64,000 nt of DNA from Candidatus Latescibacterota bacterium. Lineage in GTDB: Bacteria > Latescibacterota > UBA2968. Shown here one piece after another: positions 1 through 64,000 of the stretch. Location: the NCBI GenBank assembly GCA_965204745.1, contig OZ242010.1, positions 5,344,001 through 5,408,000 of the forward strand, read 5' to 3'. Under the pieces are notes generated by a model that saw nothing but the letters and a program-made list of their open reading frames with translations, ran no database searches and was not told the DNA's origin. How positions within the stretch are numbered: the first letter of the stretch is position 1; the number at the start of each line of letters is the position of its first letter. A program made the translations under genes and the position numbers.

Positions 1-1077
1 CTGGAATCGACGAATGTGCTCGTCGTGCCCTACGAGTACATCCGCGACATCGGGGGCGTGTTGGCGTCGGTTGCTATCGCCAATTTCAAGGATGACAGCG
101 GGCAGCCCAAATCGGATTTCGTGCCGGATATCGAGGAGTTCATGGCGCGCGTGTCCCTGACGATGTTCGTGGGCAAAGGCGAAGGCGTCACGGTGTACAG
201 TTCGATAGGGTCCACATCGCTTTCCGGCTTGGGCAATTTGTTCATTCCCATTTTGATCGCCGCGCTCATCGTGCTCAATACCATGATGGGCGCCGTGTAC
301 GAACGCTTCCGCGAGATCGGGATTTATTCATCGGTGGGCTTGGCGCCCAATCACATCGCCGCGCTTTTCCTCGCCGAGGCCGGCGTGTTTGCCACCCTCG
401 GCGCGGTGATGGGCTATTTGATCGGACAGGTGCTCGTGCTCGTGTTGTACAACCAGGGCTTGTTGGGCGGGCTGGAATTGAATTACTCGTCCCTGTCCGC
501 GATTTCCGCCACCCTGATCGTGATGGCAACGGTGTTTCTCTCCGCGCTTTATCCGGCGAAAAAAGCCGCGGATATGGCCGTGCCCGACGTGACCCGCAAG
601 TGGGAATTTCCAGATCCGGATGGGGACCGCTGGGTGTTCGACTTTCCCTTTACCGTGGGCGGGGCCGAGGTCTTGGGCATGTATTCCTATCTGACGCGGG
701 TGTTCGAATCTTATGGCGAGGGGTCCGTAGGCGATTTCGTGGCGGACCACGTCAAGTTCTGGTCCGAGGATCACGCGGGCGAGCCGCAGTACAATATCGA
801 CCTGACCGCGTGGTTGGCGCCTTATGATTTGGGCATCAGCCAGGAAGTGCAACTCAAGGCGATTCCCACGGGGGAACACAATATTTACAAGATCGAGGTG
901 ATCATCAATCGCTTGAGTGGCGATGTGGCGTCGTGGAAGCGGATCAATCGCGGATTTTTGAATGTGCTGCGTAAGCGGTTCCTGGTGTGGCGCACCATTC
1001 CGGGGGACATGAAGTTCAATTACGCAGAAGAAGGCCGCCGGATCTTGTCTGGCGAAGTTTTGGAAGAAGTCGCATAA
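1..1077 (+). CDS. FtsX-like (MacB/LolE-type) permease-domain membrane protein, 5' truncated by window edge
   Basis: Frame is open from base 1. FtsX C-terminal signature VYERFREIGIYSSVG...LFLAEA, with hydrophobic helices and LSALYPAKKAA. Confidence 0.75.
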   Translation: MESTNVLVVPYEYIRDIGGVLASVAIANFKDDSGQPKSDFVPDIEEFMARVSLTMFVGKGEGVTVYSSIGSTSLSGLGNLFIPILIAALIVLNTMMGAVYERFREIGIYSSVGLAPNHIAALFLAEAGVFATLGAVMGYLIGQVLVLVLYNQGLLGGLELNYSSLSAISATLIVMATVFLSALYPAKKAADMAVPDVTRKWEFPDPDGDRWVFDFPFTVGGAEVLGMYSYLTRVFESYGEGSVGDFVADHVKFWSEDHAGEPQYNIDLTAWLAPYDLGISQEVQLKAIPTGEHNIYKIEVIINRLSGDVASWKRINRGFLNVLRKRFLVWRTIPGDMKFNYAEEGRRILSGEVLEEVA

Positions 1078-1111
1078 CGCGCATTCGTGGATTCCTTACC
1101 GGGAGGCAATT

Positions 1112-3166
1112 TTGGCAACCGAACCGAGAGATGCGGAAGAAACAAAAGAGGACCTGGCGGAATACGAACAAATTATGCCAGAGGACGCGCCCTTTGAAGA
1201 GGGCTTTGGCTGGAAGACGATTTGGGCGACGGTGTTCGTGGGCTTGGTGATGCTGCCCGGCGCGATTTATCTGGGCTTGGTGACGGGCCAAAGCATGGCC
1301 GGCGCGTCCGAGTGGGTGACGATCATTCTCTTTCTCGAGATTGCCAAACGCTCGTTTGTGCGCCTCAAAACGCAGGAAATTTTGATCATCTACTGGGTGG
1401 CCGCGGGCCTGTTGGGCATCGGCGTGAAACTCGGCTCGGGCGCGCATCTGTACGGCGGGCCTTTTGGCGGCCTGATCTGGGACCAGTATTTGATTCAATC
1501 GCCCGCGGCAATGGGCCTGGATAAATACATTCCCAACTGGGTGACGCCCCCGCTCGATTCGCCCGTGTATGCGGACCGCACCTTCGTCCATCAGGACTGG
1601 GCTTTGCCGGTGTTGATTCTGTTCTTGGTCATGATCATCAACCAGACTGCGCGCTTGTCCTTTGGGTACGTGATGTTCCGCATTACCAGCGATATCGAGC
1701 AACTGCCCTTTCCGCTCGAGCCGGTTCACGCGCGCGGGTGTACTGCACTGGCCGAGACCTCGTCCAAGACCGAGGGTTGGCGGTGGCGCGTGTTTAGCAC
1801 GGGGACGTGTATTGGGCTCGTCTGGGGCTTGCTCTACGTGGTCGTGCCCACATTGTCCGGCATTTTCCTAACCGAGACCGTTCAGGTCTTGCCCATTCCA
1901 TTTATCGACTTTACGGCCGAGGTCAAGACCATCTTGCCCGCTGCGGTGTTTGGACTGGGAACGGATTTGGGGCATGTGTTGCTCGGGTTCGTCCTGCCGT
2001 TCTACGTGGTGGTCGGGTCCTTTATCGGCGCGGTGCTCGGCAATTTGGTGATCAATCCCATGCTCTATCTCCACACGGATGTGTTGAGCCGCTGGGCGCC
2101 TGGCATGACGGCGATTCCCGCGAGCATTTCCAATCGCTTCGACTTCTGGTTGAGCTTTGGGATCGGCACGTCTATCGTGATCGCGCTCACCGGGTTTTAC
2201 ATGGTGGGCAAAACCCTGCTGGAACAGCGCAAGATGCAACGGGAAACCGGGCATCATTCCCTAAAAATTAGCCTGGATGATTTGCCAGAAGGGCGCGGGG
2301 ATATCGCGCTGAAGTGGCCCCTGGTCTTGTGGGTGCTGGCTTCTTTTGCCGCCATTGGCTTGTGCTATTGGCTCGTGCCCGAATTTCACTGGGGTTGGCT
2401 GGTTTTCTTCGCGTTTATTTATACGCCTGTGTCGTCTTATATCGGCGCGCGGATGATCGGCCTGACGGGCAGCCCTTATGGAGCGAGCATTCCCTATATT
2501 CGGGAAGCGGCCATTTTGCTGTCGGGGTACAAGGGCGTGGCCGTGTGGTTCGCCCCCATTCCCCTGCACGACCACGGGTTGGCCGTGCGGTCATTCAAGC
2601 AACTGGAATTGACCAAGACGAAGATCGGCAGTTATGTCAAAATGGTGGCGATCACGTCGGTTGTGATTTTCCTGTGTAGCTTCATGTTCTACGAGTTTAT
2701 CTGGCGTTTGGGCCCCATTCCATCTTCGACTTATCCCTACGTGCAACTGTTCTGGCCCTTTGAAGCCACGATGCAGACGATGTGGCTCAAATCGACTTTG
2801 CCCCCCGGCGAAGTGCAGGGCGCCGCTGGTTTGGAACTCCTGCGGGATATCATCAAGCCGAAATACATCGGCGTCGGGTTGGTTTCGGGCGGGCTTATCT
2901 ACGTGGCACTGGTCGCCATCAAGGTTCCCGTGCTGGCGTTTTTCGGATTTGTGAATGGCCTGGCCCAATGGCCGCACTTCGTCATTTTGAACTTTGCCGG
3001 CGCCATGCTCGGTCGCTACCATTTTTCCAAGCGGTTCGGCGAGTCCAAATGGAAGGCTTACGCGCCGATTTTGTTGGCGGGCTATTCCTGCGGCATGGGC
3101 CTGATCGGCATGACTTCGATAGCCGTGGCGCTGATTTCCAAGGCCGTGTCTCAGGTGGTGTTTTGA
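1112..3166 (+). CDS. Polytopic membrane protein, OPT/oligopeptide-transporter-like
   Basis: 684 aa with many TM segments and an ExLPFP motif typical of OPT-like transporters. GGGAGG RBS precedes a TTG start. Confidence 0.6.
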   Translation: MATEPRDAEETKEDLAEYEQIMPEDAPFEEGFGWKTIWATVFVGLVMLPGAIYLGLVTGQSMAGASEWVTIILFLEIAKRSFVRLKTQEILIIYWVAAGLLGIGVKLGSGAHLYGGPFGGLIWDQYLIQSPAAMGLDKYIPNWVTPPLDSPVYADRTFVHQDWALPVLILFLVMIINQTARLSFGYVMFRITSDIEQLPFPLEPVHARGCTALAETSSKTEGWRWRVFSTGTCIGLVWGLLYVVVPTLSGIFLTETVQVLPIPFIDFTAEVKTILPAAVFGLGTDLGHVLLGFVLPFYVVVGSFIGAVLGNLVINPMLYLHTDVLSRWAPGMTAIPASISNRFDFWLSFGIGTSIVIALTGFYMVGKTLLEQRKMQRETGHHSLKISLDDLPEGRGDIALKWPLVLWVLASFAAIGLCYWLVPEFHWGWLVFFAFIYTPVSSYIGARMIGLTGSPYGASIPYIREAAILLSGYKGVAVWFAPIPLHDHGLAVRSFKQLELTKTKIGSYVKMVAITSVVIFLCSFMFYEFIWRLGPIPSSTYPYVQLFWPFEATMQTMWLKSTLPPGEVQGAAGLELLRDIIKPKYIGVGLVSGGLIYVALVAIKVPVLAFFGFVNGLAQWPHFVILNFAGAMLGRYHFSKRFGESKWKAYAPILLAGYSCGMGLIGMTSIAVALISKAVSQVVF

Positions 3167-3248
3167 ACTGGAACTTTTAATCGGGCATGGGTCGTCTAAG
3201 GGGTTGCGATGCATGCCCAATTTCACCCTTTTTCAAAGGAGCAACAAG

Positions 3249-3749
3249 ATGCAGAGGTTTCGACTTTTCGGGGTTTTGGCGATGGCGATGCTCATCGCAA
3301 CCGCCTGCGACGTGTGGGCACAGCCGAGAGGCGATGGCGGTGGTCAAGGCCGGCGCGGCGGGGTTCAGGTGCAGCGATTTTTGCCCGTGGAACAAGTGCT
3401 GAGTTATTTGGCATTTAACGACAATATCGCCCTGACGGACGAACAACTCGCCGAGGTGCGCGCAACGCTCAAGGGGATTTACACCAAACGCCAAGAACTC
3501 CAAAGAAGCATGCGCGAGAACAACGATCAGCAAGCGGCCATGCAGTCGGTGCGCGAATTGCGGATGGAGATGACGCAGGGGTTGAGCGCGATTCTCACCG
3601 CCGATCAGACCAAGGTGTTTCAAGAACAGATGCAGCGGATGAGCCAGCGCGGGCAACGCGGGCAGGGCGGTCAGGGGCGTGGTGGTGGCCGTGGTGGTCA
3701 AGGCGGCGGTCGCGGCGGTGGCCAAGGCGGCCAAGGCGGTGGGGCGTAA
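3249..3749 (+). CDS. Secreted Spy/CpxP-like helical protein with Gly/Gln/Arg-rich tails
   Basis: AAGGAG RBS before ATG 3249, signal peptide, two LTxxQ motifs (LTDEQ, LTADQ) and a low-complexity GGQG tail. Confidence 0.6.
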   Translation: MQRFRLFGVLAMAMLIATACDVWAQPRGDGGGQGRRGGVQVQRFLPVEQVLSYLAFNDNIALTDEQLAEVRATLKGIYTKRQELQRSMRENNDQQAAMQSVRELRMEMTQGLSAILTADQTKVFQEQMQRMSQRGQRGQGGQGRGGGRGGQGGGRGGGQGGQGGGA

Positions 3750-3760
3750 TACCAATCGTG

Positions 3761-3960
3761 CCTTTGAACTGGCTGTCGCCAGTTGTACCCCGCTCGTGCC
3801 TTTTGTGCCTTTTGTGCCTTTTGTGGCTAAACTCACCTCTCACCTCTCACCTCTCACCTCTCACCTCTCACCTCTCACCTCTCACCTCTCACCTCTCACC
3901 TTTGAACCTGGCTATCGCCAGTTGTATCCCTTTTGTGCCTTTTGTGCCTTTTGTGGCTAT
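3761..3960. repeat. Composite intergenic repeat: two 36-bp hairpin elements, (GTGCCTTTT)n and (CTCACCT)10
   Basis: Read directly. CTCACCT x10 at 3832-3901; CCTTTGAACTGGCTGTCGCCAGTTGTACCCCGCTCG at 3761 and a variant at 3899. Confidence 0.9.
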
Positions 3961-3967
3961 CACCTCC

Positions 3968-4006
3968 AAGCGGGTTTCTTTGACAGAAGCCCGCTTTTGT
4001 TTTTTT
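3968..4006 (+). terminator. Rho-independent terminator
   Basis: AAGCGGGTTTCT-ttgac-AGAAGCCCGCTT hairpin followed by a T-run. Confidence 0.55.
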
Positions 4007-4056
4007 ATTTTTCCGGAAAATGGGTTACATTGCCACACACATTCTGGGAGGGTGTC

Positions 4057-5403
4057 GTGGTACCCAAATTTTTCAAACATCTCGAGCGGCCTTTTTCGTT
4101 CGCGGTCGTGAGCGATACGCATTTTGTGACGCGCGATTTCGTCGGGCAAGCGTTTGACGAGACGCGGCCGCTCAATGCCGAGGGGTACGCGGAAAACGTG
4201 ACCTATTCGCTCGCGCCGATGATGGATGCGCTGCGCGATCTCAAGCCCGATTTTCTCGTTCTGACCGGCGATGTGGCCGAACAGCCCTTAAAACCGGAAC
4301 GCCACGCCGAGAACCTCGAAGCCGCGCTGGATTTTTTTGCGACGAGCGAGATCCCCCTGATCGTGGCGCGGGGCAACCGGGATGGCGCGGCTGTTTTTGA
4401 CGAGGTCGTCGGGCCGCGCACGGCGCGATTGCTCGGGCAGGACGCGCCCTATTTTGCGTTTGAGGTGGCTGGGTGCCAGTTCGCGGTTTTGGATACGCCG
4501 TGTTGGGATGCCAAGCAGTATCACTGGCTCGACGCGGTGTTGGAATACGACCATGCCCCGCGCTTTTTGCTGGGCCATCATCCCATCTGGCCCGTCGCGC
4601 GCGCTTTTTTTGAGAACCGGGATTTTCAGGCCGATATGGAATCATTGCTGTCTCGCCATGCGGTGGATGCGTATTTTTGCGGGCATTCGCACCATCAAAG
4701 CCTCTTGTTGCACCGCACCCCACATTTGCCGGTGTTGCAGTGCATGGGCGCGCTGATCGGAGTGCCCGAGGCCCTGCCATTGCCGCTCGACCACGTCCAA
4801 GCCCTGTTGCCCACGCCCGATGATATGATGGCGGTTTGGCCCGGGTACCTCGAAAACACGGCGCCGGGTTGGTTCATGGGACATGTGGCACACGGGCATG
4901 CGCGCGTAGCATGGCACCATATCAACCGCGGGGCCGAGGCCATTGTGAAGTGGTTTCGGCCGGGGGATATTCAATCTTTTTGGACGATGGCGCCCGCGCC
5001 CGCGCCGCAACTGGTCGAGGCCAATTTGAGACGCATTCGGCAGGGATTTCTCCGCTTCTGCGCTTACGAGAGCATGGCAGATGCGCGCGTCTTTCTCAAT
5101 GGCAAAGAGATCGGGTTTTTGCCCCGCGCCGATCATTTCGCGCCCAGGCAACTGCCCGTGCCTCCAAACGCGCTCGCGGGTTTGCAGATGGAAAACAAGG
5201 TGCGAATCGAACCGGGCGCAGGCAACGAGATGACCCTCGGTAACCTCGTGCTCGAAGTGGTTATGCCCGGCGGGCGCAACGCACGCTCGCAGATTTTTGA
5301 CGATATTTACACGTGGTCCAACCGGTGGGATGCGTACGAATCCGAGACCGTCAAAAAACTCAAACCGGGCCGTCCTTTGACGACGGTATTGTCTTTCAGG
5401 TGA
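4057..5403 (+). CDS. Calcineurin-like metallophosphoesterase with C-terminal beta domain
   Basis: Motifs SDTH, TGD, GNRD, GHH, GHSH. GTG start after GGGAGG; the longer ORF from 3679 only reads through repeats. Confidence 0.8.
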   Translation: MVPKFFKHLERPFSFAVVSDTHFVTRDFVGQAFDETRPLNAEGYAENVTYSLAPMMDALRDLKPDFLVLTGDVAEQPLKPERHAENLEAALDFFATSEIPLIVARGNRDGAAVFDEVVGPRTARLLGQDAPYFAFEVAGCQFAVLDTPCWDAKQYHWLDAVLEYDHAPRFLLGHHPIWPVARAFFENRDFQADMESLLSRHAVDAYFCGHSHHQSLLLHRTPHLPVLQCMGALIGVPEALPLPLDHVQALLPTPDDMMAVWPGYLENTAPGWFMGHVAHGHARVAWHHINRGAEAIVKWFRPGDIQSFWTMAPAPAPQLVEANLRRIRQGFLRFCAYESMADARVFLNGKEIGFLPRADHFAPRQLPVPPNALAGLQMENKVRIEPGAGNEMTLGNLVLEVVMPGGRNARSQIFDDIYTWSNRWDAYESETVKKLKPGRPLTTVLSFR

Positions 5404-5431
5404 CGAGTCCGCTCTCTGAATGGGAGAACCG

Positions 5432-7450
5432 ATGACCAACCGACTGATCCGCGAGACCAGCCCCTATTTGTTGCAACACGCGCACAATCCGGTCGCGTGG
5501 TATCCTTGGGGCAAAGAGGCGTTTGAAAAGGCCGTTGCCGAAGACAAGCCCATTTTTTTGAGCGTGGGCTATGCGGCCTGCCACTGGTGCCATGTGATGG
5601 CGCACGAGTGTTTTGAAGACCCGGAGATCGCGCGGATTATGAACGCGCATTTCGTCAATGTGAAGGTGGATCGGGAGGAACGCCCGGATGTCGATGAGAT
5701 TTACATGAACGCGGTGCAGGTGATGACCGGATCCGGCGGGTGGCCCATGAGCGTGTTCTTGACGCCGCAGGGCATTCCGTTTTACGGGGGTACGTACTTC
5801 CCCCCGCGCACGCGGCACAATATACCGGGCTTTCCCCACGTCTTGGAATCCGTTGCCAAACACTATCGGGAACGAGGCGACAATGTGGCGGAGGTGGCGA
5901 ATCGGTTGCACGCGCACCTGCGGCAAATGACGCGCATGGACGCGCTGACAGACGCGCTCGGGGATGCGGATTTTGAGATGGCGTTCCAAAAAATCAGGGC
6001 GAATTTCGACTTTCAAAACGGGGGGTTTGGCACGCGACCCAAGTTTCCCAATGCGATGAATCTCGAAGTGTGTTTGCGAACCCATTTGCGGACCGGGAAC
6101 GCCGAGGCCCTGGAGATGGTGACGTTGACTCTGGAGAAGATGGCACACGGAGGGATTTTCGATCAACTCGGCGGGGGGTTTCACCGGTATGCCGTGGATT
6201 CCCGCTGGCTCGTGCCGCATTTTGAAAAGATGTTGTACGACAACGCGCTACTCGCACGGCTGTACACGCAGACCTATTTGGTGACGAAGCGCCCGTTGTT
6301 TGCGCGCATTGCCCGATCCGTTTGCGAGTACGCAATGAGGGAGATGACCGCGCCCGAGGGCGGGTTTTACTCCACGCAAGACGCGGACAGCGAGGGGGAA
6401 GAGGGCAAGTTTTTCGTGTGGGAACCGCAAGAGGTGATCGCGTTGTTGGGCGAGGAGGATGGCGCGGCGTTTTGTCGCTATTGCGATATTACGGCGCGGG
6501 GCAATTTCGAGGGGAAGAATATCCCGAATATCCCGATAGACGAAGAGGTGGATGAAGCCGCGATGGCGCGATGGCGGGCGGTGTTGTTTGAAGCGCGGGA
6601 ACGGCGCGTGAAGCCCGACCGCGATGAGAAAATTCAGGCGAGTTGGAATGGGCTGATGATTTCCGCGTTTGGGCAGGCGTATCGGGCGTTTGGGCAACCG
6701 GCGTATTTGACGCATGCGGCGAATGCAGCGCGGTTTGTCCTCGATCACATGCGGACCGATGAGGGCCTGTTGTTGCACACGTATTGCGATGGTCGGGCGC
6801 GGTTCAATGCCTATTTGGACGATTACGCCTGTTTGATTCTCGGGTTGATCGATTTGTACGAAGCGGGTTTTGACCCGTCCCATCTCGCGGCGGCGCGGGA
6901 TTTGATGGCGGTGATGATCGATCAATTTTGGGATGATGCCGATGGCGGCTTTTTTTATACCGGGAAGGACCACGAGCGCTTGATTGTGCGGTCAAAAAAT
7001 CCCTTTGACAATGCCACGCCTTCGGGCAATTCCACAGGCGCGTTTGCCCTGATGCGGTTGAGTGCATTGCTCGAGCGTGCGGATTGGTGGGCGATGGCCG
7101 AGCGCGTGCTGCATCTTTTTGGTCGGCAGATCCGGGAGGTGCCCTCGGGGTTTGGCAACATGGTGTGCGCGTTGGATCTCTTTTTGCAACGGCCCATCGA
7201 GGTCGCTGTCTTGGGGCCGCGCGACCGTGCAGATACCGCCGCGTTGCGCGATGTGGTCGATCAAACGTGGCGGCCCCAGGTCGTTTTGTGCGGCGGCGAT
7301 TCCGCGTCTGACGCCATCCCCCTGTTGCAAAATCGCGGACTGGTCAATGCCCGCGCCACCGCGTACGTCTGCCGCAATTTCAGTTGTTCCGAACCGGTCA
7401 CCGACGCGGAGGCACTCAGAAAATTGCTGGATAAGCGGGCTGATTTTTGA
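5432..7450 (+). CDS. YyaL/SSP411 (DUF255) thioredoxin-domain protein
   Basis: [19 protein letters not shown], [19 protein letters not shown] and [11 protein letters not shown] are hallmark motifs. Confidence 0.92.
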
Positions 7451-7555
7451 ATATATTGAACGCGCCTGGGATTGGGCATTGTTCACGCGCCACAGACGAT
7501 TTTGACGGGGACGCAAACCCCTCATACCATCAACTCCTAACAGAAAGGATAGGTT

Positions 7556-8101
7556 ATGGCAGATGTTTTGATTATTGGCGATGGGCCTGCGGGATTGAGT
7601 GCCGCGTTGTTTTTGGCAAAAAACGGGCAGCGCGTCACCGTGTTCGGGCAAGACAGCACACCCATGCACAAGGCCATGCTCTACAATTATCTGGGCATTC
7701 CCGAGATGACGGGCAGCGAGTTTCAGCGGGTTTCTCGCGCACAAGTTCAGCAGCAGGGCGGTCAAATTGAGGATATGGAAGTGACGCATGCCGAGAAGAC
7801 CGATACCGGCTTTGCCATCACCACTGAGAACGGCGACCGCAGGGAAGGCAAGTATCTCGTGCTCGCCACGGGCACCAATACCAAACTGGCCGAAGGGCTG
7901 AATTTGGACAAGCAGAACAAGGGCATCGTCGCAGATGCCGACGGCAGAACTGCGGTCAAGGGCCTGTTTGCCGTGGGCTGGAACACGCGCCTCATCCGCA
8001 CGCAGGCGATCATTTCCGCGGGCCAAGGCGCGGCCACTGCGCTGGAAATCCTGTCGCTCGAAGCCGGTGAAGATGTGCATGACTTTGACGTCGTCGAGTA
8101 A
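7556..8101 (+). CDS. Short FAD-dependent oxidoreductase (thioredoxin-reductase-like, no NADPH domain)
   Basis: DVLIIGDGPAGLSAA Rossmann motif, LATG, GLFAVG; only 181 aa. Confidence 0.8.
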   Translation: MADVLIIGDGPAGLSAALFLAKNGQRVTVFGQDSTPMHKAMLYNYLGIPEMTGSEFQRVSRAQVQQQGGQIEDMEVTHAEKTDTGFAITTENGDRREGKYLVLATGTNTKLAEGLNLDKQNKGIVADADGRTAVKGLFAVGWNTRLIRTQAIISAGQGAATALEILSLEAGEDVHDFDVVE

Positions 8102-8249
8102 GCCGCTGCGCTGCATACGCATCGCTCCGCGAGGTTCTAGATATGCCCTGTGCAAACTCTGGAGCCTCTCTTTTTTCTTATTACCCCCATGGCCTTGCGC
8201 GTTGATTTTGTCGAGGAAAATGGGCGGGTTGATCAAACGAGAAAGCAAC

Positions 8250-8822
8250 ATGTCTGAAACGCGGTGTGCAAAATTCGATTATGCGAAAACGATTGCCGAT
8301 CCCTTGCGCCGTCGGCTCTATGTTTGCGCGCTTGTGACGGAAGCATTACCACAATCGGATGGGTTGCCTTGTGTGGTCGTTGGGGACAATGCCTTGGAAT
8401 TTTATACGCTTGGTGCGTATGCCACTGTGGATGTCGAACTCGTGAGTGCAAGGCGAACCGAAATTGGCAATTTGTTGGAAAGTTGGGGATTTGAGCGGGC
8501 GGGTAGGCATTGGCATCACGCGGAGTTGGATGTTTTGATCGAGATTCCCGATGATGTTCTCGCCGGATCTGAAGATAAGGTGATCCAGGTCGAGATTGAG
8601 GATTTGACGGTCTATATCATCGGCGTGGAAGATCTCATCATTGATCGACTCGGTGCTTATACCCATTGGCATTCAACCGATGATGGAAATTGGGCACGGG
8701 AACTCATGGTGCTCTACCGGCAAGACATTGACTGGGCATATCTCAAAACCCGCGCCCAATCGGAAGGGATGCTAAAAGCTCTGATCGCGCTTGGAAATCA
8801 GGTAAAGGAAGACGGACAGTGA
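8250..8822 (+). CDS. Putative nucleotidyltransferase (DUF6036/AbiEii-like fold)
   Basis: VVVGxxALEFYTxGxYATxDxE, IGVEDLIIDRL and IDWAYL patterns. Lower GC than neighbours. Confidence 0.6.
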   Translation: MSETRCAKFDYAKTIADPLRRRLYVCALVTEALPQSDGLPCVVVGDNALEFYTLGAYATVDVELVSARRTEIGNLLESWGFERAGRHWHHAELDVLIEIPDDVLAGSEDKVIQVEIEDLTVYIIGVEDLIIDRLGAYTHWHSTDDGNWARELMVLYRQDIDWAYLKTRAQSEGMLKALIALGNQVKEDGQ

Positions 8823-9067
8823 AAACGATAAATTTTGATCAGCACGTTCGGGAAATGCGACCGCGGGCGCGGCGTTATCAAATTGAGCAACGCGCACGAC
8901 AGCGCCATCGTCCGGCCCGTCGGCGGCCTCGAGACGCGGATGCGCGACAGGAGTTGCTTCAGTTGGCATTCAAACGCCGCGCGAAGTGGTTGGCAGATGG
9001 CAGACTCGAAAAACTCGGCCCCAGACACTATCGAGTACGTCTCGATAAGGAGATTCACAATGACTGA
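8819..9067 (+). CDS. Small Arg-rich hypothetical protein, coupled to the nucleotidyltransferase
   Basis: GTGA overlap with the upstream stop. Its own stop overlaps the next ATG (ATGACTGA), and it fills the gap exactly. Confidence 0.6.
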   Translation: MKTINFDQHVREMRPRARRYQIEQRARQRHRPARRRPRDADARQELLQLAFKRRAKWLADGRLEKLGPRHYRVRLDKEIHND

Positions 9068-10313
9068 AAATGTGCAGAAGTTCGGGGGGGCGTTTCGACC
9101 ATTTGCCATGCTGATGCTGTGCTCGGTCGTTGCGGCGACGGCGTGGGGCGGGTTTCGGGATGGGAAGGATGCGTATGACAAGGGGGACTACGCGACTGCG
9201 TTGGCGGAGTTGCTACCGGCCGCCGCGCAAGGCCATGCAGAGGGGCAGTATCAACTCGGGGTGATGTATTACTTTGGGTATGGGGTGAAAGAAGATGATG
9301 CAGAGGCGATCAAGTGGTTTCGCAAAGCCGCAGACCAAGGCCATGCGATGGCGCAGAACCACCTCGGCGACATGTATTACTACGGGTATGGCATAGCGGA
9401 AGACAATGCGGAGGCCATGAAGTGGTTTCACAAGGCCGCAGCGCAGGGCTATGCCGAAGCCCTGTTCAACCTCGGCGTGATGTACGCCAAGGGGTATGGC
9501 GTGGCGAAAGACGATGCAGAGGCGATCAAGTGGTTTCACAAAGCCGCAGCGCAGGGCTATGCCGCGGCCCAATTCAGCTTGGGCGCGATGTATTCAGACG
9601 GGTATGGCGAGGCGAAAAAAGACGTGGCTGAAGCCATGAAGTGGTTTCGCAGAGCCGCGGATCAGGGCTATACCAAAGCGCAGTACATCTTGGGCTATAT
9701 GTATGAGAACGGGACCGAGGTGCCAAAAGATTTGGTGGAGGCGCACAGGTGGTACACCCTTGCCGAAGCGCGAGGGGAAAACATCGCCGGGTACAAACGC
9801 GCTGAACTCGCCGAGAAGATGACCGATGCCCAACTCGTGGAAGCCAAACGCAAGGCACGCGATGGGCTACAAGCCGAGGACTTTACGCTGTGGACCCTCG
9901 CGGGCGAGCGGTTCAACCTATCGGAAAACGTCGGCAAACCCATCTTCCTCAACTTTTGGACGACGTGGTGTCCGCCCTGCATTGCCGAAATGCCGGCCAT
10001 GGAAAAACTGAAACAGACTATCGGCGACTCGGTGCAGATCGTGGGGATTAACCTGCAAGAATCGCCTGCCACTGTGCGGCGGTTCATCCAAAATCGCGGC
10101 TTTACCTGGACGTTTCTCCTCGACCTGCGGCGCGAAGTGGGCAATGCGTACAATGTCAGTGGCATTCCCGTCTCTTTTTTTCTCGACACCAATGGCAGAA
10201 TCGTCCACCGCTTCAACGGCGCACGAGACTACGAGACGTTCTTAAAAGCAACGCGACAGGTGATGGGGATGGAGGCTGAAAAATGGGGGCCGGGAGTTGG
10301 GACTGACAACTGA
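9060..10313 (+). CDS. Secreted Sel1-repeat protein fused to a TlpA-like thioredoxin domain
   Basis: AAGGAG RBS, signal peptide, ~5 Sel1 repeats (AQxxLGxMYxxGxGVxxD...A.KWF.KAA.QG) and C-terminal FLNFWTTWCPPC. Confidence 0.85.
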   Translation: MTENVQKFGGAFRPFAMLMLCSVVAATAWGGFRDGKDAYDKGDYATALAELLPAAAQGHAEGQYQLGVMYYFGYGVKEDDAEAIKWFRKAADQGHAMAQNHLGDMYYYGYGIAEDNAEAMKWFHKAAAQGYAEALFNLGVMYAKGYGVAKDDAEAIKWFHKAAAQGYAAAQFSLGAMYSDGYGEAKKDVAEAMKWFRRAADQGYTKAQYILGYMYENGTEVPKDLVEAHRWYTLAEARGENIAGYKRAELAEKMTDAQLVEAKRKARDGLQAEDFTLWTLAGERFNLSENVGKPIFLNFWTTWCPPCIAEMPAMEKLKQTIGDSVQIVGINLQESPATVRRFIQNRGFTWTFLLDLRREVGNAYNVSGIPVSFFLDTNGRIVHRFNGARDYETFLKATRQVMGMEAEKWGPGVGTDN

Positions 10314-10564
10314 CAATGCAAATAAAGAGTTGAATCCATCGCGCCCTTGTCCTTTTATCTAGGACCTACCCCCCTGGCCCCCCTTCCTGTGAGGAAGGGG
10401 GGAAGAACATCTTTCCGTTGCGGAGAAGAGTCGGAGAAGGGGCATCCATCGTTTGTTTTAAGACACGTTCTAAGGGGCGATTCGGTAATGGATGACTCGT
10501 CCATGTCTTTGGACAATTGGTCTCGGCTTGTTTCCTACTCGCTTTCTACTCTTTATTCGCATTG
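10314..10564. mobile_element. MITE-like element with 21-bp TIRs and 8-bp flanking direct repeat
   Basis: CAATGCAAATAAAGAGTTGAA at 10314-10334 versus the reverse complement of 10544-10564 (2 mismatches). ACAACTGA lies on both sides. Contains a REP-like hairpin at ~10361-10404. Confidence 0.65.
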
Positions 10565-10575
10565 ACAACTGACAA

Positions 10576-10792
10576 CTGATCACTTGGGCAGTTGCGGGGT
10601 TGCTTCACCTCTTCCCTCTCCCCTCTTACGTCTCACCGAAGGGGTTGGGCAGGGTAGGGACTGACAACTGACAACTGACTACTGACTACTGATCACTTGG
10701 GCAGTTGCGGGGTTGCCTCACCTCTCACCTCTCCCCTCTTACGTCTCACCGAAGGGGTTGGGCAGGGTAGGGACTGACAACTGACAACTGAC
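10576..10792. repeat. Tandem duplication of a ~113-bp composite heptamer unit
   Basis: CTGATCACTTGGGCAGTTGCGGGGTTGC...GGGTAGGGACTGACAACTGACAACTGAC starts at both 10576 and 10689. Confidence 0.9.
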
Positions 10793-10796
10793 GCGG

Positions 10797-10825
10797 TTGA
10801 CAAAACTGGATAAATTGGGTATGTT
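10797..10825 (+). promoter_or_regulatory. Sigma70-type promoter of the yicC operon
   Basis: TTGACA-17 nt-TATGTT, 64 nt upstream of the yicC ATG. Confidence 0.65.
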
Positions 10826-10888
10826 TTTCGGCTTTCGCAACGCATTGTCGAGGCATTTTTTTTTAGGTCGTCAAAGACGGGAGCGGGC

Positions 10889-11767
10889 ATGATCGGCAGC
10901 ATGACGGGGTTTGGCAAGGGCGTGGCAGAAGGGGAAGTCGGGCGCGTGATCGTGGAAGTTCAGTCCGTGAATGGCAAGTACGGGGATGTGGTCGTACACC
11001 TGCCCTGTTCTTTGCCCGAACTCGAATCGCGCATCAATGCGCGGGTTTTGTCGGTCTTTTCGCGGGGGCGGATCACTGTGATCGTCACCTTGCAGAGCAA
11101 CGTGCCGGAGCAGGGGTTGCCCGTGCTCAAAACCGAGGTGTTGGCAGCGTATCTCAAAGGGATTGAGGCTATCCGCGCCCAGGCCGAGTTGGCGGACGAG
11201 GTCGATGTGATGCAGGTCGCGCAGTTGCCGCAGACATTTGCGTTTGAAGTTCCAGAAATCGATGTCGACGCCCTGTGGGACGCGGTGGCTGACGCACTAG
11301 ACCAAGCCCTGTGCGCGTGCCGGACCATGCGCTTGGCAGAGGGCGAGAAGCTCGTCGGAGATTTTCGAGAACGCATTGTCGTCATCGAGAACTTGCTCGC
11401 GCAGGTCGAGGCATTGGCGCCTAGGCGCGTCGAGGCGGTTCGCAAGCGGTTGGAAGAAAAAGTGGCGCGCCTGACCAGGCCCGAACAGGTCGATGAAAAC
11501 AGGTTGATGATGGAAATTGCCCTGTTGGCCGAACGCAGCGACATCACCGAAGAATGCGTGCGCTTTCACAGCCACAACGCGCAATTTCTCGACATGCTCG
11601 ACCGGGAAGAAGCGGTTGGGCGGCGGCTCAACTTTTTGTTGCAAGAAATGCTCAGAGAAGCCAACACAATGGGGTCCAAGGCCGGGGATGCGGACATCGC
11701 GCATGTGGTCGTCGCGATCAAAGAAGAGATCGAAAAACTCAAGGAACAGGTGCAAAATATTGAATGA
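10889..11767 (+). CDS. yicC: YicC/YloC family endoribonuclease
   Basis: SMTGFG, SVNxK, DITEExxRF, GRRLNFLLQEMxREANTxGSK, EQVQNIE. Confidence 0.95.
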   Translation: MIGSMTGFGKGVAEGEVGRVIVEVQSVNGKYGDVVVHLPCSLPELESRINARVLSVFSRGRITVIVTLQSNVPEQGLPVLKTEVLAAYLKGIEAIRAQAELADEVDVMQVAQLPQTFAFEVPEIDVDALWDAVADALDQALCACRTMRLAEGEKLVGDFRERIVVIENLLAQVEALAPRRVEAVRKRLEEKVARLTRPEQVDENRLMMEIALLAERSDITEECVRFHSHNAQFLDMLDREEAVGRRLNFLLQEMLREANTMGSKAGDADIAHVVVAIKEEIEKLKEQVQNIE

Positions 11768-12437
11768 CCATGCCCGTACATTGCGCTGCAAATTGGCCGC
11801 TGATCCCGCTGCGTATGCCGCGATCGTCGCCGGGCCATCCGGCGTTGGGAAAACGTCGATGTGCCAAGGGGTTTTGCGCGCGGATTCCGGGGTGCAACGG
11901 TGCGTGACGACCACGACTCGCCCGCAGCGCGCCGGCGAAATCAATGGGGTGTCGCGTCATTTTGTGAGCGTGGCCGAGTTTGAGGCGATGAAAGCGCGGG
12001 GCGATTTTGTCGAATGCGCCGAGGTGTATGGGCATCATTACGGCGCGACATTTGACGCGGTCGCAAGGGCCTTAGATGGCGGGCAGGTGATGTTGATGGA
12101 TGTGGATGTGCAAGGCGTGGCAACTTGGCAAGCGGTGTTGAAAGACCGCTGCGTCACGGTATTTGTGGTGCCGCCCTCTGTCGATGTGCTCGCAAAGCGA
12201 TTGACCGCGCGGCAAACAGAAGGCGCGGTCGCATACCACAGGCGGATGGAAACCGCCAGGGTTGAACTTTCACAGGCAAAAAACAGCGATTATATTGTCG
12301 TCAATGACGTGTTGGAAAATGCCATCGCGGATTTGCAGGCCATTATCCGTGCGGAGAAGCAGCGTACGCAACGGGTCACTTTGAAAGGAGTGTGGGATGC
12401 CAAACGTGTTTTTCACAGAGGAATTGACCGAGGGTGA
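11760..12437 (+). CDS. gmk: Guanylate kinase
   Basis: GPSGVGKT, TTTTRPQRAGE, EVYGHHYG, DVDVQG. The TTG start overlapping yicC is inferred. Confidence 0.92.
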   Translation: MNDHARTLRCKLAADPAAYAAIVAGPSGVGKTSMCQGVLRADSGVQRCVTTTTRPQRAGEINGVSRHFVSVAEFEAMKARGDFVECAEVYGHHYGATFDAVARALDGGQVMLMDVDVQGVATWQAVLKDRCVTVFVVPPSVDVLAKRLTARQTEGAVAYHRRMETARVELSQAKNSDYIVVNDVLENAIADLQAIIRAEKQRTQRVTLKGVWDAKRVFHRGIDRG

Positions 12438-12624
12438 GGACATGACCCCCTACGCGGCGGTGTTGTTGGCGTCGCGGGAGGCGCGCAGGCTCAACAAGGA
12501 TCGCTTGCTCGCGGGCGTGCCCGAAGGCGAAGAGAAAATTACGACTATCGCGCTGAAGCGCGTTGTGGGCAAAAAAATTCAGGTGCGCCATGCTGGTGGG
12601 AAAGCGGATTCTTCTGGGCGTTAG
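12397..12624 (+). CDS. rpoZ: RNA polymerase omega subunit
   Basis: YxAVLLASREARRLN...KxTTIAL pattern, in the conserved gmk-rpoZ-coaBC position. Confidence 0.8.
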   Translation: MPNVFFTEELTEGEDMTPYAAVLLASREARRLNKDRLLAGVPEGEEKITTIALKRVVGKKIQVRHAGGKADSSGR

Positions 12625-13795
12625 TGGCGGCATTGCCGCGTACAAAAGCGTCTCCTTGTTGCGCTTGTTGCAAAAAGCAGGTGCCGAGGTTCGCGTGGTG
12701 ATGACCCAGGCTGCACAGAGATTTGTGCAGCCTCTCACGTTTGAAGCCCTGTCGCGCCACCGGGTCTATGGGGATTTGTTTCCCGAATCCGGCGATCCAG
12801 AAGTGGTGCACGTTCAGTTGGGCAAGTGGGCGGATTGGGTCGTTGTCGCGCCTGCCACTGCGGATTTCATCGGCAAAATGGCGCACGGCTTGGCAGACGA
12901 TGTGTTGACCTGCGTGTTGTTGGCAACAGAGGCGCCGGTTTTGATCGCGCCGGCAATGGAATCGCAGATGTGGGAACACCGCGCGGTTCGGGACAATGTC
13001 CGCACGTTGCGAAATCGCGGTTGCGAAATGGTCGCGCCGGGGGCCGGGCCGCTCGCGTCCGGCGCGCAGGGCATCGGGCGCATGGCAGAACCGGAGGAGA
13101 TCGCCGAAGTGGTCGGCGCGATGGCGGGGGCGGCGCAATCGCTCGTGGGACGCCGCGTTGTCGTGACCGCGGGCAGGACCGAGCAACCCATCGATCCGGT
13201 GCGCTTTATCACCAACCGATCCACGGGCAAGATGGGCTATGCCATAGCCGAACAGGCGAGGCGCCGGGGCGCTGCGGTCACGCTGATCAGCGGGCCGACG
13301 GAACTGACAGCCCCCACAGGCGTAAGCATGGTGTCGATTCGCACGGTCGCGGCATTAAAGGCCGCGACGATTCGCGCGTACCAAAACGCGGACGCGCTGA
13401 TTATGACCGCGGCCGTGCTCGATTTTCGGCCCGAAGAGGTCGCCGAATCAAAGATCAAAAAACGCGATGGCGGCCTTTCGCTTCGCCTGTTGCCCAACGA
13501 GGATTTTTTGATTCCCTTGGGCGAAACCAAGGGCGAGCGGGTCGTCATCGGGTTTGCCCTAGAAACGGACGACGCGCTGGCAAATGCCCGCAAAAAGCTC
13601 GACGAGAAGCATCTCGACTTGATCGTGTTGAACGAATTAAATGTGGAAGGCGCCGGGTTTGGGGTCGATACGAATGTCGTCACCTTGATCGCACCGCACC
13701 GCGACGCGGTCGCCTTGCCGTTGATGTCCAAGCGCGATGTGGCGGATCGGATTTTGGACTGGCTCGTTTCGCATTGGGAGAACGCCCATGGATAA
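12590..13795 (+). CDS. coaBC: Phosphopantothenoylcysteine decarboxylase/ligase
   Basis: [18 protein letters not shown], [24 protein letters not shown], GFALET. Confidence 0.96.
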
Positions 13796-14450
13796 ATCTC
13801 CGGATATTTTGGAAACCCTGTCGCTCGCTCGCGATTTTTTGGCGCGGGAAATCCCCGGCCCGATAGCGCGGGCAGGTGTGCAGGCGCAGGACGACGATCC
13901 CCTGGCCGCGTTGGGCGCCGAGGCGGGTGCGTGTCAAAAATGCGGCTTGGCCCAAACGCGGCTGTCGGTCGTGTTTGGCAATGGCCGTGCAGATGCGGAC
14001 TTGGTGTTTGTCGGCGAGGCGCCCGGCGCGGAAGAAGACCGGCAAGGCGTGCCGTTTGTGGGCGCGGCCGGGCAATTGTTGACGCGCATGATCGAGGCGA
14101 TAGGCCTGGCGCGGGAAGACGTGTACATCGCCAATATCGTCAAGTGCCGGCCCCCGAATAACCGGGATCCCAAGCCGGATGAAATCGCCGCGTGCCGGCC
14201 CTATTTGGAACGGCAACTCGAACTCATCGCGCCGGTCGCGATCTGCACTTTGGGCAGGTTTGCCGCGCAAACCCTGTTGCAGACGACCGAGACTATCGGC
14301 CGATTGCGCGGCCGGGTTTTCGACCGCTATGGCGCGAAGGTGGTGCCCACGTATCACCCGGCCGCGCTGTTGCGAAATCCGAGGTGGAAACGCCCGACTT
14401 GGGAAGATTTGAAACTCGTGCGAAAACTTTGCGATGGAACGGAACTTTGA
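13788..14450 (+). CDS. Uracil-DNA glycosylase family 4 (4Fe-4S)
   Basis: CxxCxL, GEAPG, PFVGxAG, KCRPPx[10 protein letters not shown]. Confidence 0.93.
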
Positions 14451-15826
14451 TGGCGTCCGCAAATGCGACATCGAGCACTGTTGAACGCGCCTTGCCCCAA
14501 GCCGTGGAGGTGGAACGCGCGGTGTTGGGGGCGATGCTGATCGACAACATGGCGATCAACCGCGTCACCGAGGTCTTGGGCGATGAAACCGCGTTTTACC
14601 ACACGCCGCACCGCAGGGTGTACGCGGCGATTCAAAAATTGTCCGAGCAGGGAGAGCCGGTCGATCAAGTGACCCTGAGCCAGGCCCTGTCGCGGCGCGG
14701 GCAACTTGACGAGGTGGGCGGCCCGGTTTTCATCGCGGAATTGGCCGGGGACATGGCGACCGCGGCCAATGCGGAATACCACGCGCAAATCGTGTTGGAA
14801 AAGGCGCAGCGGCGGCGCTTGATCGACGCGGCCACACAGACCATTGCCGAGAGCTACGAGGACGCCGAGAATGTGCGCGAGTTGATCGACCGCGCGGAGC
14901 AACGGGTTTTTCAAATTGCCGAGGGCGAATTGGGCAAAGGCGTGCTGCCCCTCTCGGCTGCGATTACCGAGGCGTTCGTCGCTATCGAACGCGCCCACGA
15001 ACACCCCGGCGCGCTGACCGGCGTGACCACGGGCTATACGGAATTGGACGAGATCACCGCGGGCTTGCAAGCGTCCGACATGATCATCTTGGCGTCTCGG
15101 CCGTCCATGGGCAAAACCGCGCTGACCCTGTGCATGGCGCGCAATGCCGCGATCAAGGGCAATGTGCCGGTGCTGTACTTTTCGCTGGAAATGTCGACCG
15201 AGCAACTCGCGCAGCGGTTGTTGTGCGCCGAAGCGCGCGTGAGTTCCCACCGCTTGCGAACCGGCCGCCTGTCAGAGGAGGAGTGGCAACGCCTGTCCGA
15301 GTGGACGAGCAAGTTGATCGACGCGCCCCTGTACATCGACGACACGCCGGCGATTTCCGTGATGGAATTGCGGGCAAAAGCGCGGCGCGCCAAATCCGAA
15401 TACGATATCGGGTTGATCTTTGTCGATTATTTGCAGTTGATGACCGCGTCTGAAAATTTCGGCAACCGGGAACAGGAAATCGCCTATATTTCGCGGTCGC
15501 TCAAAGCCTTGGCCAAGGAATTGGACGTGCCGCTCGTGGCATGCGCGCAGTTGTCCCGCGCCGTGGAGAGCCGCACGGACAAGCGCCCGCAACTATCGGA
15601 TCTGCGCGAGAGCGGTTCGCTAGAACAAGACGCGGACGTGGTGATGTTTCTCTTTCGGCCCGAGGTGTACGGCATTGTCGATGAAGAGGGCAGCACGCAA
15701 GAAGGCGTGGCCGAGATCATTTTGGGCAAGCAGCGCAGCGGCCCGATTGGCAATGTTTTTCTGTCTTTTGTCGCGGAGTCTCTCCGGTTTGAAGAACCCG
15801 AACTCTACCGAGAAGAATTTCCCTAA
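14450..15826 (+). CDS. dnaB: Replicative DNA helicase
   Basis: ERAVLG, RPSMGKT, FSLEM, DYLQL, QLSR, DLRESGSLEQDAD. Confidence 0.97.
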   Translation: MASANATSSTVERALPQAVEVERAVLGAMLIDNMAINRVTEVLGDETAFYHTPHRRVYAAIQKLSEQGEPVDQVTLSQALSRRGQLDEVGGPVFIAELAGDMATAANAEYHAQIVLEKAQRRRLIDAATQTIAESYEDAENVRELIDRAEQRVFQIAEGELGKGVLPLSAAITEAFVAIERAHEHPGALTGVTTGYTELDEITAGLQASDMIILASRPSMGKTALTLCMARNAAIKGNVPVLYFSLEMSTEQLAQRLLCAEARVSSHRLRTGRLSEEEWQRLSEWTSKLIDAPLYIDDTPAISVMELRAKARRAKSEYDIGLIFVDYLQLMTASENFGNREQEIAYISRSLKALAKELDVPLVACAQLSRAVESRTDKRPQLSDLRESGSLEQDADVVMFLFRPEVYGIVDEEGSTQEGVAEIILGKQRSGPIGNVFLSFVAESLRFEEPELYREEFP

Positions 15827-15837
15827 AGGAATGGGCT

Positions 15838-17199
15838 ATGGGCAAAGTGCGCGTGCGGTACGTGTGTCAGGAATGCGGCGCAGACGCGAGGCGGTGGTTT
15901 GGTCGGTGCATAGCCTGCGGCGCGTGGAACTCGTGCGTTGAAGAAACGCCGATGCCAAAAACCACGCGCCTGTCGGGCGATGTGGTCGCGGCAAATCCAC
16001 CACAGCCGATTACGGAAGTGAAAGGCGGCAGCGAAGACCGCATCGAGACGGCTATCCGGGAATTTGACCGCACCTTGGGCGGCGGCATCGTGCCCGGCAT
16101 GGCCGCGCTCATCGGCGGGGATCCCGGCATCGGCAAATCCACCTTGCTCTTGCAGGGGGCGTCGCAACTCGCGTTTTCCGGCATGAAGGCGTTGTACGTC
16201 TCCGCAGAGGAATCGCCCCGCCAAACGCGGATGCGCGCCCAACGGGTCGGCGCGCTGTGCGATGAGTTGTTCTTGATTTCCGAATCCAATCTCGATCTGA
16301 TTTGCGCCCATATCGACGCCATGCAACCGGTTGCTGTCGTGGTCGATTCCGTGCAGACCATTTTCTCGCCGGCACTGCAAAGCGCGCCCGGCAGCGTGGC
16401 GCAGGTGCGCGAATCTTCGGCAAAGCTGGTCGCGCTGGGCAAACGCATGGGCACGGCGATTTTCCTGATCGGTCACGTCACCAAAGAAGGCACAGTGGCC
16501 GGGCCGCGCGTGCTCGAGCACATCGTGGATACGGTGCTGTACTTGGAGGGGGAACGACACGGCGCGTTTCGCATTTTGCGGGCCGCGAAAAACCGGTTTG
16601 GATCGACGAATGAGATCGGCATTTTTGAAATGCGCGATGAGGGGATGGTCGAAGTGGCGAATCCCTCGCAGGTGTTTTTGCCCGACCGAGACGCGGAACG
16701 CGAGGGCACGGCTATCGTTTGCACGGTCGAGGGCACGCGGCCCATTTTGGTCGAAGTTCAAGCCCTCGTCAGCCGCAGCAATTTCGGGTATCCACAGCGC
16801 GTTGCCACCGGGTTTGATGCGCGGCGCATGGCGATTTTGATCGCGGTGCTCGAGAAGCGGTCGGGCCTGCAACTGGGCGGCGAGGATATTTTTTTGAAGG
16901 TCGCGGGCGGGTTGCGCGTCAACGAACCGGCCGTGGATTTGGGCGTGGCCATGGCGATGGCGTCGAGTTTTCGCAACGCGCAGATGCCCCGGGATACGGT
17001 CGTGATCGGCGAGGTGGGCCTCGGCGGCGAAGTCCGCGCCGTGGGGCAAATCGAGCGCAGAATGGCCGAGGCGCGCAAATTGGGCTTTACGCAGTGCGTT
17101 GCGGCCAAGGCGAATTTGAGCGGCGCGCGCATTCCCGATGGCCTGTCGCTGATCGGGGTTCAAGACGTGGATGCCGCGCAAGACGTGGTGTTTTCTTAG
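15838..17199 (+). CDS. radA: DNA repair protein RadA/Sms
   Basis: CxxC-CxxC zinc finger, GDPGIGKSTL, KNRFG and a Lon-like C-terminus. Confidence 0.97.
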   Translation: MGKVRVRYVCQECGADARRWFGRCIACGAWNSCVEETPMPKTTRLSGDVVAANPPQPITEVKGGSEDRIETAIREFDRTLGGGIVPGMAALIGGDPGIGKSTLLLQGASQLAFSGMKALYVSAEESPRQTRMRAQRVGALCDELFLISESNLDLICAHIDAMQPVAVVVDSVQTIFSPALQSAPGSVAQVRESSAKLVALGKRMGTAIFLIGHVTKEGTVAGPRVLEHIVDTVLYLEGERHGAFRILRAAKNRFGSTNEIGIFEMRDEGMVEVANPSQVFLPDRDAEREGTAIVCTVEGTRPILVEVQALVSRSNFGYPQRVATGFDARRMAILIAVLEKRSGLQLGGEDIFLKVAGGLRVNEPAVDLGVAMAMASSFRNAQMPRDTVVIGEVGLGGEVRAVGQIERRMAEARKLGFTQCVAAKANLSGARIPDGLSLIGVQDVDAAQDVVFS

Positions 17200-17223
17200 G
17201 CGATTATCAGACTGGAGAAAGGC

Positions 17224-17856
17224 ATGAGACAGATGAGGAGGCACGGGGGGGCGAACCCGAGCAGGCGCATGACGCCGAGAACGGCTTCCAAATTGCTCGC
17301 CCTGATGTTGCGGCACGCGCCCGATGAGTTTGGGCTGGAGGTCGATAGCCGAGGATTTGCCGAACTCGACGCGGTTGTGCAGGCGTTTCAAGGCAAAGAT
17401 TCGCAATTCACACTTGAAGATATCGAAAAAGTGGTTTATGATGGGGAGAAGGATCGGTTTGAAATCGTGGATGATCGCATTCGCGCGCGGTACGGGCACA
17501 GTTTTTCTATCGATCTCGGCCTCGATCCATCAGAACCGCCCGAGTTTTTGTACAAGGGCGTGAATGCCGCAGAGGTCGAGCACCTGTTGGCCGATGGCCT
17601 GGCGCCGGATAATCGCGCTTACGTGCATCTGTCGTTTGACGCAGAGGTGGCCGCGCAGTTGAGCGCGCGGCCCGGCCGCCGGGGGGCCGTCCTCAAGATC
17701 GCGGCTACCCGCGCACATGACGCAGGCGTGGCGTTTTACGATTGCGGCCCGACCATTTTGACCAAGCGCGTTCCCAGCGAATTTTTGGCGTTGGAACAGC
17801 CGCCAGCGCACGAAGAGATGACGTACGGCCGGCGGAGACGCTTCACGAGTCGGTAA
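17224..17856 (+). CDS. kptA: RNA 2'-phosphotransferase, Tpt1/KptA family
   Basis: SKxLxxxLRH, KxRF, IRARYGHS, RxYVHLS. Start may be 17269. Confidence 0.85.
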   Translation: MRQMRRHGGANPSRRMTPRTASKLLALMLRHAPDEFGLEVDSRGFAELDAVVQAFQGKDSQFTLEDIEKVVYDGEKDRFEIVDDRIRARYGHSFSIDLGLDPSEPPEFLYKGVNAAEVEHLLADGLAPDNRAYVHLSFDAEVAAQLSARPGRRGAVLKIAATRAHDAGVAFYDCGPTILTKRVPSEFLALEQPPAHEEMTYGRRRRFTSR

Positions 17857-18797
17857 TGGGAAAGTCGCTAAGTACTCGCGTTATGACGAAAAATACAGTG
17901 TCTAAAATGGATAAATCACAGACAAAAATCATGCTCGACACGGCCGCAAAATTGGCGCGGGACACCTGCGCGGATATGATTTTGCTCGTGACCCACTCCG
18001 GCATCCCCCCCGCGGCTGTGCAGAAACTCAATACCATCTGTCGGGTCTTGGTCGCGACGCGAGACGAACATTTCCCGTGCGACATCGAAAAGACCGGGGC
18101 GCAACGGTTGATTTGCGATTACGATGGCGCGCACTTCGAGCGCGTGCGGCAATGCGTCATCAAGGGCATGGACGAGGGGCATATTCGGCGCGGCGCGCGC
18201 TTGGTATGCCTGAGTCGCCTGCTGACCCCACACGGGGTTGACGCGCTGATGGTGCTGGATACGGATGTCGGGTTTGACGGGTACGACCCGGCCGATATTG
18301 CGGAACTATCTGGCGATTTGCCGGTGCGCGTGGTCAAAACCGTGCTCAATATCGCGCTCGACATCGGGCGGGATGGGCGCGAAGGCGAACCGGTCGGCAC
18401 GTTTTTCGTCATCGGGGATTCCGAGCGGGTGTTGCGCCATTCGCGGTCTATGACCTTTGATCCGTTTCGGGGATATTCCGACGAGGAAAAGGATATTTGC
18501 AATCCGGATATTCACGAAGGCGTCAAAGAAGTCGCGCTGATGGATGGGGCATTTGTCGTTCGGGACGATGGGGTTATCCTGTCGGGCGGGCGGTATATTT
18601 CCGCCAATGTGCAGGGCCTCGTTTTGCCCAAGGGCCTGGGCGCGCGCCATGTGGCTGCGGCATCCATCACCAAGACCACCCATGCCATTGCCGTGGCCGT
18701 TTCCCAATCCACGGGGACGGTTCGCGCATTTAAGCGGGGCCAGATCGTTTTGCAACTCAATTCGGACCATCGGCACATCAGGCAAGATCGGCGATAA
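17856..18797 (+). CDS. Diadenylate cyclase (DisA_N/DAC domain), DacZ-like with N-terminal alpha/beta domain
   Basis: EGxPVGTxFVIGD, DGA, GLGARHVAAA, AVSQSTG. No C-terminal HhH. Start uncertain (17856/17883/17907). Confidence 0.85.
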   Translation: MGKSLSTRVMTKNTVSKMDKSQTKIMLDTAAKLARDTCADMILLVTHSGIPPAAVQKLNTICRVLVATRDEHFPCDIEKTGAQRLICDYDGAHFERVRQCVIKGMDEGHIRRGARLVCLSRLLTPHGVDALMVLDTDVGFDGYDPADIAELSGDLPVRVVKTVLNIALDIGRDGREGEPVGTFFVIGDSERVLRHSRSMTFDPFRGYSDEEKDICNPDIHEGVKEVALMDGAFVVRDDGVILSGGRYISANVQGLVLPKGLGARHVAAASITKTTHAIAVAVSQSTGTVRAFKRGQIVLQLNSDHRHIRQDRR

Positions 18798-18804
18798 AAG
18801 AGAA

Positions 18805-20073
18805 ATGTTCGGAAGACGCTGGATCGCGCCCCTGTCGACCGGGGCGGTTATGGCGGGCAGTTTTGTTGCGATGCTGGCATGGGGCGGGCGAGTGCCGGTT
18901 TTTTTTGTGCTCTTTGGCCTGGCGTCTGTGGCCTATTTGATTGCGGTTTGGCATTGCGACCGCATGCCCTTGCCGGTGATCGCGGTCGCCGGCATCGCGT
19001 TTCGGGTGATTATGCTCTTTGCCACACCCGCGCTGTCCGATGATGTTTATCGCTATGCGTGGGATGGGCGCGTGCAGTGGGCCGGCATCAATCCGTATTG
19101 GTTTGCACCGGCCGCGGCCGAGTTGGCGCATTTGCGAGACGCGCGGATTTATCCCCATATCAATCACCCGGAACTGCCGACCATCTATCCGCCCGGCGCG
19201 CAAGTGGCGTTCTGGTTGGGATATGGCATGTCGGGGGGTATCGCGGGCATCAAGGCATTGCTCGCGGGCGCGGATTTGCTCGCGGGCTGGCTGTTGGTGC
19301 GGTTGCTCGGGCACTTCAATCAGCGAGCGCAATGGGTTTTGATCTATCTGTGGCATCCGCTGGTGGTGGTGGAGATCGCGGGAAACGGGCATCTCGAAGC
19401 CCTGGGCATCGCGGCGGTGTTGGGCGCGTTGTATTGCTTTTTTAAGGGCAGGGACTACATCGCACTCGGCGCGCTGGGCGGGGGCGTTTTGGTGAAGTTC
19501 CTCCCCGTCGTTTTGTTGCCCGCGTTCGCGCGTTGGAAAGGATGGCGACCGCTAAATTGGCCCGCACTGCTCATCGCGTTAGGCGTGGTGTCGCTGGGTT
19601 ATTTGCCGTTTGCCTGGGCGGGTGCGCCGGTTTTTGGCAGCTTGGGCGCGTACGCACAACACTGGTCGTTTAATAGCGCGGCATTCGATGTTCTCGTGTT
19701 GCTTTGCGGCGACGGGCAACTCGCGCGGGGCATCATCGCCGCGCTTTTTGTCGGGATCGCGCTGTGGCTCTCGTGGCGGCGCGTGTCCGCATTGCGCCAT
19801 GCGTATCTGACTGCTGCGGCCTTTGTCCTGCTGACGCCTACGCTGCATGCGTGGTATGTGGTGTGGCTGATTCCATTTCTCGCGTTCTATCGGCATCCCG
19901 CGTTGATCGCGTTTTCCCTGCTGGTGGTTTTGTCCTACGATGTTCTGATTCCATATAAAGCCACTGGCGTGTGGGAAGAAGCCCCGTGGGTGCAATGGGC
20001 CGAATTTGGCGGCGCAGCACTGGTGGGCGTCACGGCGTCGTTCTGCAAGCGAAAAGAGAAACGGAAATCTTGA
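18805..20073 (+). CDS. GT-C membrane glycosyltransferase (GT87-like)
   Basis: LSDDVYRYxWDG, GINPY, TIYPP, WHPL, GHLE and WY motifs; polytopic. Confidence 0.8.
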   Translation: MFGRRWIAPLSTGAVMAGSFVAMLAWGGRVPVFFVLFGLASVAYLIAVWHCDRMPLPVIAVAGIAFRVIMLFATPALSDDVYRYAWDGRVQWAGINPYWFAPAAAELAHLRDARIYPHINHPELPTIYPPGAQVAFWLGYGMSGGIAGIKALLAGADLLAGWLLVRLLGHFNQRAQWVLIYLWHPLVVVEIAGNGHLEALGIAAVLGALYCFFKGRDYIALGALGGGVLVKFLPVVLLPAFARWKGWRPLNWPALLIALGVVSLGYLPFAWAGAPVFGSLGAYAQHWSFNSAAFDVLVLLCGDGQLARGIIAALFVGIALWLSWRRVSALRHAYLTAAAFVLLTPTLHAWYVVWLIPFLAFYRHPALIAFSLLVVLSYDVLIPYKATGVWEEAPWVQWAEFGGAALVGVTASFCKRKEKRKS

Positions 20074-20124
20074 CGAAAATAGGGCGTTGTTTTTATTTTA
20101 TTCAACTCGAAGGATTCCGCGATA

Positions 20125-20465
20125 GGCTGACCGCTACCCTCTTGTATCTTCAGGCGAACACGGGGACATCGCCCCTACACACTACTCGCCTTTGAACTGG
20201 CTGTCGCCAGTTGTACCCCGCTCGTGCTTTTTGTGGCTAATCGCCCCTTGTGGCTCACTTCAGGTAGGGTGGTCGGGCGGGGACTGACAACTGACAACTG
20301 ACAACTGACAACTGCCTCTTGTGCCTTTGAACGGGCTATCGCCAGTTGTACCCCTTTTGTGTTTTTGTGCCTTTGAACTGGCTGTCGCCAGTTGTACCCC
20401 GCTTGTGGCTAAAATCCCATCTCACGTCTCACGTCTCACGTCTTACGCTTTTCACGTCTCACGCT
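20125..20465. repeat. Composite intergenic repeat: REP-like end, three 36-bp hairpin elements, (CTGACAA)4, (CTCACGT)n
   Basis: Read directly. Hairpin elements at 20189, 20324 and 20370. Confidence 0.85.
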
Positions 20466-20488
20466 TTTGATCGAAAGGAGAAAAATAG

Positions 20489-20977
20489 ATGGTGGTGTTG
20501 CGAGTTGTGTCCCTGTTCTTCATACCGCTAGTGTTGGCATGCGGCGGGCAAAAGCAGGCGGCGAACGCCCTGTTTGAGGAGGGCGAAAAGGCCACGCATG
20601 ACGTGGCGACGCATCCGGTTGCCGAGGCCAAGTTGTCGGAATTTTTGGCGCGGTTTCCGGACGATCCGCGCGCAGAAGTGGCTTTGCAAGCCCTGGCGCG
20701 AGTGTTGATCAATTTGCAAAAATACAAAGAAGCCATTACGCGATACGAAACCCTGATCGAGCGGTTTCCGCAGAGCCGATATCGCGTGCAAGCGCGATTT
20801 ATGATCGGGTACATCCACGATCAACAAGGCGATCACGAAGAGGCGCGGGCGGCCTATCAACAGGTCGTGGATGCGTATCCGACCTCCGAGTTGGCAGACG
20901 ATGCCAAAATTTCGATTCAAAACTTGGGCAAGACGCCCGAGCAGTGGTTGCGTTCCAAACCCATCAACCGAGAGTGA
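20489..20977 (+). CDS. TPR lipoprotein (CpoB/BamD-like)
   Basis: AAGGAG RBS, lipobox VLAC, TPR-like YPxS repeats. Confidence 0.8.
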   Translation: MVVLRVVSLFFIPLVLACGGQKQAANALFEEGEKATHDVATHPVAEAKLSEFLARFPDDPRAEVALQALARVLINLQKYKEAITRYETLIERFPQSRYRVQARFMIGYIHDQQGDHEEARAAYQQVVDAYPTSELADDAKISIQNLGKTPEQWLRSKPINRE

Positions 20978-20981
20978 TGCG

Positions 20982-21986
20982 ATGTCAGTTGGATCAGTCG
21001 GACAGGATATTCAAGTTATCAATGAACGGGTCGGGCGCGAGAGCGCGTTTGTCGATAGGCTCATGACCGAAGTGGGCAAGGTTATCGTCGGGCAGCAGGA
21101 TATGATCGAGCGGTTGCTGATCGGCCTGTTGTGCAACGGTCACGTCTTGCTCGAAGGCGTTCCCGGCCTGGCCAAGACCCTGGCGGTCAATTCATTGGCG
21201 CAGGCGATTCGGGCGTCTTTTAAGCGCGTGCAATTCACCCCGGATTTGTTGCCCGCGGACTTGATCGGCACAATGGTCTATCACCGCGAGACCGGGCAAT
21301 TCGTCGCGCAACAAGGGCCGATTTTCGCCCAACTCGTGCTCGCGGACGAAGTCAATCGCGCCCCGTCAAAGGTGCAAAGCGCGATGCTGGAAGCCATGCA
21401 GGAACGGCAAGTCACCATTGGGAACGAGACCTTTGCCATGCCCGATCCCTTTTTGGTGCTGGCAACGCAGAATCCCATCGAGCAAGAAGGCACGTACCCG
21501 CTGCCCGAAGCGCAGGTGGACCGGTTCATGCTCAAAGTGCGCGTGACGTACCCCAACAAGCAGGAAGAGCGCGCCATCGTGGATCGCATGAGCCGAGACG
21601 ACGCCCCGCACATTGAAGTGATCACAACGACCGAAGATCTCATTCGCGCGCGCAAAGTGACCGATGAGATTTACATCGACGCCAAGATCAAGGACTACAT
21701 CGTCGATCTGGTGCTGGCGACCCGAGATCCGGGCGCGTATCGCTTGGGCGATTTGCACGCCCTGATAGAATTTGGCGGGTCCCCGCGCGCATCTATCGCC
21801 CTTGCCCGAGCCGCCAAAGCCCATGCGTTTTTGCGCCACCGCGGCTATGTCACCCCCGAAGACGTGAAGGCCATTGGCATGGATGTCCTTCGCCACCGCA
21901 TCTTGGTCACGTACGAGGCCGAAGCCGAAGAAATCGACTCGGAAGAGATCGTGCGCCAAATATTCGATCACGTTGAAGTGCCTTAA
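20982..21986 (+). CDS. MoxR-family AAA+ ATPase
   Basis: LLEGVPGLAKT, RVQFTPDLLPAD, LADEVNRA, ATQNPIEQEGTYPLPEAQ, SPRA. Confidence 0.95.
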   Translation: MSVGSVGQDIQVINERVGRESAFVDRLMTEVGKVIVGQQDMIERLLIGLLCNGHVLLEGVPGLAKTLAVNSLAQAIRASFKRVQFTPDLLPADLIGTMVYHRETGQFVAQQGPIFAQLVLADEVNRAPSKVQSAMLEAMQERQVTIGNETFAMPDPFLVLATQNPIEQEGTYPLPEAQVDRFMLKVRVTYPNKQEERAIVDRMSRDDAPHIEVITTTEDLIRARKVTDEIYIDAKIKDYIVDLVLATRDPGAYRLGDLHALIEFGGSPRASIALARAAKAHAFLRHRGYVTPEDVKAIGMDVLRHRILVTYEAEAEEIDSEEIVRQIFDHVEVP

Positions 21987-21994
21987 AGGCGGGA

Positions 21995-22160
21995 AGAAGC
22001 AAGAGGGGAGAAGCAAGAGGGGAGATGAGAGAAGGCCACCGCGCTATCCCTCTCAAGTGGTCAGTAGTCAGTAGTCAGTGGTCAGTAGTCAGTAGTCAGT
22101 CCCCGCCCGATAGCCCATCCACAAGTAAGAAGCAAGAGGTGAGACGGGAGAAGGCCACCC
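21995..22160. repeat. Composite heptamer repeat: (AGTRGTC)6 plus GAGA-type heptamers
   Basis: AGTGGTC/AGTAGTC array at 22056-22100, flanked by AAGCAAGAGGGGAG units. Confidence 0.85.
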
Positions 22161-22213
22161 CAACACCCCAAAACCCGATGCACTTCGTCGATTTGTCTAT
22201 TTTAGGAGAAAAA

Positions 22214-23239
22214 ATGAAAACACATGTATTTACCAGCGGGCAAGCGGGGTATCACACCTACCGCATTCCCGCATTGTCGGTGACAAAAGCGGGCACCTTG
22301 CTGGCGTTTTGCGAGGGGCGGCGCAATGGCCGCGGGGATCACGGGGATCTCGATTTGCTGGTGAAGCGGTCGGAAGACGGGGGCGAAACCTGGTCTGAAC
22401 AGCAATTGATTTACGGCGAGCCGGGCGAGGTGACGATAGGCAATCCCTGTCCCGTTGTGGATGCGAACACGGGCGCGATCTGGTTGCCGTTTTGTCGGGA
22501 AAATGACGCTGTGTTGATCACACACAGCGAGGATGATGGCAAGACATGGGCCGATCCCGTGGGGATCACCGCGGATGTGAAGAAGGCCACCTGGAACTGG
22601 TATGCGACAGGGCCGGGCATTGGCATTCAACTCCAACGGGGGGAACACGCGGGGCGGTTGGTGATCCCGTGCGACCATCGAGCGGATGAAATGTACGGCA
22701 ATGGTTCACACGTCATTTACAGCGATGACCATGGGGCAACGTGGCACCTGAGCGCGTCGATCACACCGGGGGCAAATGAGTGTCAGGTCGTGGAATTGGA
22801 CGATGGATCGTTGATGATGAATATCCGGATGCAGACGCACAGCGACGGGGTGCGCGGGATTTCGGTGAGTCGAGATGGAGGACACAATTGGTCCGAGATC
22901 GTCCACGATGCGAATTTGCCGTGTCCAAAATGTCAGGCGAGTTTGGTGGGCAAAGGCGACCGATTGGTATTTTCAAATCCCGTATCGCCCACGCCGCCAG
23001 AAAATCCCGCGCGGGGAACCCGATTTTATCCGGGCAAGGGCCGAGGCGAGCGCGTGAACCTAACCGTTCGGTTGAGTGAAGATGGCGGGCGGACATGGCC
23101 TTGGAGGAAATTGTTGTACAAAGGCCCGGCAGCGTATTCGTGTTTGGCACTCTTACCCGATGGCGACATGAGCTGTTTGTATGAGGCGGGAGAAGCGCAT
23201 CCGTATCAATACCTGATTTTTGAGCGGTTTAGAATATAG
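22214..23239 (+). CDS. Sialidase (GH33-like, BNR/Asp-box)
   Basis: YRIP motif and five Asp boxes (SEDGGETW, SEDDGKTW, SDDHGATW, SRDGGHNW, SEDGGRTW). AGGAG RBS; no signal peptide. Confidence 0.9.
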   Translation: MKTHVFTSGQAGYHTYRIPALSVTKAGTLLAFCEGRRNGRGDHGDLDLLVKRSEDGGETWSEQQLIYGEPGEVTIGNPCPVVDANTGAIWLPFCRENDAVLITHSEDDGKTWADPVGITADVKKATWNWYATGPGIGIQLQRGEHAGRLVIPCDHRADEMYGNGSHVIYSDDHGATWHLSASITPGANECQVVELDDGSLMMNIRMQTHSDGVRGISVSRDGGHNWSEIVHDANLPCPKCQASLVGKGDRLVFSNPVSPTPPENPARGTRFYPGKGRGERVNLTVRLSEDGGRTWPWRKLLYKGPAAYSCLALLPDGDMSCLYEAGEAHPYQYLIFERFRI

Positions 23240-23249
23240 CTTGCAAAAT

Positions 23250-24029
23250 TCAAAATCGGCGTTCGGACGAACGACAACAGCGAAAACCAATTTCCTTCCC
23301 CTGCCATCTGGGATCGAGCCGTCCGCGCTCCTGTACCCTGACGGCCGGCGCGCCATTGACCCAACTGCCACCTCGCATCACGCGCAATCCCCCACTTTCT
23401 GGCCCCTTGGGATTTTGTTGCGGGCTGTTGCGATAATAATCCACCCGGTACCAATCGGCCACCCACTCCCACACATTGCCCGCCAAATCAGCCACCTCAA
23501 AAGGACTCAGGCCCTTGGGAAAACTGCCAACGGTCGCGGGCTTGCCCAAATGCCCATTAAAGTTCAATTTTGTCGGATCGGGTTCCCCGTTGCCCCATGG
23601 ATAGATTCGCCCATCGCCACCTGCCGCCTTTTCCCACTCCGCCTCTGAACACAACCGTTTGCCTGCCCACGCGCAAAAATCTCGGGCATCGAACCAGTTG
23701 ACGCAGACGACCGGTTGCCGTGCAACATTAAACCCGACCGAATCGATACAGGCCGATGGGCCGCGTCCCGTTGTCGCAACGAATAATCGGTACTCCGCAT
23801 TGGTCACTTCAAAACGATCGATCCAGAAAGCCTCCAAAAACACCCCATGCGCGGGGCCTTCATCGCGGCCAAATTCATCGGTACCCATCACAAATTCGCC
23901 CGTTGGAATTTGCACCATTTCTGAGACCCCTTCGGGCGTCGCTTCCGGCTGAACGGGAAAATCATCCCCGCAACCGGCGAGCAATCCCATCCCTATCAGC
24001 GCACGCAGAAATTTCAGAACACACGACAT
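23250..24029 (-). CDS. FGE-sulfatase/SUMF1-domain lipoprotein
   Basis: Lipobox LLAGC; FVMG, EVTNxEY, RLxSEAEWEKAA, GNVWEW, RGGSW, GFRC. Confidence 0.9.
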   Translation of the reverse strand: MSCVLKFLRALIGMGLLAGCGDDFPVQPEATPEGVSEMVQIPTGEFVMGTDEFGRDEGPAHGVFLEAFWIDRFEVTNAEYRLFVATTGRGPSACIDSVGFNVARQPVVCVNWFDARDFCAWAGKRLCSEAEWEKAAGGDGRIYPWGNGEPDPTKLNFNGHLGKPATVGSFPKGLSPFEVADLAGNVWEWVADWYRVDYYRNSPQQNPKGPESGGLRVMRGGSWVNGAPAVRVQERGRLDPRWQGKEIGFRCCRSSERRF

Positions 24030-24140
24030 CGCAATCGATCTCCTAAATTATGCGGTTGGGATAGCGCAGAAACGGGATGGCGGAACCGCGTCCTTTAAGG
24101 TGAACGAACAGAGCTATGCGACAAGAGATGATCGCACTTC

Positions 24141-24175
24141 AAAAAAAAAGGACACCCAGTTGGGTGTCCTCTTTT
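24141..24175 (-). terminator. Rho-independent terminator of groEL (possibly bidirectional)
   Basis: AGGACACCCA-gt-TGGGTGTCCT inverted repeat, with an A-run on the left and a T-run on the right. Confidence 0.85.
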
Positions 24176-24193
24176 GCTGAAAAGCTGACCGCT

Positions 24194-26138
<1,945 letters not shown>

Positions 26139-26187
26139 TGCTATGCCTCCTTGTGCGAGGTGGGGTAAAAAACGAAACGATTTCTTT

Positions 26188-26214
26188 TTAGCACTCTTGG
26201 CCTTCGAGTGCTAA
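26188..26214. promoter_or_regulatory. CIRCE operator (HrcA binding site)
   Basis: Perfect TTAGCACTC-N9-GAGTGCTAA upstream of groES. Confidence 0.97.
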
Positions 26215-26223
26215 CGCGGGCAA

Positions 26224-26252
26224 AATATATCAAAGTCCCTTTGACTACGCAA
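26224..26252 (-). promoter_or_regulatory. Sigma70-type groESL promoter
   Basis: Minus strand TTGCGT-17 nt-TATATT immediately upstream of the CIRCE. Confidence 0.7.
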
Positions 26253-26319
26253 GAAAAAATTAAAAAGTGGGACGATCTCTCTCGAGACCGCCCCACTCAA
26301 AAATCGATCATCGCCCAAA

Positions 26320-26766
26320 TTACTCGGCATTGTACATCTCTTGAAACGCCAGCACGAGATCGCGCAAGGTTTGGGCATTGGCCGGGTCTGTGGTCTGTTT
26401 GCACTTCATGGCCGTGCGAATGATTTTGTGCAACGCGACCAGCTTATCCGTATAGGCTTTCATCGCCGCGGCGTCATCCGCTGCTGGCTCTGTGATTCGC
26501 TGCGCGAGGAAATATTGCGCCACGACATCGCGGATGTGGTCCGCGTGGTGCTCTTTGTTGATCACCCACCGCACGATCTGATTGTCATTTCTTTCGCTTT
26601 CCCCGGACAACTTGTCGATTTCGTTCATCGACTTTTCAATGGTGTCCACATCTTCCAACAGGGCCGCAAACCGCCCCTCATCGCCGTAAATCCCGCACGG
26701 AATCTCGCAGTGCGCGCCCACGAGCGCGGGATAGAGGAACAACATCACAAAAAAACAGCGTCTCAT
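26320..26766 (-). CDS. sodN: Nickel superoxide dismutase with signal-peptide-like leader
   Basis: Ni-hook AHCEIPCGIY, RWVxxKExHA, YFL, KQ. Confidence 0.93.
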   Translation of the reverse strand: MRRCFFVMLFLYPALVGAHCEIPCGIYGDEGRFAALLEDVDTIEKSMNEIDKLSGESERNDNQIVRWVINKEHHADHIRDVVAQYFLAQRITEPAADDAAAMKAYTDKLVALHKIIRTAMKCKQTTDPANAQTLRDLVLAFQEMYNAE

Positions 26767-26835
26767 CTCGATCTCCTTTTGGTGAAATGTTCACAACTGC
26801 GTCTCGCGGACAATATAACACAAATCCGCCCAAAA

Positions 26836-27921
26836 TCAAAATCCCCACATTCGCAACGCCGCATCGGTCTTGATGTCCAACCCCATCGCGCGCAAGGGCT
26901 CGCGGCTGTCCAACAAAAATCGCTTGACCGCCCCGATGCCCACGACAAAGCCCAAACCGGGCTCGACCACCTCGCGCTCTGCAACCGAAATTTGACCGAG
27001 CAACTCGGGCGACAACACAGTGCCCTCGTTCAACCTTTGGTCGGGCAGCAACAACCGGAACGTCTCGGTTGTAGCCCCGCGGCACAGGCCCACGAGTTCC
27101 AAATTGGGCAAGCCATCGCGCACCGCAACCACGGGCCCGCCGCTATATCCCGCACGGATGGCCGCATCGACAAAAAACCGATCCTCGTGATAATCGTCCA
27201 AACTCACCGTGCCCGCGGTGAGGCGCGTCTTGCTTTTTGGGTGGCCGACGATATAGACAAAATTGCCCCATTGCAGCTCCGACGTCTTGCCGATAGGCAG
27301 CAAAAAGGGCGAGGGCTTCCGCATCACATGGGGGATATTGAGTTTGAGCAACGCGAGGTCCGCTTCCCGGTCCAGGCGAATAATTTTTGAATGGATGCTC
27401 TCGCCGTCGCGGTTGACCACCTGCAATGCCGCGCTGGTCTTAATGGAAATCCGCTCGAGCACGCTCGTTTCCATGCCACGCGCATCCCGCATGTAATACC
27501 GAATGGTATCGGCCGCGGTCACCAGATGGGCAGCCGTCAGCGCGATTGCGCTGTCGTACTGATTGGCAACCGATTGCCGCGCGATCACGAGGGCCGTGCC
27601 CACCTTGGAATACGAATCCACGGTTTTGCGGATGCCATCTCGCAACAGCCGATAGCCCGTGGGGCTGTTTTCGTCTGCGAGCGGCAAGCGCAACAACAAG
27701 CCCCGGTCATTTCTCATACTATGCGTGTAAAACACATTGGCGTATTGCGGCGTCCAGATAACTTTCACGGTAGAAACAAAGAGGGTTTCAAATCCAGATT
27801 GGGCATTGCCCCGCCCAACCGGCACGCGATAATCGTATTCGCCATCCGGCGCCAAAACGTATTGCGCGGCGCATCCCATCAGAGCCATTGGCATCAACGT
27901 GAAAAACCAGACCTTTTGCAT
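26836..27921 (-). CDS. Trypsin-like serine protease lipoprotein
   Basis: Lipobox LMGC; catalytic triad motifs LTAAH, DLALL, GYSGGP. Confidence 0.85.
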   Translation of the reverse strand: MQKVWFFTLMPMALMGCAAQYVLAPDGEYDYRVPVGRGNAQSGFETLFVSTVKVIWTPQYANVFYTHSMRNDRGLLLRLPLADENSPTGYRLLRDGIRKTVDSYSKVGTALVIARQSVANQYDSAIALTAAHLVTAADTIRYYMRDARGMETSVLERISIKTSAALQVVNRDGESIHSKIIRLDREADLALLKLNIPHVMRKPSPFLLPIGKTSELQWGNFVYIVGHPKSKTRLTAGTVSLDDYHEDRFFVDAAIRAGYSGGPVVAVRDGLPNLELVGLCRGATTETFRLLLPDQRLNEGTVLSPELLGQISVAEREVVEPGLGFVVGIGAVKRFLLDSREPLRAMGLDIKTDAALRMWGF

Positions 27922-27971
27922 TGCTTTTTCGCGCCCTTTCCGTATATTCCCATGTCGTTTTCTTCCACCGC

Positions 27972-27999
27972 AGTATAACACTTCGGCACTCGAAGTCAA
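27972..27999 (-). promoter_or_regulatory. Putative promoter of the protease gene
   Basis: Minus strand TTGACT-16 nt-TATACT with TGn extended -10. Confidence 0.5.
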
Positions 28000-28038
28000 G
28001 CGCTGCCATCCTCTCCCGCCTCTTCTCACGCTACCATA

Positions 28039-30225
28039 ATGAACAATACGTCTGTCTCACGCGATCAGGTCTTGGCCGTTGCGCGCCAGCAATCCAAGCA
28101 CCCGCTCAAAATGCGCGAACTCGCCCGCGCCCTTTCCGTACCCGATAGAAATTATCCAGCATTTCGCAACCTGATTCGCCGCATGGTGCGCGACGGTAGC
28201 CTCGTCAAGTTGCGCCACAACAAGTACGGCCTGCCATCCGCCCACGGCCACGCGGTTGGTCGCATCGCCATCCAAATTAGTGGCTACGGCTTGGTCGCGC
28301 CCGAAGACGGAGGCGAGGAGATTTTTGTCGCGGCGAAACACCTCGGGCAGGCCCTACACGGCGACCGCGTTGTGGTGCGCGTCACCTGCGGGGCATGGGG
28401 CGACAATCGGCCAGAAGGCGAGTTGATTCGCATCGTTGCACGCGCCGAGCAGCGCGTGGTGGGCACATATTTCGATAAGAGGTTCGGCTTTTTTGTCTCT
28501 GACGATCCGCGTATCCAAATCGACATTCCCATCCCCAAGGACCCGCCCCACAGAGCCGAGCACGGCCAAAAGGTCGTGGTTCATCTCACATTTCCCGCTG
28601 TTCACGCGCCTCCCCAAGCGCGGATTGTCGAAGTCTTGGGCGATTCCGACGATCCGAACATCGAGACCCTGGTCTTCATCAAAAAACGCGGCCTTCCCCT
28701 CGAGTTTCCCGGTCCTGTACTCGATGCGGCAGACGCGGCTCCGCAACACATCCCACCCGCTGAAATTGAACGTCGCCTCGACTTGCGCGCCCTGACCTGT
28801 TTTACTATCGACCCGGCAGACGCACGCGATCACGACGACGCCGTGTCCCTGCAAGTCTTGGACGACGGGAACTACTGCTTGGGCATTCACATCGCCGACG
28901 TCAGCCACTACGTGCCCGAGGGTTCGCCCCTCGACCGCGAGGCGATAGAGCGCGGTTGTAGCGTTTATCTGCCCGACCGCGTGATCCCAATGTTGCCGGA
29001 AAAACTCTCTGCGAATATCTGTTCCCTGCGCCCGTGCGAAGACCGCCTGACCATGAGCATCCTGGCGCGCATCGCGCCCGAAGGCGAGTTGATCGACGCG
29101 CAGATTGCAGAAACGATAATCCGCAGTCGCGGCCGCCTGTCTTATGAAGACGTGCAAGATGTGCTCGACCAGCGCGACGGCGACAACCCCGCCCAGGCCT
29201 TTGCCGATATCCTCAAGCGCATGGACGCGCTGCGAAGTGGGCTAATGGCGAACCGCAGAAACAGAGGCGCGGTTGATTTTGAAATTCCCGAACCGCAGAT
29301 CGTCCTCGATGACGAGGGCCAGCCCATCCATATTCATCCGCGTGCCCGACTGAACAGCCACCGCCTCATCGAAGAATTTATGCTCTTGGGCAATGAAATC
29401 GTCGCCCGATACATGACCGAACGCGGCATGCCCATTCTCTACCGCGTACACGAACCGCCCGATAGCGAAAAACTCGCGGCGTTTTTCAGCATGGGCAAAG
29501 CCCTGGGCTATCGCCTGTCCAAGCAAGCGCTGACAAGGGGTAAGTCAGCATCCACGCGGCGCGGCACCATCCAGCAATTTCTCGACGAGTTCAAGGGCAA
29601 ACCCATCGGCCATATCTTGTGCAACCGCCTGTTGCGCTCGATGAAAAAAGCGGTCTATACACCCGTCAACCGCGGTCATTTTGGGTTGGCCTGCGATACT
29701 TATACGCACTTCACGTCGCCGATTCGCCGCTATCCCGATCTGATCCTCCACCGCGCCCTCCGAGACGCGCTCAACGACGCGACCACGCCGACCAGCATGG
29801 CGCGCCTCGCCCGTCGCCTGCCCGATATTGGCGACTTGACGACCGAGCGCGAAATCGCCGCGCAAAGGGCCGAGTGGGATGCTGTTCAGTTGATGCAAAT
29901 TCTCTATCTCGAAAACAAAATAGGCCGGCATTTTGATGCCACTATCGTAGATGTGCGTCCCATCGGCTTTTTTGTGCAACTTTGCGATGTGCTCATCGAG
30001 GGTTTGGTTCACGTCAAATATCTCGACGACGATTATTATACTTATCGCGAATTGCAAGGTACGCTCGTTGGCGACTACACCGGGAAGACCTTTCGAATCG
30101 GGGATTCGGTTCGCGTGCAACTCGCCCAACTCGACCGCCAACGCCTACGGATCGACTTCCACCTCTTGTCGCACAGGAAAAATAACAACCCCAAACGCAG
30201 TCGGAAAAGACGCGGGAGCAGGTAA
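28039..30225 (+). CDS. rnr: Ribonuclease R
   Basis: FTIDPxDARDHDDA, HIADV, LIEEFML, HFGL, YTHFTSPIRRYPD, S1 domain and basic tail. Confidence 0.96.
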   Translation: MNNTSVSRDQVLAVARQQSKHPLKMRELARALSVPDRNYPAFRNLIRRMVRDGSLVKLRHNKYGLPSAHGHAVGRIAIQISGYGLVAPEDGGEEIFVAAKHLGQALHGDRVVVRVTCGAWGDNRPEGELIRIVARAEQRVVGTYFDKRFGFFVSDDPRIQIDIPIPKDPPHRAEHGQKVVVHLTFPAVHAPPQARIVEVLGDSDDPNIETLVFIKKRGLPLEFPGPVLDAADAAPQHIPPAEIERRLDLRALTCFTIDPADARDHDDAVSLQVLDDGNYCLGIHIADVSHYVPEGSPLDREAIERGCSVYLPDRVIPMLPEKLSANICSLRPCEDRLTMSILARIAPEGELIDAQIAETIIRSRGRLSYEDVQDVLDQRDGDNPAQAFADILKRMDALRSGLMANRRNRGAVDFEIPEPQIVLDDEGQPIHIHPRARLNSHRLIEEFMLLGNEIVARYMTERGMPILYRVHEPPDSEKLAAFFSMGKALGYRLSKQALTRGKSASTRRGTIQQFLDEFKGKPIGHILCNRLLRSMKKAVYTPVNRGHFGLACDTYTHFTSPIRRYPDLILHRALRDALNDATTPTSMARLARRLPDIGDLTTEREIAAQRAEWDAVQLMQILYLENKIGRHFDATIVDVRPIGFFVQLCDVLIEGLVHVKYLDDDYYTYRELQGTLVGDYTGKTFRIGDSVRVQLAQLDRQRLRIDFHLLSHRKNNNPKRSRKRRGSR

Positions 30226-30316
30226 TTTTGAACCTTTATCGCGCTCAAACATTAAAGGCCATATATTTTTCGGTTGATGTATCAACGGCCCTGCGGTCAC
30301 TTCAAAGGAGGAAGTC

Positions 30317-30847
30317 ATGATAACGAGACTTTTGGTCATCTTCGTTTTGATGTTGTTTTCAGGTGTTGCTTTTGGTGCTTCACCTAATCCGAGTGTTGAA
30401 GAAAGATTGGCGATACTCGAGACAAAATTTGATGCGTTGAGCAAACAGATCGAAGCCAATCATCAATCCACACTCAAGTTGATTGAAGTCAGTAATGAAG
30501 CAACGAACAAGCGGATCGATGCCAGCAATGAAGCAACGAACAAGCGGATTGATGCGTTGAGCAAACAGATCGAAGCCAATCATCAATTCATACTCAAGTT
30601 GATTGAAGTCACCAATGAAGCAACGAACAAGCGGATTGATGCCAGCAATGAAGCAACGAACAAGCGGATTGATACCTTAAATAATTGGGGGATTGCGCTA
30701 TTCGCGGGTGTCTTGGCGTGGACTGGGGTTTTCATAACCCATGCGTTGGGGTTTTGGGGCGTTTCTAAACGCGACAACGCTGTGACAACGCCAACAGACG
30801 CCGATAGGCCAGAAGCGAGCCCAGTGATACAATCCGCTGATGCATGA
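30317..30847 (+). CDS. Signal peptide + coiled-coil + C-terminal TM protein, paralog 1
   Basis: AAAGGAGG RBS. Module order B-A-A-B-A-A (A = S/TNEATNKRIDA, B = LSKQIEANHQSTLKLIEV). Confidence 0.85.
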   Translation: MITRLLVIFVLMLFSGVAFGASPNPSVEERLAILETKFDALSKQIEANHQSTLKLIEVSNEATNKRIDASNEATNKRIDALSKQIEANHQFILKLIEVTNEATNKRIDASNEATNKRIDTLNNWGIALFAGVLAWTGVFITHALGFWGVSKRDNAVTTPTDADRPEASPVIQSADA

Positions 30848-30928
30848 TGGGTCGGTTGTCCTATTTGGTCGCGTGAACCGATAAAACGCGCCTACAACGG
30901 CCCTGCGGTCACTTCAAAGGAGGAAGTC

Positions 30929-31459
30929 ATGACAACGAGACTTTTGGTCATCTTCGTTTTGGTATTGTTTTCAGGTGTTGCATTTGGTGCTTCACCTAAT
31001 CCGAGTGTTGAAGAAAGATTGGCGATACTCGAGACCAAATTTGATGCGTTGAGCAAACAGATCGAAGCCAATCATCAATCCACACTCAAGTTGATAGAAG
31101 TCACCAATGAAGCAACGAACAAGCGGATTGATGCCAGCAATGAAGCAACGAATAAGCGGATTGATGCCAGCAATGAAGCAACGAACAAGCGAATTGATGC
31201 CTTGAGCAAACAGATTGAAGCCAATCATCAATCCATACTCAAGTTGATTGAAGTCACCAATGAAGCAACGAACAAGCGGATTGATACCTTGAATAATTGG
31301 GGGATTGCGCTATTCGCGGGTGTCTTGGCGTGGACTGGGGTTTTCATAACCCATGCGTTGGGGTTTTGGGGCGTTTCTAAACGCGATAATACTGTGACAG
31401 CGACAACAGACGTCAATAGGCCAGAAGCGACCCCAGTGATACAATCCGCTGATGCATGA
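30929..31459 (+). CDS. Signal peptide + coiled-coil + C-terminal TM protein, paralog 2
   Basis: Same RBS. Module order B-A-A-A-B-A. Confidence 0.85.
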   Translation: MTTRLLVIFVLVLFSGVAFGASPNPSVEERLAILETKFDALSKQIEANHQSTLKLIEVTNEATNKRIDASNEATNKRIDASNEATNKRIDALSKQIEANHQSILKLIEVTNEATNKRIDTLNNWGIALFAGVLAWTGVFITHALGFWGVSKRDNTVTATTDVNRPEATPVIQSADA

Positions 31460-31542
31460 TGGGTCGGTTGTCCTATTTGGTCGTGTGAACACCGATAAAA
31501 CGCGCTTACAATGGTCCTGCGGTCACTTCAAAGGAGGAAGTC

Positions 31543-32040
31543 ATGACAACGAGACTTTTGGTCGTATTCGTTTTGATGTTGTTTTCAGGTGTTGCATTTG
31601 GTGCTTCACCTAATCCGAGTGTTGAAGAAAGATTGGCGATACTCGAGACCAAATTTGATGCGTTGAGCAAGCAAATTGAGGCCAATCGTCAGGCCACACT
31701 CAAGTTGATTGAAGTCACCAATGAAGCAACGAACAAGCGGATTGATGCCAGCAATGAAGCAACGAACAAGCGAATTGATGCCTTGAGCAAGCAGATTGAA
31801 GCCAATCATCAATCCATACTCAAGTTGATTGAAGTCACCAATGAAGCAACGAACAAGCGGATTGATACCTTGAATAATTGGGGGATTGCGCTATTCGCGG
31901 GTGTCTTGGCGTGGACTGGGGTTTTCATAACCCATGCGTTGGGGTTTTGGGGCGTTTCTAAACGCGACAACGCTGTGACAGCGACAACAGACGCCGATAG
32001 GCCAGAAGCGACCCCAGTGATGCAATCCGCCGATGCATGA
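31543..32040 (+). CDS. Signal peptide + coiled-coil + C-terminal TM protein, paralog 3
   Basis: Same RBS. Module order B-A-A-B-A. Confidence 0.85.
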   Translation: MTTRLLVVFVLMLFSGVAFGASPNPSVEERLAILETKFDALSKQIEANRQATLKLIEVTNEATNKRIDASNEATNKRIDALSKQIEANHQSILKLIEVTNEATNKRIDTLNNWGIALFAGVLAWTGVFITHALGFWGVSKRDNAVTATTDADRPEATPVMQSADA

Positions 32041-32105
32041 TGGTCGTGTGAACACCGCTAAAACGCGCTTACAATGGCCCTGCGGTCACTTCAAAGGAGG
32101 AAGTC

Positions 32106-32615
32106 ATGACAACGAGACTTTTGGTCGTATTCGTTTTGGTATTGTTTTCAGGTGTTGCTTTTGGTGCTTCACCTAATCCGAGTGTTGAAGAAAGATTGGC
32201 GATACTTGAAACGACAATGAAACTTCAATTTGATGCCTTGAGCAAACAGATTGAAGCCAATCGCCAGTCCACACTCAAGTTGATAGAAGTCAGCAATGAA
32301 GCAACGAACAAGCGGATCGATGCCAGCAATGAAGCAACGAACAAGCGGATTGATGCCTTGAGCAAGCAGATCGAAGCGAATCATCAATCCACACTCAAGT
32401 TGATTGAAGTCACCAATGAAGCAACGAACAAGCGGATCGATACCTTGAATAATTGGGGGATTGCGCTATTCGCGGGTGTCTTGGCGTGGACTGGGGTTTT
32501 CATAACCCATGCGTTGGGGTTTTGGGGCGTTTCTAAACGCGACAACGCTGTGACAACGCCAACAGACGCCGATAGGCCAGAAGCGACCCCAGTGATGCAA
32601 TCCGCCGATGCATGA
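32106..32615 (+). CDS. Signal peptide + coiled-coil + C-terminal TM protein, paralog 4
   Basis: Same RBS. Net +4-aa insertion (ETTMKLQFDA), then B-A-A-B-A. Confidence 0.85.
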   Translation: MTTRLLVVFVLVLFSGVAFGASPNPSVEERLAILETTMKLQFDALSKQIEANRQSTLKLIEVSNEATNKRIDASNEATNKRIDALSKQIEANHQSTLKLIEVTNEATNKRIDTLNNWGIALFAGVLAWTGVFITHALGFWGVSKRDNAVTTPTDADRPEATPVMQSADA

Positions 32616-32625
32616 GGGTTACGCC

Positions 32626-33882
32626 ATGTTTTTGCGATCAACCAAAATTCTCGTCGCACTCTTGATCTTCGCACTCCCATCCACATGGGCTGCTAACACC
32701 AAAGATCTCCTCGACGCAGATCGCTTGGGCAAGCACCTCAAAGCCACGGGCGAACAAAAAGCACACATCGCCACGCATATCGCCGCGCTTCGCAACATCG
32801 TAACCGCGTACCAAACCGAACGCGCCCGCCGAACCAACGAAGCCCTGTTGTGGCAGGGGCACATCCCCAAGCTCAAAGACCTGAAAAGCCTCCGCAACAG
32901 TGCCAATGACAGTGCTAGTGCCGTGTTTGACGTGCTCAAGACCGCGCTCGACAACGAGCAAATTGAACGCTTGGACAAACTCATCGGCAAAGGCGATGTC
33001 TTTGCCATTCCCATCGCCTATCATCCCTATCATCACGTCCAGAACTCCCCGCTTTTTCCCGAGTTTTCGGGCGAGAAAACCGCGTACAAACTCACCTTGC
33101 CCTCGGCCCCCGATCCGGCCAACACATGGACGTATGCCCAGTTGCTCAAAATTTGGACCGTGCGGAACTTCATGCCCGCGGTGCGCCCCATCGACGACTT
33201 GCAACACGCGCCGAGCATTGCCGCGCATCCGGATCTGCAAACCCGCGAAGTATCGGTTTCGGACCGGTATCGCCTCGTGCGCTCTCCGTTGCTCATTTCA
33301 GCCACCCTGTACGCGCCGGATTTGATGCGTTCGGAATTTGACATGTTGCAAACCCATCACAGCGCAGACGGCATTTCCACCCGGTCCTGGGACGACTACG
33401 CCGCGCAAAACCGCCTCGACAGCGATATTCAAATCCGCTTAAAATTCAACACCATTTACGACAAAGCGTACCTCGACCTCAACCGCTGGACCATCTATCT
33501 GCAAGACAGCGAAGAAATCGGGTATGAGCCCAACAAAATTGAGGAACGGGCATTTTATCCGCTCGAGGCACTCAAAGTTTCCGTGCCGGGCAGGGAAATC
33601 GAAGTCACCGATGTCTTTGGCACGTACATCTCGCCCACTTATACGCCCGGGGAAAAAGCGCGCTATTTCGCAGAACCGCCCACGCAGATGACCTACTTGG
33701 GCAACGAGAAATTGCTCGTCCTGTATTTCCCGGCGCGAACCGTCATGAAAACCCCGGTGGTTTCACACGAGACCGAGTACCTCAAACTCATCGTCCAGTC
33801 CCACGAAACCGATTTCGGGCGCAGTGAACTCGTGTGGGCGTTCAAAAAACCCAAATCAAAAACGCGCCCGCCCAAGGATTAA
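32626..33882 (+). CDS. Secreted hypothetical protein
   Basis: Signal peptide MFLRSTKILVALLIFALPSTWA; long ORF in operon context; no family recognised. Confidence 0.7.
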   Translation: MFLRSTKILVALLIFALPSTWAANTKDLLDADRLGKHLKATGEQKAHIATHIAALRNIVTAYQTERARRTNEALLWQGHIPKLKDLKSLRNSANDSASAVFDVLKTALDNEQIERLDKLIGKGDVFAIPIAYHPYHHVQNSPLFPEFSGEKTAYKLTLPSAPDPANTWTYAQLLKIWTVRNFMPAVRPIDDLQHAPSIAAHPDLQTREVSVSDRYRLVRSPLLISATLYAPDLMRSEFDMLQTHHSADGISTRSWDDYAAQNRLDSDIQIRLKFNTIYDKAYLDLNRWTIYLQDSEEIGYEPNKIEERAFYPLEALKVSVPGREIEVTDVFGTYISPTYTPGEKARYFAEPPTQMTYLGNEKLLVLYFPARTVMKTPVVSHETEYLKLIVQSHETDFGRSELVWAFKKPKSKTRPPKD

Positions 33883-33886
33883 CACC

Positions 33887-35794
33887 ATGCGTTACCCATT
33901 CATGCTTTTGCTCGCCTTGCTCCTCGCGGGTTGCGTGAGCGCGCAACAACCGCAAATTGCCCTGCGTGCGGTCCCCTCGCCCAAAACATCGCCCGATCCC
34001 CACGCGGTCACGCACTTCTTGCGCGCGCGATTCGCCGAGTCCACAGGGCAGCGCGATGTGGCGATTCGGGAATTGAAAGCCGCCGTGCACTACGACTCGA
34101 CCTCGGCTACGCTCTACGGCGCGCTCGCGCGCAATCTCAACGCGGTTCGGCGATTTCGGGACGCGCTCGACCCCGCTCGCCGCGCAGTTCGCCTGGATCC
34201 GAAAAACGTGCAAAACCGCTGGCTGTACTATCGCGCCCTCAGCCGCGGCGTGCGAGACACCGCCGCGGCTATCGGCCAGTTAAACGCCATAGCACGCCTC
34301 GCGCCCGCAGACCTCACGGCCCATCATCACCTGCTCCAAATTTACAGCGCGCGCGGGCAACGCGCCCAGGCCATCGCCGTGCTCGACAGCATCGTCGCCA
34401 GCGCGGATCGCGATGCGCGCACAAAGCTCTTTGTTGCCGAGAACTACCACCGCCAGCACGCCTTTGACAAAGCAGCACACCTCTACGCCGAACTCCTCAC
34501 AACCGAACCGCTCAACGCGGACCTCCATTTTAAGCTGGGCATCACGAATCTCGCTCGGGCAGATACCCTGACCGCCGAGCAGAGTTTCCGACACATTCTC
34601 ACGGGGCAGGATTACGCCGTCACCAAACAAACCGTTCCGGTTTGGGTGCAACTGGTACACATCTACAGCCGCGAAAACCACCTCAATCGCCTCCTCGCGG
34701 AACCCCCAAGAGATGCGCGTTTGATCAATCGGCTAGGCCAAGTGCTCATCCGCATGACCAGAGGGCGGCACGAGCACGCCGAGAAAATGCGCTTTGCCAG
34801 CATGGCCGAGCGCGTCTTGGATCACCAGTTGCAAAGCGACCCCGAAAACCAGACCTTGCTGGGCGCGAAAGCCCGCTTTCTCCTCGATGCCAACCGAACC
34901 GCAGACGCGCGCAAAACCTATCGCCTCGCCAACTTGCAGGGGGAAAAAACCGAATACCACTTGGGCATCGCCCATTCGTATCGCCTCGAGGAAAACTGGG
35001 CGAGCGCGCAACAAATTTTGGAAAAACTCTATCGGGACGCACAGCCCAAAGACGAGCACTACGATCAGATCGCGTTTGACCTGGCCCGCGTTCATCTGCG
35101 CCAAAACCAAATCGCCCCCGCACGCGCTGTCTATCGGCAAGCCCTTGACGCCAAGCCCGAACACGCGGGTTTTCGCTACGAGCTCGCACGCACCCACCTC
35201 TTCGACCGCAACTGGGAAAACGCCATTCCCCTGCTCGAGCCCCTGGTCGACGACACCGAAGACAACCCCGCATTTCTCGAGGCCGTGCTTTTTGATCTGG
35301 CGCGCAGTCTGGAAAGATCTGGGCACTACGAGCGCGCGGTTGAAATTTTCCAACGCCTCTTGGTGCTCAACGAGGAGCACGCAGAGGCCAGCAACTACTT
35401 GGGCTACATGCTCGCCGAGCGCGGTGAACGCCTCGCCGAAGCCAAAAAACTGATTGAACGCGCCCTGAAAATCGACCCGGAAAACGGCGCGTACCTCGAC
35501 AGCCTCGGCTGGGTGTATTACCAACTCGAGCAGTACGGCGATGCCGCGCGCTGGCTCGACCGCGCCCTCGCCGTCGAAGAAGAAGCCCTGCGCCGCGCCG
35601 ATCCCAATTCCCCCACAGTGGCGGGACTGCGCGAAAACCTCGCGGTCATTTATGAACACGCGGGCGACGCGGCAAAAAAATTAGGCGACCTCGCCCGTGC
35701 AAGCCGCCACTATGAACGCGCCTTGGAATTTGATCCCGACAACCAAACCCTGCGGGAAAAATTCAAAAACCTCGCCAAAGACGGTTCACCATGA
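33887..35794 (+). CDS. Large TPR lipoprotein
   Basis: Lipobox LLAGC, many TPRs, and C-terminal NYLGYMLA...AYLDSLGWVYY...EHxGD. Confidence 0.88.
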   Translation: MRYPFMLLLALLLAGCVSAQQPQIALRAVPSPKTSPDPHAVTHFLRARFAESTGQRDVAIRELKAAVHYDSTSATLYGALARNLNAVRRFRDALDPARRAVRLDPKNVQNRWLYYRALSRGVRDTAAAIGQLNAIARLAPADLTAHHHLLQIYSARGQRAQAIAVLDSIVASADRDARTKLFVAENYHRQHAFDKAAHLYAELLTTEPLNADLHFKLGITNLARADTLTAEQSFRHILTGQDYAVTKQTVPVWVQLVHIYSRENHLNRLLAEPPRDARLINRLGQVLIRMTRGRHEHAEKMRFASMAERVLDHQLQSDPENQTLLGAKARFLLDANRTADARKTYRLANLQGEKTEYHLGIAHSYRLEENWASAQQILEKLYRDAQPKDEHYDQIAFDLARVHLRQNQIAPARAVYRQALDAKPEHAGFRYELARTHLFDRNWENAIPLLEPLVDDTEDNPAFLEAVLFDLARSLERSGHYERAVEIFQRLLVLNEEHAEASNYLGYMLAERGERLAEAKKLIERALKIDPENGAYLDSLGWVYYQLEQYGDAARWLDRALAVEEEALRRADPNSPTVAGLRENLAVIYEHAGDAAKKLGDLARASRHYERALEFDPDNQTLREKFKNLAKDGSP

Positions 35795-36618
35795 ATTTGA
35801 TCACCACCATGAACGACGCCCTTTGCTGCTCTCCTTTGGGATCGCGGCAAAGGGCTTTTTTGTATTGCGCGGTCTTGTTCGCACTCGGCGGCTGCATAAC
35901 CCATCGCCCCGCGTTGCCCACCCTGCCGCCAGTCGCGTCTGCAACCGAATATCTGCGCCTCGTCGCAGCGCGCTACGACAGCTTGCGCGATCACGAAGTC
36001 CGCGCCACCGTCGATCTCACCATCGACGGGGTGCGAGAGCGCAGGGCACGCGCCCTTGTGCGCCACCGCCTGCCTTCCGATTTCAAGCTAGTGGTCGGCG
36101 GCTTCGGATACGTGGTCATGGCCGCCCGCGCCCAGGCCGATACGCTCTACGTTCACTTGCCTCGGCAGAATCATTACCTCGTCGGCCAGCCCGAAGCCGT
36201 GCTCCACGCGCTCACCGGCGTCGATCTGTCGCATTACGCGGTTGACCGCGCCATTCTGGGTCTGCCCAATTTTTCGCCTTTAGACATTGCCCGGGCCACG
36301 CGCTTTGACCCCGGGCGGGAACACATCTTCCTCGAATTTCACGCCCCCCGCTATTTGCACCGCCTTTGGATAGAAGCCCGCACCGGTCTTCTGCGCGAGG
36401 AAAAGGTCTATGACGTCGATGGACGCCTCGTATCCGCCCGCCGCCTGTCTGATTACCGCATGGAAAACGGCTTTGCCCTGCCGCGACACATCGAAATCCA
36501 GCAAGGCCGAGATGTCATTCTCATCCAAGTCGAATCGCGCGCCATCAACGCTGGCCTCTCCGACAAAGACTTCGCCCTCCCCATACCCAAAGACGCCACC
36601 CGCCATGAGATACGTTAG
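35791..36618 (+). CDS. DUF4292/LolB-LolA-like lipoprotein
   Basis: ATGA overlap with the TPR gene, lipobox LGGC, LPxxIxI and INxGLxDxxF motifs. Confidence 0.6.
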   Translation: MNLITTMNDALCCSPLGSRQRAFLYCAVLFALGGCITHRPALPTLPPVASATEYLRLVAARYDSLRDHEVRATVDLTIDGVRERRARALVRHRLPSDFKLVVGGFGYVVMAARAQADTLYVHLPRQNHYLVGQPEAVLHALTGVDLSHYAVDRAILGLPNFSPLDIARATRFDPGREHIFLEFHAPRYLHRLWIEARTGLLREEKVYDVDGRLVSARRLSDYRMENGFALPRHIEIQQGRDVILIQVESRAINAGLSDKDFALPIPKDATRHEIR

Positions 36619-36619
36619 C

Positions 36620-36765
36620 CTCAAGTTGTCAGTTGTCAGTTGTCAGTTGTCAGTTGTCAGTGGTCAGTAGTCAGTAGTCAGTCCCCGCACCGCCCTTCCG
36701 CAAGTGAGACGTAAGATAAGCCCCACACCAAGCCTCAAGCGGTCAGTGGAGTCCCTCACCCCCCA
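36620..36765. repeat. Composite heptamer repeat (AGTTGTC)5-(AGTRGTC)3 plus linkers
   Basis: Read directly between convergent genes. Confidence 0.85.
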
Positions 36766-36813
36766 TCATCCGTAGGGCAGTGGCTACTGAATTAAAGCGC
36801 AGGCCCGCGCCAA

Positions 36814-39405
36814 TTATTCCTCGCGCAATGTGTTCTGGCTGATGGTGGGGCCGAAGAATAGGGCATTGGCAAAGAGCTTTTGCGTGCCGTACCAATAGGC
36901 GCGGAAATTGGGGTTATCCAACATGAGAATGACGCGCCCATCGCCTTGCTTGTCCACGCGCACCGATGCGGATTCGGCGATATAATCGCGGTTTTGATCC
37001 GATATATAACCCGCGAGCAAGGGCTGTCGGGCGTATTGCAATGGCGTGGCGTAGGGGCTTGTTGCGGGTTGGAGGAAAAGCGTGCCGCGCCGAAAGACCG
37101 GCAGGCTGTTTTTCCCATACCCATACGCGAGGGGATGCGTGCGGTCGAGTTGCACCCGGAAAATTGCCCCGCCGATGAGTCGCGCCCCGCGATCCCCTGC
37201 CGCGTCGAGATAGGCTTTGCGTTCCCTGCGAAAGTCTCGGTCTTGCGCGATGAATTGGGCACGGGCGAGTTCGTGGCTGATGGCCCAGCGAACCGCGCCG
37301 TTTAGGGCGACGAGCGTATTCCCCCGCCGCACCCACTGTTTCAGGGTTTCAACACCCGTGGAGTCCAAGTTCGAATAAGAGCCACCTGCTGCGATGATCA
37401 CATTGTACCGGTCGAGGTCCATATCGCGCACCTGCCCGGCATCGACGAGGCTGACGGTCATATCGTAGCGTTGGTCCAAGAGATGCCACACTTCCCCGGC
37501 GGTGTACGCATTCGCGCCATTGCCAATTAAAAGGGCGACTTGCGGCATTTTGAGCGGGACAAAGCCAGGGCTGCCCAGATCGATGCCGCTGTTGACCCGC
37601 CCGGTGGAAACGGCGAATACGTCGAGTGCGTCTTCGCGGGCAATGGTCTGCATGAGGGTGCGGATCGCATGGGGATCGGTTTGTTGAATGCCCACCGGGA
37701 TGAGAATGCTGCCGTAGTCAAACAAGCGCGCATCGCCCGCAGCTGCCCCGGAAGGCGCCATGCGAAACTGCCGCGAAGCCACTTTGGCCCGCACGCCGGC
37801 TTTTTGCAGGCGATACAGCGCGCGGGGCGCGTAATACCCACGCCATTCAAACAGGTAGGCATACGGCATGGGCGCGTCAGACAGGCGTCCTGCGGGAAAT
37901 GTGCTGGCGGGCAACAAGCCGCCGATAAATTCCTGAGATGAGGACTTGAGTTCGGCCGTGGGCATGTTAAATGCCAACGGCAATGTCCAAGCTGAAACAT
38001 CGTAAAACGAGCTGTCCGAAAAATTCATCCGGCGTTCAAACATGCCGGTGAGCAACCGGTATTGCGGTTGCGCGGTCGGGATGATATAGGCCGAGCCGGG
38101 CGCGAATGTCTGATTGCCCACGCGAATGGGCCGCGCGAGGTCGTAGATCCGGATGCGATGCCGCTGGATCAGGTCGAGAAAATGATGCGTGCGCGCAGGG
38201 TCTTGCGGGTCCCCAAAAACATAAGCTTTGACCTCGGCGCGCTGCGCTTCTCGCTGCGCGGAAAGATAGAAGTCGCGCTGATGCGACAGCAATGCCACGC
38301 GCAGTTCCCGTGCGGCGCGGAGGGTCGAAAGGGAGGTCCTGACGTGATTGCGGATGGCAAAGGGAAACGAGAGTTGCCCGTGAGCGCTGTCCTGCACAAA
38401 GCCGCGCGCGCTGGCCTGTTCCAACAACATGCCCACGCCGCCATTGAGATCCGGATAGGTCGATCCCTTGCCGATGTAAAAATCGTCGAAGGACTCCCGC
38501 GTAAAATAAAGGCTGCCGATTTGGTTGAGCGCGTCGGCGTGGCGTTGGGCGATCTCCGCCGTGAGTCGATAGGTGCGCGCCGGGGTGAGCGGGTTGTTGC
38601 GCGAGGGAATGCCCGGAGAAAAAAAGAACGTGGACTGCGTGTTCATCTCGTGGTGATCCGCGAGCACATTGGGTTTCCAGGCGTGGTAGATCTCGATCCG
38701 CCCCCGGCTTTCGGGTTGTTGCAACCCCAGCCAGTCGCGGTTGAGATCAAACCAATAGTGGTTGGTGCGGCCGCTCGGCCAGACTTCGCGGTGCTCTCGG
38801 TGTTGGGGATCCGCAACGAGGTGTTTGCCGCGGTGGGTATTGGCCCAGTGTGCAAACCGGCTGAAGCCATCCGGGTTCAACACCGGGTCGAGCAAGACGA
38901 TGGCATTGGCGAGGAGGCTGTCGATGGCAGCCCCTTGGGCCGCGGCCAAGTGATAGGCCACCACGGGCGCGGCATTGCCACCGCTGGCTTCGTTCCCGTG
39001 GATGCTGTATCCCATATACGCGACCACGGGCATGGCGTCGATGTCGAGCGCGGGCGATTGATCTGGATCCGCGAGTTGCTGGTGTTGCGTCTGTATCGCG
39101 GCGAGGTTCTGGTGGTTTTCCGGCGACGTGATGGTGAGCACAACCAAGGGCCGTTTCTGATGCGTTTGCGCGTATTCCGCGATGGCAACGCGCTTTGAGT
39201 GCCGCGCCAAGGCGTGCATGTAGCTCACGATGAGATCGTGCCTGAGATGCCAGTCCCCAATTTGAAATCCAAAAAATGCTTCGGGTGTGGGAATCCCGGG
39301 ATCATAAGTCACCTCGTCAGGCAAGTAATAGGCGAGATCAACGCGAGCAGCAACCGGGAGACTCAGGCCGATCCAAGCGATGAGGACGACAGATAAGCGC
39401 GTCAT
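36814..39405 (-). CDS. Secreted M14 zinc carboxypeptidase
   Basis: Signal peptide; IHGNE, NPDG, DLNRD, DxHE; C-terminal DNPNFRAYW. Confidence 0.92.
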   Translation of the reverse strand: MTRLSVVLIAWIGLSLPVAARVDLAYYLPDEVTYDPGIPTPEAFFGFQIGDWHLRHDLIVSYMHALARHSKRVAIAEYAQTHQKRPLVVLTITSPENHQNLAAIQTQHQQLADPDQSPALDIDAMPVVAYMGYSIHGNEASGGNAAPVVAYHLAAAQGAAIDSLLANAIVLLDPVLNPDGFSRFAHWANTHRGKHLVADPQHREHREVWPSGRTNHYWFDLNRDWLGLQQPESRGRIEIYHAWKPNVLADHHEMNTQSTFFFSPGIPSRNNPLTPARTYRLTAEIAQRHADALNQIGSLYFTRESFDDFYIGKGSTYPDLNGGVGMLLEQASARGFVQDSAHGQLSFPFAIRNHVRTSLSTLRAARELRVALLSHQRDFYLSAQREAQRAEVKAYVFGDPQDPARTHHFLDLIQRHRIRIYDLARPIRVGNQTFAPGSAYIIPTAQPQYRLLTGMFERRMNFSDSSFYDVSAWTLPLAFNMPTAELKSSSQEFIGGLLPASTFPAGRLSDAPMPYAYLFEWRGYYAPRALYRLQKAGVRAKVASRQFRMAPSGAAAGDARLFDYGSILIPVGIQQTDPHAIRTLMQTIAREDALDVFAVSTGRVNSGIDLGSPGFVPLKMPQVALLIGNGANAYTAGEVWHLLDQRYDMTVSLVDAGQVRDMDLDRYNVIIAAGGSYSNLDSTGVETLKQWVRRGNTLVALNGAVRWAISHELARAQFIAQDRDFRRERKAYLDAAGDRGARLIGGAIFRVQLDRTHPLAYGYGKNSLPVFRRGTLFLQPATSPYATPLQYARQPLLAGYISDQNRDYIAESASVRVDKQGDGRVILMLDNPNFRAYWYGTQKLFANALFFGPTISQNTLREE

Positions 39406-39769
39406 GTGAGTTCCTCGTTGTGTCGTGAGCGGGCATGTCACCCCGCGTGCCCAGAAGGTTTGCAGGACTAACAATGAAACAACTATCCCAAAAAGTCAAA
39501 TGGGAACAGCGACAGATCAAAAAATAATAAATTGCATCAAATGCAAACTTTTCTATTTTTTTGAAATATTTTGTTATCCCCTGCATCTGCGTTGTGTAAC
39601 CTAATAGCCAAAGCGTTTTTTGCGACTTCTGCTTTTACACCGCTTGTGGCTAAGGCTTTGGCTTACAACCACAGGCGATTTTTTTTGTTTCTGGGAACGA
39701 CGCTCAAAGGCACTCTTGGCGCAAAGACAAGAGATGAACGGTTAGAGCGAAAAACCAGAGGGACTCGTA

Positions 39770-41242
39770 ATGGGAAAGGAGAATGCCGTGAAAGAAGAAC
39801 GCATGAAAATCCTCGAAATGCTTCAAGATGGGAAAATCACCGCAGAAGAGGCGATGAAATTGCTCGAAGCCCTCGGGGATGCCGCAGAAGAGCCGCAACG
39901 CCAAACCCGGCGGCGTCAACGCCAGCGCAATCGCCAAGGGGGCGCGGGCATTCAGGAAGAAGTGCAAGAGCGCGTTCAGGAGGCGCGAGAAACCCTGCGC
40001 GCATCGATGCCCAAGGTCAAAAACGCCGTGCGCGAGGCCATGCCCGACGTGGGCAACATCATCCAAGAGGCGATGCAAACCGCATCCGATGCCTTTTCGG
40101 AATGGACGGAAAAGAGCGATAGGCAACCCCCAAAAAAAGCGGTTCGCCAACTCGTCGAAACGATTCAGGCCTCTGATCGCCTGTCTATCGCCACGCCAAA
40201 AGGCCACGTCGCGTCCGAGATTTGGGATCGCGACGAGGTGCAAGTCGAGGCGACCATCTCGGTTTGGGGCACGGAGGAACCCGCTGTGAACGCCTTTGCC
40301 GAGCAAATTGATATTCACATCCAACGCGAATCCGGCAAGGTGCAAATCCGCCCCCGCGTGCCCAAACGGGAACGAGACGACCCCGTGCGATCCGTGCGTA
40401 TTGACTTCGAGTTGCGCCATCCCAAAAAAGTCGATCTCGCTGTGCGGGCCGCGCACGGAAATATCACCCTGCCCGAAATTGATGGCGCGGCAACCCTGAA
40501 CAATCACCGCGGCAAAACGATCTTTGAAGGCGCGTCTGGCAATGTGCGGATCAAACAGCACCGCGGCGACATCGCGGTTCAACGGGCCGGGGGCGATTTG
40601 TCCCTTGACGCGCACCGCAGCGAGATGCGCGTCGGCACCGCAACCGGTTCAGTGACCGTACACGCGCATCACGGCGCGCTCGCCATCGATCATGTCGGCG
40701 GCGAGTTTCTCGCGGAAAACAGGCGCGGTTCGATCAAAGCGGACCGGGTCGACGGCCGTGCGGTTGTGAAAAACAGACGCGGCGACATCGCGCTTCGCAA
40801 TGTGGGAAGCGAGGTTGCCGTGGAAAACGGGCGCGGCGCAACGCACCTCGAAAATATCGCAGGGCCGATCAGCCTGCGCGTGGATCGCGGGGACATCGCA
40901 ATTGAAAATCCCGAAGCCGGTGTGGCGATCCAAAGTCGCGGCGGGCGCGTTGCCGTGCGGGCACACAAACCCATCGATGGCGATTATGCGATCCAAAACA
41001 ACCAGGGCGCCATTGAACTCGCCATCCCCGAGGGGTCGGCGGTCGATGTTCACGGTTATGTCGGGCGCGGGCAGATCAAAACCGACCTGCCCCTGTCCGT
41101 GACCGATACCTCGCGCACCTCACAGGTCGTCTCGGGCCGCCTCAATGGCGGCGGGTCCAAAATTGCCCTTGAGCTCAATCAGGGCAATCTGATCTTGCGT
41201 TCAGATGAAGGGATTGAGAGAGGAGACGAGGCGAAAAGGTAA
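39770..41242 (+). CDS. SHOCT-like N-terminus + DUF4097 beta-strand-repeat protein (YvlB/LiaX-like)
   Basis: EERMKILEMLQDGKITAEEAMKLLEAL, followed by repeated xxxGxI beta units. Confidence 0.85.
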   Translation: MGKENAVKEERMKILEMLQDGKITAEEAMKLLEALGDAAEEPQRQTRRRQRQRNRQGGAGIQEEVQERVQEARETLRASMPKVKNAVREAMPDVGNIIQEAMQTASDAFSEWTEKSDRQPPKKAVRQLVETIQASDRLSIATPKGHVASEIWDRDEVQVEATISVWGTEEPAVNAFAEQIDIHIQRESGKVQIRPRVPKRERDDPVRSVRIDFELRHPKKVDLAVRAAHGNITLPEIDGAATLNNHRGKTIFEGASGNVRIKQHRGDIAVQRAGGDLSLDAHRSEMRVGTATGSVTVHAHHGALAIDHVGGEFLAENRRGSIKADRVDGRAVVKNRRGDIALRNVGSEVAVENGRGATHLENIAGPISLRVDRGDIAIENPEAGVAIQSRGGRVAVRAHKPIDGDYAIQNNQGAIELAIPEGSAVDVHGYVGRGQIKTDLPLSVTDTSRTSQVVSGRLNGGGSKIALELNQGNLILRSDEGIERGDEAKR

Positions 41243-41441
41243 CGCAATCACGGATAACCACCGATAAAACAAAGCCACCCCCTATTTTCCGAGAAGGAGA
41301 ATAGGGGGTGATTTCGTCGGTCTGTGGCTCGTCTCTGCCCACCTCCGCCGCCCGTGCGGCCTCGCCGCCCATCCGTGTCTGAATCGCAGATTAAACGGAT
41401 TAGGGGATTGCGCGGATTACCACCCACCGCCCTACCGCAAA

Positions 41442-41670
41442 ACCTATCCCCCCGGCCCCCTTTCCTACGAGGAAAGGGGGAGCGCATGGCTTTCTTGAAG
41501 GGTTGTATCCAGGGCTGTTTTGATGGCTTTGAGCGAATGGATCACGCCATGAAAATCCAAAAACCCTTACACACAATCCCTCGCAAAACCTCTCGCCATT
41601 CCCCCTTCCTCGCAGGCACAGGCGTAGCCTACAACGAAGCGAAGCGAGTAACGGGGCCAGGGGGTAGGTC
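41442..41670. repeat. REP-like doublet element, copy A
   Basis: Inverted arms ACCTATCCCCCCGGCCCC... and ...GGGGCCAGGGGGTAGGTC. Related to 63446-63669 and to a half copy at 10361. Confidence 0.75.
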
Positions 41671-41721
41671 CCCCTCGCACGCCTTCTCGCTTGACCACCG
41701 ATCCCATCGTCATTTTACCGC

Positions 41722-41750
41722 TTGACAAACAATAGCGTAATTTTTAATTT
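41722..41750 (+). promoter_or_regulatory. Putative promoter for leader ORF and giant gene
   Basis: TTGACA-17 nt-TAATTT in an AT-rich stretch. Confidence 0.45.
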
Positions 41751-41834
41751 TTCACCCATTCACCATTGCGATTTTGAGCGCGAAGGAAAAGCCGCGCCCG
41801 GTCTGCGCGACAGCTTTTGCAAAGGAGGCTCCAG

Positions 41835-42023
41835 ATGATTACCGCCATTTTCAGCCGCTGTTTGAACCTCATTTGGTCCTATGTTTCCACCGTGAAAACT
41901 GACGTTCATATCGCCCATTCTCGTCTTGGTGTGTGCTTCTATTTTATTGCGAAACAGTCCGTTAGGCTGATCAGTACAGCCCCCCCCCCCCCCCCCCCCC
42001 CCTCGAGAAGAGAGTCAAAATGA
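41835..42023 (+). CDS. Leader ORF crossing a poly-C tract, stop overlapping the giant gene start
   Basis: AAAGGAGG RBS at 41821-41828, ATG 41835, 62 aa, ATGA overlap at 42020-42023. Confidence 0.6.
   Translation: MITAIFSRCLNLIWSYVSTVKTDVHIAHSRLGVCFYFIAKQSVRLISTAPPPPPPPSRRESK
41980..42002 (+). repeat. C23 homopolymer (candidate phase-variation tract)
   Basis: 23 consecutive C, ending 17 nt before the giant gene ATG. Confidence 0.9.
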
Positions 42024-45000
42024 CATCCCGCTACGCTCATTTGTTAGCTATGGTCGCGCTGGTCGTGCTGATGGCATCGGGGCCGGCTTTTGCCCAAACC
42101 GACTACGACACGGACAACGACAACCTGATTGACGTCACCTCCTTGGCGCAACTCAATGCCATTCGCTGGGATCTCAATGGCGATGGTGCCATAGACGCAA
42201 GTGCCTCGACCAGCGATACGACCGCCTACAACGCCGCCTTTCCCAACGCCATGTCGGGCATGGGTTGCGCCGCTACCTGCACCGGCTACGAACTGATGAA
42301 CAACCTCAACTTTGACGAGAACAGCGACAACGAAATCACCTCAGCAGACGCCACCTACTGGAACAATGGCGCAGGCTGGGCGCCCATCGGCAACAGCGAG
42401 ACGAAATACACCGGCAACTTCCACGGCAACGACAATACCATCTCCAACCTGTTTATCGACCGCTCTGCCGCCAACGACATCGGGCTGTTCGGCTTTGCCG
42501 AGGGCGGCACGATTCGCAATTTGAGTCTGGTGAACGCCGATGTGACCGGCTCTAGTTATACCGCAGTCCTTGTTGGCCAAGGCACCAGGCTCCAGCTCAT
42601 GCACATCCGCGTTACCGGACAGGTCAGCGGGCTCAGCAATGGCGGTGGCTTGGTGGGCAGTCTGACGCACGGTAGCTCGACCATTACCGCCTGCGGTGCC
42701 GAGGTGGACGTCACTGGGCGCGGTAGCAGAACCTACTCTGATATAAGCTTCGGCGGTCTGGTAGGTGGCAACTCCGGCACGATAACCGCTAGCTATGCCA
42801 CCGGCGCAGTCAGCAACGACAATGTTTACGTCGGCGGTCTGGTGGGCTTTCACGGCTCAAGTGCTGTCATACGCGCCAGCTATGCCACCGGCGCCGTTAG
42901 AGGCCAAACCTTATTCGGCGGCCTGGTCGGTATTGCTTTTGGGGGCGCGATAACCGCTAGCTATGCCACCGGCGCCGTCAAGGGCACCGGCGCCGTCTCT
43001 TATATCGGCGGTCTGGTGGGCTTCAACAGTTCTACATCAATTACCTACAGCTACTACGATAGTACCACCACCGGACAAAAAGACACCGGACGCGGCGCCC
43101 CTCAGACCACCGCCGGTCTCCAAAACCCCACGGATTATACCGGCATCTACGCCAACTGGAACCTGAACCTGGACGGGCAAACGGGCAACGACAATCCGTG
43201 GAGCTTTGGCACGACGAGTCAGTATCCGGTCTTGAAGTATGCCGGCATGGACACCGCCGCGCAATTTAACGCGCAACGGGTGGGCAAGCCGACGGGTGTG
43301 ATGGTGGCGGGGAAGACGGACACGCTGACCGTGACTTGGGGGTTAGTACGCAATGCAACCGGGTATAAGGTGCGGTGGAAATCAGGGATTCTGACTTACC
43401 CCACCTCTGATCTGGCGGCCGCCACGCGCGGGCAAGCCACTATCGGTAGCGTGCTCACCACGACCTACGATATTTCTGGGCTGACCACAGGGACGACCTA
43501 CACGGTTCAAGTCATCGCCACCCGCCTCAATGCAACCGACAGTGACCCTTCGGACGCAGTCATGGTGACGCCGGCGACCACCAAGCCCACCAATGTGCGC
43601 GTGACGCCTGCGCCGGTCCAACTCATTGTGGATTGGACCAAGGCAACCGGCGCGACGGGGTACAAGGTGCAGTGGAAGTCCGGTGGACAGACCTACAACA
43701 CCTCTTCTCGCCAGGCGATGGTCTCTGGGGTGAACACCACGACCTACACGATAGAGGGCCTGACTTTTGGCACGACCTACACTGTGCGCGTCACTGCTAC
43801 CCTGGCAGGTGGGACCGATAGTGATCCCTCGGACGAGGTCGTGGGCACGCCCCTTAGAGGGCTGGACATGCCGACGGGTGTGATCGTGATGCCCAAAGTG
43901 GACACCTTGGACGTGCGCTGGACTGCGGTGAGCACTGCGACGGGGTACAAGGTGCAGTGGAAACTCCACAGGCGGACCTACGATGTTTCGCGTCAGGTGG
44001 TCGTCACGGGGACGCGCTACGCGATCCCCAACTTGATCGCCGGGGCGTCCTATCTCGTGCGTATCATTGCCACCAAGGCCGGTCTGCCCGAGAGTGCTCC
44101 CTCAACCGAGGTGCCCGGCGTTCCCTTGCTACGTAGCCCAATGGGTGTGATGGTGACAGCGGATATGGACACGCTGACCGTGACTTGGAACGCCGTGGAC
44201 AATGCAACCGGGTATAAGGTGCAGTGGAAATCAGGGAATCTGACTTATCCCACCGCCGATGTGGAGACCACCGCCTTGCGCGGGCAAGCTACAATCGCAG
44301 GCGGGAACACCACGACCCACAAAATTTCTGGGTTGACCGCAGGGACGACCTACACGATTCGCGTCATCGCCACGCACACCAATGTAGCCGATAGCGCTCC
44401 CTCTGTCGAGGTGCCCGGCGTTCCTTTGCTGGGCAAGCCGACTGTGATGGTGGCGGCGAAGATGGACACGCTGACCGTGACTTGGAACGCCGTGGACGAT
44501 GCAACCGGGTATAAGGTGCAGTGGAAATCAGGGAATCTGACTTACCCCACCGCCGATCTGGATTCCGCCACGCGCGGGCAAGCCACCATCGCAGGCGGGA
44601 ACACCACGACCCACAAAATCTCCGGTGTGACCGTCGGGACGCTCTACGCGGTTCGCGTCATCGCCACGAGCACCAATACCAATATCGCCGACAGCACGCC
44701 TTCGGAGGAAGTCATGGTGATGCCGGCGACAAACAGGCCCACCAATGTGCGCGTGACGCCGGGGACGACCCAACTCCTTGTGCGTTGGACCGAGGCAACC
44801 GGCGCGACGGGATACAAGGTGCAGTGGAAGTCCGGGCAACAGGCATACGACCCCTCTTCTCGACAGGCGCAGGTCTCTGGGGTGAGCACCACGACCTACA
44901 CGATAGAGAACCTGACGGTTAGCACGACCTACACGGTGCGCGTCATCGCTATCCTGTCAGGTGGGGTCGATAGCACGCCCTCGGACGAGGTCATGGGCAC

Positions 45001-48000
45001 GCCCCCGGGGATCGATTACGACAGGGATGGCGATGGCCTCATCGACATTACGACGCTGGCACAACTCAATGCCATCCGCTACGACATGGATGGCAACGGC
45101 GACGCTACCCACGCCGTTTATGCCGCCGCTTTTCCCAACCGCGATACCACCAGTAGCATCCGGATGGGTTGCCCTTCCGGGACCTGCACCGGCTACGAAC
45201 TGCTCAACAACCTCGACTTTTCAGGAGGTCAATGGACCAGCGGCGCGGGTTGGCTCCCTATTGGAGTGTGGGGGCGTAATTCGTGGGAGACTTACACTGG
45301 CACGTTCAAGGGCAATAACAAGACCATCTCCAACCTGTACATCAACCGTGGTGACGATATTGATGTTGGGCTGTTTGGTCATGTCAGCGGCAACATTTCC
45401 GGTCTGGGGCTGAAAAATGTCGATGTAAGAGGCACCGACAATGTGGGTGGGTTGGTCGGTGAACAGGAGGGTGGTCGCATACTGAGTTGTTTTGTCACGG
45501 GTCGCGTTGAGGGTTGGAGTACCGCCATTAGAACTACGGGCGGTTTGGTGGGTCGTTCAGGAGCTAACACCGTCATCGCGGCCAGCTATGCCAATGCTGA
45601 GGTCATCATGGATCTGGATGAAACTAATGCTTATGCCGGCGGTTTGGTGGGCTTCAAATCAAATAGTTCTGAGATAATAGCGTCCTACGCCATCGGGCCG
45701 GTGACTGGTAGAAATGCAGGCGGTCTGATTGGGCATGGTGGTGCTGCTACTTCTTTTAGTTTGGCTAGCTATTCCACAGGGACAGTCACTGGGGGAGGCT
45801 ACATAGGCGGATTTGTGGGGAGGTTAGGGGCGGGATCGTATAGCTATTGGGATACGGAAAGTAGCGATCTCTTATCCAGTGCTGGCGGCACGGGCCAGAC
45901 CACCAGCGCGTTGCAGTCGGAAACGGACTACGACGGCATCTACGCCAGTTGGGATGTGGATGTCGATGGCAGGGTTGGCAATGACGATCCGTGGACCTTT
46001 GGCGCGGCGGATCAGTATCCGGTGTTGAAATATGCCGGCATGGATACCACCGCACAATTTGCAATGCAACCGCCGGGCATTCCGACAAGTGTGACCGTGA
46101 CGGTGCAAGCGGCCACTTTGGATGTGCGTTGGCGTGCGGCGAGTTATGCGACGGGGTACAAGGTGCAGTGGAAATCCGGCATGCAAAGCTACGACGCCTC
46201 GCGTGAGGGGATCGTCACGGGGACGCGCTACAATATCCCTAACTTGGCGGTTGGGACGACCTACACAGTGCGTGTCATTGCCACCAAGACCGGTGCCCGC
46301 GATGGCCGGCCCTCAGCAGAGCAGACCGGCGTTATCTCCGTGCTGGGCAGTCCGACTGTGATGGTGGCGGCGAAGTTGGACACGTTGACCGTGACTTGGA
46401 ATGTGGTGACCAGCGCAACCGGCTACAAGGTGCAGTGGAAATCGGGGTCAGAGACTTATCCCAATGCCGATCTGGCGTCCGCCTTGCGCGGGCAAGCCAC
46501 CATCGTAGGCGGGAGCACCACGACCTACAAAATCCCCAATGTGACCAGAGGGACAGCCTACACGGTGCGCGTCATCGCCACGCGTACCAATGTAGCCGAC
46601 AGTGCCCCCTCGGAGGAAGTAACCGGCGTTCCCGGGCTGGAACGCCCGACGGGTGTGGATGTGAGTGCGACGGTGGACACGCTGACCGTGACTTGGAATG
46701 TGGTGGACGATGCAACCGGGTATAAGGTGCAGTGGAAATCGGGGTCAGAGACTTATCCCAATGCCGATCTGGTGTCCGCCTTGCGCGGGCAAGCCACCCT
46801 CGTAGGCGGGAGCACCACGACCTACAAAATCCCCAATGTGACCACAGGGACGACCTACACGGTTCGCGTCATCGCCACGCGTACCAATGTAGCCGACAGT
46901 GCCCCCTCGGAGGAAGTAACCGTGCTGGTTAGCCCGACGGGTGTGATGGTGCGTGCGACGGTGGACACGCTGACCGTGACTTGGAATGCGGTGGACGATG
47001 CCACCGGGTATAAGGTGCAGTGGAAATCCGGGTCAGAGACTTATCCCAACGCCGATTCTCAGGCCGCCACGCACGGGCAAGCTACCATCTCTGACGGGGG
47101 CACCACGACCTACGATATTTCTGGGCTGACCGCAGGGACGACCTACACGGTTCGGATCATCGCCACGAGTACCAATAGCAATGTAGCCGACAGTGCCCCC
47201 TCGGCAGAGCAGACCGGCGTTCCCGTGCTGGGTAGCCCGGCTGTGATGGTGGCGGCGAAGGCGGACACGCTGACCGTGATGTGGAATGCGGTGGACGATG
47301 CCACCGGGTATAAGGTGCAGTGGAAGTCCGGGTCAGAGACTTATCCCAACGCCGATCTGGCGTTGGCCACGCACGGGCAAGCCACAATCGCTGGCGGGGG
47401 CACCACGACCTACAAAATTTCTGGGCTGACCGCAGGGACGACCTACACGATTCGCGTCATCGCCACGCGTACCAATGTAGCCGACAGTGCCCCCTCGGCA
47501 GAGCAGACCGGCGTTCCCGTGCTGGGTAGCCCGGCTGTGATGGTGCGTGCGAAGTTGGACACACTGACCGTGACTTGGAATGTGGTGACCAACGCAACCG
47601 GGTATAAGGTGCAGTGGAAATCCGGGTCAGAGATTTATCCCACCTCCGATGAGCAGTCCGCCACGCGCGGGCAAGCCACTATCGTAGGCGGGCGCACCAC
47701 GACCTACAAAATTTCTGGGCTGACCAGAGGGACGACCTACACGGTTCGCGTCATCGCCACGCGTACCAATGTAGCCGACAGTGCCCCCTCGGCAGAGCAG
47801 ACCGGCGTTCCCGTGCTGGGTAGCCCGGCTGTGATGGTGGCGGCGAAGGTGGACACGCTGACCGTGACTTGGAATGCGGTGGACGATGCCACCGGGTATA
47901 AGGTGCAGTGGAAATCCGGGTCAGAGATTTATCCCACTTCCGATGAGCAGTCCGCCACGCGCGGGCAAGCCACTATCGCTGGCGGGAGCACCACGACCTA

Positions 48001-51000
48001 CAAAATCTCCAATGTGACCACAGGGACAGCCTACACGGTGCGCGTCATCGCCACGCGTACCAATGTAGCCGACAGTGCCCCCTCGGAGGAAGTAACCGTG
48101 CTGGTTAGCCCGACGGGTGTGATGGTGGCGGCGAAGGTGGACACGCTGACCGTGACTTGGAATGCGGTGGACGATGCCACCGGGTATAAGGTGCAGTGGA
48201 AATCAGGGGCAGCGACTTATCCCAACACCGATTCTCAGGCCGCCACGCACGGGCAAGCTACCATCTCTGACGGGGGCACCACGACCTACGATATTTCTGG
48301 GCTGACCGCAGGGACGACCTACACGGTTCGGATCATCGCCACGAGTACCAATAGCAATGTAGCCGACAGTGCCCCCTCGGCAGAGCAGACCGGCGTTCCC
48401 GTGCTGGGTAGCCCGGCTGTGATGGTGGCGGCGAAGGTGGACACGCTGACCGTGACGTGGAATGTGGTGGACGATGCCACCGGGTATAAGGTGCAGTGGA
48501 AATCAGGGTCAGCGACTTATCCCACCGCCGATCTGGCGTTGGCCACGCGCGGGCAAGCCACAATCGCTGGCGGGGGCACCACGACCTACAAAATTTCTGG
48601 GCTGACCACAGGGACGACTTACACGATTCGCGTCATCGCCACGCGTACCAATGTAGCCGACAGTGCCCCCTCGGATGAAGTCATGGTGACCTTGGCGACA
48701 AACAAACCCACCAATGTGAATGTGCGCGTGACGCCGGGGATAGCCCAACTCATCGTGCGTTGGACCGAGGCAACCGGCGCGACGGGATACAAGGTGCAGT
48801 GGAAGTCCGGTGGACAAAGCTACAACACTTCTTCCCGCCAGGAGACGGTCTCTGGAGGCAGCACCACGACCTACACGATAGAAAACCTGACTTTTGGCAC
48901 GCCCTACACGGTGCGCGTCACTGCTACCCTGACAGGTGGGATGGATAGCACCCCCTCGGACGAGGTCGTGGGCACGCCCCAAGCGATCAATTACGACAGC
49001 GATGGCGATGGCCTCATCGCCATTGAGACGCTGGCGCAACTGCATGCCATCCGCTGGGATCTCAACGGCGATGGTGCTGTGGACGCAAGTGCCACGTCCA
49101 GCGATACGACCGCCTACAATGCCGCCTTTCCCGGCCGCGACACCACCAGCAACGTCCGGATGGGTTGCCCGTCCGGGACCTGCACCGGCTACGAACTGCT
49201 CAACAACCTAAATTTCGACACCGACGGGAGCGGGAGCGTAACCTCTGACGACACCTACCCCAACTGGGTGCCCATCGGCAACTACTCGGCAACGTTCAAA
49301 GGCAACAACAAGACCATCTCCAATCTGCACATCAACCGTGGCGGTTGGTATCATGTTGGGCTGTTTAGCCAGGTCGGCGGCAACATTTCCGGTCTGGGGT
49401 TGAAAAGTGTCAATGTAAGAGGCGGGCATCAAGTGGGTGGGCTGGTCGGTAATCAGTGGGGTGGTCGCATCCTGGGCTGTTATGTCACGGGTCGCGTTGA
49501 GGGTACTGGTAGCTATGTGGGCGGTTTGGTGGGTCATTCAACCGGCAATAATACCGTCATCGCGGTCAGCTATACCAATGCTGTGGTCTCCGGAGGGCGG
49601 CTTCAAGAAGGGGTCGGCGGTTTAGTGGGCATACTATATACTACGGTGATAGCGTCCTACGCCATCGGGCCGGTGACTGGAAATAGCAGGGTAGGCGGTT
49701 TGGTGGGGAGATTGGCCATTACTTCTGGTCATTCTCCTCTGGTTGGTTCGGTTAGTACCAGCTATGCCACGGGGACAGTCACTAGGCTCAACCAATTCTC
49801 CAGCAATCTAGGCGGATTGATCGGGTCTAAACGACATAATTTAGTGTCCCATAGTTACTGGGATAGGGAAAGTAGCGGTTTCTCAACTAGTGCTGGCGGC
49901 ACGGGCAAGACCACCAGCGAGTTGCAGTCGCAAACGTCATACAACGACATCTACGCCAGTTGGAATGTGAATGTCGATGGTAGCCCTGGCAATGACAACC
50001 CGTGGACCTTTGGCGCGGCGGATCAGTATCCGGTCTTGAAATATGCCGGCATGGACACCACCGCGCAATTTGCAATGCAAGCACCGGGCATTCCGACAAG
50101 TGTGACCGTGACGGTGCAAGCGGACACCTTGGACGTGCGTTGGCGTGCGGCGAGTTATGCGACGGGGTACAAGGTGCAGTGGAAAGCCGGCGGGCAGAAC
50201 TACGCCGTCTCGCGTCAGGCCATCACCACGGATACGCGCTACAAGATCGCCAACTTGCTCGCCGGGACGACCTACACAGTGCGTGTCATTGCCACCAAGA
50301 CCGGTGCCCGCGATGGCCGGCCCTCGGCAGAGCAGACCGGCGTTCCCGTGCTGGGCAGTCCGACTGTGATGGTGGCGGCGAAGGCGGATACGCTGACCGT
50401 GACATGGAATGCGGTGACCAACGCAACAGGGTATAAGGTGCAATGGAAATCCGGGGCAGAGACTTATCCCGCCGCCGATGAGGAGTCCGCCACGCACGGG
50501 CAAGCCACCATCGCTGGCGGGCGCACCACGACCTACGATATTTCTGGGCTGACCGCAGGGACGGCCTACGCGATTCGCGTCATCGCCACGCGTACCAATG
50601 TAGCCGACAGTGCCCCCTCGGCAGAGCAGACCGGCGTTCCCGTGCTGGATAGCCCGACGGGTGTGGATGTGAGTGCGACGGTGGACACGCTGACCGTGAC
50701 TTGGAATGTGGTGGACGATGCCACCGGGTATAAGGTGCAGTGGAAATCCGGGTCAGAGACTTATCCCAACGCCGATTCTCAGTCCGCCACGCGCGGGCAA
50801 GCCACAATCTCTGGCGGGGGCACCACGACCCACAAAATTTCTGGGCTGACCACAGGGACGACCTACACGGTTCAAGTCATCGCCACGCACACCACAACGG
50901 CCGGCAACAGTGCCCCTTCGGCCGCAGTCATGGTGACCTCGGCGACAACCAAGCCCACCAATGTGCGCGTGACGCCGGGGCCGCTCCGATTCATTGTGGC

Positions 51001-54000
51001 TTGGACCGAGGCAACCGGCGCGACGGGCTACAAGGTGCAGTGGAAGTCCGGTGGACAAAGCTATAACACGGCGACTCGTCAGGTGGTGGTCTCTATGAAC
51101 ACCAGGACCGCCACGATTGTGAACCTGACGATTGGCACGATCTACACGGTGCGCGTCACTGCTACCCTGGCAGGTGGGATCGATAGTGATCCCTCGGACG
51201 AGGTCATGGTCACGATCCAAGGGATCAATTACGACAGCGATGGCGATGGCCTCATCGCCATTGAGACGCTGGCGCAACTGCATGCCATCCGCTGGGATCT
51301 CAACGGCGATGGTGCCATAGACGCAAGTGCCTCGACCAGCGATACGACCGCCTACAACGCCGCCTTTCCCAACCGAGACACCACCAGCAATGTCCGGATG
51401 GGTTGCCCTTCCGGAACCTGCACCGGCTACGAACTGCTCAACAACCTCGACTTTGACGAGAATGGCGACGACGAAATCACCTCAGCAGACGCCACCTACT
51501 GGAACAACGGCGACGGCTGGCTACCCATCGGCACAGACGCCGCCAAATACACCGGCGATTTCAAGGGCAACGGCTACACTATCGACAACCTGACCATCAA
51601 CCGACCCTCCGTCGGTGAAGTGGGATTATTCGGCAACGCCGACACCGCCTCCCGCATCGAGTCCGTCGGCATAACCAACGCCAGTGTTGCGGGAGGCGAA
51701 TATGCCGGCGCTCTGGTCGGTGCCCTGCGCGGCATAGTCGTCGCCTGCTACTCCACCGGCAACGTTTCGGCGACGACTAGGGTCGCCGGTGGACTGGTCG
51801 GATGGACGCCCAACGCTATTACCTCAAGCTACTCCACCGCATCCGTCAGCGGCCCTGAGCATGTCGGCGGACTGCTGGGATCAAGCCAAGGCGGCTCCGT
51901 AACGAACTCCTACTCCACCGGCACGGTTACCGGCACCGGCAGTTCTCCACTCATCGGCGGGTTGATAGGCTCCGGCACGGGTGGCACCGCAAGCTACTGG
52001 GACACCCAAACCAGCGGCTGTACATCCGGCGGTAGCAACGGTTGCACAACCAGCGCCGGTGGTGGCGGCGTTACCGGCCAGACGACCAGCGCGCTCCAAT
52101 CCCCCACCGGCTACACCCTCATCTTCTCCACTTGGAACGCCAACCTCGACGGACAAGCCGGCAACGACGATCCTTGGGCCTTTGGCAAGACAGATCAATA
52201 TCCCGTGTTGAAATATGCCGGCATGGACACCACCGTGCAGTATAACTTGCAACCGCCGGGCATTCCGACAAGTGTGACCGTGACGCCACAAAGGGACACC
52301 TTGGACGTGCGTTGGACTGCGGCGAGTTATGCGACGGGGTACAAGGTGCAGTGGAAATCCGGCATGCAAAGCTACGACACCTCACGTCAGGGGACCGTCA
52401 CGGGGACGCGCTACAAGATCTCCAACTTGATCGGCGGGACGACCTACACAGTGCGGGTCATTGCCACCAAGACCGGTGCGCCCGATGGCACACCCTCGGC
52501 AGAGCAGACCGGCGTTTCCGTGCTGGGCAGTCCGACTGTGATGGTGGCGGCGAAGGTGGACACGCTGACCGTGACGTGGAATGCGGTGTCCAACGCAACA
52601 GGGTATAAGGTGCAGTGGAAATCCGGGTCAGAGACTTATCCCGCCGCCGATGAGGAGTCCGCCACGCACGGGCAAGCCACTATCGCTGACGGGAGGGCCA
52701 CGACCTACGATATTTCTGGGCTGACCGCAGGGATGGCCTACACGGTGCGCGTCATCGCCACGAGTACCAATAGCAATGTAGCCGACAGTGCCCCCTCGGC
52801 AGAGCAGACCGGCGTTCCCCTGCTGGGCAGTCCGACTGTGATGGTGGCGGCGACGGTGGACACGCTGACCGTGACTTGGAATGTGGTGGACGATGCCACC
52901 GGGTATAAGGTGCAGTGGAAATCCGGGTCAGAGACTTATCCCAACGCCGATCTGGCGGCCGCCACGCACGGGCAAGCCACTATCGCTGGCGGGGGCACCA
53001 CGACCTACGATATTTCTGGGCTGACCGCAGGGACGACCTACGCGATTCGCGTCATCGCCACGCGTACCAATGTAGCCGACAGTGCCCCTTCGGACGCAGT
53101 CATGGTGACCTTGGCGACAAACAAACCCACCAATGTGCGCGTGACGCCGGGGCCGGTCCAACTCATTGTGCGTTGGAGCGAGGCGACCGGCGCGACGGGC
53201 TACAAGGTGCAGTGGAAGTCCGGTGTACAAAGCTATAACACGACGACTCGTCAGGTGGTGGTTTCTATGAACACCAGGACCGCCACGATTGTGAACCTGA
53301 CTTTTGGCACGCCCTACACGGTGCGCGTCCTTGCCACCCTATCAGGTGGGGGCGATAGCGAACCCTCGGACGAGGTCATGGGCACGCCCCAAGGGATCGA
53401 TTACGACAGCGATGGCGATGGCCTCATCAATATTGAGACGCTGGCGCAACTGCATGCCATCCGCTGGGATCTCAACGGCGATGGGATCGTCGCCGATAGT
53501 GATGCCGCGAACTACAACGCTGCCTTTCCCAGCCGAGATACCACCAGCAATGTCCGGATGGGTTGCCCTTCTGGGACCTGCACAGGCTACGAACTGATCA
53601 CGAACCTCAACTTTGACCAGAACAACGACGGCGAAATCACCTCAGCAGACGCCACCTACTGGAATGCCAACGCGGGTTGGCAACCCATCGGGACTTATAC
53701 CGGTACGTTCAAGGGCAATAACAAGACGATCTCCAATCTGTACATCAACCGTGGCGGTCAAAATGATGTTGGGCTGTTCGTGGATCTCACGGGCACTGTT
53801 TCCGGTCTTGGGCTCCGCAATGTGGATGTCAGAGGCAACCTCGCCGTGGGAGGACTTACCGGAAATCAGGCCGGGGGTGCCATCACGGGTTGTTATGTCA
53901 CCGGTCGCGTTCGGGGGTCTGGCAGTTTCGGCTTGGGCGGTCTGGTGGGGCATTCTCATACCGGTGCCAACCGCCGCATCAGTGCCAGCTATTCTGCTGC

Positions 54001-57000
54001 GGCTGTGACGGCCGTAGGGAGTGGGGCCAATTTCTGGGTCGGTGGTCTGGTGGGGTGGCAGAACGGCGGGACGATTATCGCGTCCTATGCGACGGGCGCG
54101 GTCACGGTTACTGGGAACGGCACGAAAGGCGGGTTGGTGGGGCGCCTCGAGAGCAGCGGTGAAGTGACGGCCAGCTATGCGACGGGTCAGGTCACGGGTG
54201 ACGGCACGAAAGGCGGGTTGGTGGGTAGCACGGCTGGCACAGTGACCAATAGCTACTGGGACAGCGACCGGAGCGGCATTGCCGGGGGCAAGAGCACCAG
54301 CGATCTCCAGAGCCAGACCACCTACGGTGCCACCAGCAACGACACCTACTACGACTGGAACCTAAATGTGGACGGCGATACCAGCACGGGCGACGCAGTG
54401 GGCAAAGACGATCCGTGGACCTTTGGCGCGACAGATCAGTATCCGGTCTTGAAGTATGCCGGCATGGACACCACCGCACAATTTAAGCTGCAACCCTCGG
54501 TAGTGATGTTGACCCTGATGCCCTCGACGATCTCGGAAAACAGTGGTGTTTCGACGGTGACGGCGACGCTGGTACACCCGTCGATCTCGGCGACGACGAT
54601 CACGGTGCGCCCGGTGGCTGGTGCCTACACGGTGGGTTCGGATTCGACGATCACCATCGCGGCCGAGAGCACGACGAACGCGTCGGACACGGTGGTGATC
54701 ACGGCCGTGGATAACACCCGAGACGAGCCTGCGCGCGACGTGCCCGTGTCCGGTGTGGCACGCAACGCCCAAGGCGCAGGCAGGGTGATCGAGGCGACAT
54801 TGACGCTGACGGACGACGACTCTGCGCCCACAGCGACGTTGGCGGCGTCACCGTTGTCGATTTCGGAGAACCTCGGTGTTTCGACGATCACGGCGACGCT
54901 ATCGCGTCCATCGAGCTCGGCAACGACGATCACAGTGCGCCCGGTGGCTGATGCTTATACCGTGGGGACGGATTCGACGATCACCATCGCGGCAGGGGAC
55001 ACGACAAACGCGTCGGACACGGTGGCGATCACGGCCGTGGACAACGCCCAAGACGCGCTTGATCGCAACGCGACCGTGTCCGGTGTGTCGCGCAACGCCC
55101 ATGGCGCGGGCAGTGTGACCGGGGTGACTTTGACGCTGACGGACGATGACGATGCGCCGGACGTGACGATGGTTGTGACGCCTGCGTCGATTTCAGAGAA
55201 CGGCGCGATTTCGACGGTGACCGCGACCCTGTCTCACACGTCGAGCGATCCGACAACGATCACGGTTTCCGTGCCTACATCATCCGACTACACATTGAGC
55301 ACGGCGGACACGCTGATCGTCGCGGCGGGGCAAACGATGAGCGCGGGCACCGTGACGATCACGACGGTGGACAACAGCATATCTTCGGGGAACAAGACGG
55401 TGACCGTGTCGAGTACGGTGGGCAACAGCGTGGGCACGGGATCGGTCACTGTTGCGACGCTGACGATTAGCGATGACGAAGTGGCGCAGGTGACGTTGGT
55501 TTTATCTCCGGCGTCGATTGCGGAGACGGGCGCGGTTTCAACAGTAACGGCGACGCTAGATCGCGCCGCAACCGCGGCGACGACGATCACGGTTTCAGCG
55601 GAGGCTGTGCCTCCTGCGGTTGCGAATGACTTCACGCTATCGACCACGACCACGCTGACTATCGCGGCGGGTGTGACGACGAGCACGGGCGCCGTGACGA
55701 TCACATCGGTGAACGACACGACCGATGCGCCGGACAAGGGCGTGACCGTGTCTGCAACGGTGGCAGGTGGCGATGGCGCGTCGCTATCGTCTGCCGTGAC
55801 ATTGACGATCACAGACGATGAGGCCGCGCCGACGGTGACGCTGTCGCTGTCACCCGCGTCGATTTCGGAGGCGAGCGGTGTTTCGACGATCACGGCAACC
55901 CTGTCGCATCGGTCAAGCGCGGCAATGACGATCACAGTGCGCCCGGTGGCGGATGCCTACACGGTGGGGTCGGATTCGACGATCACCATCGCGGCCGGGA
56001 GCACGGCGAACGCGTCGGACACCGTGGTCATTACAGCGGTGAACAACACCCAAGACGAGCCTGATCGCAACGAGACCGTGTCCGTTGTGGCACGCAACGC
56101 CCATAGCACGGGCAGTGTGACCGAGGCGACCTTGACGCTGGAGGACGATGACGCCGCGCCGGACGTGATGTTGGCGCTGTCGCCCGCGTCCATCTCGGAG
56201 GACGGCGGTGTCTCGACGGTGACGGCGACGCTGACACACCCATCGAGTGAGGCGACGACGATCACGGTGCGTCCGGTGGCGGATGCCTACACGGTGGGGA
56301 TGGATTCGACGATCGCCATCGCGGCCGGGGATACGACGAACGCGGCGGACACGGTGGCACTCACCGCCGTGGACAACGACATAGACGCGGCAGACAACGC
56401 CGCGATGGTGCAGGCCGCTGTGGAGAACGACCACGGCGAGGGCAACGTGCAGGCTGTGACGCTGACGATCACCGATGACGACGAGGCGGCGATTGAGGTG
56501 TCGGCGGTGACCTCGACGATCGTCAGGCTCCGCACGACAGAGGCGGGCAGGGCAGCGACCTTCACGGTCACGCTCGCCACCGAACCAACCGGGGACGTGG
56601 CACTCTCGGTGGTCAGTTCAAACACGGATGAAGGCACTGTATCGCCCTCGGTGCTGACCTTCACGCCATCAGACTGGAACACGGCACAAACCGTGACCGT
56701 GACCGGGCAGGACGATGCCCCTGCCAATTCCGTCGATGGCAACCAGAACTATACGGTCACCCTTTCGGTGAACCAGACGGACACGCAGGACGACAACTAT
56801 GACGCGCTTTCCAATATCAGCGTGTACATGGTCAACCTCGATAACGATTTCGGCTTGGACATCAGCGCGGTGACCGGGCAGGCGACAGAGGCCGGCGCCT
56901 CGGCGACCTTCACGGTGGCCCTGCTGACGCAACCCACGGCGGCGGTGACGATTTCGGTGACGAGCCAAGACCCGAGCGAGGGGCGGGTTGAGCCTGCGGT

Positions 57001-59446
57001 ACTGACCTTCACGACGTCAGGCTGGAACACGGCACAAACCGTGACCGTGACCGGGCAGGACGACACCATCGACGACGGGGACATCCCCTGGACGGTGCGA
57101 CTCGCCCTGTCAAGCGACGATACCGGCTACAACACCCTTGCAGACGACGTTCAAGTGACGACGACCGACGATGAAGATGCGCCGACCGTGACGTTGGTGC
57201 TGATGCCCTCGTCCATCTCGGAAAACGCCGAGGTTTCCACGGTGAGCGCGACCCTGTCGCATCCATCGAGCGCGATCACGACGATCACGGTCTCTGCTAC
57301 GCCTGTGTCCCCTGCAACTGCGGACGACTTCACGCTATCGAATGCAGACACGCTGATCATCGCGGCGACTGCTACGACGAGCACGGGCACCGTGACGATC
57401 ACATCGGTGAACGATACGACCGATGCGCCGGCCAAGCGTGTGACCGTGTCCGGTGTGGCGAACAACGACCAAGGCGCAGGCAGTGTGACCGACGAGACTT
57501 TGGTGCTAACGGACGACGACGAGGCACCGACCGTGACATTGGTGCTGTCGCCCTCGTCCATCTTGGAAAACGGCGGTGTTTCGACGATCACGGCAACCCT
57601 GTCGCATGCGTCGAGCGCGGCAATGACGATCACGGTGCGCCCGGTGGCGGGTGCTTATACCGTGGGGTCGGATTCGACGATCATCATCGCGGCCGGGAGT
57701 ACGGCGAACGCGACGGATACCGTGGTCATTACAGCGGTGAACAACACCCAAGACGCGCCTGATCGCAGCGAGACCGTGTCCGTTGTGGCACGCAACGCCC
57801 ATAGCACGGGCAGTGTGACCGAGGCGACCTTGACGCTGGAGGACGATGACGCCGCGCCGGATGTGACGTTGGCACTGTCGCCCGCGTCCATCTCGGAGGC
57901 CGGCGGCGTGAGCACGGTGAGCGCGACGCTGACACACCCATCGAGTGAGGCGACGACGATCACGGTGCGCCCGGTGGCGGATGCCTACACGGTGGGGTCG
58001 GATTCGACGATCACCATCGCGGCCGGGGATACGACGAACGCGACGGACACGGTGGCACTCACCGCCGTGGACAACGACATAGACGCATCAGACAACGCCG
58101 CGATGGTGCAGGCCGCTGTGGAGAACGACCACGGCGAGGGCAACGTGCAGGCTGCGACGCTGACGATCACCGATGACGACGAGGCGGCGATTGAGGTGTC
58201 GCCGATGACCTCGACGATCGTCAGGCTTGAGACGACAGAGGCGGGCAGGGCAGAGACCTTCACGGTCACGCTCGCCACCGAGCCGACGGGGGACGTGGCA
58301 CTCTCGGTGGTCAGTTCAAACACGGATGAAGGCACTGTATCGCCCTCGGTGCTGACCTTCATGCCATCAGACTGGAACACGGCGCAAACCGTGACCGTGA
58401 CCGGGCAGGACGATGCCCCCACCAATTCGGTCGATGGCAACCAGAACTATACGGTCACCCTTTCGGTGAACCAGACGGATACGCAGGACGCCAACTATGA
58501 CGCGCTTTCCAATATCAGCGTGTACATGGTCAACCTCGATAACGATTCCGGCCTGGACATAAGCGCGGTAACCGGGCAGGCGACAGAGGCAGGCGGCTCG
58601 GCGACCTTCACGGTGGCCCTGCTTTCGCAACCCTCGGCGGCGGTGACGGTTTCGGTGACGAGCCAAGACCCGAGCGAGGGGCGGGTTGAGCCTGCGGTGC
58701 TGACCTTCACGACGTCAGGCTGGAACACGGCACAAACCGTGACCGTGACCGGGCAAGACGATACCATCGACGACGGGGACATCCCCTGGACGGTGCGACT
58801 CGCCCTATCAAGCGACGATACCGGCTACAACACCCTTGCAGACGACGTTCAAGTGACGACGACCGACGATGAAGATGCGCCGACCGTGACGTTGGTGCTG
58901 ATGCCCTCGTCCATCTCGGAAAACGGCGAGGTTTCCACGATCACGGCGACCCTGTCGCATCCATCGAGCGCGATCACGACGATCACGGTCTCTGCTACGC
59001 CTGTGTCCCCTGCGACTGCGAGCGACTTCACGCTATCGAGTGCAGACACCCTGATCATCGCGGTGACGACCACAACGAGCACGGGCACCGTGACGATCAC
59101 CGCAGAGGACAACAACGACCAGGCAGACGAGAAGACGGTCACGGTGTCTGCAACCGCAAACAACGCCCAAGGCATCACCGCACCCTCGGATGTGACCCTG
59201 ACCATTACCGATGACGAAACACCGAGTGCCAACTTGGATGTGGATGGCAATGGCGAGGTGAGGCTGTTCTCGGATATAATCCTGATCATTCGATACGTCC
59301 TCTTCTTCCGGGAAGAGGCCCTCGTCAGAGGGAACGTCATCGAGCCAGATGCCACGCGCAAGACCCCGCAAACCATTACCCCCTACCTCGACACGTTGGT
59401 CGGTCAGAACATTCTCGATGTGGATGGCGATGGCGATGTGAGGTGA
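42020..59446 (+). CDS. Giant secreted adhesin-like protein: 5 GLUG-type modules, 24 FN3 repeats, Calx-beta-like repeats, dockerin-like C-terminus
   Basis: Signal peptide (AFA-Q). Modules DYD...CTGYEL...GGLVG...QYPVLKY x5; ATGYKVxWK counted 6+10+4+4; LTxTDDD repeats; LDVDGNG end. Confidence 0.9.
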   Translation: MTSRYAHLLAMVALVVLMASGPAFAQTDYDTDNDNLIDVTSLAQLNAIRWDLNGDGAIDASASTSDTTAYNAAFPNAMSGMGCAATCTGYELMNNLNFDENSDNEITSADATYWNNGAGWAPIGNSETKYTGNFHGNDNTISNLFIDRSAANDIGLFGFAEGGTIRNLSLVNADVTGSSYTAVLVGQGTRLQLMHIRVTGQVSGLSNGGGLVGSLTHGSSTITACGAEVDVTGRGSRTYSDISFGGLVGGNSGTITASYATGAVSNDNVYVGGLVGFHGSSAVIRASYATGAVRGQTLFGGLVGIAFGGAITASYATGAVKGTGAVSYIGGLVGFNSSTSITYSYYDSTTTGQKDTGRGAPQTTAGLQNPTDYTGIYANWNLNLDGQTGNDNPWSFGTTSQYPVLKYAGMDTAAQFNAQRVGKPTGVMVAGKTDTLTVTWGLVRNATGYKVRWKSGILTYPTSDLAAATRGQATIGSVLTTTYDISGLTTGTTYTVQVIATRLNATDSDPSDAVMVTPATTKPTNVRVTPAPVQLIVDWTKATGATGYKVQWKSGGQTYNTSSRQAMVSGVNTTTYTIEGLTFGTTYTVRVTATLAGGTDSDPSDEVVGTPLRGLDMPTGVIVMPKVDTLDVRWTAVSTATGYKVQWKLHRRTYDVSRQVVVTGTRYAIPNLIAGASYLVRIIATKAGLPESAPSTEVPGVPLLRSPMGVMVTADMDTLTVTWNAVDNATGYKVQWKSGNLTYPTADVETTALRGQATIAGGNTTTHKISGLTAGTTYTIRVIATHTNVADSAPSVEVPGVPLLGKPTVMVAAKMDTLTVTWNAVDDATGYKVQWKSGNLTYPTADLDSATRGQATIAGGNTTTHKISGVTVGTLYAVRVIATSTNTNIADSTPSEEVMVMPATNRPTNVRVTPGTTQLLVRWTEATGATGYKVQWKSGQQAYDPSSRQAQVSGVSTTTYTIENLTVSTTYTVRVIAILSGGVDSTPSDEVMGTPPGIDYDRDGDGLIDITTLAQLNAIRYDMDGNGDATHAVYAAAFPNRDTTSSIRMGCPSGTCTGYELLNNLDFSGGQWTSGAGWLPIGVWGRNSWETYTGTFKGNNKTISNLYINRGDDIDVGLFGHVSGNISGLGLKNVDVRGTDNVGGLVGEQEGGRILSCFVTGRVEGWSTAIRTTGGLVGRSGANTVIAASYANAEVIMDLDETNAYAGGLVGFKSNSSEIIASYAIGPVTGRNAGGLIGHGGAATSFSLASYSTGTVTGGGYIGGFVGRLGAGSYSYWDTESSDLLSSAGGTGQTTSALQSETDYDGIYASWDVDVDGRVGNDDPWTFGAADQYPVLKYAGMDTTAQFAMQPPGIPTSVTVTVQAATLDVRWRAASYATGYKVQWKSGMQSYDASREGIVTGTRYNIPNLAVGTTYTVRVIATKTGARDGRPSAEQTGVISVLGSPTVMVAAKLDTLTVTWNVVTSATGYKVQWKSGSETYPNADLASALRGQATIVGGSTTTYKIPNVTRGTAYTVRVIATRTNVADSAPSEEVTGVPGLERPTGVDVSATVDTLTVTWNVVDDATGYKVQWKSGSETYPNADLVSALRGQATLVGGSTTTYKIPNVTTGTTYTVRVIATRTNVADSAPSEEVTVLVSPTGVMVRATVDTLTVTWNAVDDATGYKVQWKSGSETYPNADSQAATHGQATISDGGTTTYDISGLTAGTTYTVRIIATSTNSNVADSAPSAEQTGVPVLGSPAVMVAAKADTLTVMWNAVDDATGYKVQWKSGSETYPNADLALATHGQATIAGGGTTTYKISGLTAGTTYTIRVIATRTNVADSAPSAEQTGVPVLGSPAVMVRAKLDTLTVTWNVVTNATGYKVQWKSGSEIYPTSDEQSATRGQATIVGGRTTTYKISGLTRGTTYTVRVIATRTNVADSAPSAEQTGVPVLGSPAVMVAAKVDTLTVTWNAVDDATGYKVQWKSGSEIYPTSDEQSATRGQATIAGGSTTTYKISNVTTGTAYTVRVIATRTNVADSAPSEEVTVLVSPTGVMVAAKVDTLTVTWNAVDDATGYKVQWKSGAATYPNTDSQAATHGQATISDGGTTTYDISGLTAGTTYTVRIIATSTNSNVADSAPSAEQTGVPVLGSPAVMVAAKVDTLTVTWNVVDDATGYKVQWKSGSATYPTADLALATRGQATIAGGGTTTYKISGLTTGTTYTIRVIATRTNVADSAPSDEVMVTLATNKPTNVNVRVTPGIAQLIVRWTEATGATGYKVQWKSGGQSYNTSSRQETVSGGSTTTYTIENLTFGTPYTVRVTATLTGGMDSTPSDEVVGTPQAINYDSDGDGLIAIETLAQLHAIRWDLNGDGAVDASATSSDTTAYNAAFPGRDTTSNVRMGCPSGTCTGYELLNNLNFDTDGSGSVTSDDTYPNWVPIGNYSATFKGNNKTISNLHINRGGWYHVGLFSQVGGNISGLGLKSVNVRGGHQVGGLVGNQWGGRILGCYVTGRVEGTGSYVGGLVGHSTGNNTVIAVSYTNAVVSGGRLQEGVGGLVGILYTTVIASYAIGPVTGNSRVGGLVGRLAITSGHSPLVGSVSTSYATGTVTRLNQFSSNLGGLIGSKRHNLVSHSYWDRESSGFSTSAGGTGKTTSELQSQTSYNDIYASWNVNVDGSPGNDNPWTFGAADQYPVLKYAGMDTTAQFAMQAPGIPTSVTVTVQADTLDVRWRAASYATGYKVQWKAGGQNYAVSRQAITTDTRYKIANLLAGTTYTVRVIATKTGARDGRPSAEQTGVPVLGSPTVMVAAKADTLTVTWNAVTNATGYKVQWKSGAETYPAADEESATHGQATIAGGRTTTYDISGLTAGTAYAIRVIATRTNVADSAPSAEQTGVPVLDSPTGVDVSATVDTLTVTWNVVDDATGYKVQWKSGSETYPNADSQSATRGQATISGGGTTTHKISGLTTGTTYTVQVIATHTTTAGNSAPSAAVMVTSATTKPTNVRVTPGPLRFIVAWTEATGATGYKVQWKSGGQSYNTATRQVVVSMNTRTATIVNLTIGTIYTVRVTATLAGGIDSDPSDEVMVTIQGINYDSDGDGLIAIETLAQLHAIRWDLNGDGAIDASASTSDTTAYNAAFPNRDTTSNVRMGCPSGTCTGYELLNNLDFDENGDDEITSADATYWNNGDGWLPIGTDAAKYTGDFKGNGYTIDNLTINRPSVGEVGLFGNADTASRIESVGITNASVAGGEYAGALVGALRGIVVACYSTGNVSATTRVAGGLVGWTPNAITSSYSTASVSGPEHVGGLLGSSQGGSVTNSYSTGTVTGTGSSPLIGGLIGSGTGGTASYWDTQTSGCTSGGSNGCTTSAGGGGVTGQTTSALQSPTGYTLIFSTWNANLDGQAGNDDPWAFGKTDQYPVLKYAGMDTTVQYNLQPPGIPTSVTVTPQRDTLDVRWTAASYATGYKVQWKSGMQSYDTSRQGTVTGTRYKISNLIGGTTYTVRVIATKTGAPDGTPSAEQTGVSVLGSPTVMVAAKVDTLTVTWNAVSNATGYKVQWKSGSETYPAADEESATHGQATIADGRATTYDISGLTAGMAYTVRVIATSTNSNVADSAPSAEQTGVPLLGSPTVMVAATVDTLTVTWNVVDDATGYKVQWKSGSETYPNADLAAATHGQATIAGGGTTTYDISGLTAGTTYAIRVIATRTNVADSAPSDAVMVTLATNKPTNVRVTPGPVQLIVRWSEATGATGYKVQWKSGVQSYNTTTRQVVVSMNTRTATIVNLTFGTPYTVRVLATLSGGGDSEPSDEVMGTPQGIDYDSDGDGLINIETLAQLHAIRWDLNGDGIVADSDAANYNAAFPSRDTTSNVRMGCPSGTCTGYELITNLNFDQNNDGEITSADATYWNANAGWQPIGTYTGTFKGNNKTISNLYINRGGQNDVGLFVDLTGTVSGLGLRNVDVRGNLAVGGLTGNQAGGAITGCYVTGRVRGSGSFGLGGLVGHSHTGANRRISASYSAAAVTAVGSGANFWVGGLVGWQNGGTIIASYATGAVTVTGNGTKGGLVGRLESSGEVTASYATGQVTGDGTKGGLVGSTAGTVTNSYWDSDRSGIAGGKSTSDLQSQTTYGATSNDTYYDWNLNVDGDTSTGDAVGKDDPWTFGATDQYPVLKYAGMDTTAQFKLQPSVVMLTLMPSTISENSGVSTVTATLVHPSISATTITVRPVAGAYTVGSDSTITIAAESTTNASDTVVITAVDNTRDEPARDVPVSGVARNAQGAGRVIEATLTLTDDDSAPTATLAASPLSISENLGVSTITATLSRPSSSATTITVRPVADAYTVGTDSTITIAAGDTTNASDTVAITAVDNAQDALDRNATVSGVSRNAHGAGSVTGVTLTLTDDDDAPDVTMVVTPASISENGAISTVTATLSHTSSDPTTITVSVPTSSDYTLSTADTLIVAAGQTMSAGTVTITTVDNSISSGNKTVTVSSTVGNSVGTGSVTVATLTISDDEVAQVTLVLSPASIAETGAVSTVTATLDRAATAATTITVSAEAVPPAVANDFTLSTTTTLTIAAGVTTSTGAVTITSVNDTTDAPDKGVTVSATVAGGDGASLSSAVTLTITDDEAAPTVTLSLSPASISEASGVSTITATLSHRSSAAMTITVRPVADAYTVGSDSTITIAAGSTANASDTVVITAVNNTQDEPDRNETVSVVARNAHSTGSVTEATLTLEDDDAAPDVMLALSPASISEDGGVSTVTATLTHPSSEATTITVRPVADAYTVGMDSTIAIAAGDTTNAADTVALTAVDNDIDAADNAAMVQAAVENDHGEGNVQAVTLTITDDDEAAIEVSAVTSTIVRLRTTEAGRAATFTVTLATEPTGDVALSVVSSNTDEGTVSPSVLTFTPSDWNTAQTVTVTGQDDAPANSVDGNQNYTVTLSVNQTDTQDDNYDALSNISVYMVNLDNDFGLDISAVTGQATEAGASATFTVALLTQPTAAVTISVTSQDPSEGRVEPAVLTFTTSGWNTAQTVTVTGQDDTIDDGDIPWTVRLALSSDDTGYNTLADDVQVTTTDDEDAPTVTLVLMPSSISENAEVSTVSATLSHPSSAITTITVSATPVSPATADDFTLSNADTLIIAATATTSTGTVTITSVNDTTDAPAKRVTVSGVANNDQGAGSVTDETLVLTDDDEAPTVTLVLSPSSILENGGVSTITATLSHASSAAMTITVRPVAGAYTVGSDSTIIIAAGSTANATDTVVITAVNNTQDAPDRSETVSVVARNAHSTGSVTEATLTLEDDDAAPDVTLALSPASISEAGGVSTVSATLTHPSSEATTITVRPVADAYTVGSDSTITIAAGDTTNATDTVALTAVDNDIDASDNAAMVQAAVENDHGEGNVQAATLTITDDDEAAIEVSPMTSTIVRLETTEAGRAETFTVTLATEPTGDVALSVVSSNTDEGTVSPSVLTFMPSDWNTAQTVTVTGQDDAPTNSVDGNQNYTVTLSVNQTDTQDANYDALSNISVYMVNLDNDSGLDISAVTGQATEAGGSATFTVALLSQPSAAVTVSVTSQDPSEGRVEPAVLTFTTSGWNTAQTVTVTGQDDTIDDGDIPWTVRLALSSDDTGYNTLADDVQVTTTDDEDAPTVTLVLMPSSISENGEVSTITATLSHPSSAITTITVSATPVSPATASDFTLSSADTLIIAVTTTTSTGTVTITAEDNNDQADEKTVTVSATANNAQGITAPSDVTLTITDDETPSANLDVDGNGEVRLFSDIILIIRYVLFFREEALVRGNVIEPDATRKTPQTITPYLDTLVGQNILDVDGDGDVR

Positions 59447-59607
59447 GACTGTTCTCGGATATAATCCTGATCATTCGATACGTCCTCTTCTTCCGGAACG
59501 AGGCCCTCGTCAGAGGGAACGTCATCGAGCAAAATGCTACGCGCACGACCGCTCAAGAAATTGAACCCTACATCCGAAGCCTCTATCCCGACTCCCACTT
59601 CCAATGA
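59443..59607 (+). pseudogene. Out-of-frame remainder of the second dockerin-like repeat of the giant protein
   Basis: GTGAG is duplicated at 59438-59447. The shifted frame gives VRLFSDIILIIRYVLFFRNEALVRGNVIEQNATRTT...*, matching the first repeat. Confidence 0.8.
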
Positions 59608-59618
59608 AAGCCTGTTCT

Positions 59619-59786
59619 CTGACCGCCACAGATGAAGATGGCGATGAGAACACCCTGAGTTTCTTCCTCACCATCAGCGCGAATCTGATGCCATCCTTTG
59701 CCGATGCGAGTGTGGAATACGCGGAAGCAAGAGATCGAATCCCTGATCCTACCGCAAGCGAGCCGTGGCGATGAACCGCTGACCCC
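59619..59786 (+). pseudogene. Degenerate Ig-like (He_PIG/cadherin-like) repeat fragment
   Basis: LTATDEDGDENTLSFFLTISANLMPSF, then after a frameshift TRKQEIESLILPQASRGDEPLT. No start codon. Confidence 0.45.
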
Positions 59787-59789
59787 CGA

Positions 59790-59957
59790 GTTGATTTTGT
59801 TTTTTGGCGATGAGAGGGGTAGCAAACCAGAGAAAGCCGAGTTAGCGACTGTCCCAGTTGCTCAAAGCGAGAGCCTATCCTGCGATAGGGCTTGATTTTT
59901 TCGATAAACCGCCCCATCCCATCTCGTTGCATGGCTCGTAAATGTCAACACAGCCTA
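59790..59957 (-). mobile_element. IS5-family-derived mini-element (TIR + transposase C-terminal remnant), copy 1
   Basis: Minus strand TAGGCTGTGTTGACATTT end followed by RFIEKIKPYRRIGSRFEQL. Confidence 0.7.
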
Positions 59958-60015
59958 AAAATCAAATTGGTATGCCAACTGCCAACTTGTTTTCCCGATC
60001 ACCGAGAACTTACTC

Positions 60016-60816
60016 ATGCCCCAAATTTTAACCCTGACAACGGATTTCGGCCTTTCTGATGGGTATGTCGCCGCGATGAAGGGCGTGGTGCTCACCTGTT
60101 TGCCCGATGCTCAAATCGTGGATATTACGCATCGAGTGCCGGCGCAGGATATTGTTGCGGGTGCGTTTGCCATGCGCTGTGCATGCGGATTTTTTCCCGC
60201 GGGCACGGTACACGTCGGCGTGATTGACCCCGGCGTGGGTAGCGACCGCAGGGGCATTGTCGTTGAAACCGAGCACTTCGTGTATGTGGGGCCGGACAAT
60301 GGCCTGTTTTCATGGGTTTACGCACGAGAACCCGTGCGGCGGATTGTGGCGATTGAAAATGCGGCGTTGATGCGTCCGCAGGTCAGTTCGACATTTCACG
60401 GTCGCGATGTGTTCGCGCTGGTGGGGGCGCGTTTGCTCACGGGCGTGCCCTGTGGCGAGGTGGGACCGGAAATTGACGATCCGGTCACATGCGATTTGTG
60501 GCGCGTTGAAGAAGAGATAGACGCACTCATTGGGCAAGTGGTCAGTGTGGATCATTTTGGCAATGCCATCTCGATGATCTCCCGGGCGCGTATCGACGAA
60601 AAATTTCCCGATGGGAATTTCGAGATCGCCGTGGGCAAGACCGGTTTTGATCGGATAGACCAAACGTATGCCAGTGTCGCAGAAGGGCGCGCACTCGCGC
60701 TTTACGGTAGCTTGGACACGTTGGAAATCGCGATTCGCGGAGGCAGTGCAAGCCGCATGCTCGGCATCAAACGCGGGGATGAGATTCGAGTTCAGGGGAG
60801 GCGCGAGAGGCGATGA
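60016..60816 (+). CDS. SAM hydrolase / SAM-dependent halogenase family (DUF62)
   Basis: LTTDFG, DITH, VIDPGVGSDR, GPDNG, SSTFHGRDVF, DHFGN. Confidence 0.93.
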   Translation: MPQILTLTTDFGLSDGYVAAMKGVVLTCLPDAQIVDITHRVPAQDIVAGAFAMRCACGFFPAGTVHVGVIDPGVGSDRRGIVVETEHFVYVGPDNGLFSWVYAREPVRRIVAIENAALMRPQVSSTFHGRDVFALVGARLLTGVPCGEVGPEIDDPVTCDLWRVEEEIDALIGQVVSVDHFGNAISMISRARIDEKFPDGNFEIAVGKTGFDRIDQTYASVAEGRALALYGSLDTLEIAIRGGSASRMLGIKRGDEIRVQGRRERR

Positions 60817-60823
60817 GCCACAA

Positions 60824-61152
60824 TGGGAGCCACAAAAGGCACAAAAACACGAGCGGGATACAACTGGCGACAACCCGTTCAAAGGCGAGATGGGAGCCAC
60901 AAAAGGCACAAAAACACAAAAGGCGAGCGGGATACAACTGGCAACAGCCAGTTCAAAGGCGAGCGGGGTACAACTGGCAACAGCCAGTTCAAAGGCGATC
61001 CAAACAAATGTAGGATGCCTCCGTGTTCGCCCAATATATACAAGAGGGGAGAGGGGTGGCCTTCTCACGTCTTGCCTCTCACCTCTCACTTCTCACCTTT
61101 GACGGTGGGTTGCCTTTCGCCTTTCATCTGCGTTCATCTGTGTCCATCCGTG
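60824..61152. repeat. Composite intergenic repeat (reverse orientation): three 36-bp hairpin elements, CACAAAAGG nonamers, heptamers
   Basis: Reverse complement of the modules seen at 3761 and 20125-20465. Confidence 0.85.
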
Positions 61153-62092
61153 GTCGCGCTTGTCTTTTTGAAACCTGCAGTTGCAATTTTTGAATGCGCC
61201 CATTGCCCGAATCCAGAACGAATAATCTGCCTGCGCGCCCGAGGGCGACGCCGCGAGGAGTTTGAAATGACATTGGGCCATGTCCCGGGTCGGGGCCGCC
61301 CAAGAAGCCTGCGACGCGGCCCGAATGCAGGTCAAAGACCACGATGCGATGGTGGCCCGTATCCGCGACGATAAGCGTGCGTTGCGGGCCAATGCAAAGG
61401 GCCGAGGGCTGCAATAAAATATCGTCGCCCATTGCGTTTTGAAAATTGCCGAACCGGTCGAACACCGCAATCCGATCATTTTCGCTGTCGCAGACATAAA
61501 CCGCATCGCGCCCCTCTGTGGCAATGCCCAAAGGCCGCCGCAGATTGCCCGCGCCGTATCCGAACCCGCCAAAACTGCGGTCAACGCGGCTATACGTGTC
61601 GATTTGCACGAGTTGATCCGCGTCTATGTCGCTTACCAAAATTTCGTCTGCATCTGTCACGGCAATGCCGCCGAGTGTGCCCAAATCCACAGACGCATCC
61701 ACGTCCGGGCCGCCGATGACAGCCAAGAGGCGCAGGTTGAAATTGAACACCTTAATGCGGCGGTTTCGGCTATCTGCCACGTAGATTTCCAAGCCCTTGC
61801 CCGCGGTGATCCCACTGGGCTTGTCGAATTGTCCATCTGCCCAGCCCGGCGCGCCAACAGCCCTCAAAAACGTGCCATTAGGAGACAATTTTTGGATGCG
61901 GTCATTCCCGGTATCGGCCACAAACAGATTGCCGGACATGTCGAGGGTCAAGCCTTCGGGGTCGAGAAATTGCCCATCGCCACCGCCTATTTCGCCAAAA
62001 ACAGCCTCAAAGCGAAAATCGACCTGCACCTCTGCGCCCACCGTTCCAACCCGCATCAGCGCGAAGATGAGCAGAAAAAAAATAGGTCTCAT
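61124..62092 (-). CDS. Secreted NHL-repeat beta-propeller protein
   Basis: Signal peptide; repeated FxxPxGI...YVADxxNxRI. Confidence 0.9.
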   Translation of the reverse strand: MRPIFFLLIFALMRVGTVGAEVQVDFRFEAVFGEIGGGDGQFLDPEGLTLDMSGNLFVADTGNDRIQKLSPNGTFLRAVGAPGWADGQFDKPSGITAGKGLEIYVADSRNRRIKVFNFNLRLLAVIGGPDVDASVDLGTLGGIAVTDADEILVSDIDADQLVQIDTYSRVDRSFGGFGYGAGNLRRPLGIATEGRDAVYVCDSENDRIAVFDRFGNFQNAMGDDILLQPSALCIGPQRTLIVADTGHHRIVVFDLHSGRVAGFLGGPDPGHGPMSFQTPRGVALGRAGRLFVLDSGNGRIQKLQLQVSKRQARPRMDTDERR

Positions 62093-62556
62093 AAAATTTA
62101 TCCCAAAAATAGTGGTCAGGCCCCGCCGAAAACGAAACGACGAAACGGGGTACAACTTCGCGGCAGTTCATCGCAGGGCCAAGCCCCCGTGCCCCTGCGC
62201 CAAATCGAGGGGGGTTCCCCACATCTATCGTTTTTTGGCGGGATATCGGATCGCCTGTTCTTTGGGCGAATGACAAAGGGGATGTCGTGTTCATTAACCC
62301 CTTAAACCATTCTTGCCCCATAAATTCAATGCGCTTGCATGACGGGGTACAGTTGCGTAACTTGATCAGCCATAGACCTGTGCTTTCTGAAAAGGAGTGA
62401 GGGTTTTTGCGGGCAACTAATCTAACTCTTTTTTGTCTTTTGCACAGGGCTTTTATTTTTTTGTAGCATGGCCTTGGCACTTCTTGCCAGCGCGATCCTC
62501 GTCCTGCTCGTCGCATTTGGAACGATGAGCATCCAAGCAAAAGAAAAGGAGAGAAC

Positions 62557-63231
62557 ATGATCCAACTCAAAAACATCGAGAAATACTACGAAAGCGGCGT
62601 GGTCAAAACCTTTGTGTTGCGGCGGATTGAACTGGAAATCCGCGAGGGAGAATTTGTGTCGGTCATGGGCCCTTCGGGCGCGGGCAAGTCAACCCTGTTG
62701 CACATCTTGGGCATGCTGGACACCGCGTCCAACGGAACGTACTATTTTTACGGTCGTGCGGTTCACGAATTAGATGAACGCGCCTTGACCGAATTGCACC
62801 GCGACCACATTGGCTTTGTGTTTCAAAGCTACCACCTGATCGACGAATTGACCGTGTCGGAAAATTTGGAAACGCCGCTGTTGTATCAAAAAGTCAAGGG
62901 CGCCGAGCGCAAAGGTCGAATCGCCGAAATGCTGGACCGCTTCAACATCGTCGCGAAAAAAGACCTGTTTCCCAGCCAATTATCCGGCGGGCAACAACAA
63001 CTGGTCGGCATCGCACGCGCCTTGATTATGCAACCGAAATTGATCTTGGCCGATGAGCCAACCGGCAACCTCAACTCGACAGAAGGCGAGCGGATCATGG
63101 CGCAGTTCAAGCAACTGAACGCCGAGGGCATAACTATCGTCCAATGCACGCACTCGGAAAAAAACGCCGCGTACGGCGACCGCATCGTATCCCTGTCCGA
63201 CGGCTGGATAGACAGCGATGAACGCCTATAA
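62557..63231 (+). CDS. ABC transporter ATP-binding protein (LolD/MacB-type)
   Basis: GPSGAGKST, IGFVFQ, LSGGQQQ, ILADEPTGNL; AAGGAG RBS. Confidence 0.95.
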   Translation: MIQLKNIEKYYESGVVKTFVLRRIELEIREGEFVSVMGPSGAGKSTLLHILGMLDTASNGTYYFYGRAVHELDERALTELHRDHIGFVFQSYHLIDELTVSENLETPLLYQKVKGAERKGRIAEMLDRFNIVAKKDLFPSQLSGGQQQLVGIARALIMQPKLILADEPTGNLNSTEGERIMAQFKQLNAEGITIVQCTHSEKNAAYGDRIVSLSDGWIDSDERL

Positions 63232-63329
63232 TCCACGCCATCAATTCGCACAAAAAAATCCCCACCGAAAAAGTGGGGAATCACGCCTCGCCTTTGGGCC
63301 GGGTCGAGGCGGGACAACTGACCACTGAC

Positions 63330-63438
63330 TAGGTTCTGTTGACATTTAGGAGCAAAGCAACTGGCTTGAGCGGTTTATCGAGAAAATCAAGCCCTATCGC
63401 AGAATATGCTCTCGGTTTGAGAAACTGGAATAGTCGCT
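63330..63438 (+). mobile_element. IS5-family-derived mini-element, copy 2 (truncated)
   Basis: TAGGTTCTGTTGACATTT end, then LERFIEKIKPYRRICSRFEKLE. Homologous to 59790-59957. Confidence 0.7.
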
Positions 63439-63445
63439 CCTTATC

Positions 63446-63669
63446 GGGACCTACCCCCCTGGCCCCCCTTCCTACAAGGAAGGGGGGGAACTGTGAGCGG
63501 TTTTGCGAGGGGATTGATGAGGGATATTTAATCGCTTTATGCCCTCGCAAAACGCCATCAGAGCAACCAGAGCGAGAAGCCATCAAAGGAACTTTACTCC
63601 CCTTTCCTCGTAGGCACAGGCGTAGCCTACAATGAGCGAAGCGAATAACGGGGCCGGGGGATAGGTCCC
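63446..63669. repeat. REP-like doublet element, copy B
   Basis: GGGACCTACCCCCCTGGCCCC...GGGGCCGGGGGATAGGTCCC inverted arms. Confidence 0.75.
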
Positions 63670-63674
63670 CTCGC

Positions 63675-63837
63675 GCCTCGCCTTTGGGCCGGGTCGAGGC
63701 GGGGCAACTGACAACTGACAACTGCCTCTCACACCCCTTTTGTGTCTTCTGTGCTTTTTGTGGCTATTCCCACTGCCTCTCACACCCTTTTGTGTCTTCT
63801 GTGCTTTTTGTGGCTATCCCCACTGCCTCTCACACCC
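63675..63837. repeat. Heptamers plus ~50-bp tandem unit (CTGCCTCTCACACCC...TTTTGTGGCTA) x2
   Basis: Read directly. 63675-63712 also repeats 63286-63322. Confidence 0.8.
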
Positions 63838-64000
63838 CCCGCGACATAGACAGCCCTTCTTGCTCGCGCCACAAAAACAGCACATGGCGCGACTTCCGCA
63901 AATAGCGTTCGTAATGCTTGTTAAAATCCCGCCGCCTGCCATTGGGCGTCTTGCCATTGGGCCGCGCATTGCATTTGCCCCGCGCCTGCGTGATGCTCCG

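Follow-up and report, generated by a model that had tools for sequence, protein, structure and literature searches.

A poly-C tract in a conserved leader cassette probably switches giant surface proteins in an uncultured Latescibacterota bacterium

The locus

The window of this study, the whole 64,000-nt stretch analysed from contig OZ242010.1 of a Candidatus Latescibacterota bacterium (assembly GCA_965204745.1, positions 5,344,001 to 5,408,000), holds an ORF of 5808 aa that is preceded by a short leader ORF, and between the starts of the two lies an unbroken run of 23 cytosines. The features of this region are as follows.

41722..41750, + strand: putative promoter, TTGACA (41722-41727), a 17-nt spacer and TAATTT (41745-41750), proposed from conservation
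41787..41818, + strand: 5' UTR hairpin just before the leader RBS, tentatively predicted from the MFE fold
41821..41828, + strand: leader SD (AAAGGAGG), 6 nt 5' of the ATG, read from the sequence
41835..42023, + strand: leader ORF of 62 codons, its TGA overlapping the giant ATG, from ORF translation
41937..41979, + strand: best-conserved stretch of the cassette, adjoining the tract on its 5' side (read as ..FYFIAKQSVRLIST in the leader frame), conserved across the three genomes that carry it
41980..42002, + strand: poly-C tract, C23, read from the sequence and counted in the run census
42003..42019, + strand: linker, in which the SD of the giant gene (GAGAAGAGAG) is purine-rich but degenerate, read from the sequence
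42020..42094, + strand: start codon and putative 25-residue Sec-type signal peptide (MTSRY..GPAFA, then Q), from the sequence pattern
42020..59446, + strand: giant ORF, 5808 aa, secreted repeat protein, from ORF translation and Pfam
42130..42132, + strand: TGA at which the leader would stop in its third phase (C22 or C25), a frame 0 stop 130 nt after the tract

Pfam searches of the giant protein revealed fn3 in 16+8 stretches, a GLUG motif and Pur_ac_phosph_N-like fn3 domains, and the N-terminus of the protein recurs in most of its paralogues. The leader peptide, which found no match in a Pfam search, comprises 62 aa and finishes with seven prolines from the tract, followed by SRRESK. The first-pass annotation had given the strong RBS to a leader at 41835, had taken this 62-aa leader across the C23 tract, and had seen its stop overlap the giant start as ATGA; all of this was borne out, with AAAGGAGG at 41821-41828, the tract at 41980-42002, the giant ATG at 42020 and the leader TGA at 42021-42023. 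Directly 3' of the tract stands TCGAGAAGAGAGTCAAA, then the ATGA, and the distance from tract to main start is 17 nt (14-19 nt in the cassettes described below). The TGTA usually found 5' of the tract is missing or replaced by C in this copy.

The same annotation had proposed a three-state geometry governed by tract length, and this proved exact when the frames were read through the tract and the arithmetic was done on the sequence. With C23, the present state, the leader stop lies 21 nt past the tract in the ATGA overlap (42020-42023); by arithmetic, C21 or C24 would have the leader read in frame with the giant ORF (..LEKRVK-MTSR), and C22 or C25 would have it overshoot the main start and stop 130 nt past the tract. 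Each of the three phases is a different fate for a leader ribosome at the main start. That the ATGA is the present state is less certain than that the tract exists, since an assembled 23-base homopolymer may be off by one.

A family of cassettes

It had been suggested at the outset that the same leader and poly-C be sought before other large surface genes, and the search was strongly positive, with 36 cassettes in the host genome and 13 in two relatives. The host copies consist of a TTGACA box, an SD, a leader of ~50 codons, the tract, a second SD, a signal peptide and a giant ORF; 24 have a pure tract of C12-C25 in the common layout flank-Cn-SD-ATG, 8 have short or interrupted tracts, and 4 are deletions. 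An alignment of the 24 showed the TTGACA box, the GGAG, the ATG and the leader to be conserved. The tract supplies 7 proline codons in the C23 copy and 4-9 in its paralogues. The downstream ORFs are at least 800 aa long in 33 of the 36 cassettes and together amount to 86,992 codons, or 4.8% of the genome.

The length of the C23 tract is far beyond chance. A census of C/G runs in the host genome counted 1697 at length 6, 189 at 7, 9 at 8, 7 at 9, 3 at 10 and none at 11, against 30 runs of 12-25, 24 of which belong to the cassette family. The genome also has an IS-like element in three copies, with tracts of C8, C9 and C10, and a poly-C locus at 732472, distinct from the cassettes, where an 11-bp hairpin comes right after the tract.

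The two relatives are genomes of the same genus, titled Latescibacteria/Latescibacterota, one of which (G018) has 12 copies (C9-C31) and the other (G016) a single copy (C17). Of 20 other genomes of the genus searched at the DNA level, 2 have the cassette; a pattern search through 40 relatives picked out the same two (0 of 16 in the neighbouring family), and a scan of species-representative genomes for the element returned only these already known relatives, at 10 loci. Metagenome contigs scanned for the element plus C10 gave 32 loci, none of them of the cassette family and all from an unrelated repeat.

The leader and its upstream region

Upstream of the leader, conservation across the 24 aligned tract-bearing cassettes extends to the CTTGACAAA box and the AT-rich stretch 3' of it, and most of the G018 copies examined likewise have a TTGACA/TTGCCA box. 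A strict sigma-70 scan returned no promoter at the leader region. The possibility of a promoter inside the conserved block adjoining the tract was rejected, as no two hexamers spaced 16-18 nt apart could be fitted to the alignment by eye. The hairpin at 41787-41818 must be regarded as tentative, as the whole 309-nt region was no more stable than shuffled sequences (z -0.29); in the alignment, a second cassette type has a hairpin at the same place with a different sequence. GGAG-type motifs occupy the column of the leader SD in the 24 cassettes, which had been chosen by their tract alone.

Several lines of evidence bear on the leader as a coding sequence. Its frame is open in 36 of 36 copies of the host genome, in all 11 copies computed for G018 and G016, and in one further G018 copy read by eye. 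Among 18 distinct leaders of 149 nt there were no stops in frame, versus 45 and 23 in the other two frames. The length differences within the leader that could be placed, by hand, were +12, +33, +6 and -57, all multiples of 3, unlike the 5' UTR of the cassettes, where the alignment has gaps of 1 and 2 nt. In the host genome pN/pS was 0.49 in frame versus 0.96 and 1.29 in the shifted frames, and third-position diversity peaked in the conserved ends of the leader; within G018 alone, pN/pS was 1.03 in frame versus 0.70 and 0.84 shifted (n=7), with no purifying signal. Related leader peptides have been annotated as separate small proteins in other assemblies (19 matches, 47-89 aa), among them another complete genome with a contig of 5.28 Mb. 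Judged by its open frame, its indels in multiples of three and its pN/pS, the leader looks translated.

The start of the giant genes

The RBS of the giant gene had been described as weak, which holds for the C23 copy, where it is degenerate, and in a different sense for the paralogues, where it is predicted to be masked, but most paralogues turned out to have a good SD of their own, with GGGAGGAG, GAGGGGGA or GAGGAG at the position of the linker. The main gene may therefore also initiate independently in most of them. In all 24 variable cassettes (23 computed, the 24th read from the sequence) an off-frame stop lies no more than 7 nt from the main ATG.

Folding predictions put the mean unpaired probability of the main SD at 0.23 in the 24 cassettes versus 0.42 for 250 SDs of long ORFs used as controls (one-sided Mann-Whitney p 2e-6, with paralogues that are non-independent). 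Eight cassettes of the GGGGGA type fall at the 1st to 5th percentile of accessibility because the tract is predicted to pair with the SD. The main SD is thus predicted to be masked more than control SDs, with the tract as a frequent pairing partner. The + strand between tract and main ATG showed no terminator-like site and, in the C23 copy, no stable hairpin, and RNAalifold on 25 leaders gave a weak consensus only (-3.2 kcal/mol), which included one long-range helix of 6 bp, just one of its pairs covarying.

Tract phases and locked copies

Of the 24 variable cassettes, 10 have the leader in frame, in 9 it ends at the ATG or beside it, and in 5 it overshoots; the G018 copies, in the same order, number 3, 5 and 4 (one of the in-frame copies, L053, was read by eye). 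The distribution of phases is near uniform and shows no preference, a pattern that assembly homopolymer errors would also produce. Twelve copies, the 8 whose tracts are short or interrupted and the 4 deletions, can be regarded as locked, and they comprise 7 in frame (all four deletion derivatives and 3 of the 8 short-tract copies), 4 stopping at or just before the ATG, and 1 overshooting. One deletion derivative, whose leader lies at 4580245 in the genome, is without the main SD and ATG but has kept an ORF of 1760 aa, and the four locked copies in which the leader ends at or just before the ATG have intact ORFs of 1540-3765 aa. With 7 of 12 locked copies in frame, one of them devoid of the main ATG, the extended precursor is probably not a defect.

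The overshoot phase had been proposed as the OFF state. The C23 copy has such a frame, with its TGA at 42130-42132, but 4 of the 24 variable cassettes have no overshoot frame, so that a switch working by frame as a simple ON/OFF device is inapplicable to those four.

The tracts differ between even the most similar copies. In the four closest cassette pairs the lengths are 16/19, 20/23, 24/25 and 15/19, and the tracts are uninterrupted although flank identity in these pairs is only 89-94%. Public contigs over 41300-42900 break at 41969-42015, and the only one that spans the tract (run X4, record 26; 214 nt, 41863-42076) has C23 with 0 gaps. Among the public runs, none listed as RNA contained the stretch. 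Loss of mismatch repair was considered as the cause of tract instability and rejected, since the host genome encodes both MutS and MutL, and any hypermutability of the tracts is therefore not ascribable to missing mismatch repair.

A model for the cassette

The reading we favour, to which we assign a probability of about 0.5, is that C23 is a slipped-strand contingency tract that ends a translated leader and acts through translational coupling on the giant fn3/GLUG gene. Put more generally, the poly-C run probably lets cells switch production of the giant surface protein at random. A promoter-like box would drive one transcript of leader and giant gene, and ribosomes would load at the strong leader SD, translate ~49 conserved codons and traverse the tract, which would be read as proline codons whatever the frame. 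The length of the tract would then set the destination of these ribosomes. A stop on or next to the main start, as in the ATGA of the C23 copy, would permit termination-reinitiation and unmask the RBS; the in-frame phase would give a precursor with a basic N-terminal extension of ~65 aa ahead of the signal peptide; and in the third phase ribosomes would overshoot the main start in the wrong frame. Translation of the main gene would lean on that of the leader, because the main RBS is weak in the C23 copy, and in most paralogues local pairing is predicted to mask it. On this reading, tract length would change frequently within cells. Expression would come from the ATGA and in-frame phases, with little or none from the overshoot phase, where Rho, given 17 kb of RNA left untranslated, may add to the effect.

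Alternative explanations

Phase variation of a more conventional kind, within the gene itself, would make the leader ATG the true start, place the tract in the 5' part of the coding sequence, leave the in-frame phase as the only ON state and reduce the second ATG to an internal methionine. The four deletion derivatives, all of which keep the leader in frame, including the one with a 1760-aa ORF and no main SD or ATG, speak for it, as do the in-frame states of 3 of the 8 short-tract and 10 of the 24 variable copies, and the basic character of the leader could mean that an extended precursor would still insert and be cleaved at AFA-Q. We nevertheless regard it as unlikely: in all three genomes the second start has kept its ATG, a correctly spaced purine-rich SD and a canonical signal-peptide n-region, the four locked copies whose leader stops at the ATG or just short of it have ORFs of 1540-3765 aa all the same, and every cassette has an off-frame stop at the main ATG, for which an internal methionine would have no need. 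It is also conceivable, if somewhat doubtful, that frame is beside the point, and that the leader works by EF-P-sensitive stalling or as a Rho- or structure-sensing device, in which tract length either tunes the stall or RBS masking, or is incidental. CCC is proline in all frames, conservation in the leader is highest over the 16 residues that precede the tract, in 8 cassettes the main SD is predicted to pair with the tract itself, an OFF frame is lacking in 4 cassettes, and the host genome encodes EF-P; leaders with proline codons that respond to EF-P have been described for the Salmonella mgt genes (PMC3641672, PMC5299641). No finding contradicts this reading directly. Short-tract copies with only 1-2 proline codons nonetheless have intact giant ORFs, which indicates that a long stall is not essential, and most differences between species in the block before the tract fall at codon positions 1 and 2 (by eye), which argues against a strictly conserved arrest peptide.

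Slippage of RNA polymerase on the C runs, which would give transcripts of mixed length and all phases in each cell, so that the length of the DNA would matter little, seems improbable to us. The tracts, at 12-31 bases, are far longer than known slippage lengths, and a uniform spread of phases is what would be expected if phase were not under selection, but the occurrence of overshoot in only 1 of 12 locked copies suggests that frame does matter. More improbable still is that the tracts are stable and nothing switches, with differences in length and phase due to the history of the paralogues and to homopolymer errors in assembly. The C23 of the only spanning public contig and the presence of MutS and MutL are consistent with stability; against it stand the 30 pure runs of 12-25 where there are none of length 11, the absence of interruptions despite 6-25% divergence of the flanks, the range of lengths (12-25 in the host, 9-31 in G018) and the C8, C9 and C10 of the three copies of the IS-like element.

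Elements of frame switching and stalling could also be combined, and we offer tentatively, and think it unlikely, that the cassette is a mutationally tunable ribosome-arrest leader, in which the polyproline would stall the ribosome, the conserved 16 residues would make the stall stronger, the ribosome, whether stalled or passing, would melt the pairing of tract and SD, and tract length would set the stall, the unmasking and the exit frame together. We know of no mutationally tunable ribosome-arrest leader described so far. Were this the case, each of the 36 giant genes would integrate a heritable stochastic state with the EF-P/proline translational status of the cell.

Relation to known systems

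To our knowledge, phase variation has been known almost only from cultured pathogens. Translational coupling, on which the favoured reading depends, is familiar from operons in which stop and start overlap as ATGA or TGATG and the downstream RBS is weak or masked. The cassette resembles them in the overlap of leader stop and giant start and may do so in its downstream RBS, which is degenerate in the C23 copy and predicted to be masked in most paralogues, and, as the overlap occurs in only one of three tract phases, coupling could itself be mutationally switched. In lic1 of Haemophilus influenzae, a tetranucleotide repeat within the gene selects by its number among start codons, with more than two levels of expression as the outcome; the cassette is similar in that repeat number would choose the in-frame start among several and more than two levels would result, and differs in its separate conserved leader cistron, of which lic1 has none.

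The homopolymer tracts of Neisseria, Campylobacter and Haemophilus, as described in PMC5084427, PMC6321876 and PMC11868660, lie in coding sequence or promoter spacers and are mostly 8-15 bases long; a term search of PMC11868660 did not return 'leader peptide'. Long perfect G/C runs at surface-protein genes, many loci per genome and differences in length from copy to copy are common to these systems and ours, whereas the cassettes have tracts of 12-31 bases and a separate conserved leader cistron, and belong to one family in an uncultured sponge-associated lineage. The leaders of Salmonella mgtP and mgtA, according to PMC3641672, PMC5299641 and PMC6460261, are likewise short ORFs with consecutive proline codons upstream of a target gene, but have about three such codons in fixed number and operate through alternative RNA stem-loops; the cassettes have 4-9, drawn from a mutable homopolymer, and no alternative stem-loops were found in them.

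The closest system is pil1 of Streptococcus gallolyticus, so that phase variation through a leader peptide already has a precedent. As described by Danne et al. (2014; PMC3894217), a GCAGA repeat lies in a leader ORF and its target is the hairpin of a transcription terminator. Both have a repeat inside a translated leader ORF (translation being predicted here) upstream of a gene for a surface structure, and in both, as we propose for the cassette, repeat number would shift the leader frame and move its stop, the position of the leader ribosome setting downstream expression. Compared with pil1 as reported there, the cassette differs in that its repeat, a homopolymer coding for proline in every phase, sits 14-19 nt ahead of the main start, that no terminator was found in the C23 copy and the apparent target is the main RBS and start codon, and that one phase fuses the leader to the protein, in a device present in 36 copies in one genome. 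A literature search found no description of a leader-plus-poly-C device in Latescibacterota or sponge symbionts, and a term search of the main text of a paper on sponge Latescibacterota (PMC12993501) gave no mention of phase variation or homopolymers.

Significance

The cassettes are a natural series of tract lengths and linker types, through which it becomes testable whether a homopolymer in a leader cistron can switch translational coupling. They also carry a warning for annotation, as a single homopolymer base decides whether a cassette is called as a fused, split or orphan small ORF. For the organism itself, an uncultured sponge-associated bacterium of a candidate phylum, the outcome is that ~4.8% of the genome is taken up by 36 giant fn3-rich surface proteins, all behind the same cassette. 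If the tracts do switch, each cell would show a different subset of these adhesin-like proteins, and the population would have a bet-hedging repertoire against host cells, phagocytosis or phages inside the sponge.

Anatomy of the locus at 41821-42132

The leader, its tract and the giant gene are arranged as follows (window positions, forward strand):

41821-41828, leader SD AAAGGAGG, six bases 5' of the leader ATG, as read from the sequence
41835 (ATG) to 42021-42023 (TGA), leader ORF of 62 codons, its stop overlapping the ATG at 42020
41980-42002, poly-C tract, C23, crossed by the leader as seven proline codons, then SRRESK and the stop
42020-59446, giant ORF of 5808 codons
42130-42132, TGA that ends the leader in the overshoot phase

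The first-pass annotation had read this stretch as a three-state switch, and its geometry stood up to re-reading: the strong RBS does belong to the 62-codon leader, the weak AG-rich stretch 5' of the giant ATG is a degenerate purine run, GAGAAGAGAG, and at C23 the leader TGA overlaps the giant ATG as ATGA. Arithmetic on the sequence bore out the other two endpoints: one base more in the tract (C24), or two fewer (C21), brings the leader in frame with the giant ORF, and one fewer (C22), or two more (C25), carries it on to the TGA at 42130-42132.

By eye, the giant protein opens with a typical signal peptide pattern, MTSRY..GPAFA and then Q, and Pfam recognised 24 fn3 stretches, GLUG motifs and related beta-sandwich domains. 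A motif of the DVDGDGD type (calcium-binding or dockerin-like), the second of its kind, lies directly before its stop (59300-59446), and the C-terminal module may have been cut short; the small ORF 3' of it (59443-59607) had no Pfam match. The flanking genes in the window are unrelated (M14 peptidase, DUF4097 protein, SAM hydroxide adenosyltransferase, NHL-repeat protein, ABC ATPase). Just 5' of the cassette, at 41350-41680, is a dispersed repeat, probably a REP/MITE-like element, with similar sequence 5' of many paralogous cassettes, many joints, and a depth (summed over public-run contigs) tens to hundreds of times as high as in its flanks.

A family of cassettes

The whole genome of 5,482,115 bases (56.5% G+C) has 1697 C/G runs of length 6, then 189, 9, 7, 3 and 0 at lengths 7, 8, 9, 10 and 11, and 30 of 12 to 25, a bimodal distribution that base composition cannot produce. 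Twenty-four of the 30 long runs share their flanks, namely a conserved block of ~45 bases ending ..GATCAGTACAGTGTA, the C run, a linker of 14-19 bases containing a purine-rich SD, and an ATG followed by a conserved signal peptide. When these loci, picked by the tract alone, were aligned over the 320 bases upstream, the unit proved to be conserved throughout: a CTTGACAAA box and AT-rich stretch, ~75 bases of untranslated leader, GGAG, a start codon that is ATG in all but one copy (GTG), and a reading frame of ~50 codons that enters the tract.

A genome search by leader start returned 37 places and, after rejection of a false match at 1109492, 36 cassettes; since its regular expression demanded an SD-like motif, the presence of an SD in these 36 is not an independent count. 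An independent BLAST census gave 32 copies. The tract is pure (C12-C25) in 24 of the 36, short or interrupted in 8 (C4 to C6, C4TC4, C4TC3), and the other 4 have lost the tract region to a deletion that joins the leader to the downstream ORF. The downstream ORFs are at least 800 aa in 33 of 36 (longest 6292 aa), and total 86,992 codons, or 4.8% of the genome.

A pattern search across 40 related genomes picked up the element in two members of the same genus, and a DNA search of the 20 other genomes of the genus found it in these two again. One (G018) carries 12 cassettes, whose tracts measure 28, 16, 17, 16, 24, 20, 31, 16, 24, 22, 17 and 9 bases, and the other (G016) has one, C17. The same leader and poly-C thus do precede other large surface genes here and in relatives, where the first-pass annotation had proposed looking for them. 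Public runs containing the window stretch were metagenomes from sponges and marine sources, or coded organisms. Of 32 matches in JGI metagenome contigs, none belonged to this cassette family. A search with the leader protein brought up 19 small proteins related to it, 47-89 aa long, from other assemblies, one further contig of 5.28 Mb among them.

Likely translation of the leader

Read from the leader start, all 36 copies stay open through the tract, as do 11 computed copies from relatives plus one (L053) read by eye. The 18 distinct 149-base leaders of this genome have no in-frame stop, against 45 and 23 in the other frames, and their pN/pS is 0.49 in frame versus 0.96 and 1.29 in shifted frames. 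Third positions are the most variable both in the conserved first 12 codons (0.32 vs 0.17 and 0.09) and in the last 16 (0.157 vs ~0.055). Length differences placeable within the leader, away from the tract edge, are all multiples of three (+12, common to six copies; +33, G016; and, at two further loci in relatives, +6 in L055 and -57 in L052), whereas gaps of one and two bases are common in the untranslated part of the cassette. Counting against translation, purifying selection leaves no signal in the seven G018 leaders taken alone (pN/pS 1.03), and the peptide's middle part varies freely. On balance, these patterns suggest that the leader is likely translated.

In an RNAalifold consensus of 25 leaders, bases 22-27 (CGYTGT) pair with 142-147 (ACARTG), just 5' of the tract, with one covarying pair (C-G, U-G, U-A). 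The helix, which in the window joins 41856-41861 to 41976-41979 plus the start of the tract and is clearer in paralogues, could link the leader's two most conserved parts, or be chance.

The main start and its predicted masking

Translational coupling usually combines an RBS that is masked or weak with a stop placed on the start codon. In most paralogues, and likewise in G018 and G016, a good SD (GGGAGGAG, GAGGGGGA or GAGGAG) stands before the giant gene at normal spacing, which argues that the second ATG is a real start and not an internal methionine. This SD is predicted to be masked. In the eight GAGGGGGA cassettes, the tract's last C residues are predicted to pair with it, and a tract held unpaired lowers the predicted stability by 5.7 to 10.4 kcal/mol; in the GGGAGG type the SD is predicted to pair with codons 2-4 of the main ORF, the ATG lying in the loop, and in the MVLF type with a segment ~40 bases downstream. 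The mean unpaired probability of the SD hexamer was 0.23 in the 24 cassettes versus 0.42 at 250 SD-bearing long-ORF starts of the same genome (one-sided Mann-Whitney p 2e-6, which overstates the difference because paralogues are not independent). All 24 cassettes (one by eye) have a stop in one of the two off frames no more than 7 bases from the main ATG, in the form ATGA, TGA-T-ATG or TAA-A-ATG.

Tract lengths and phases

Contigs from public runs break at the tract, save one from run X4, possibly the assembly's source, which spans 41863-42076 without a gap and so has C23. The tracts are pure though the flanks of even the closest cassette pairs are just 89-94% identical; tract length differs in each of the four closest pairs, and three near-identical G018 paralogues have C28, C16 and C17. 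The genome encodes MutS, MutL and EF-P.

Among the 24 variable cassettes, 10 leaders are in frame, 7 end in ATGA, 2 stop 4 bases before the ATG and 5 overshoot by 67-116 bases; in G018, 3 are in frame (one by eye), 4 end in ATGA, 1 stops 13 bases before the ATG and 4 overshoot, and the G016 copy is in frame. So near-uniform a spread would result alike from tracts that switch freely, from phases under no selection, or from homopolymer errors in the assemblies. More telling are the 12 locked copies: in 7 the leader is in frame, in 4 it ends on the ATG or shortly before it, and in only 1 does it overshoot. One deletion copy, at 4580245, has lost the main SD and ATG, its leader being joined to the hydrophobic core of the signal peptide, and retains a 1760-codon ORF. 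Judging from these copies, the giant protein can probably be made from the leader start, and an extended precursor is probably no dead end; because the leader abounds in Arg, Lys and His, insertion of the signal sequence and its cleavage at the same site could still take place.

Other poly-C loci

The C21 tract at G000:C1:732472-732492 (minus strand; G000:C1 denotes this genome) belongs to a different family. There, an upstream ORF of 48 codons ends 3 bases past the tract, within the 5' arm of the perfect 11-bp hairpin that directly follows the tract, and ~46 bases past the tract an SD and ATG open a 4016-codon ORF, in frame with another tract phase; it looks like an attenuator-type version of the cassette idea. 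A third family is kept in two species (G000:C1:1833000-1833018, C19; G018 locus L058 around 1508, C23), where a short ORF, MSI(K/R)NNNL, enters the tract and a signal-peptide gene starts ~40 bases after. Near-identical copies at G000:C1:3250395 and 4295687 have a good SD, an ATG, then C13 directly, and a second ATG 10 bases past it. Three copies of an IS-like element (G000:C1:987118, 1314769, 4315178) have C9, C8 and C10 at the same place, putting different frames in register; phase variation, programmed frameshifting and assembly noise are all possible causes. Around G000:C1:1466844, what looks like a CRISPR array (~37-base repeat, ~35-base spacers) has one spacer containing C10 and then T8, and tandem heptamers (GGTCAGT and variants) adjoin C18 and C10 runs at 1578675 and 3877013.

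Mechanism, alternatives and precedents

The model that we favour, at a probability of about 0.5, is a contingency tract within the final codons of a translated leader cistron, acting on its coupling to the giant gene. A masked or weak main RBS would be opened by leader ribosomes, with tract length setting their exit. Termination on the start codon would allow re-initiation, the present state of the window locus if C23 is exact; in-frame read-through would give an extended precursor; and wrong-frame overshoot would lower initiation, presumably leaving 17 kb of RNA untranslated and open to Rho. Phase variation through a coupling leader, as the first-pass annotation had it, is thus supported in part, by the conserved family, the likely translated leader and the weak or predictedly masked main RBS. 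Against parts of it, an overshoot frame is missing from four of the 24 cassettes (tracts at 2634032, 4424129, 4491927 and 4671035), where each of the two off frames ends at the ATG.

The leader ATG might instead be the true start, with the in-frame phase alone ON, as the 1760-codon ORF kept at 4580245 would allow; with a good SD at the second ATG in most paralogues and both relatives, we consider this distinctly improbable. It is also unlikely that the tract acts in any frame alike, through a poly-proline stall or as a structure element; proline-codon leaders responding to EF-P are known in Salmonella. That transcriptional slippage blurs the phases is very improbable, and static tracts, set beside the unequal lengths in close pairs, are no likelier.

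The nearest described system is the pil1 pilus switch of Streptococcus gallolyticus, in which GCAGA repeats in a leader peptide gene shift the leader stop relative to a terminator hairpin (PMC3894217). The cassette would operate on the same principle, but it lacks one defining feature of pil1, since no terminator was found between the tract and the giant start; its target appears instead to be the RBS with the start codon, and in one phase leader and protein are fused. Literature searches turned up no such device in Latescibacterota or sponge symbionts, and a term search of a 2025 review of phase variation gave no "leader peptide". The original interpretation is therefore partly supported and considerably widened: the device is not a single odd locus, but one conserved and repeated 36-fold, and its cassettes are very probably, to judge from their sequences, phase-variable loci of a surface-protein family.
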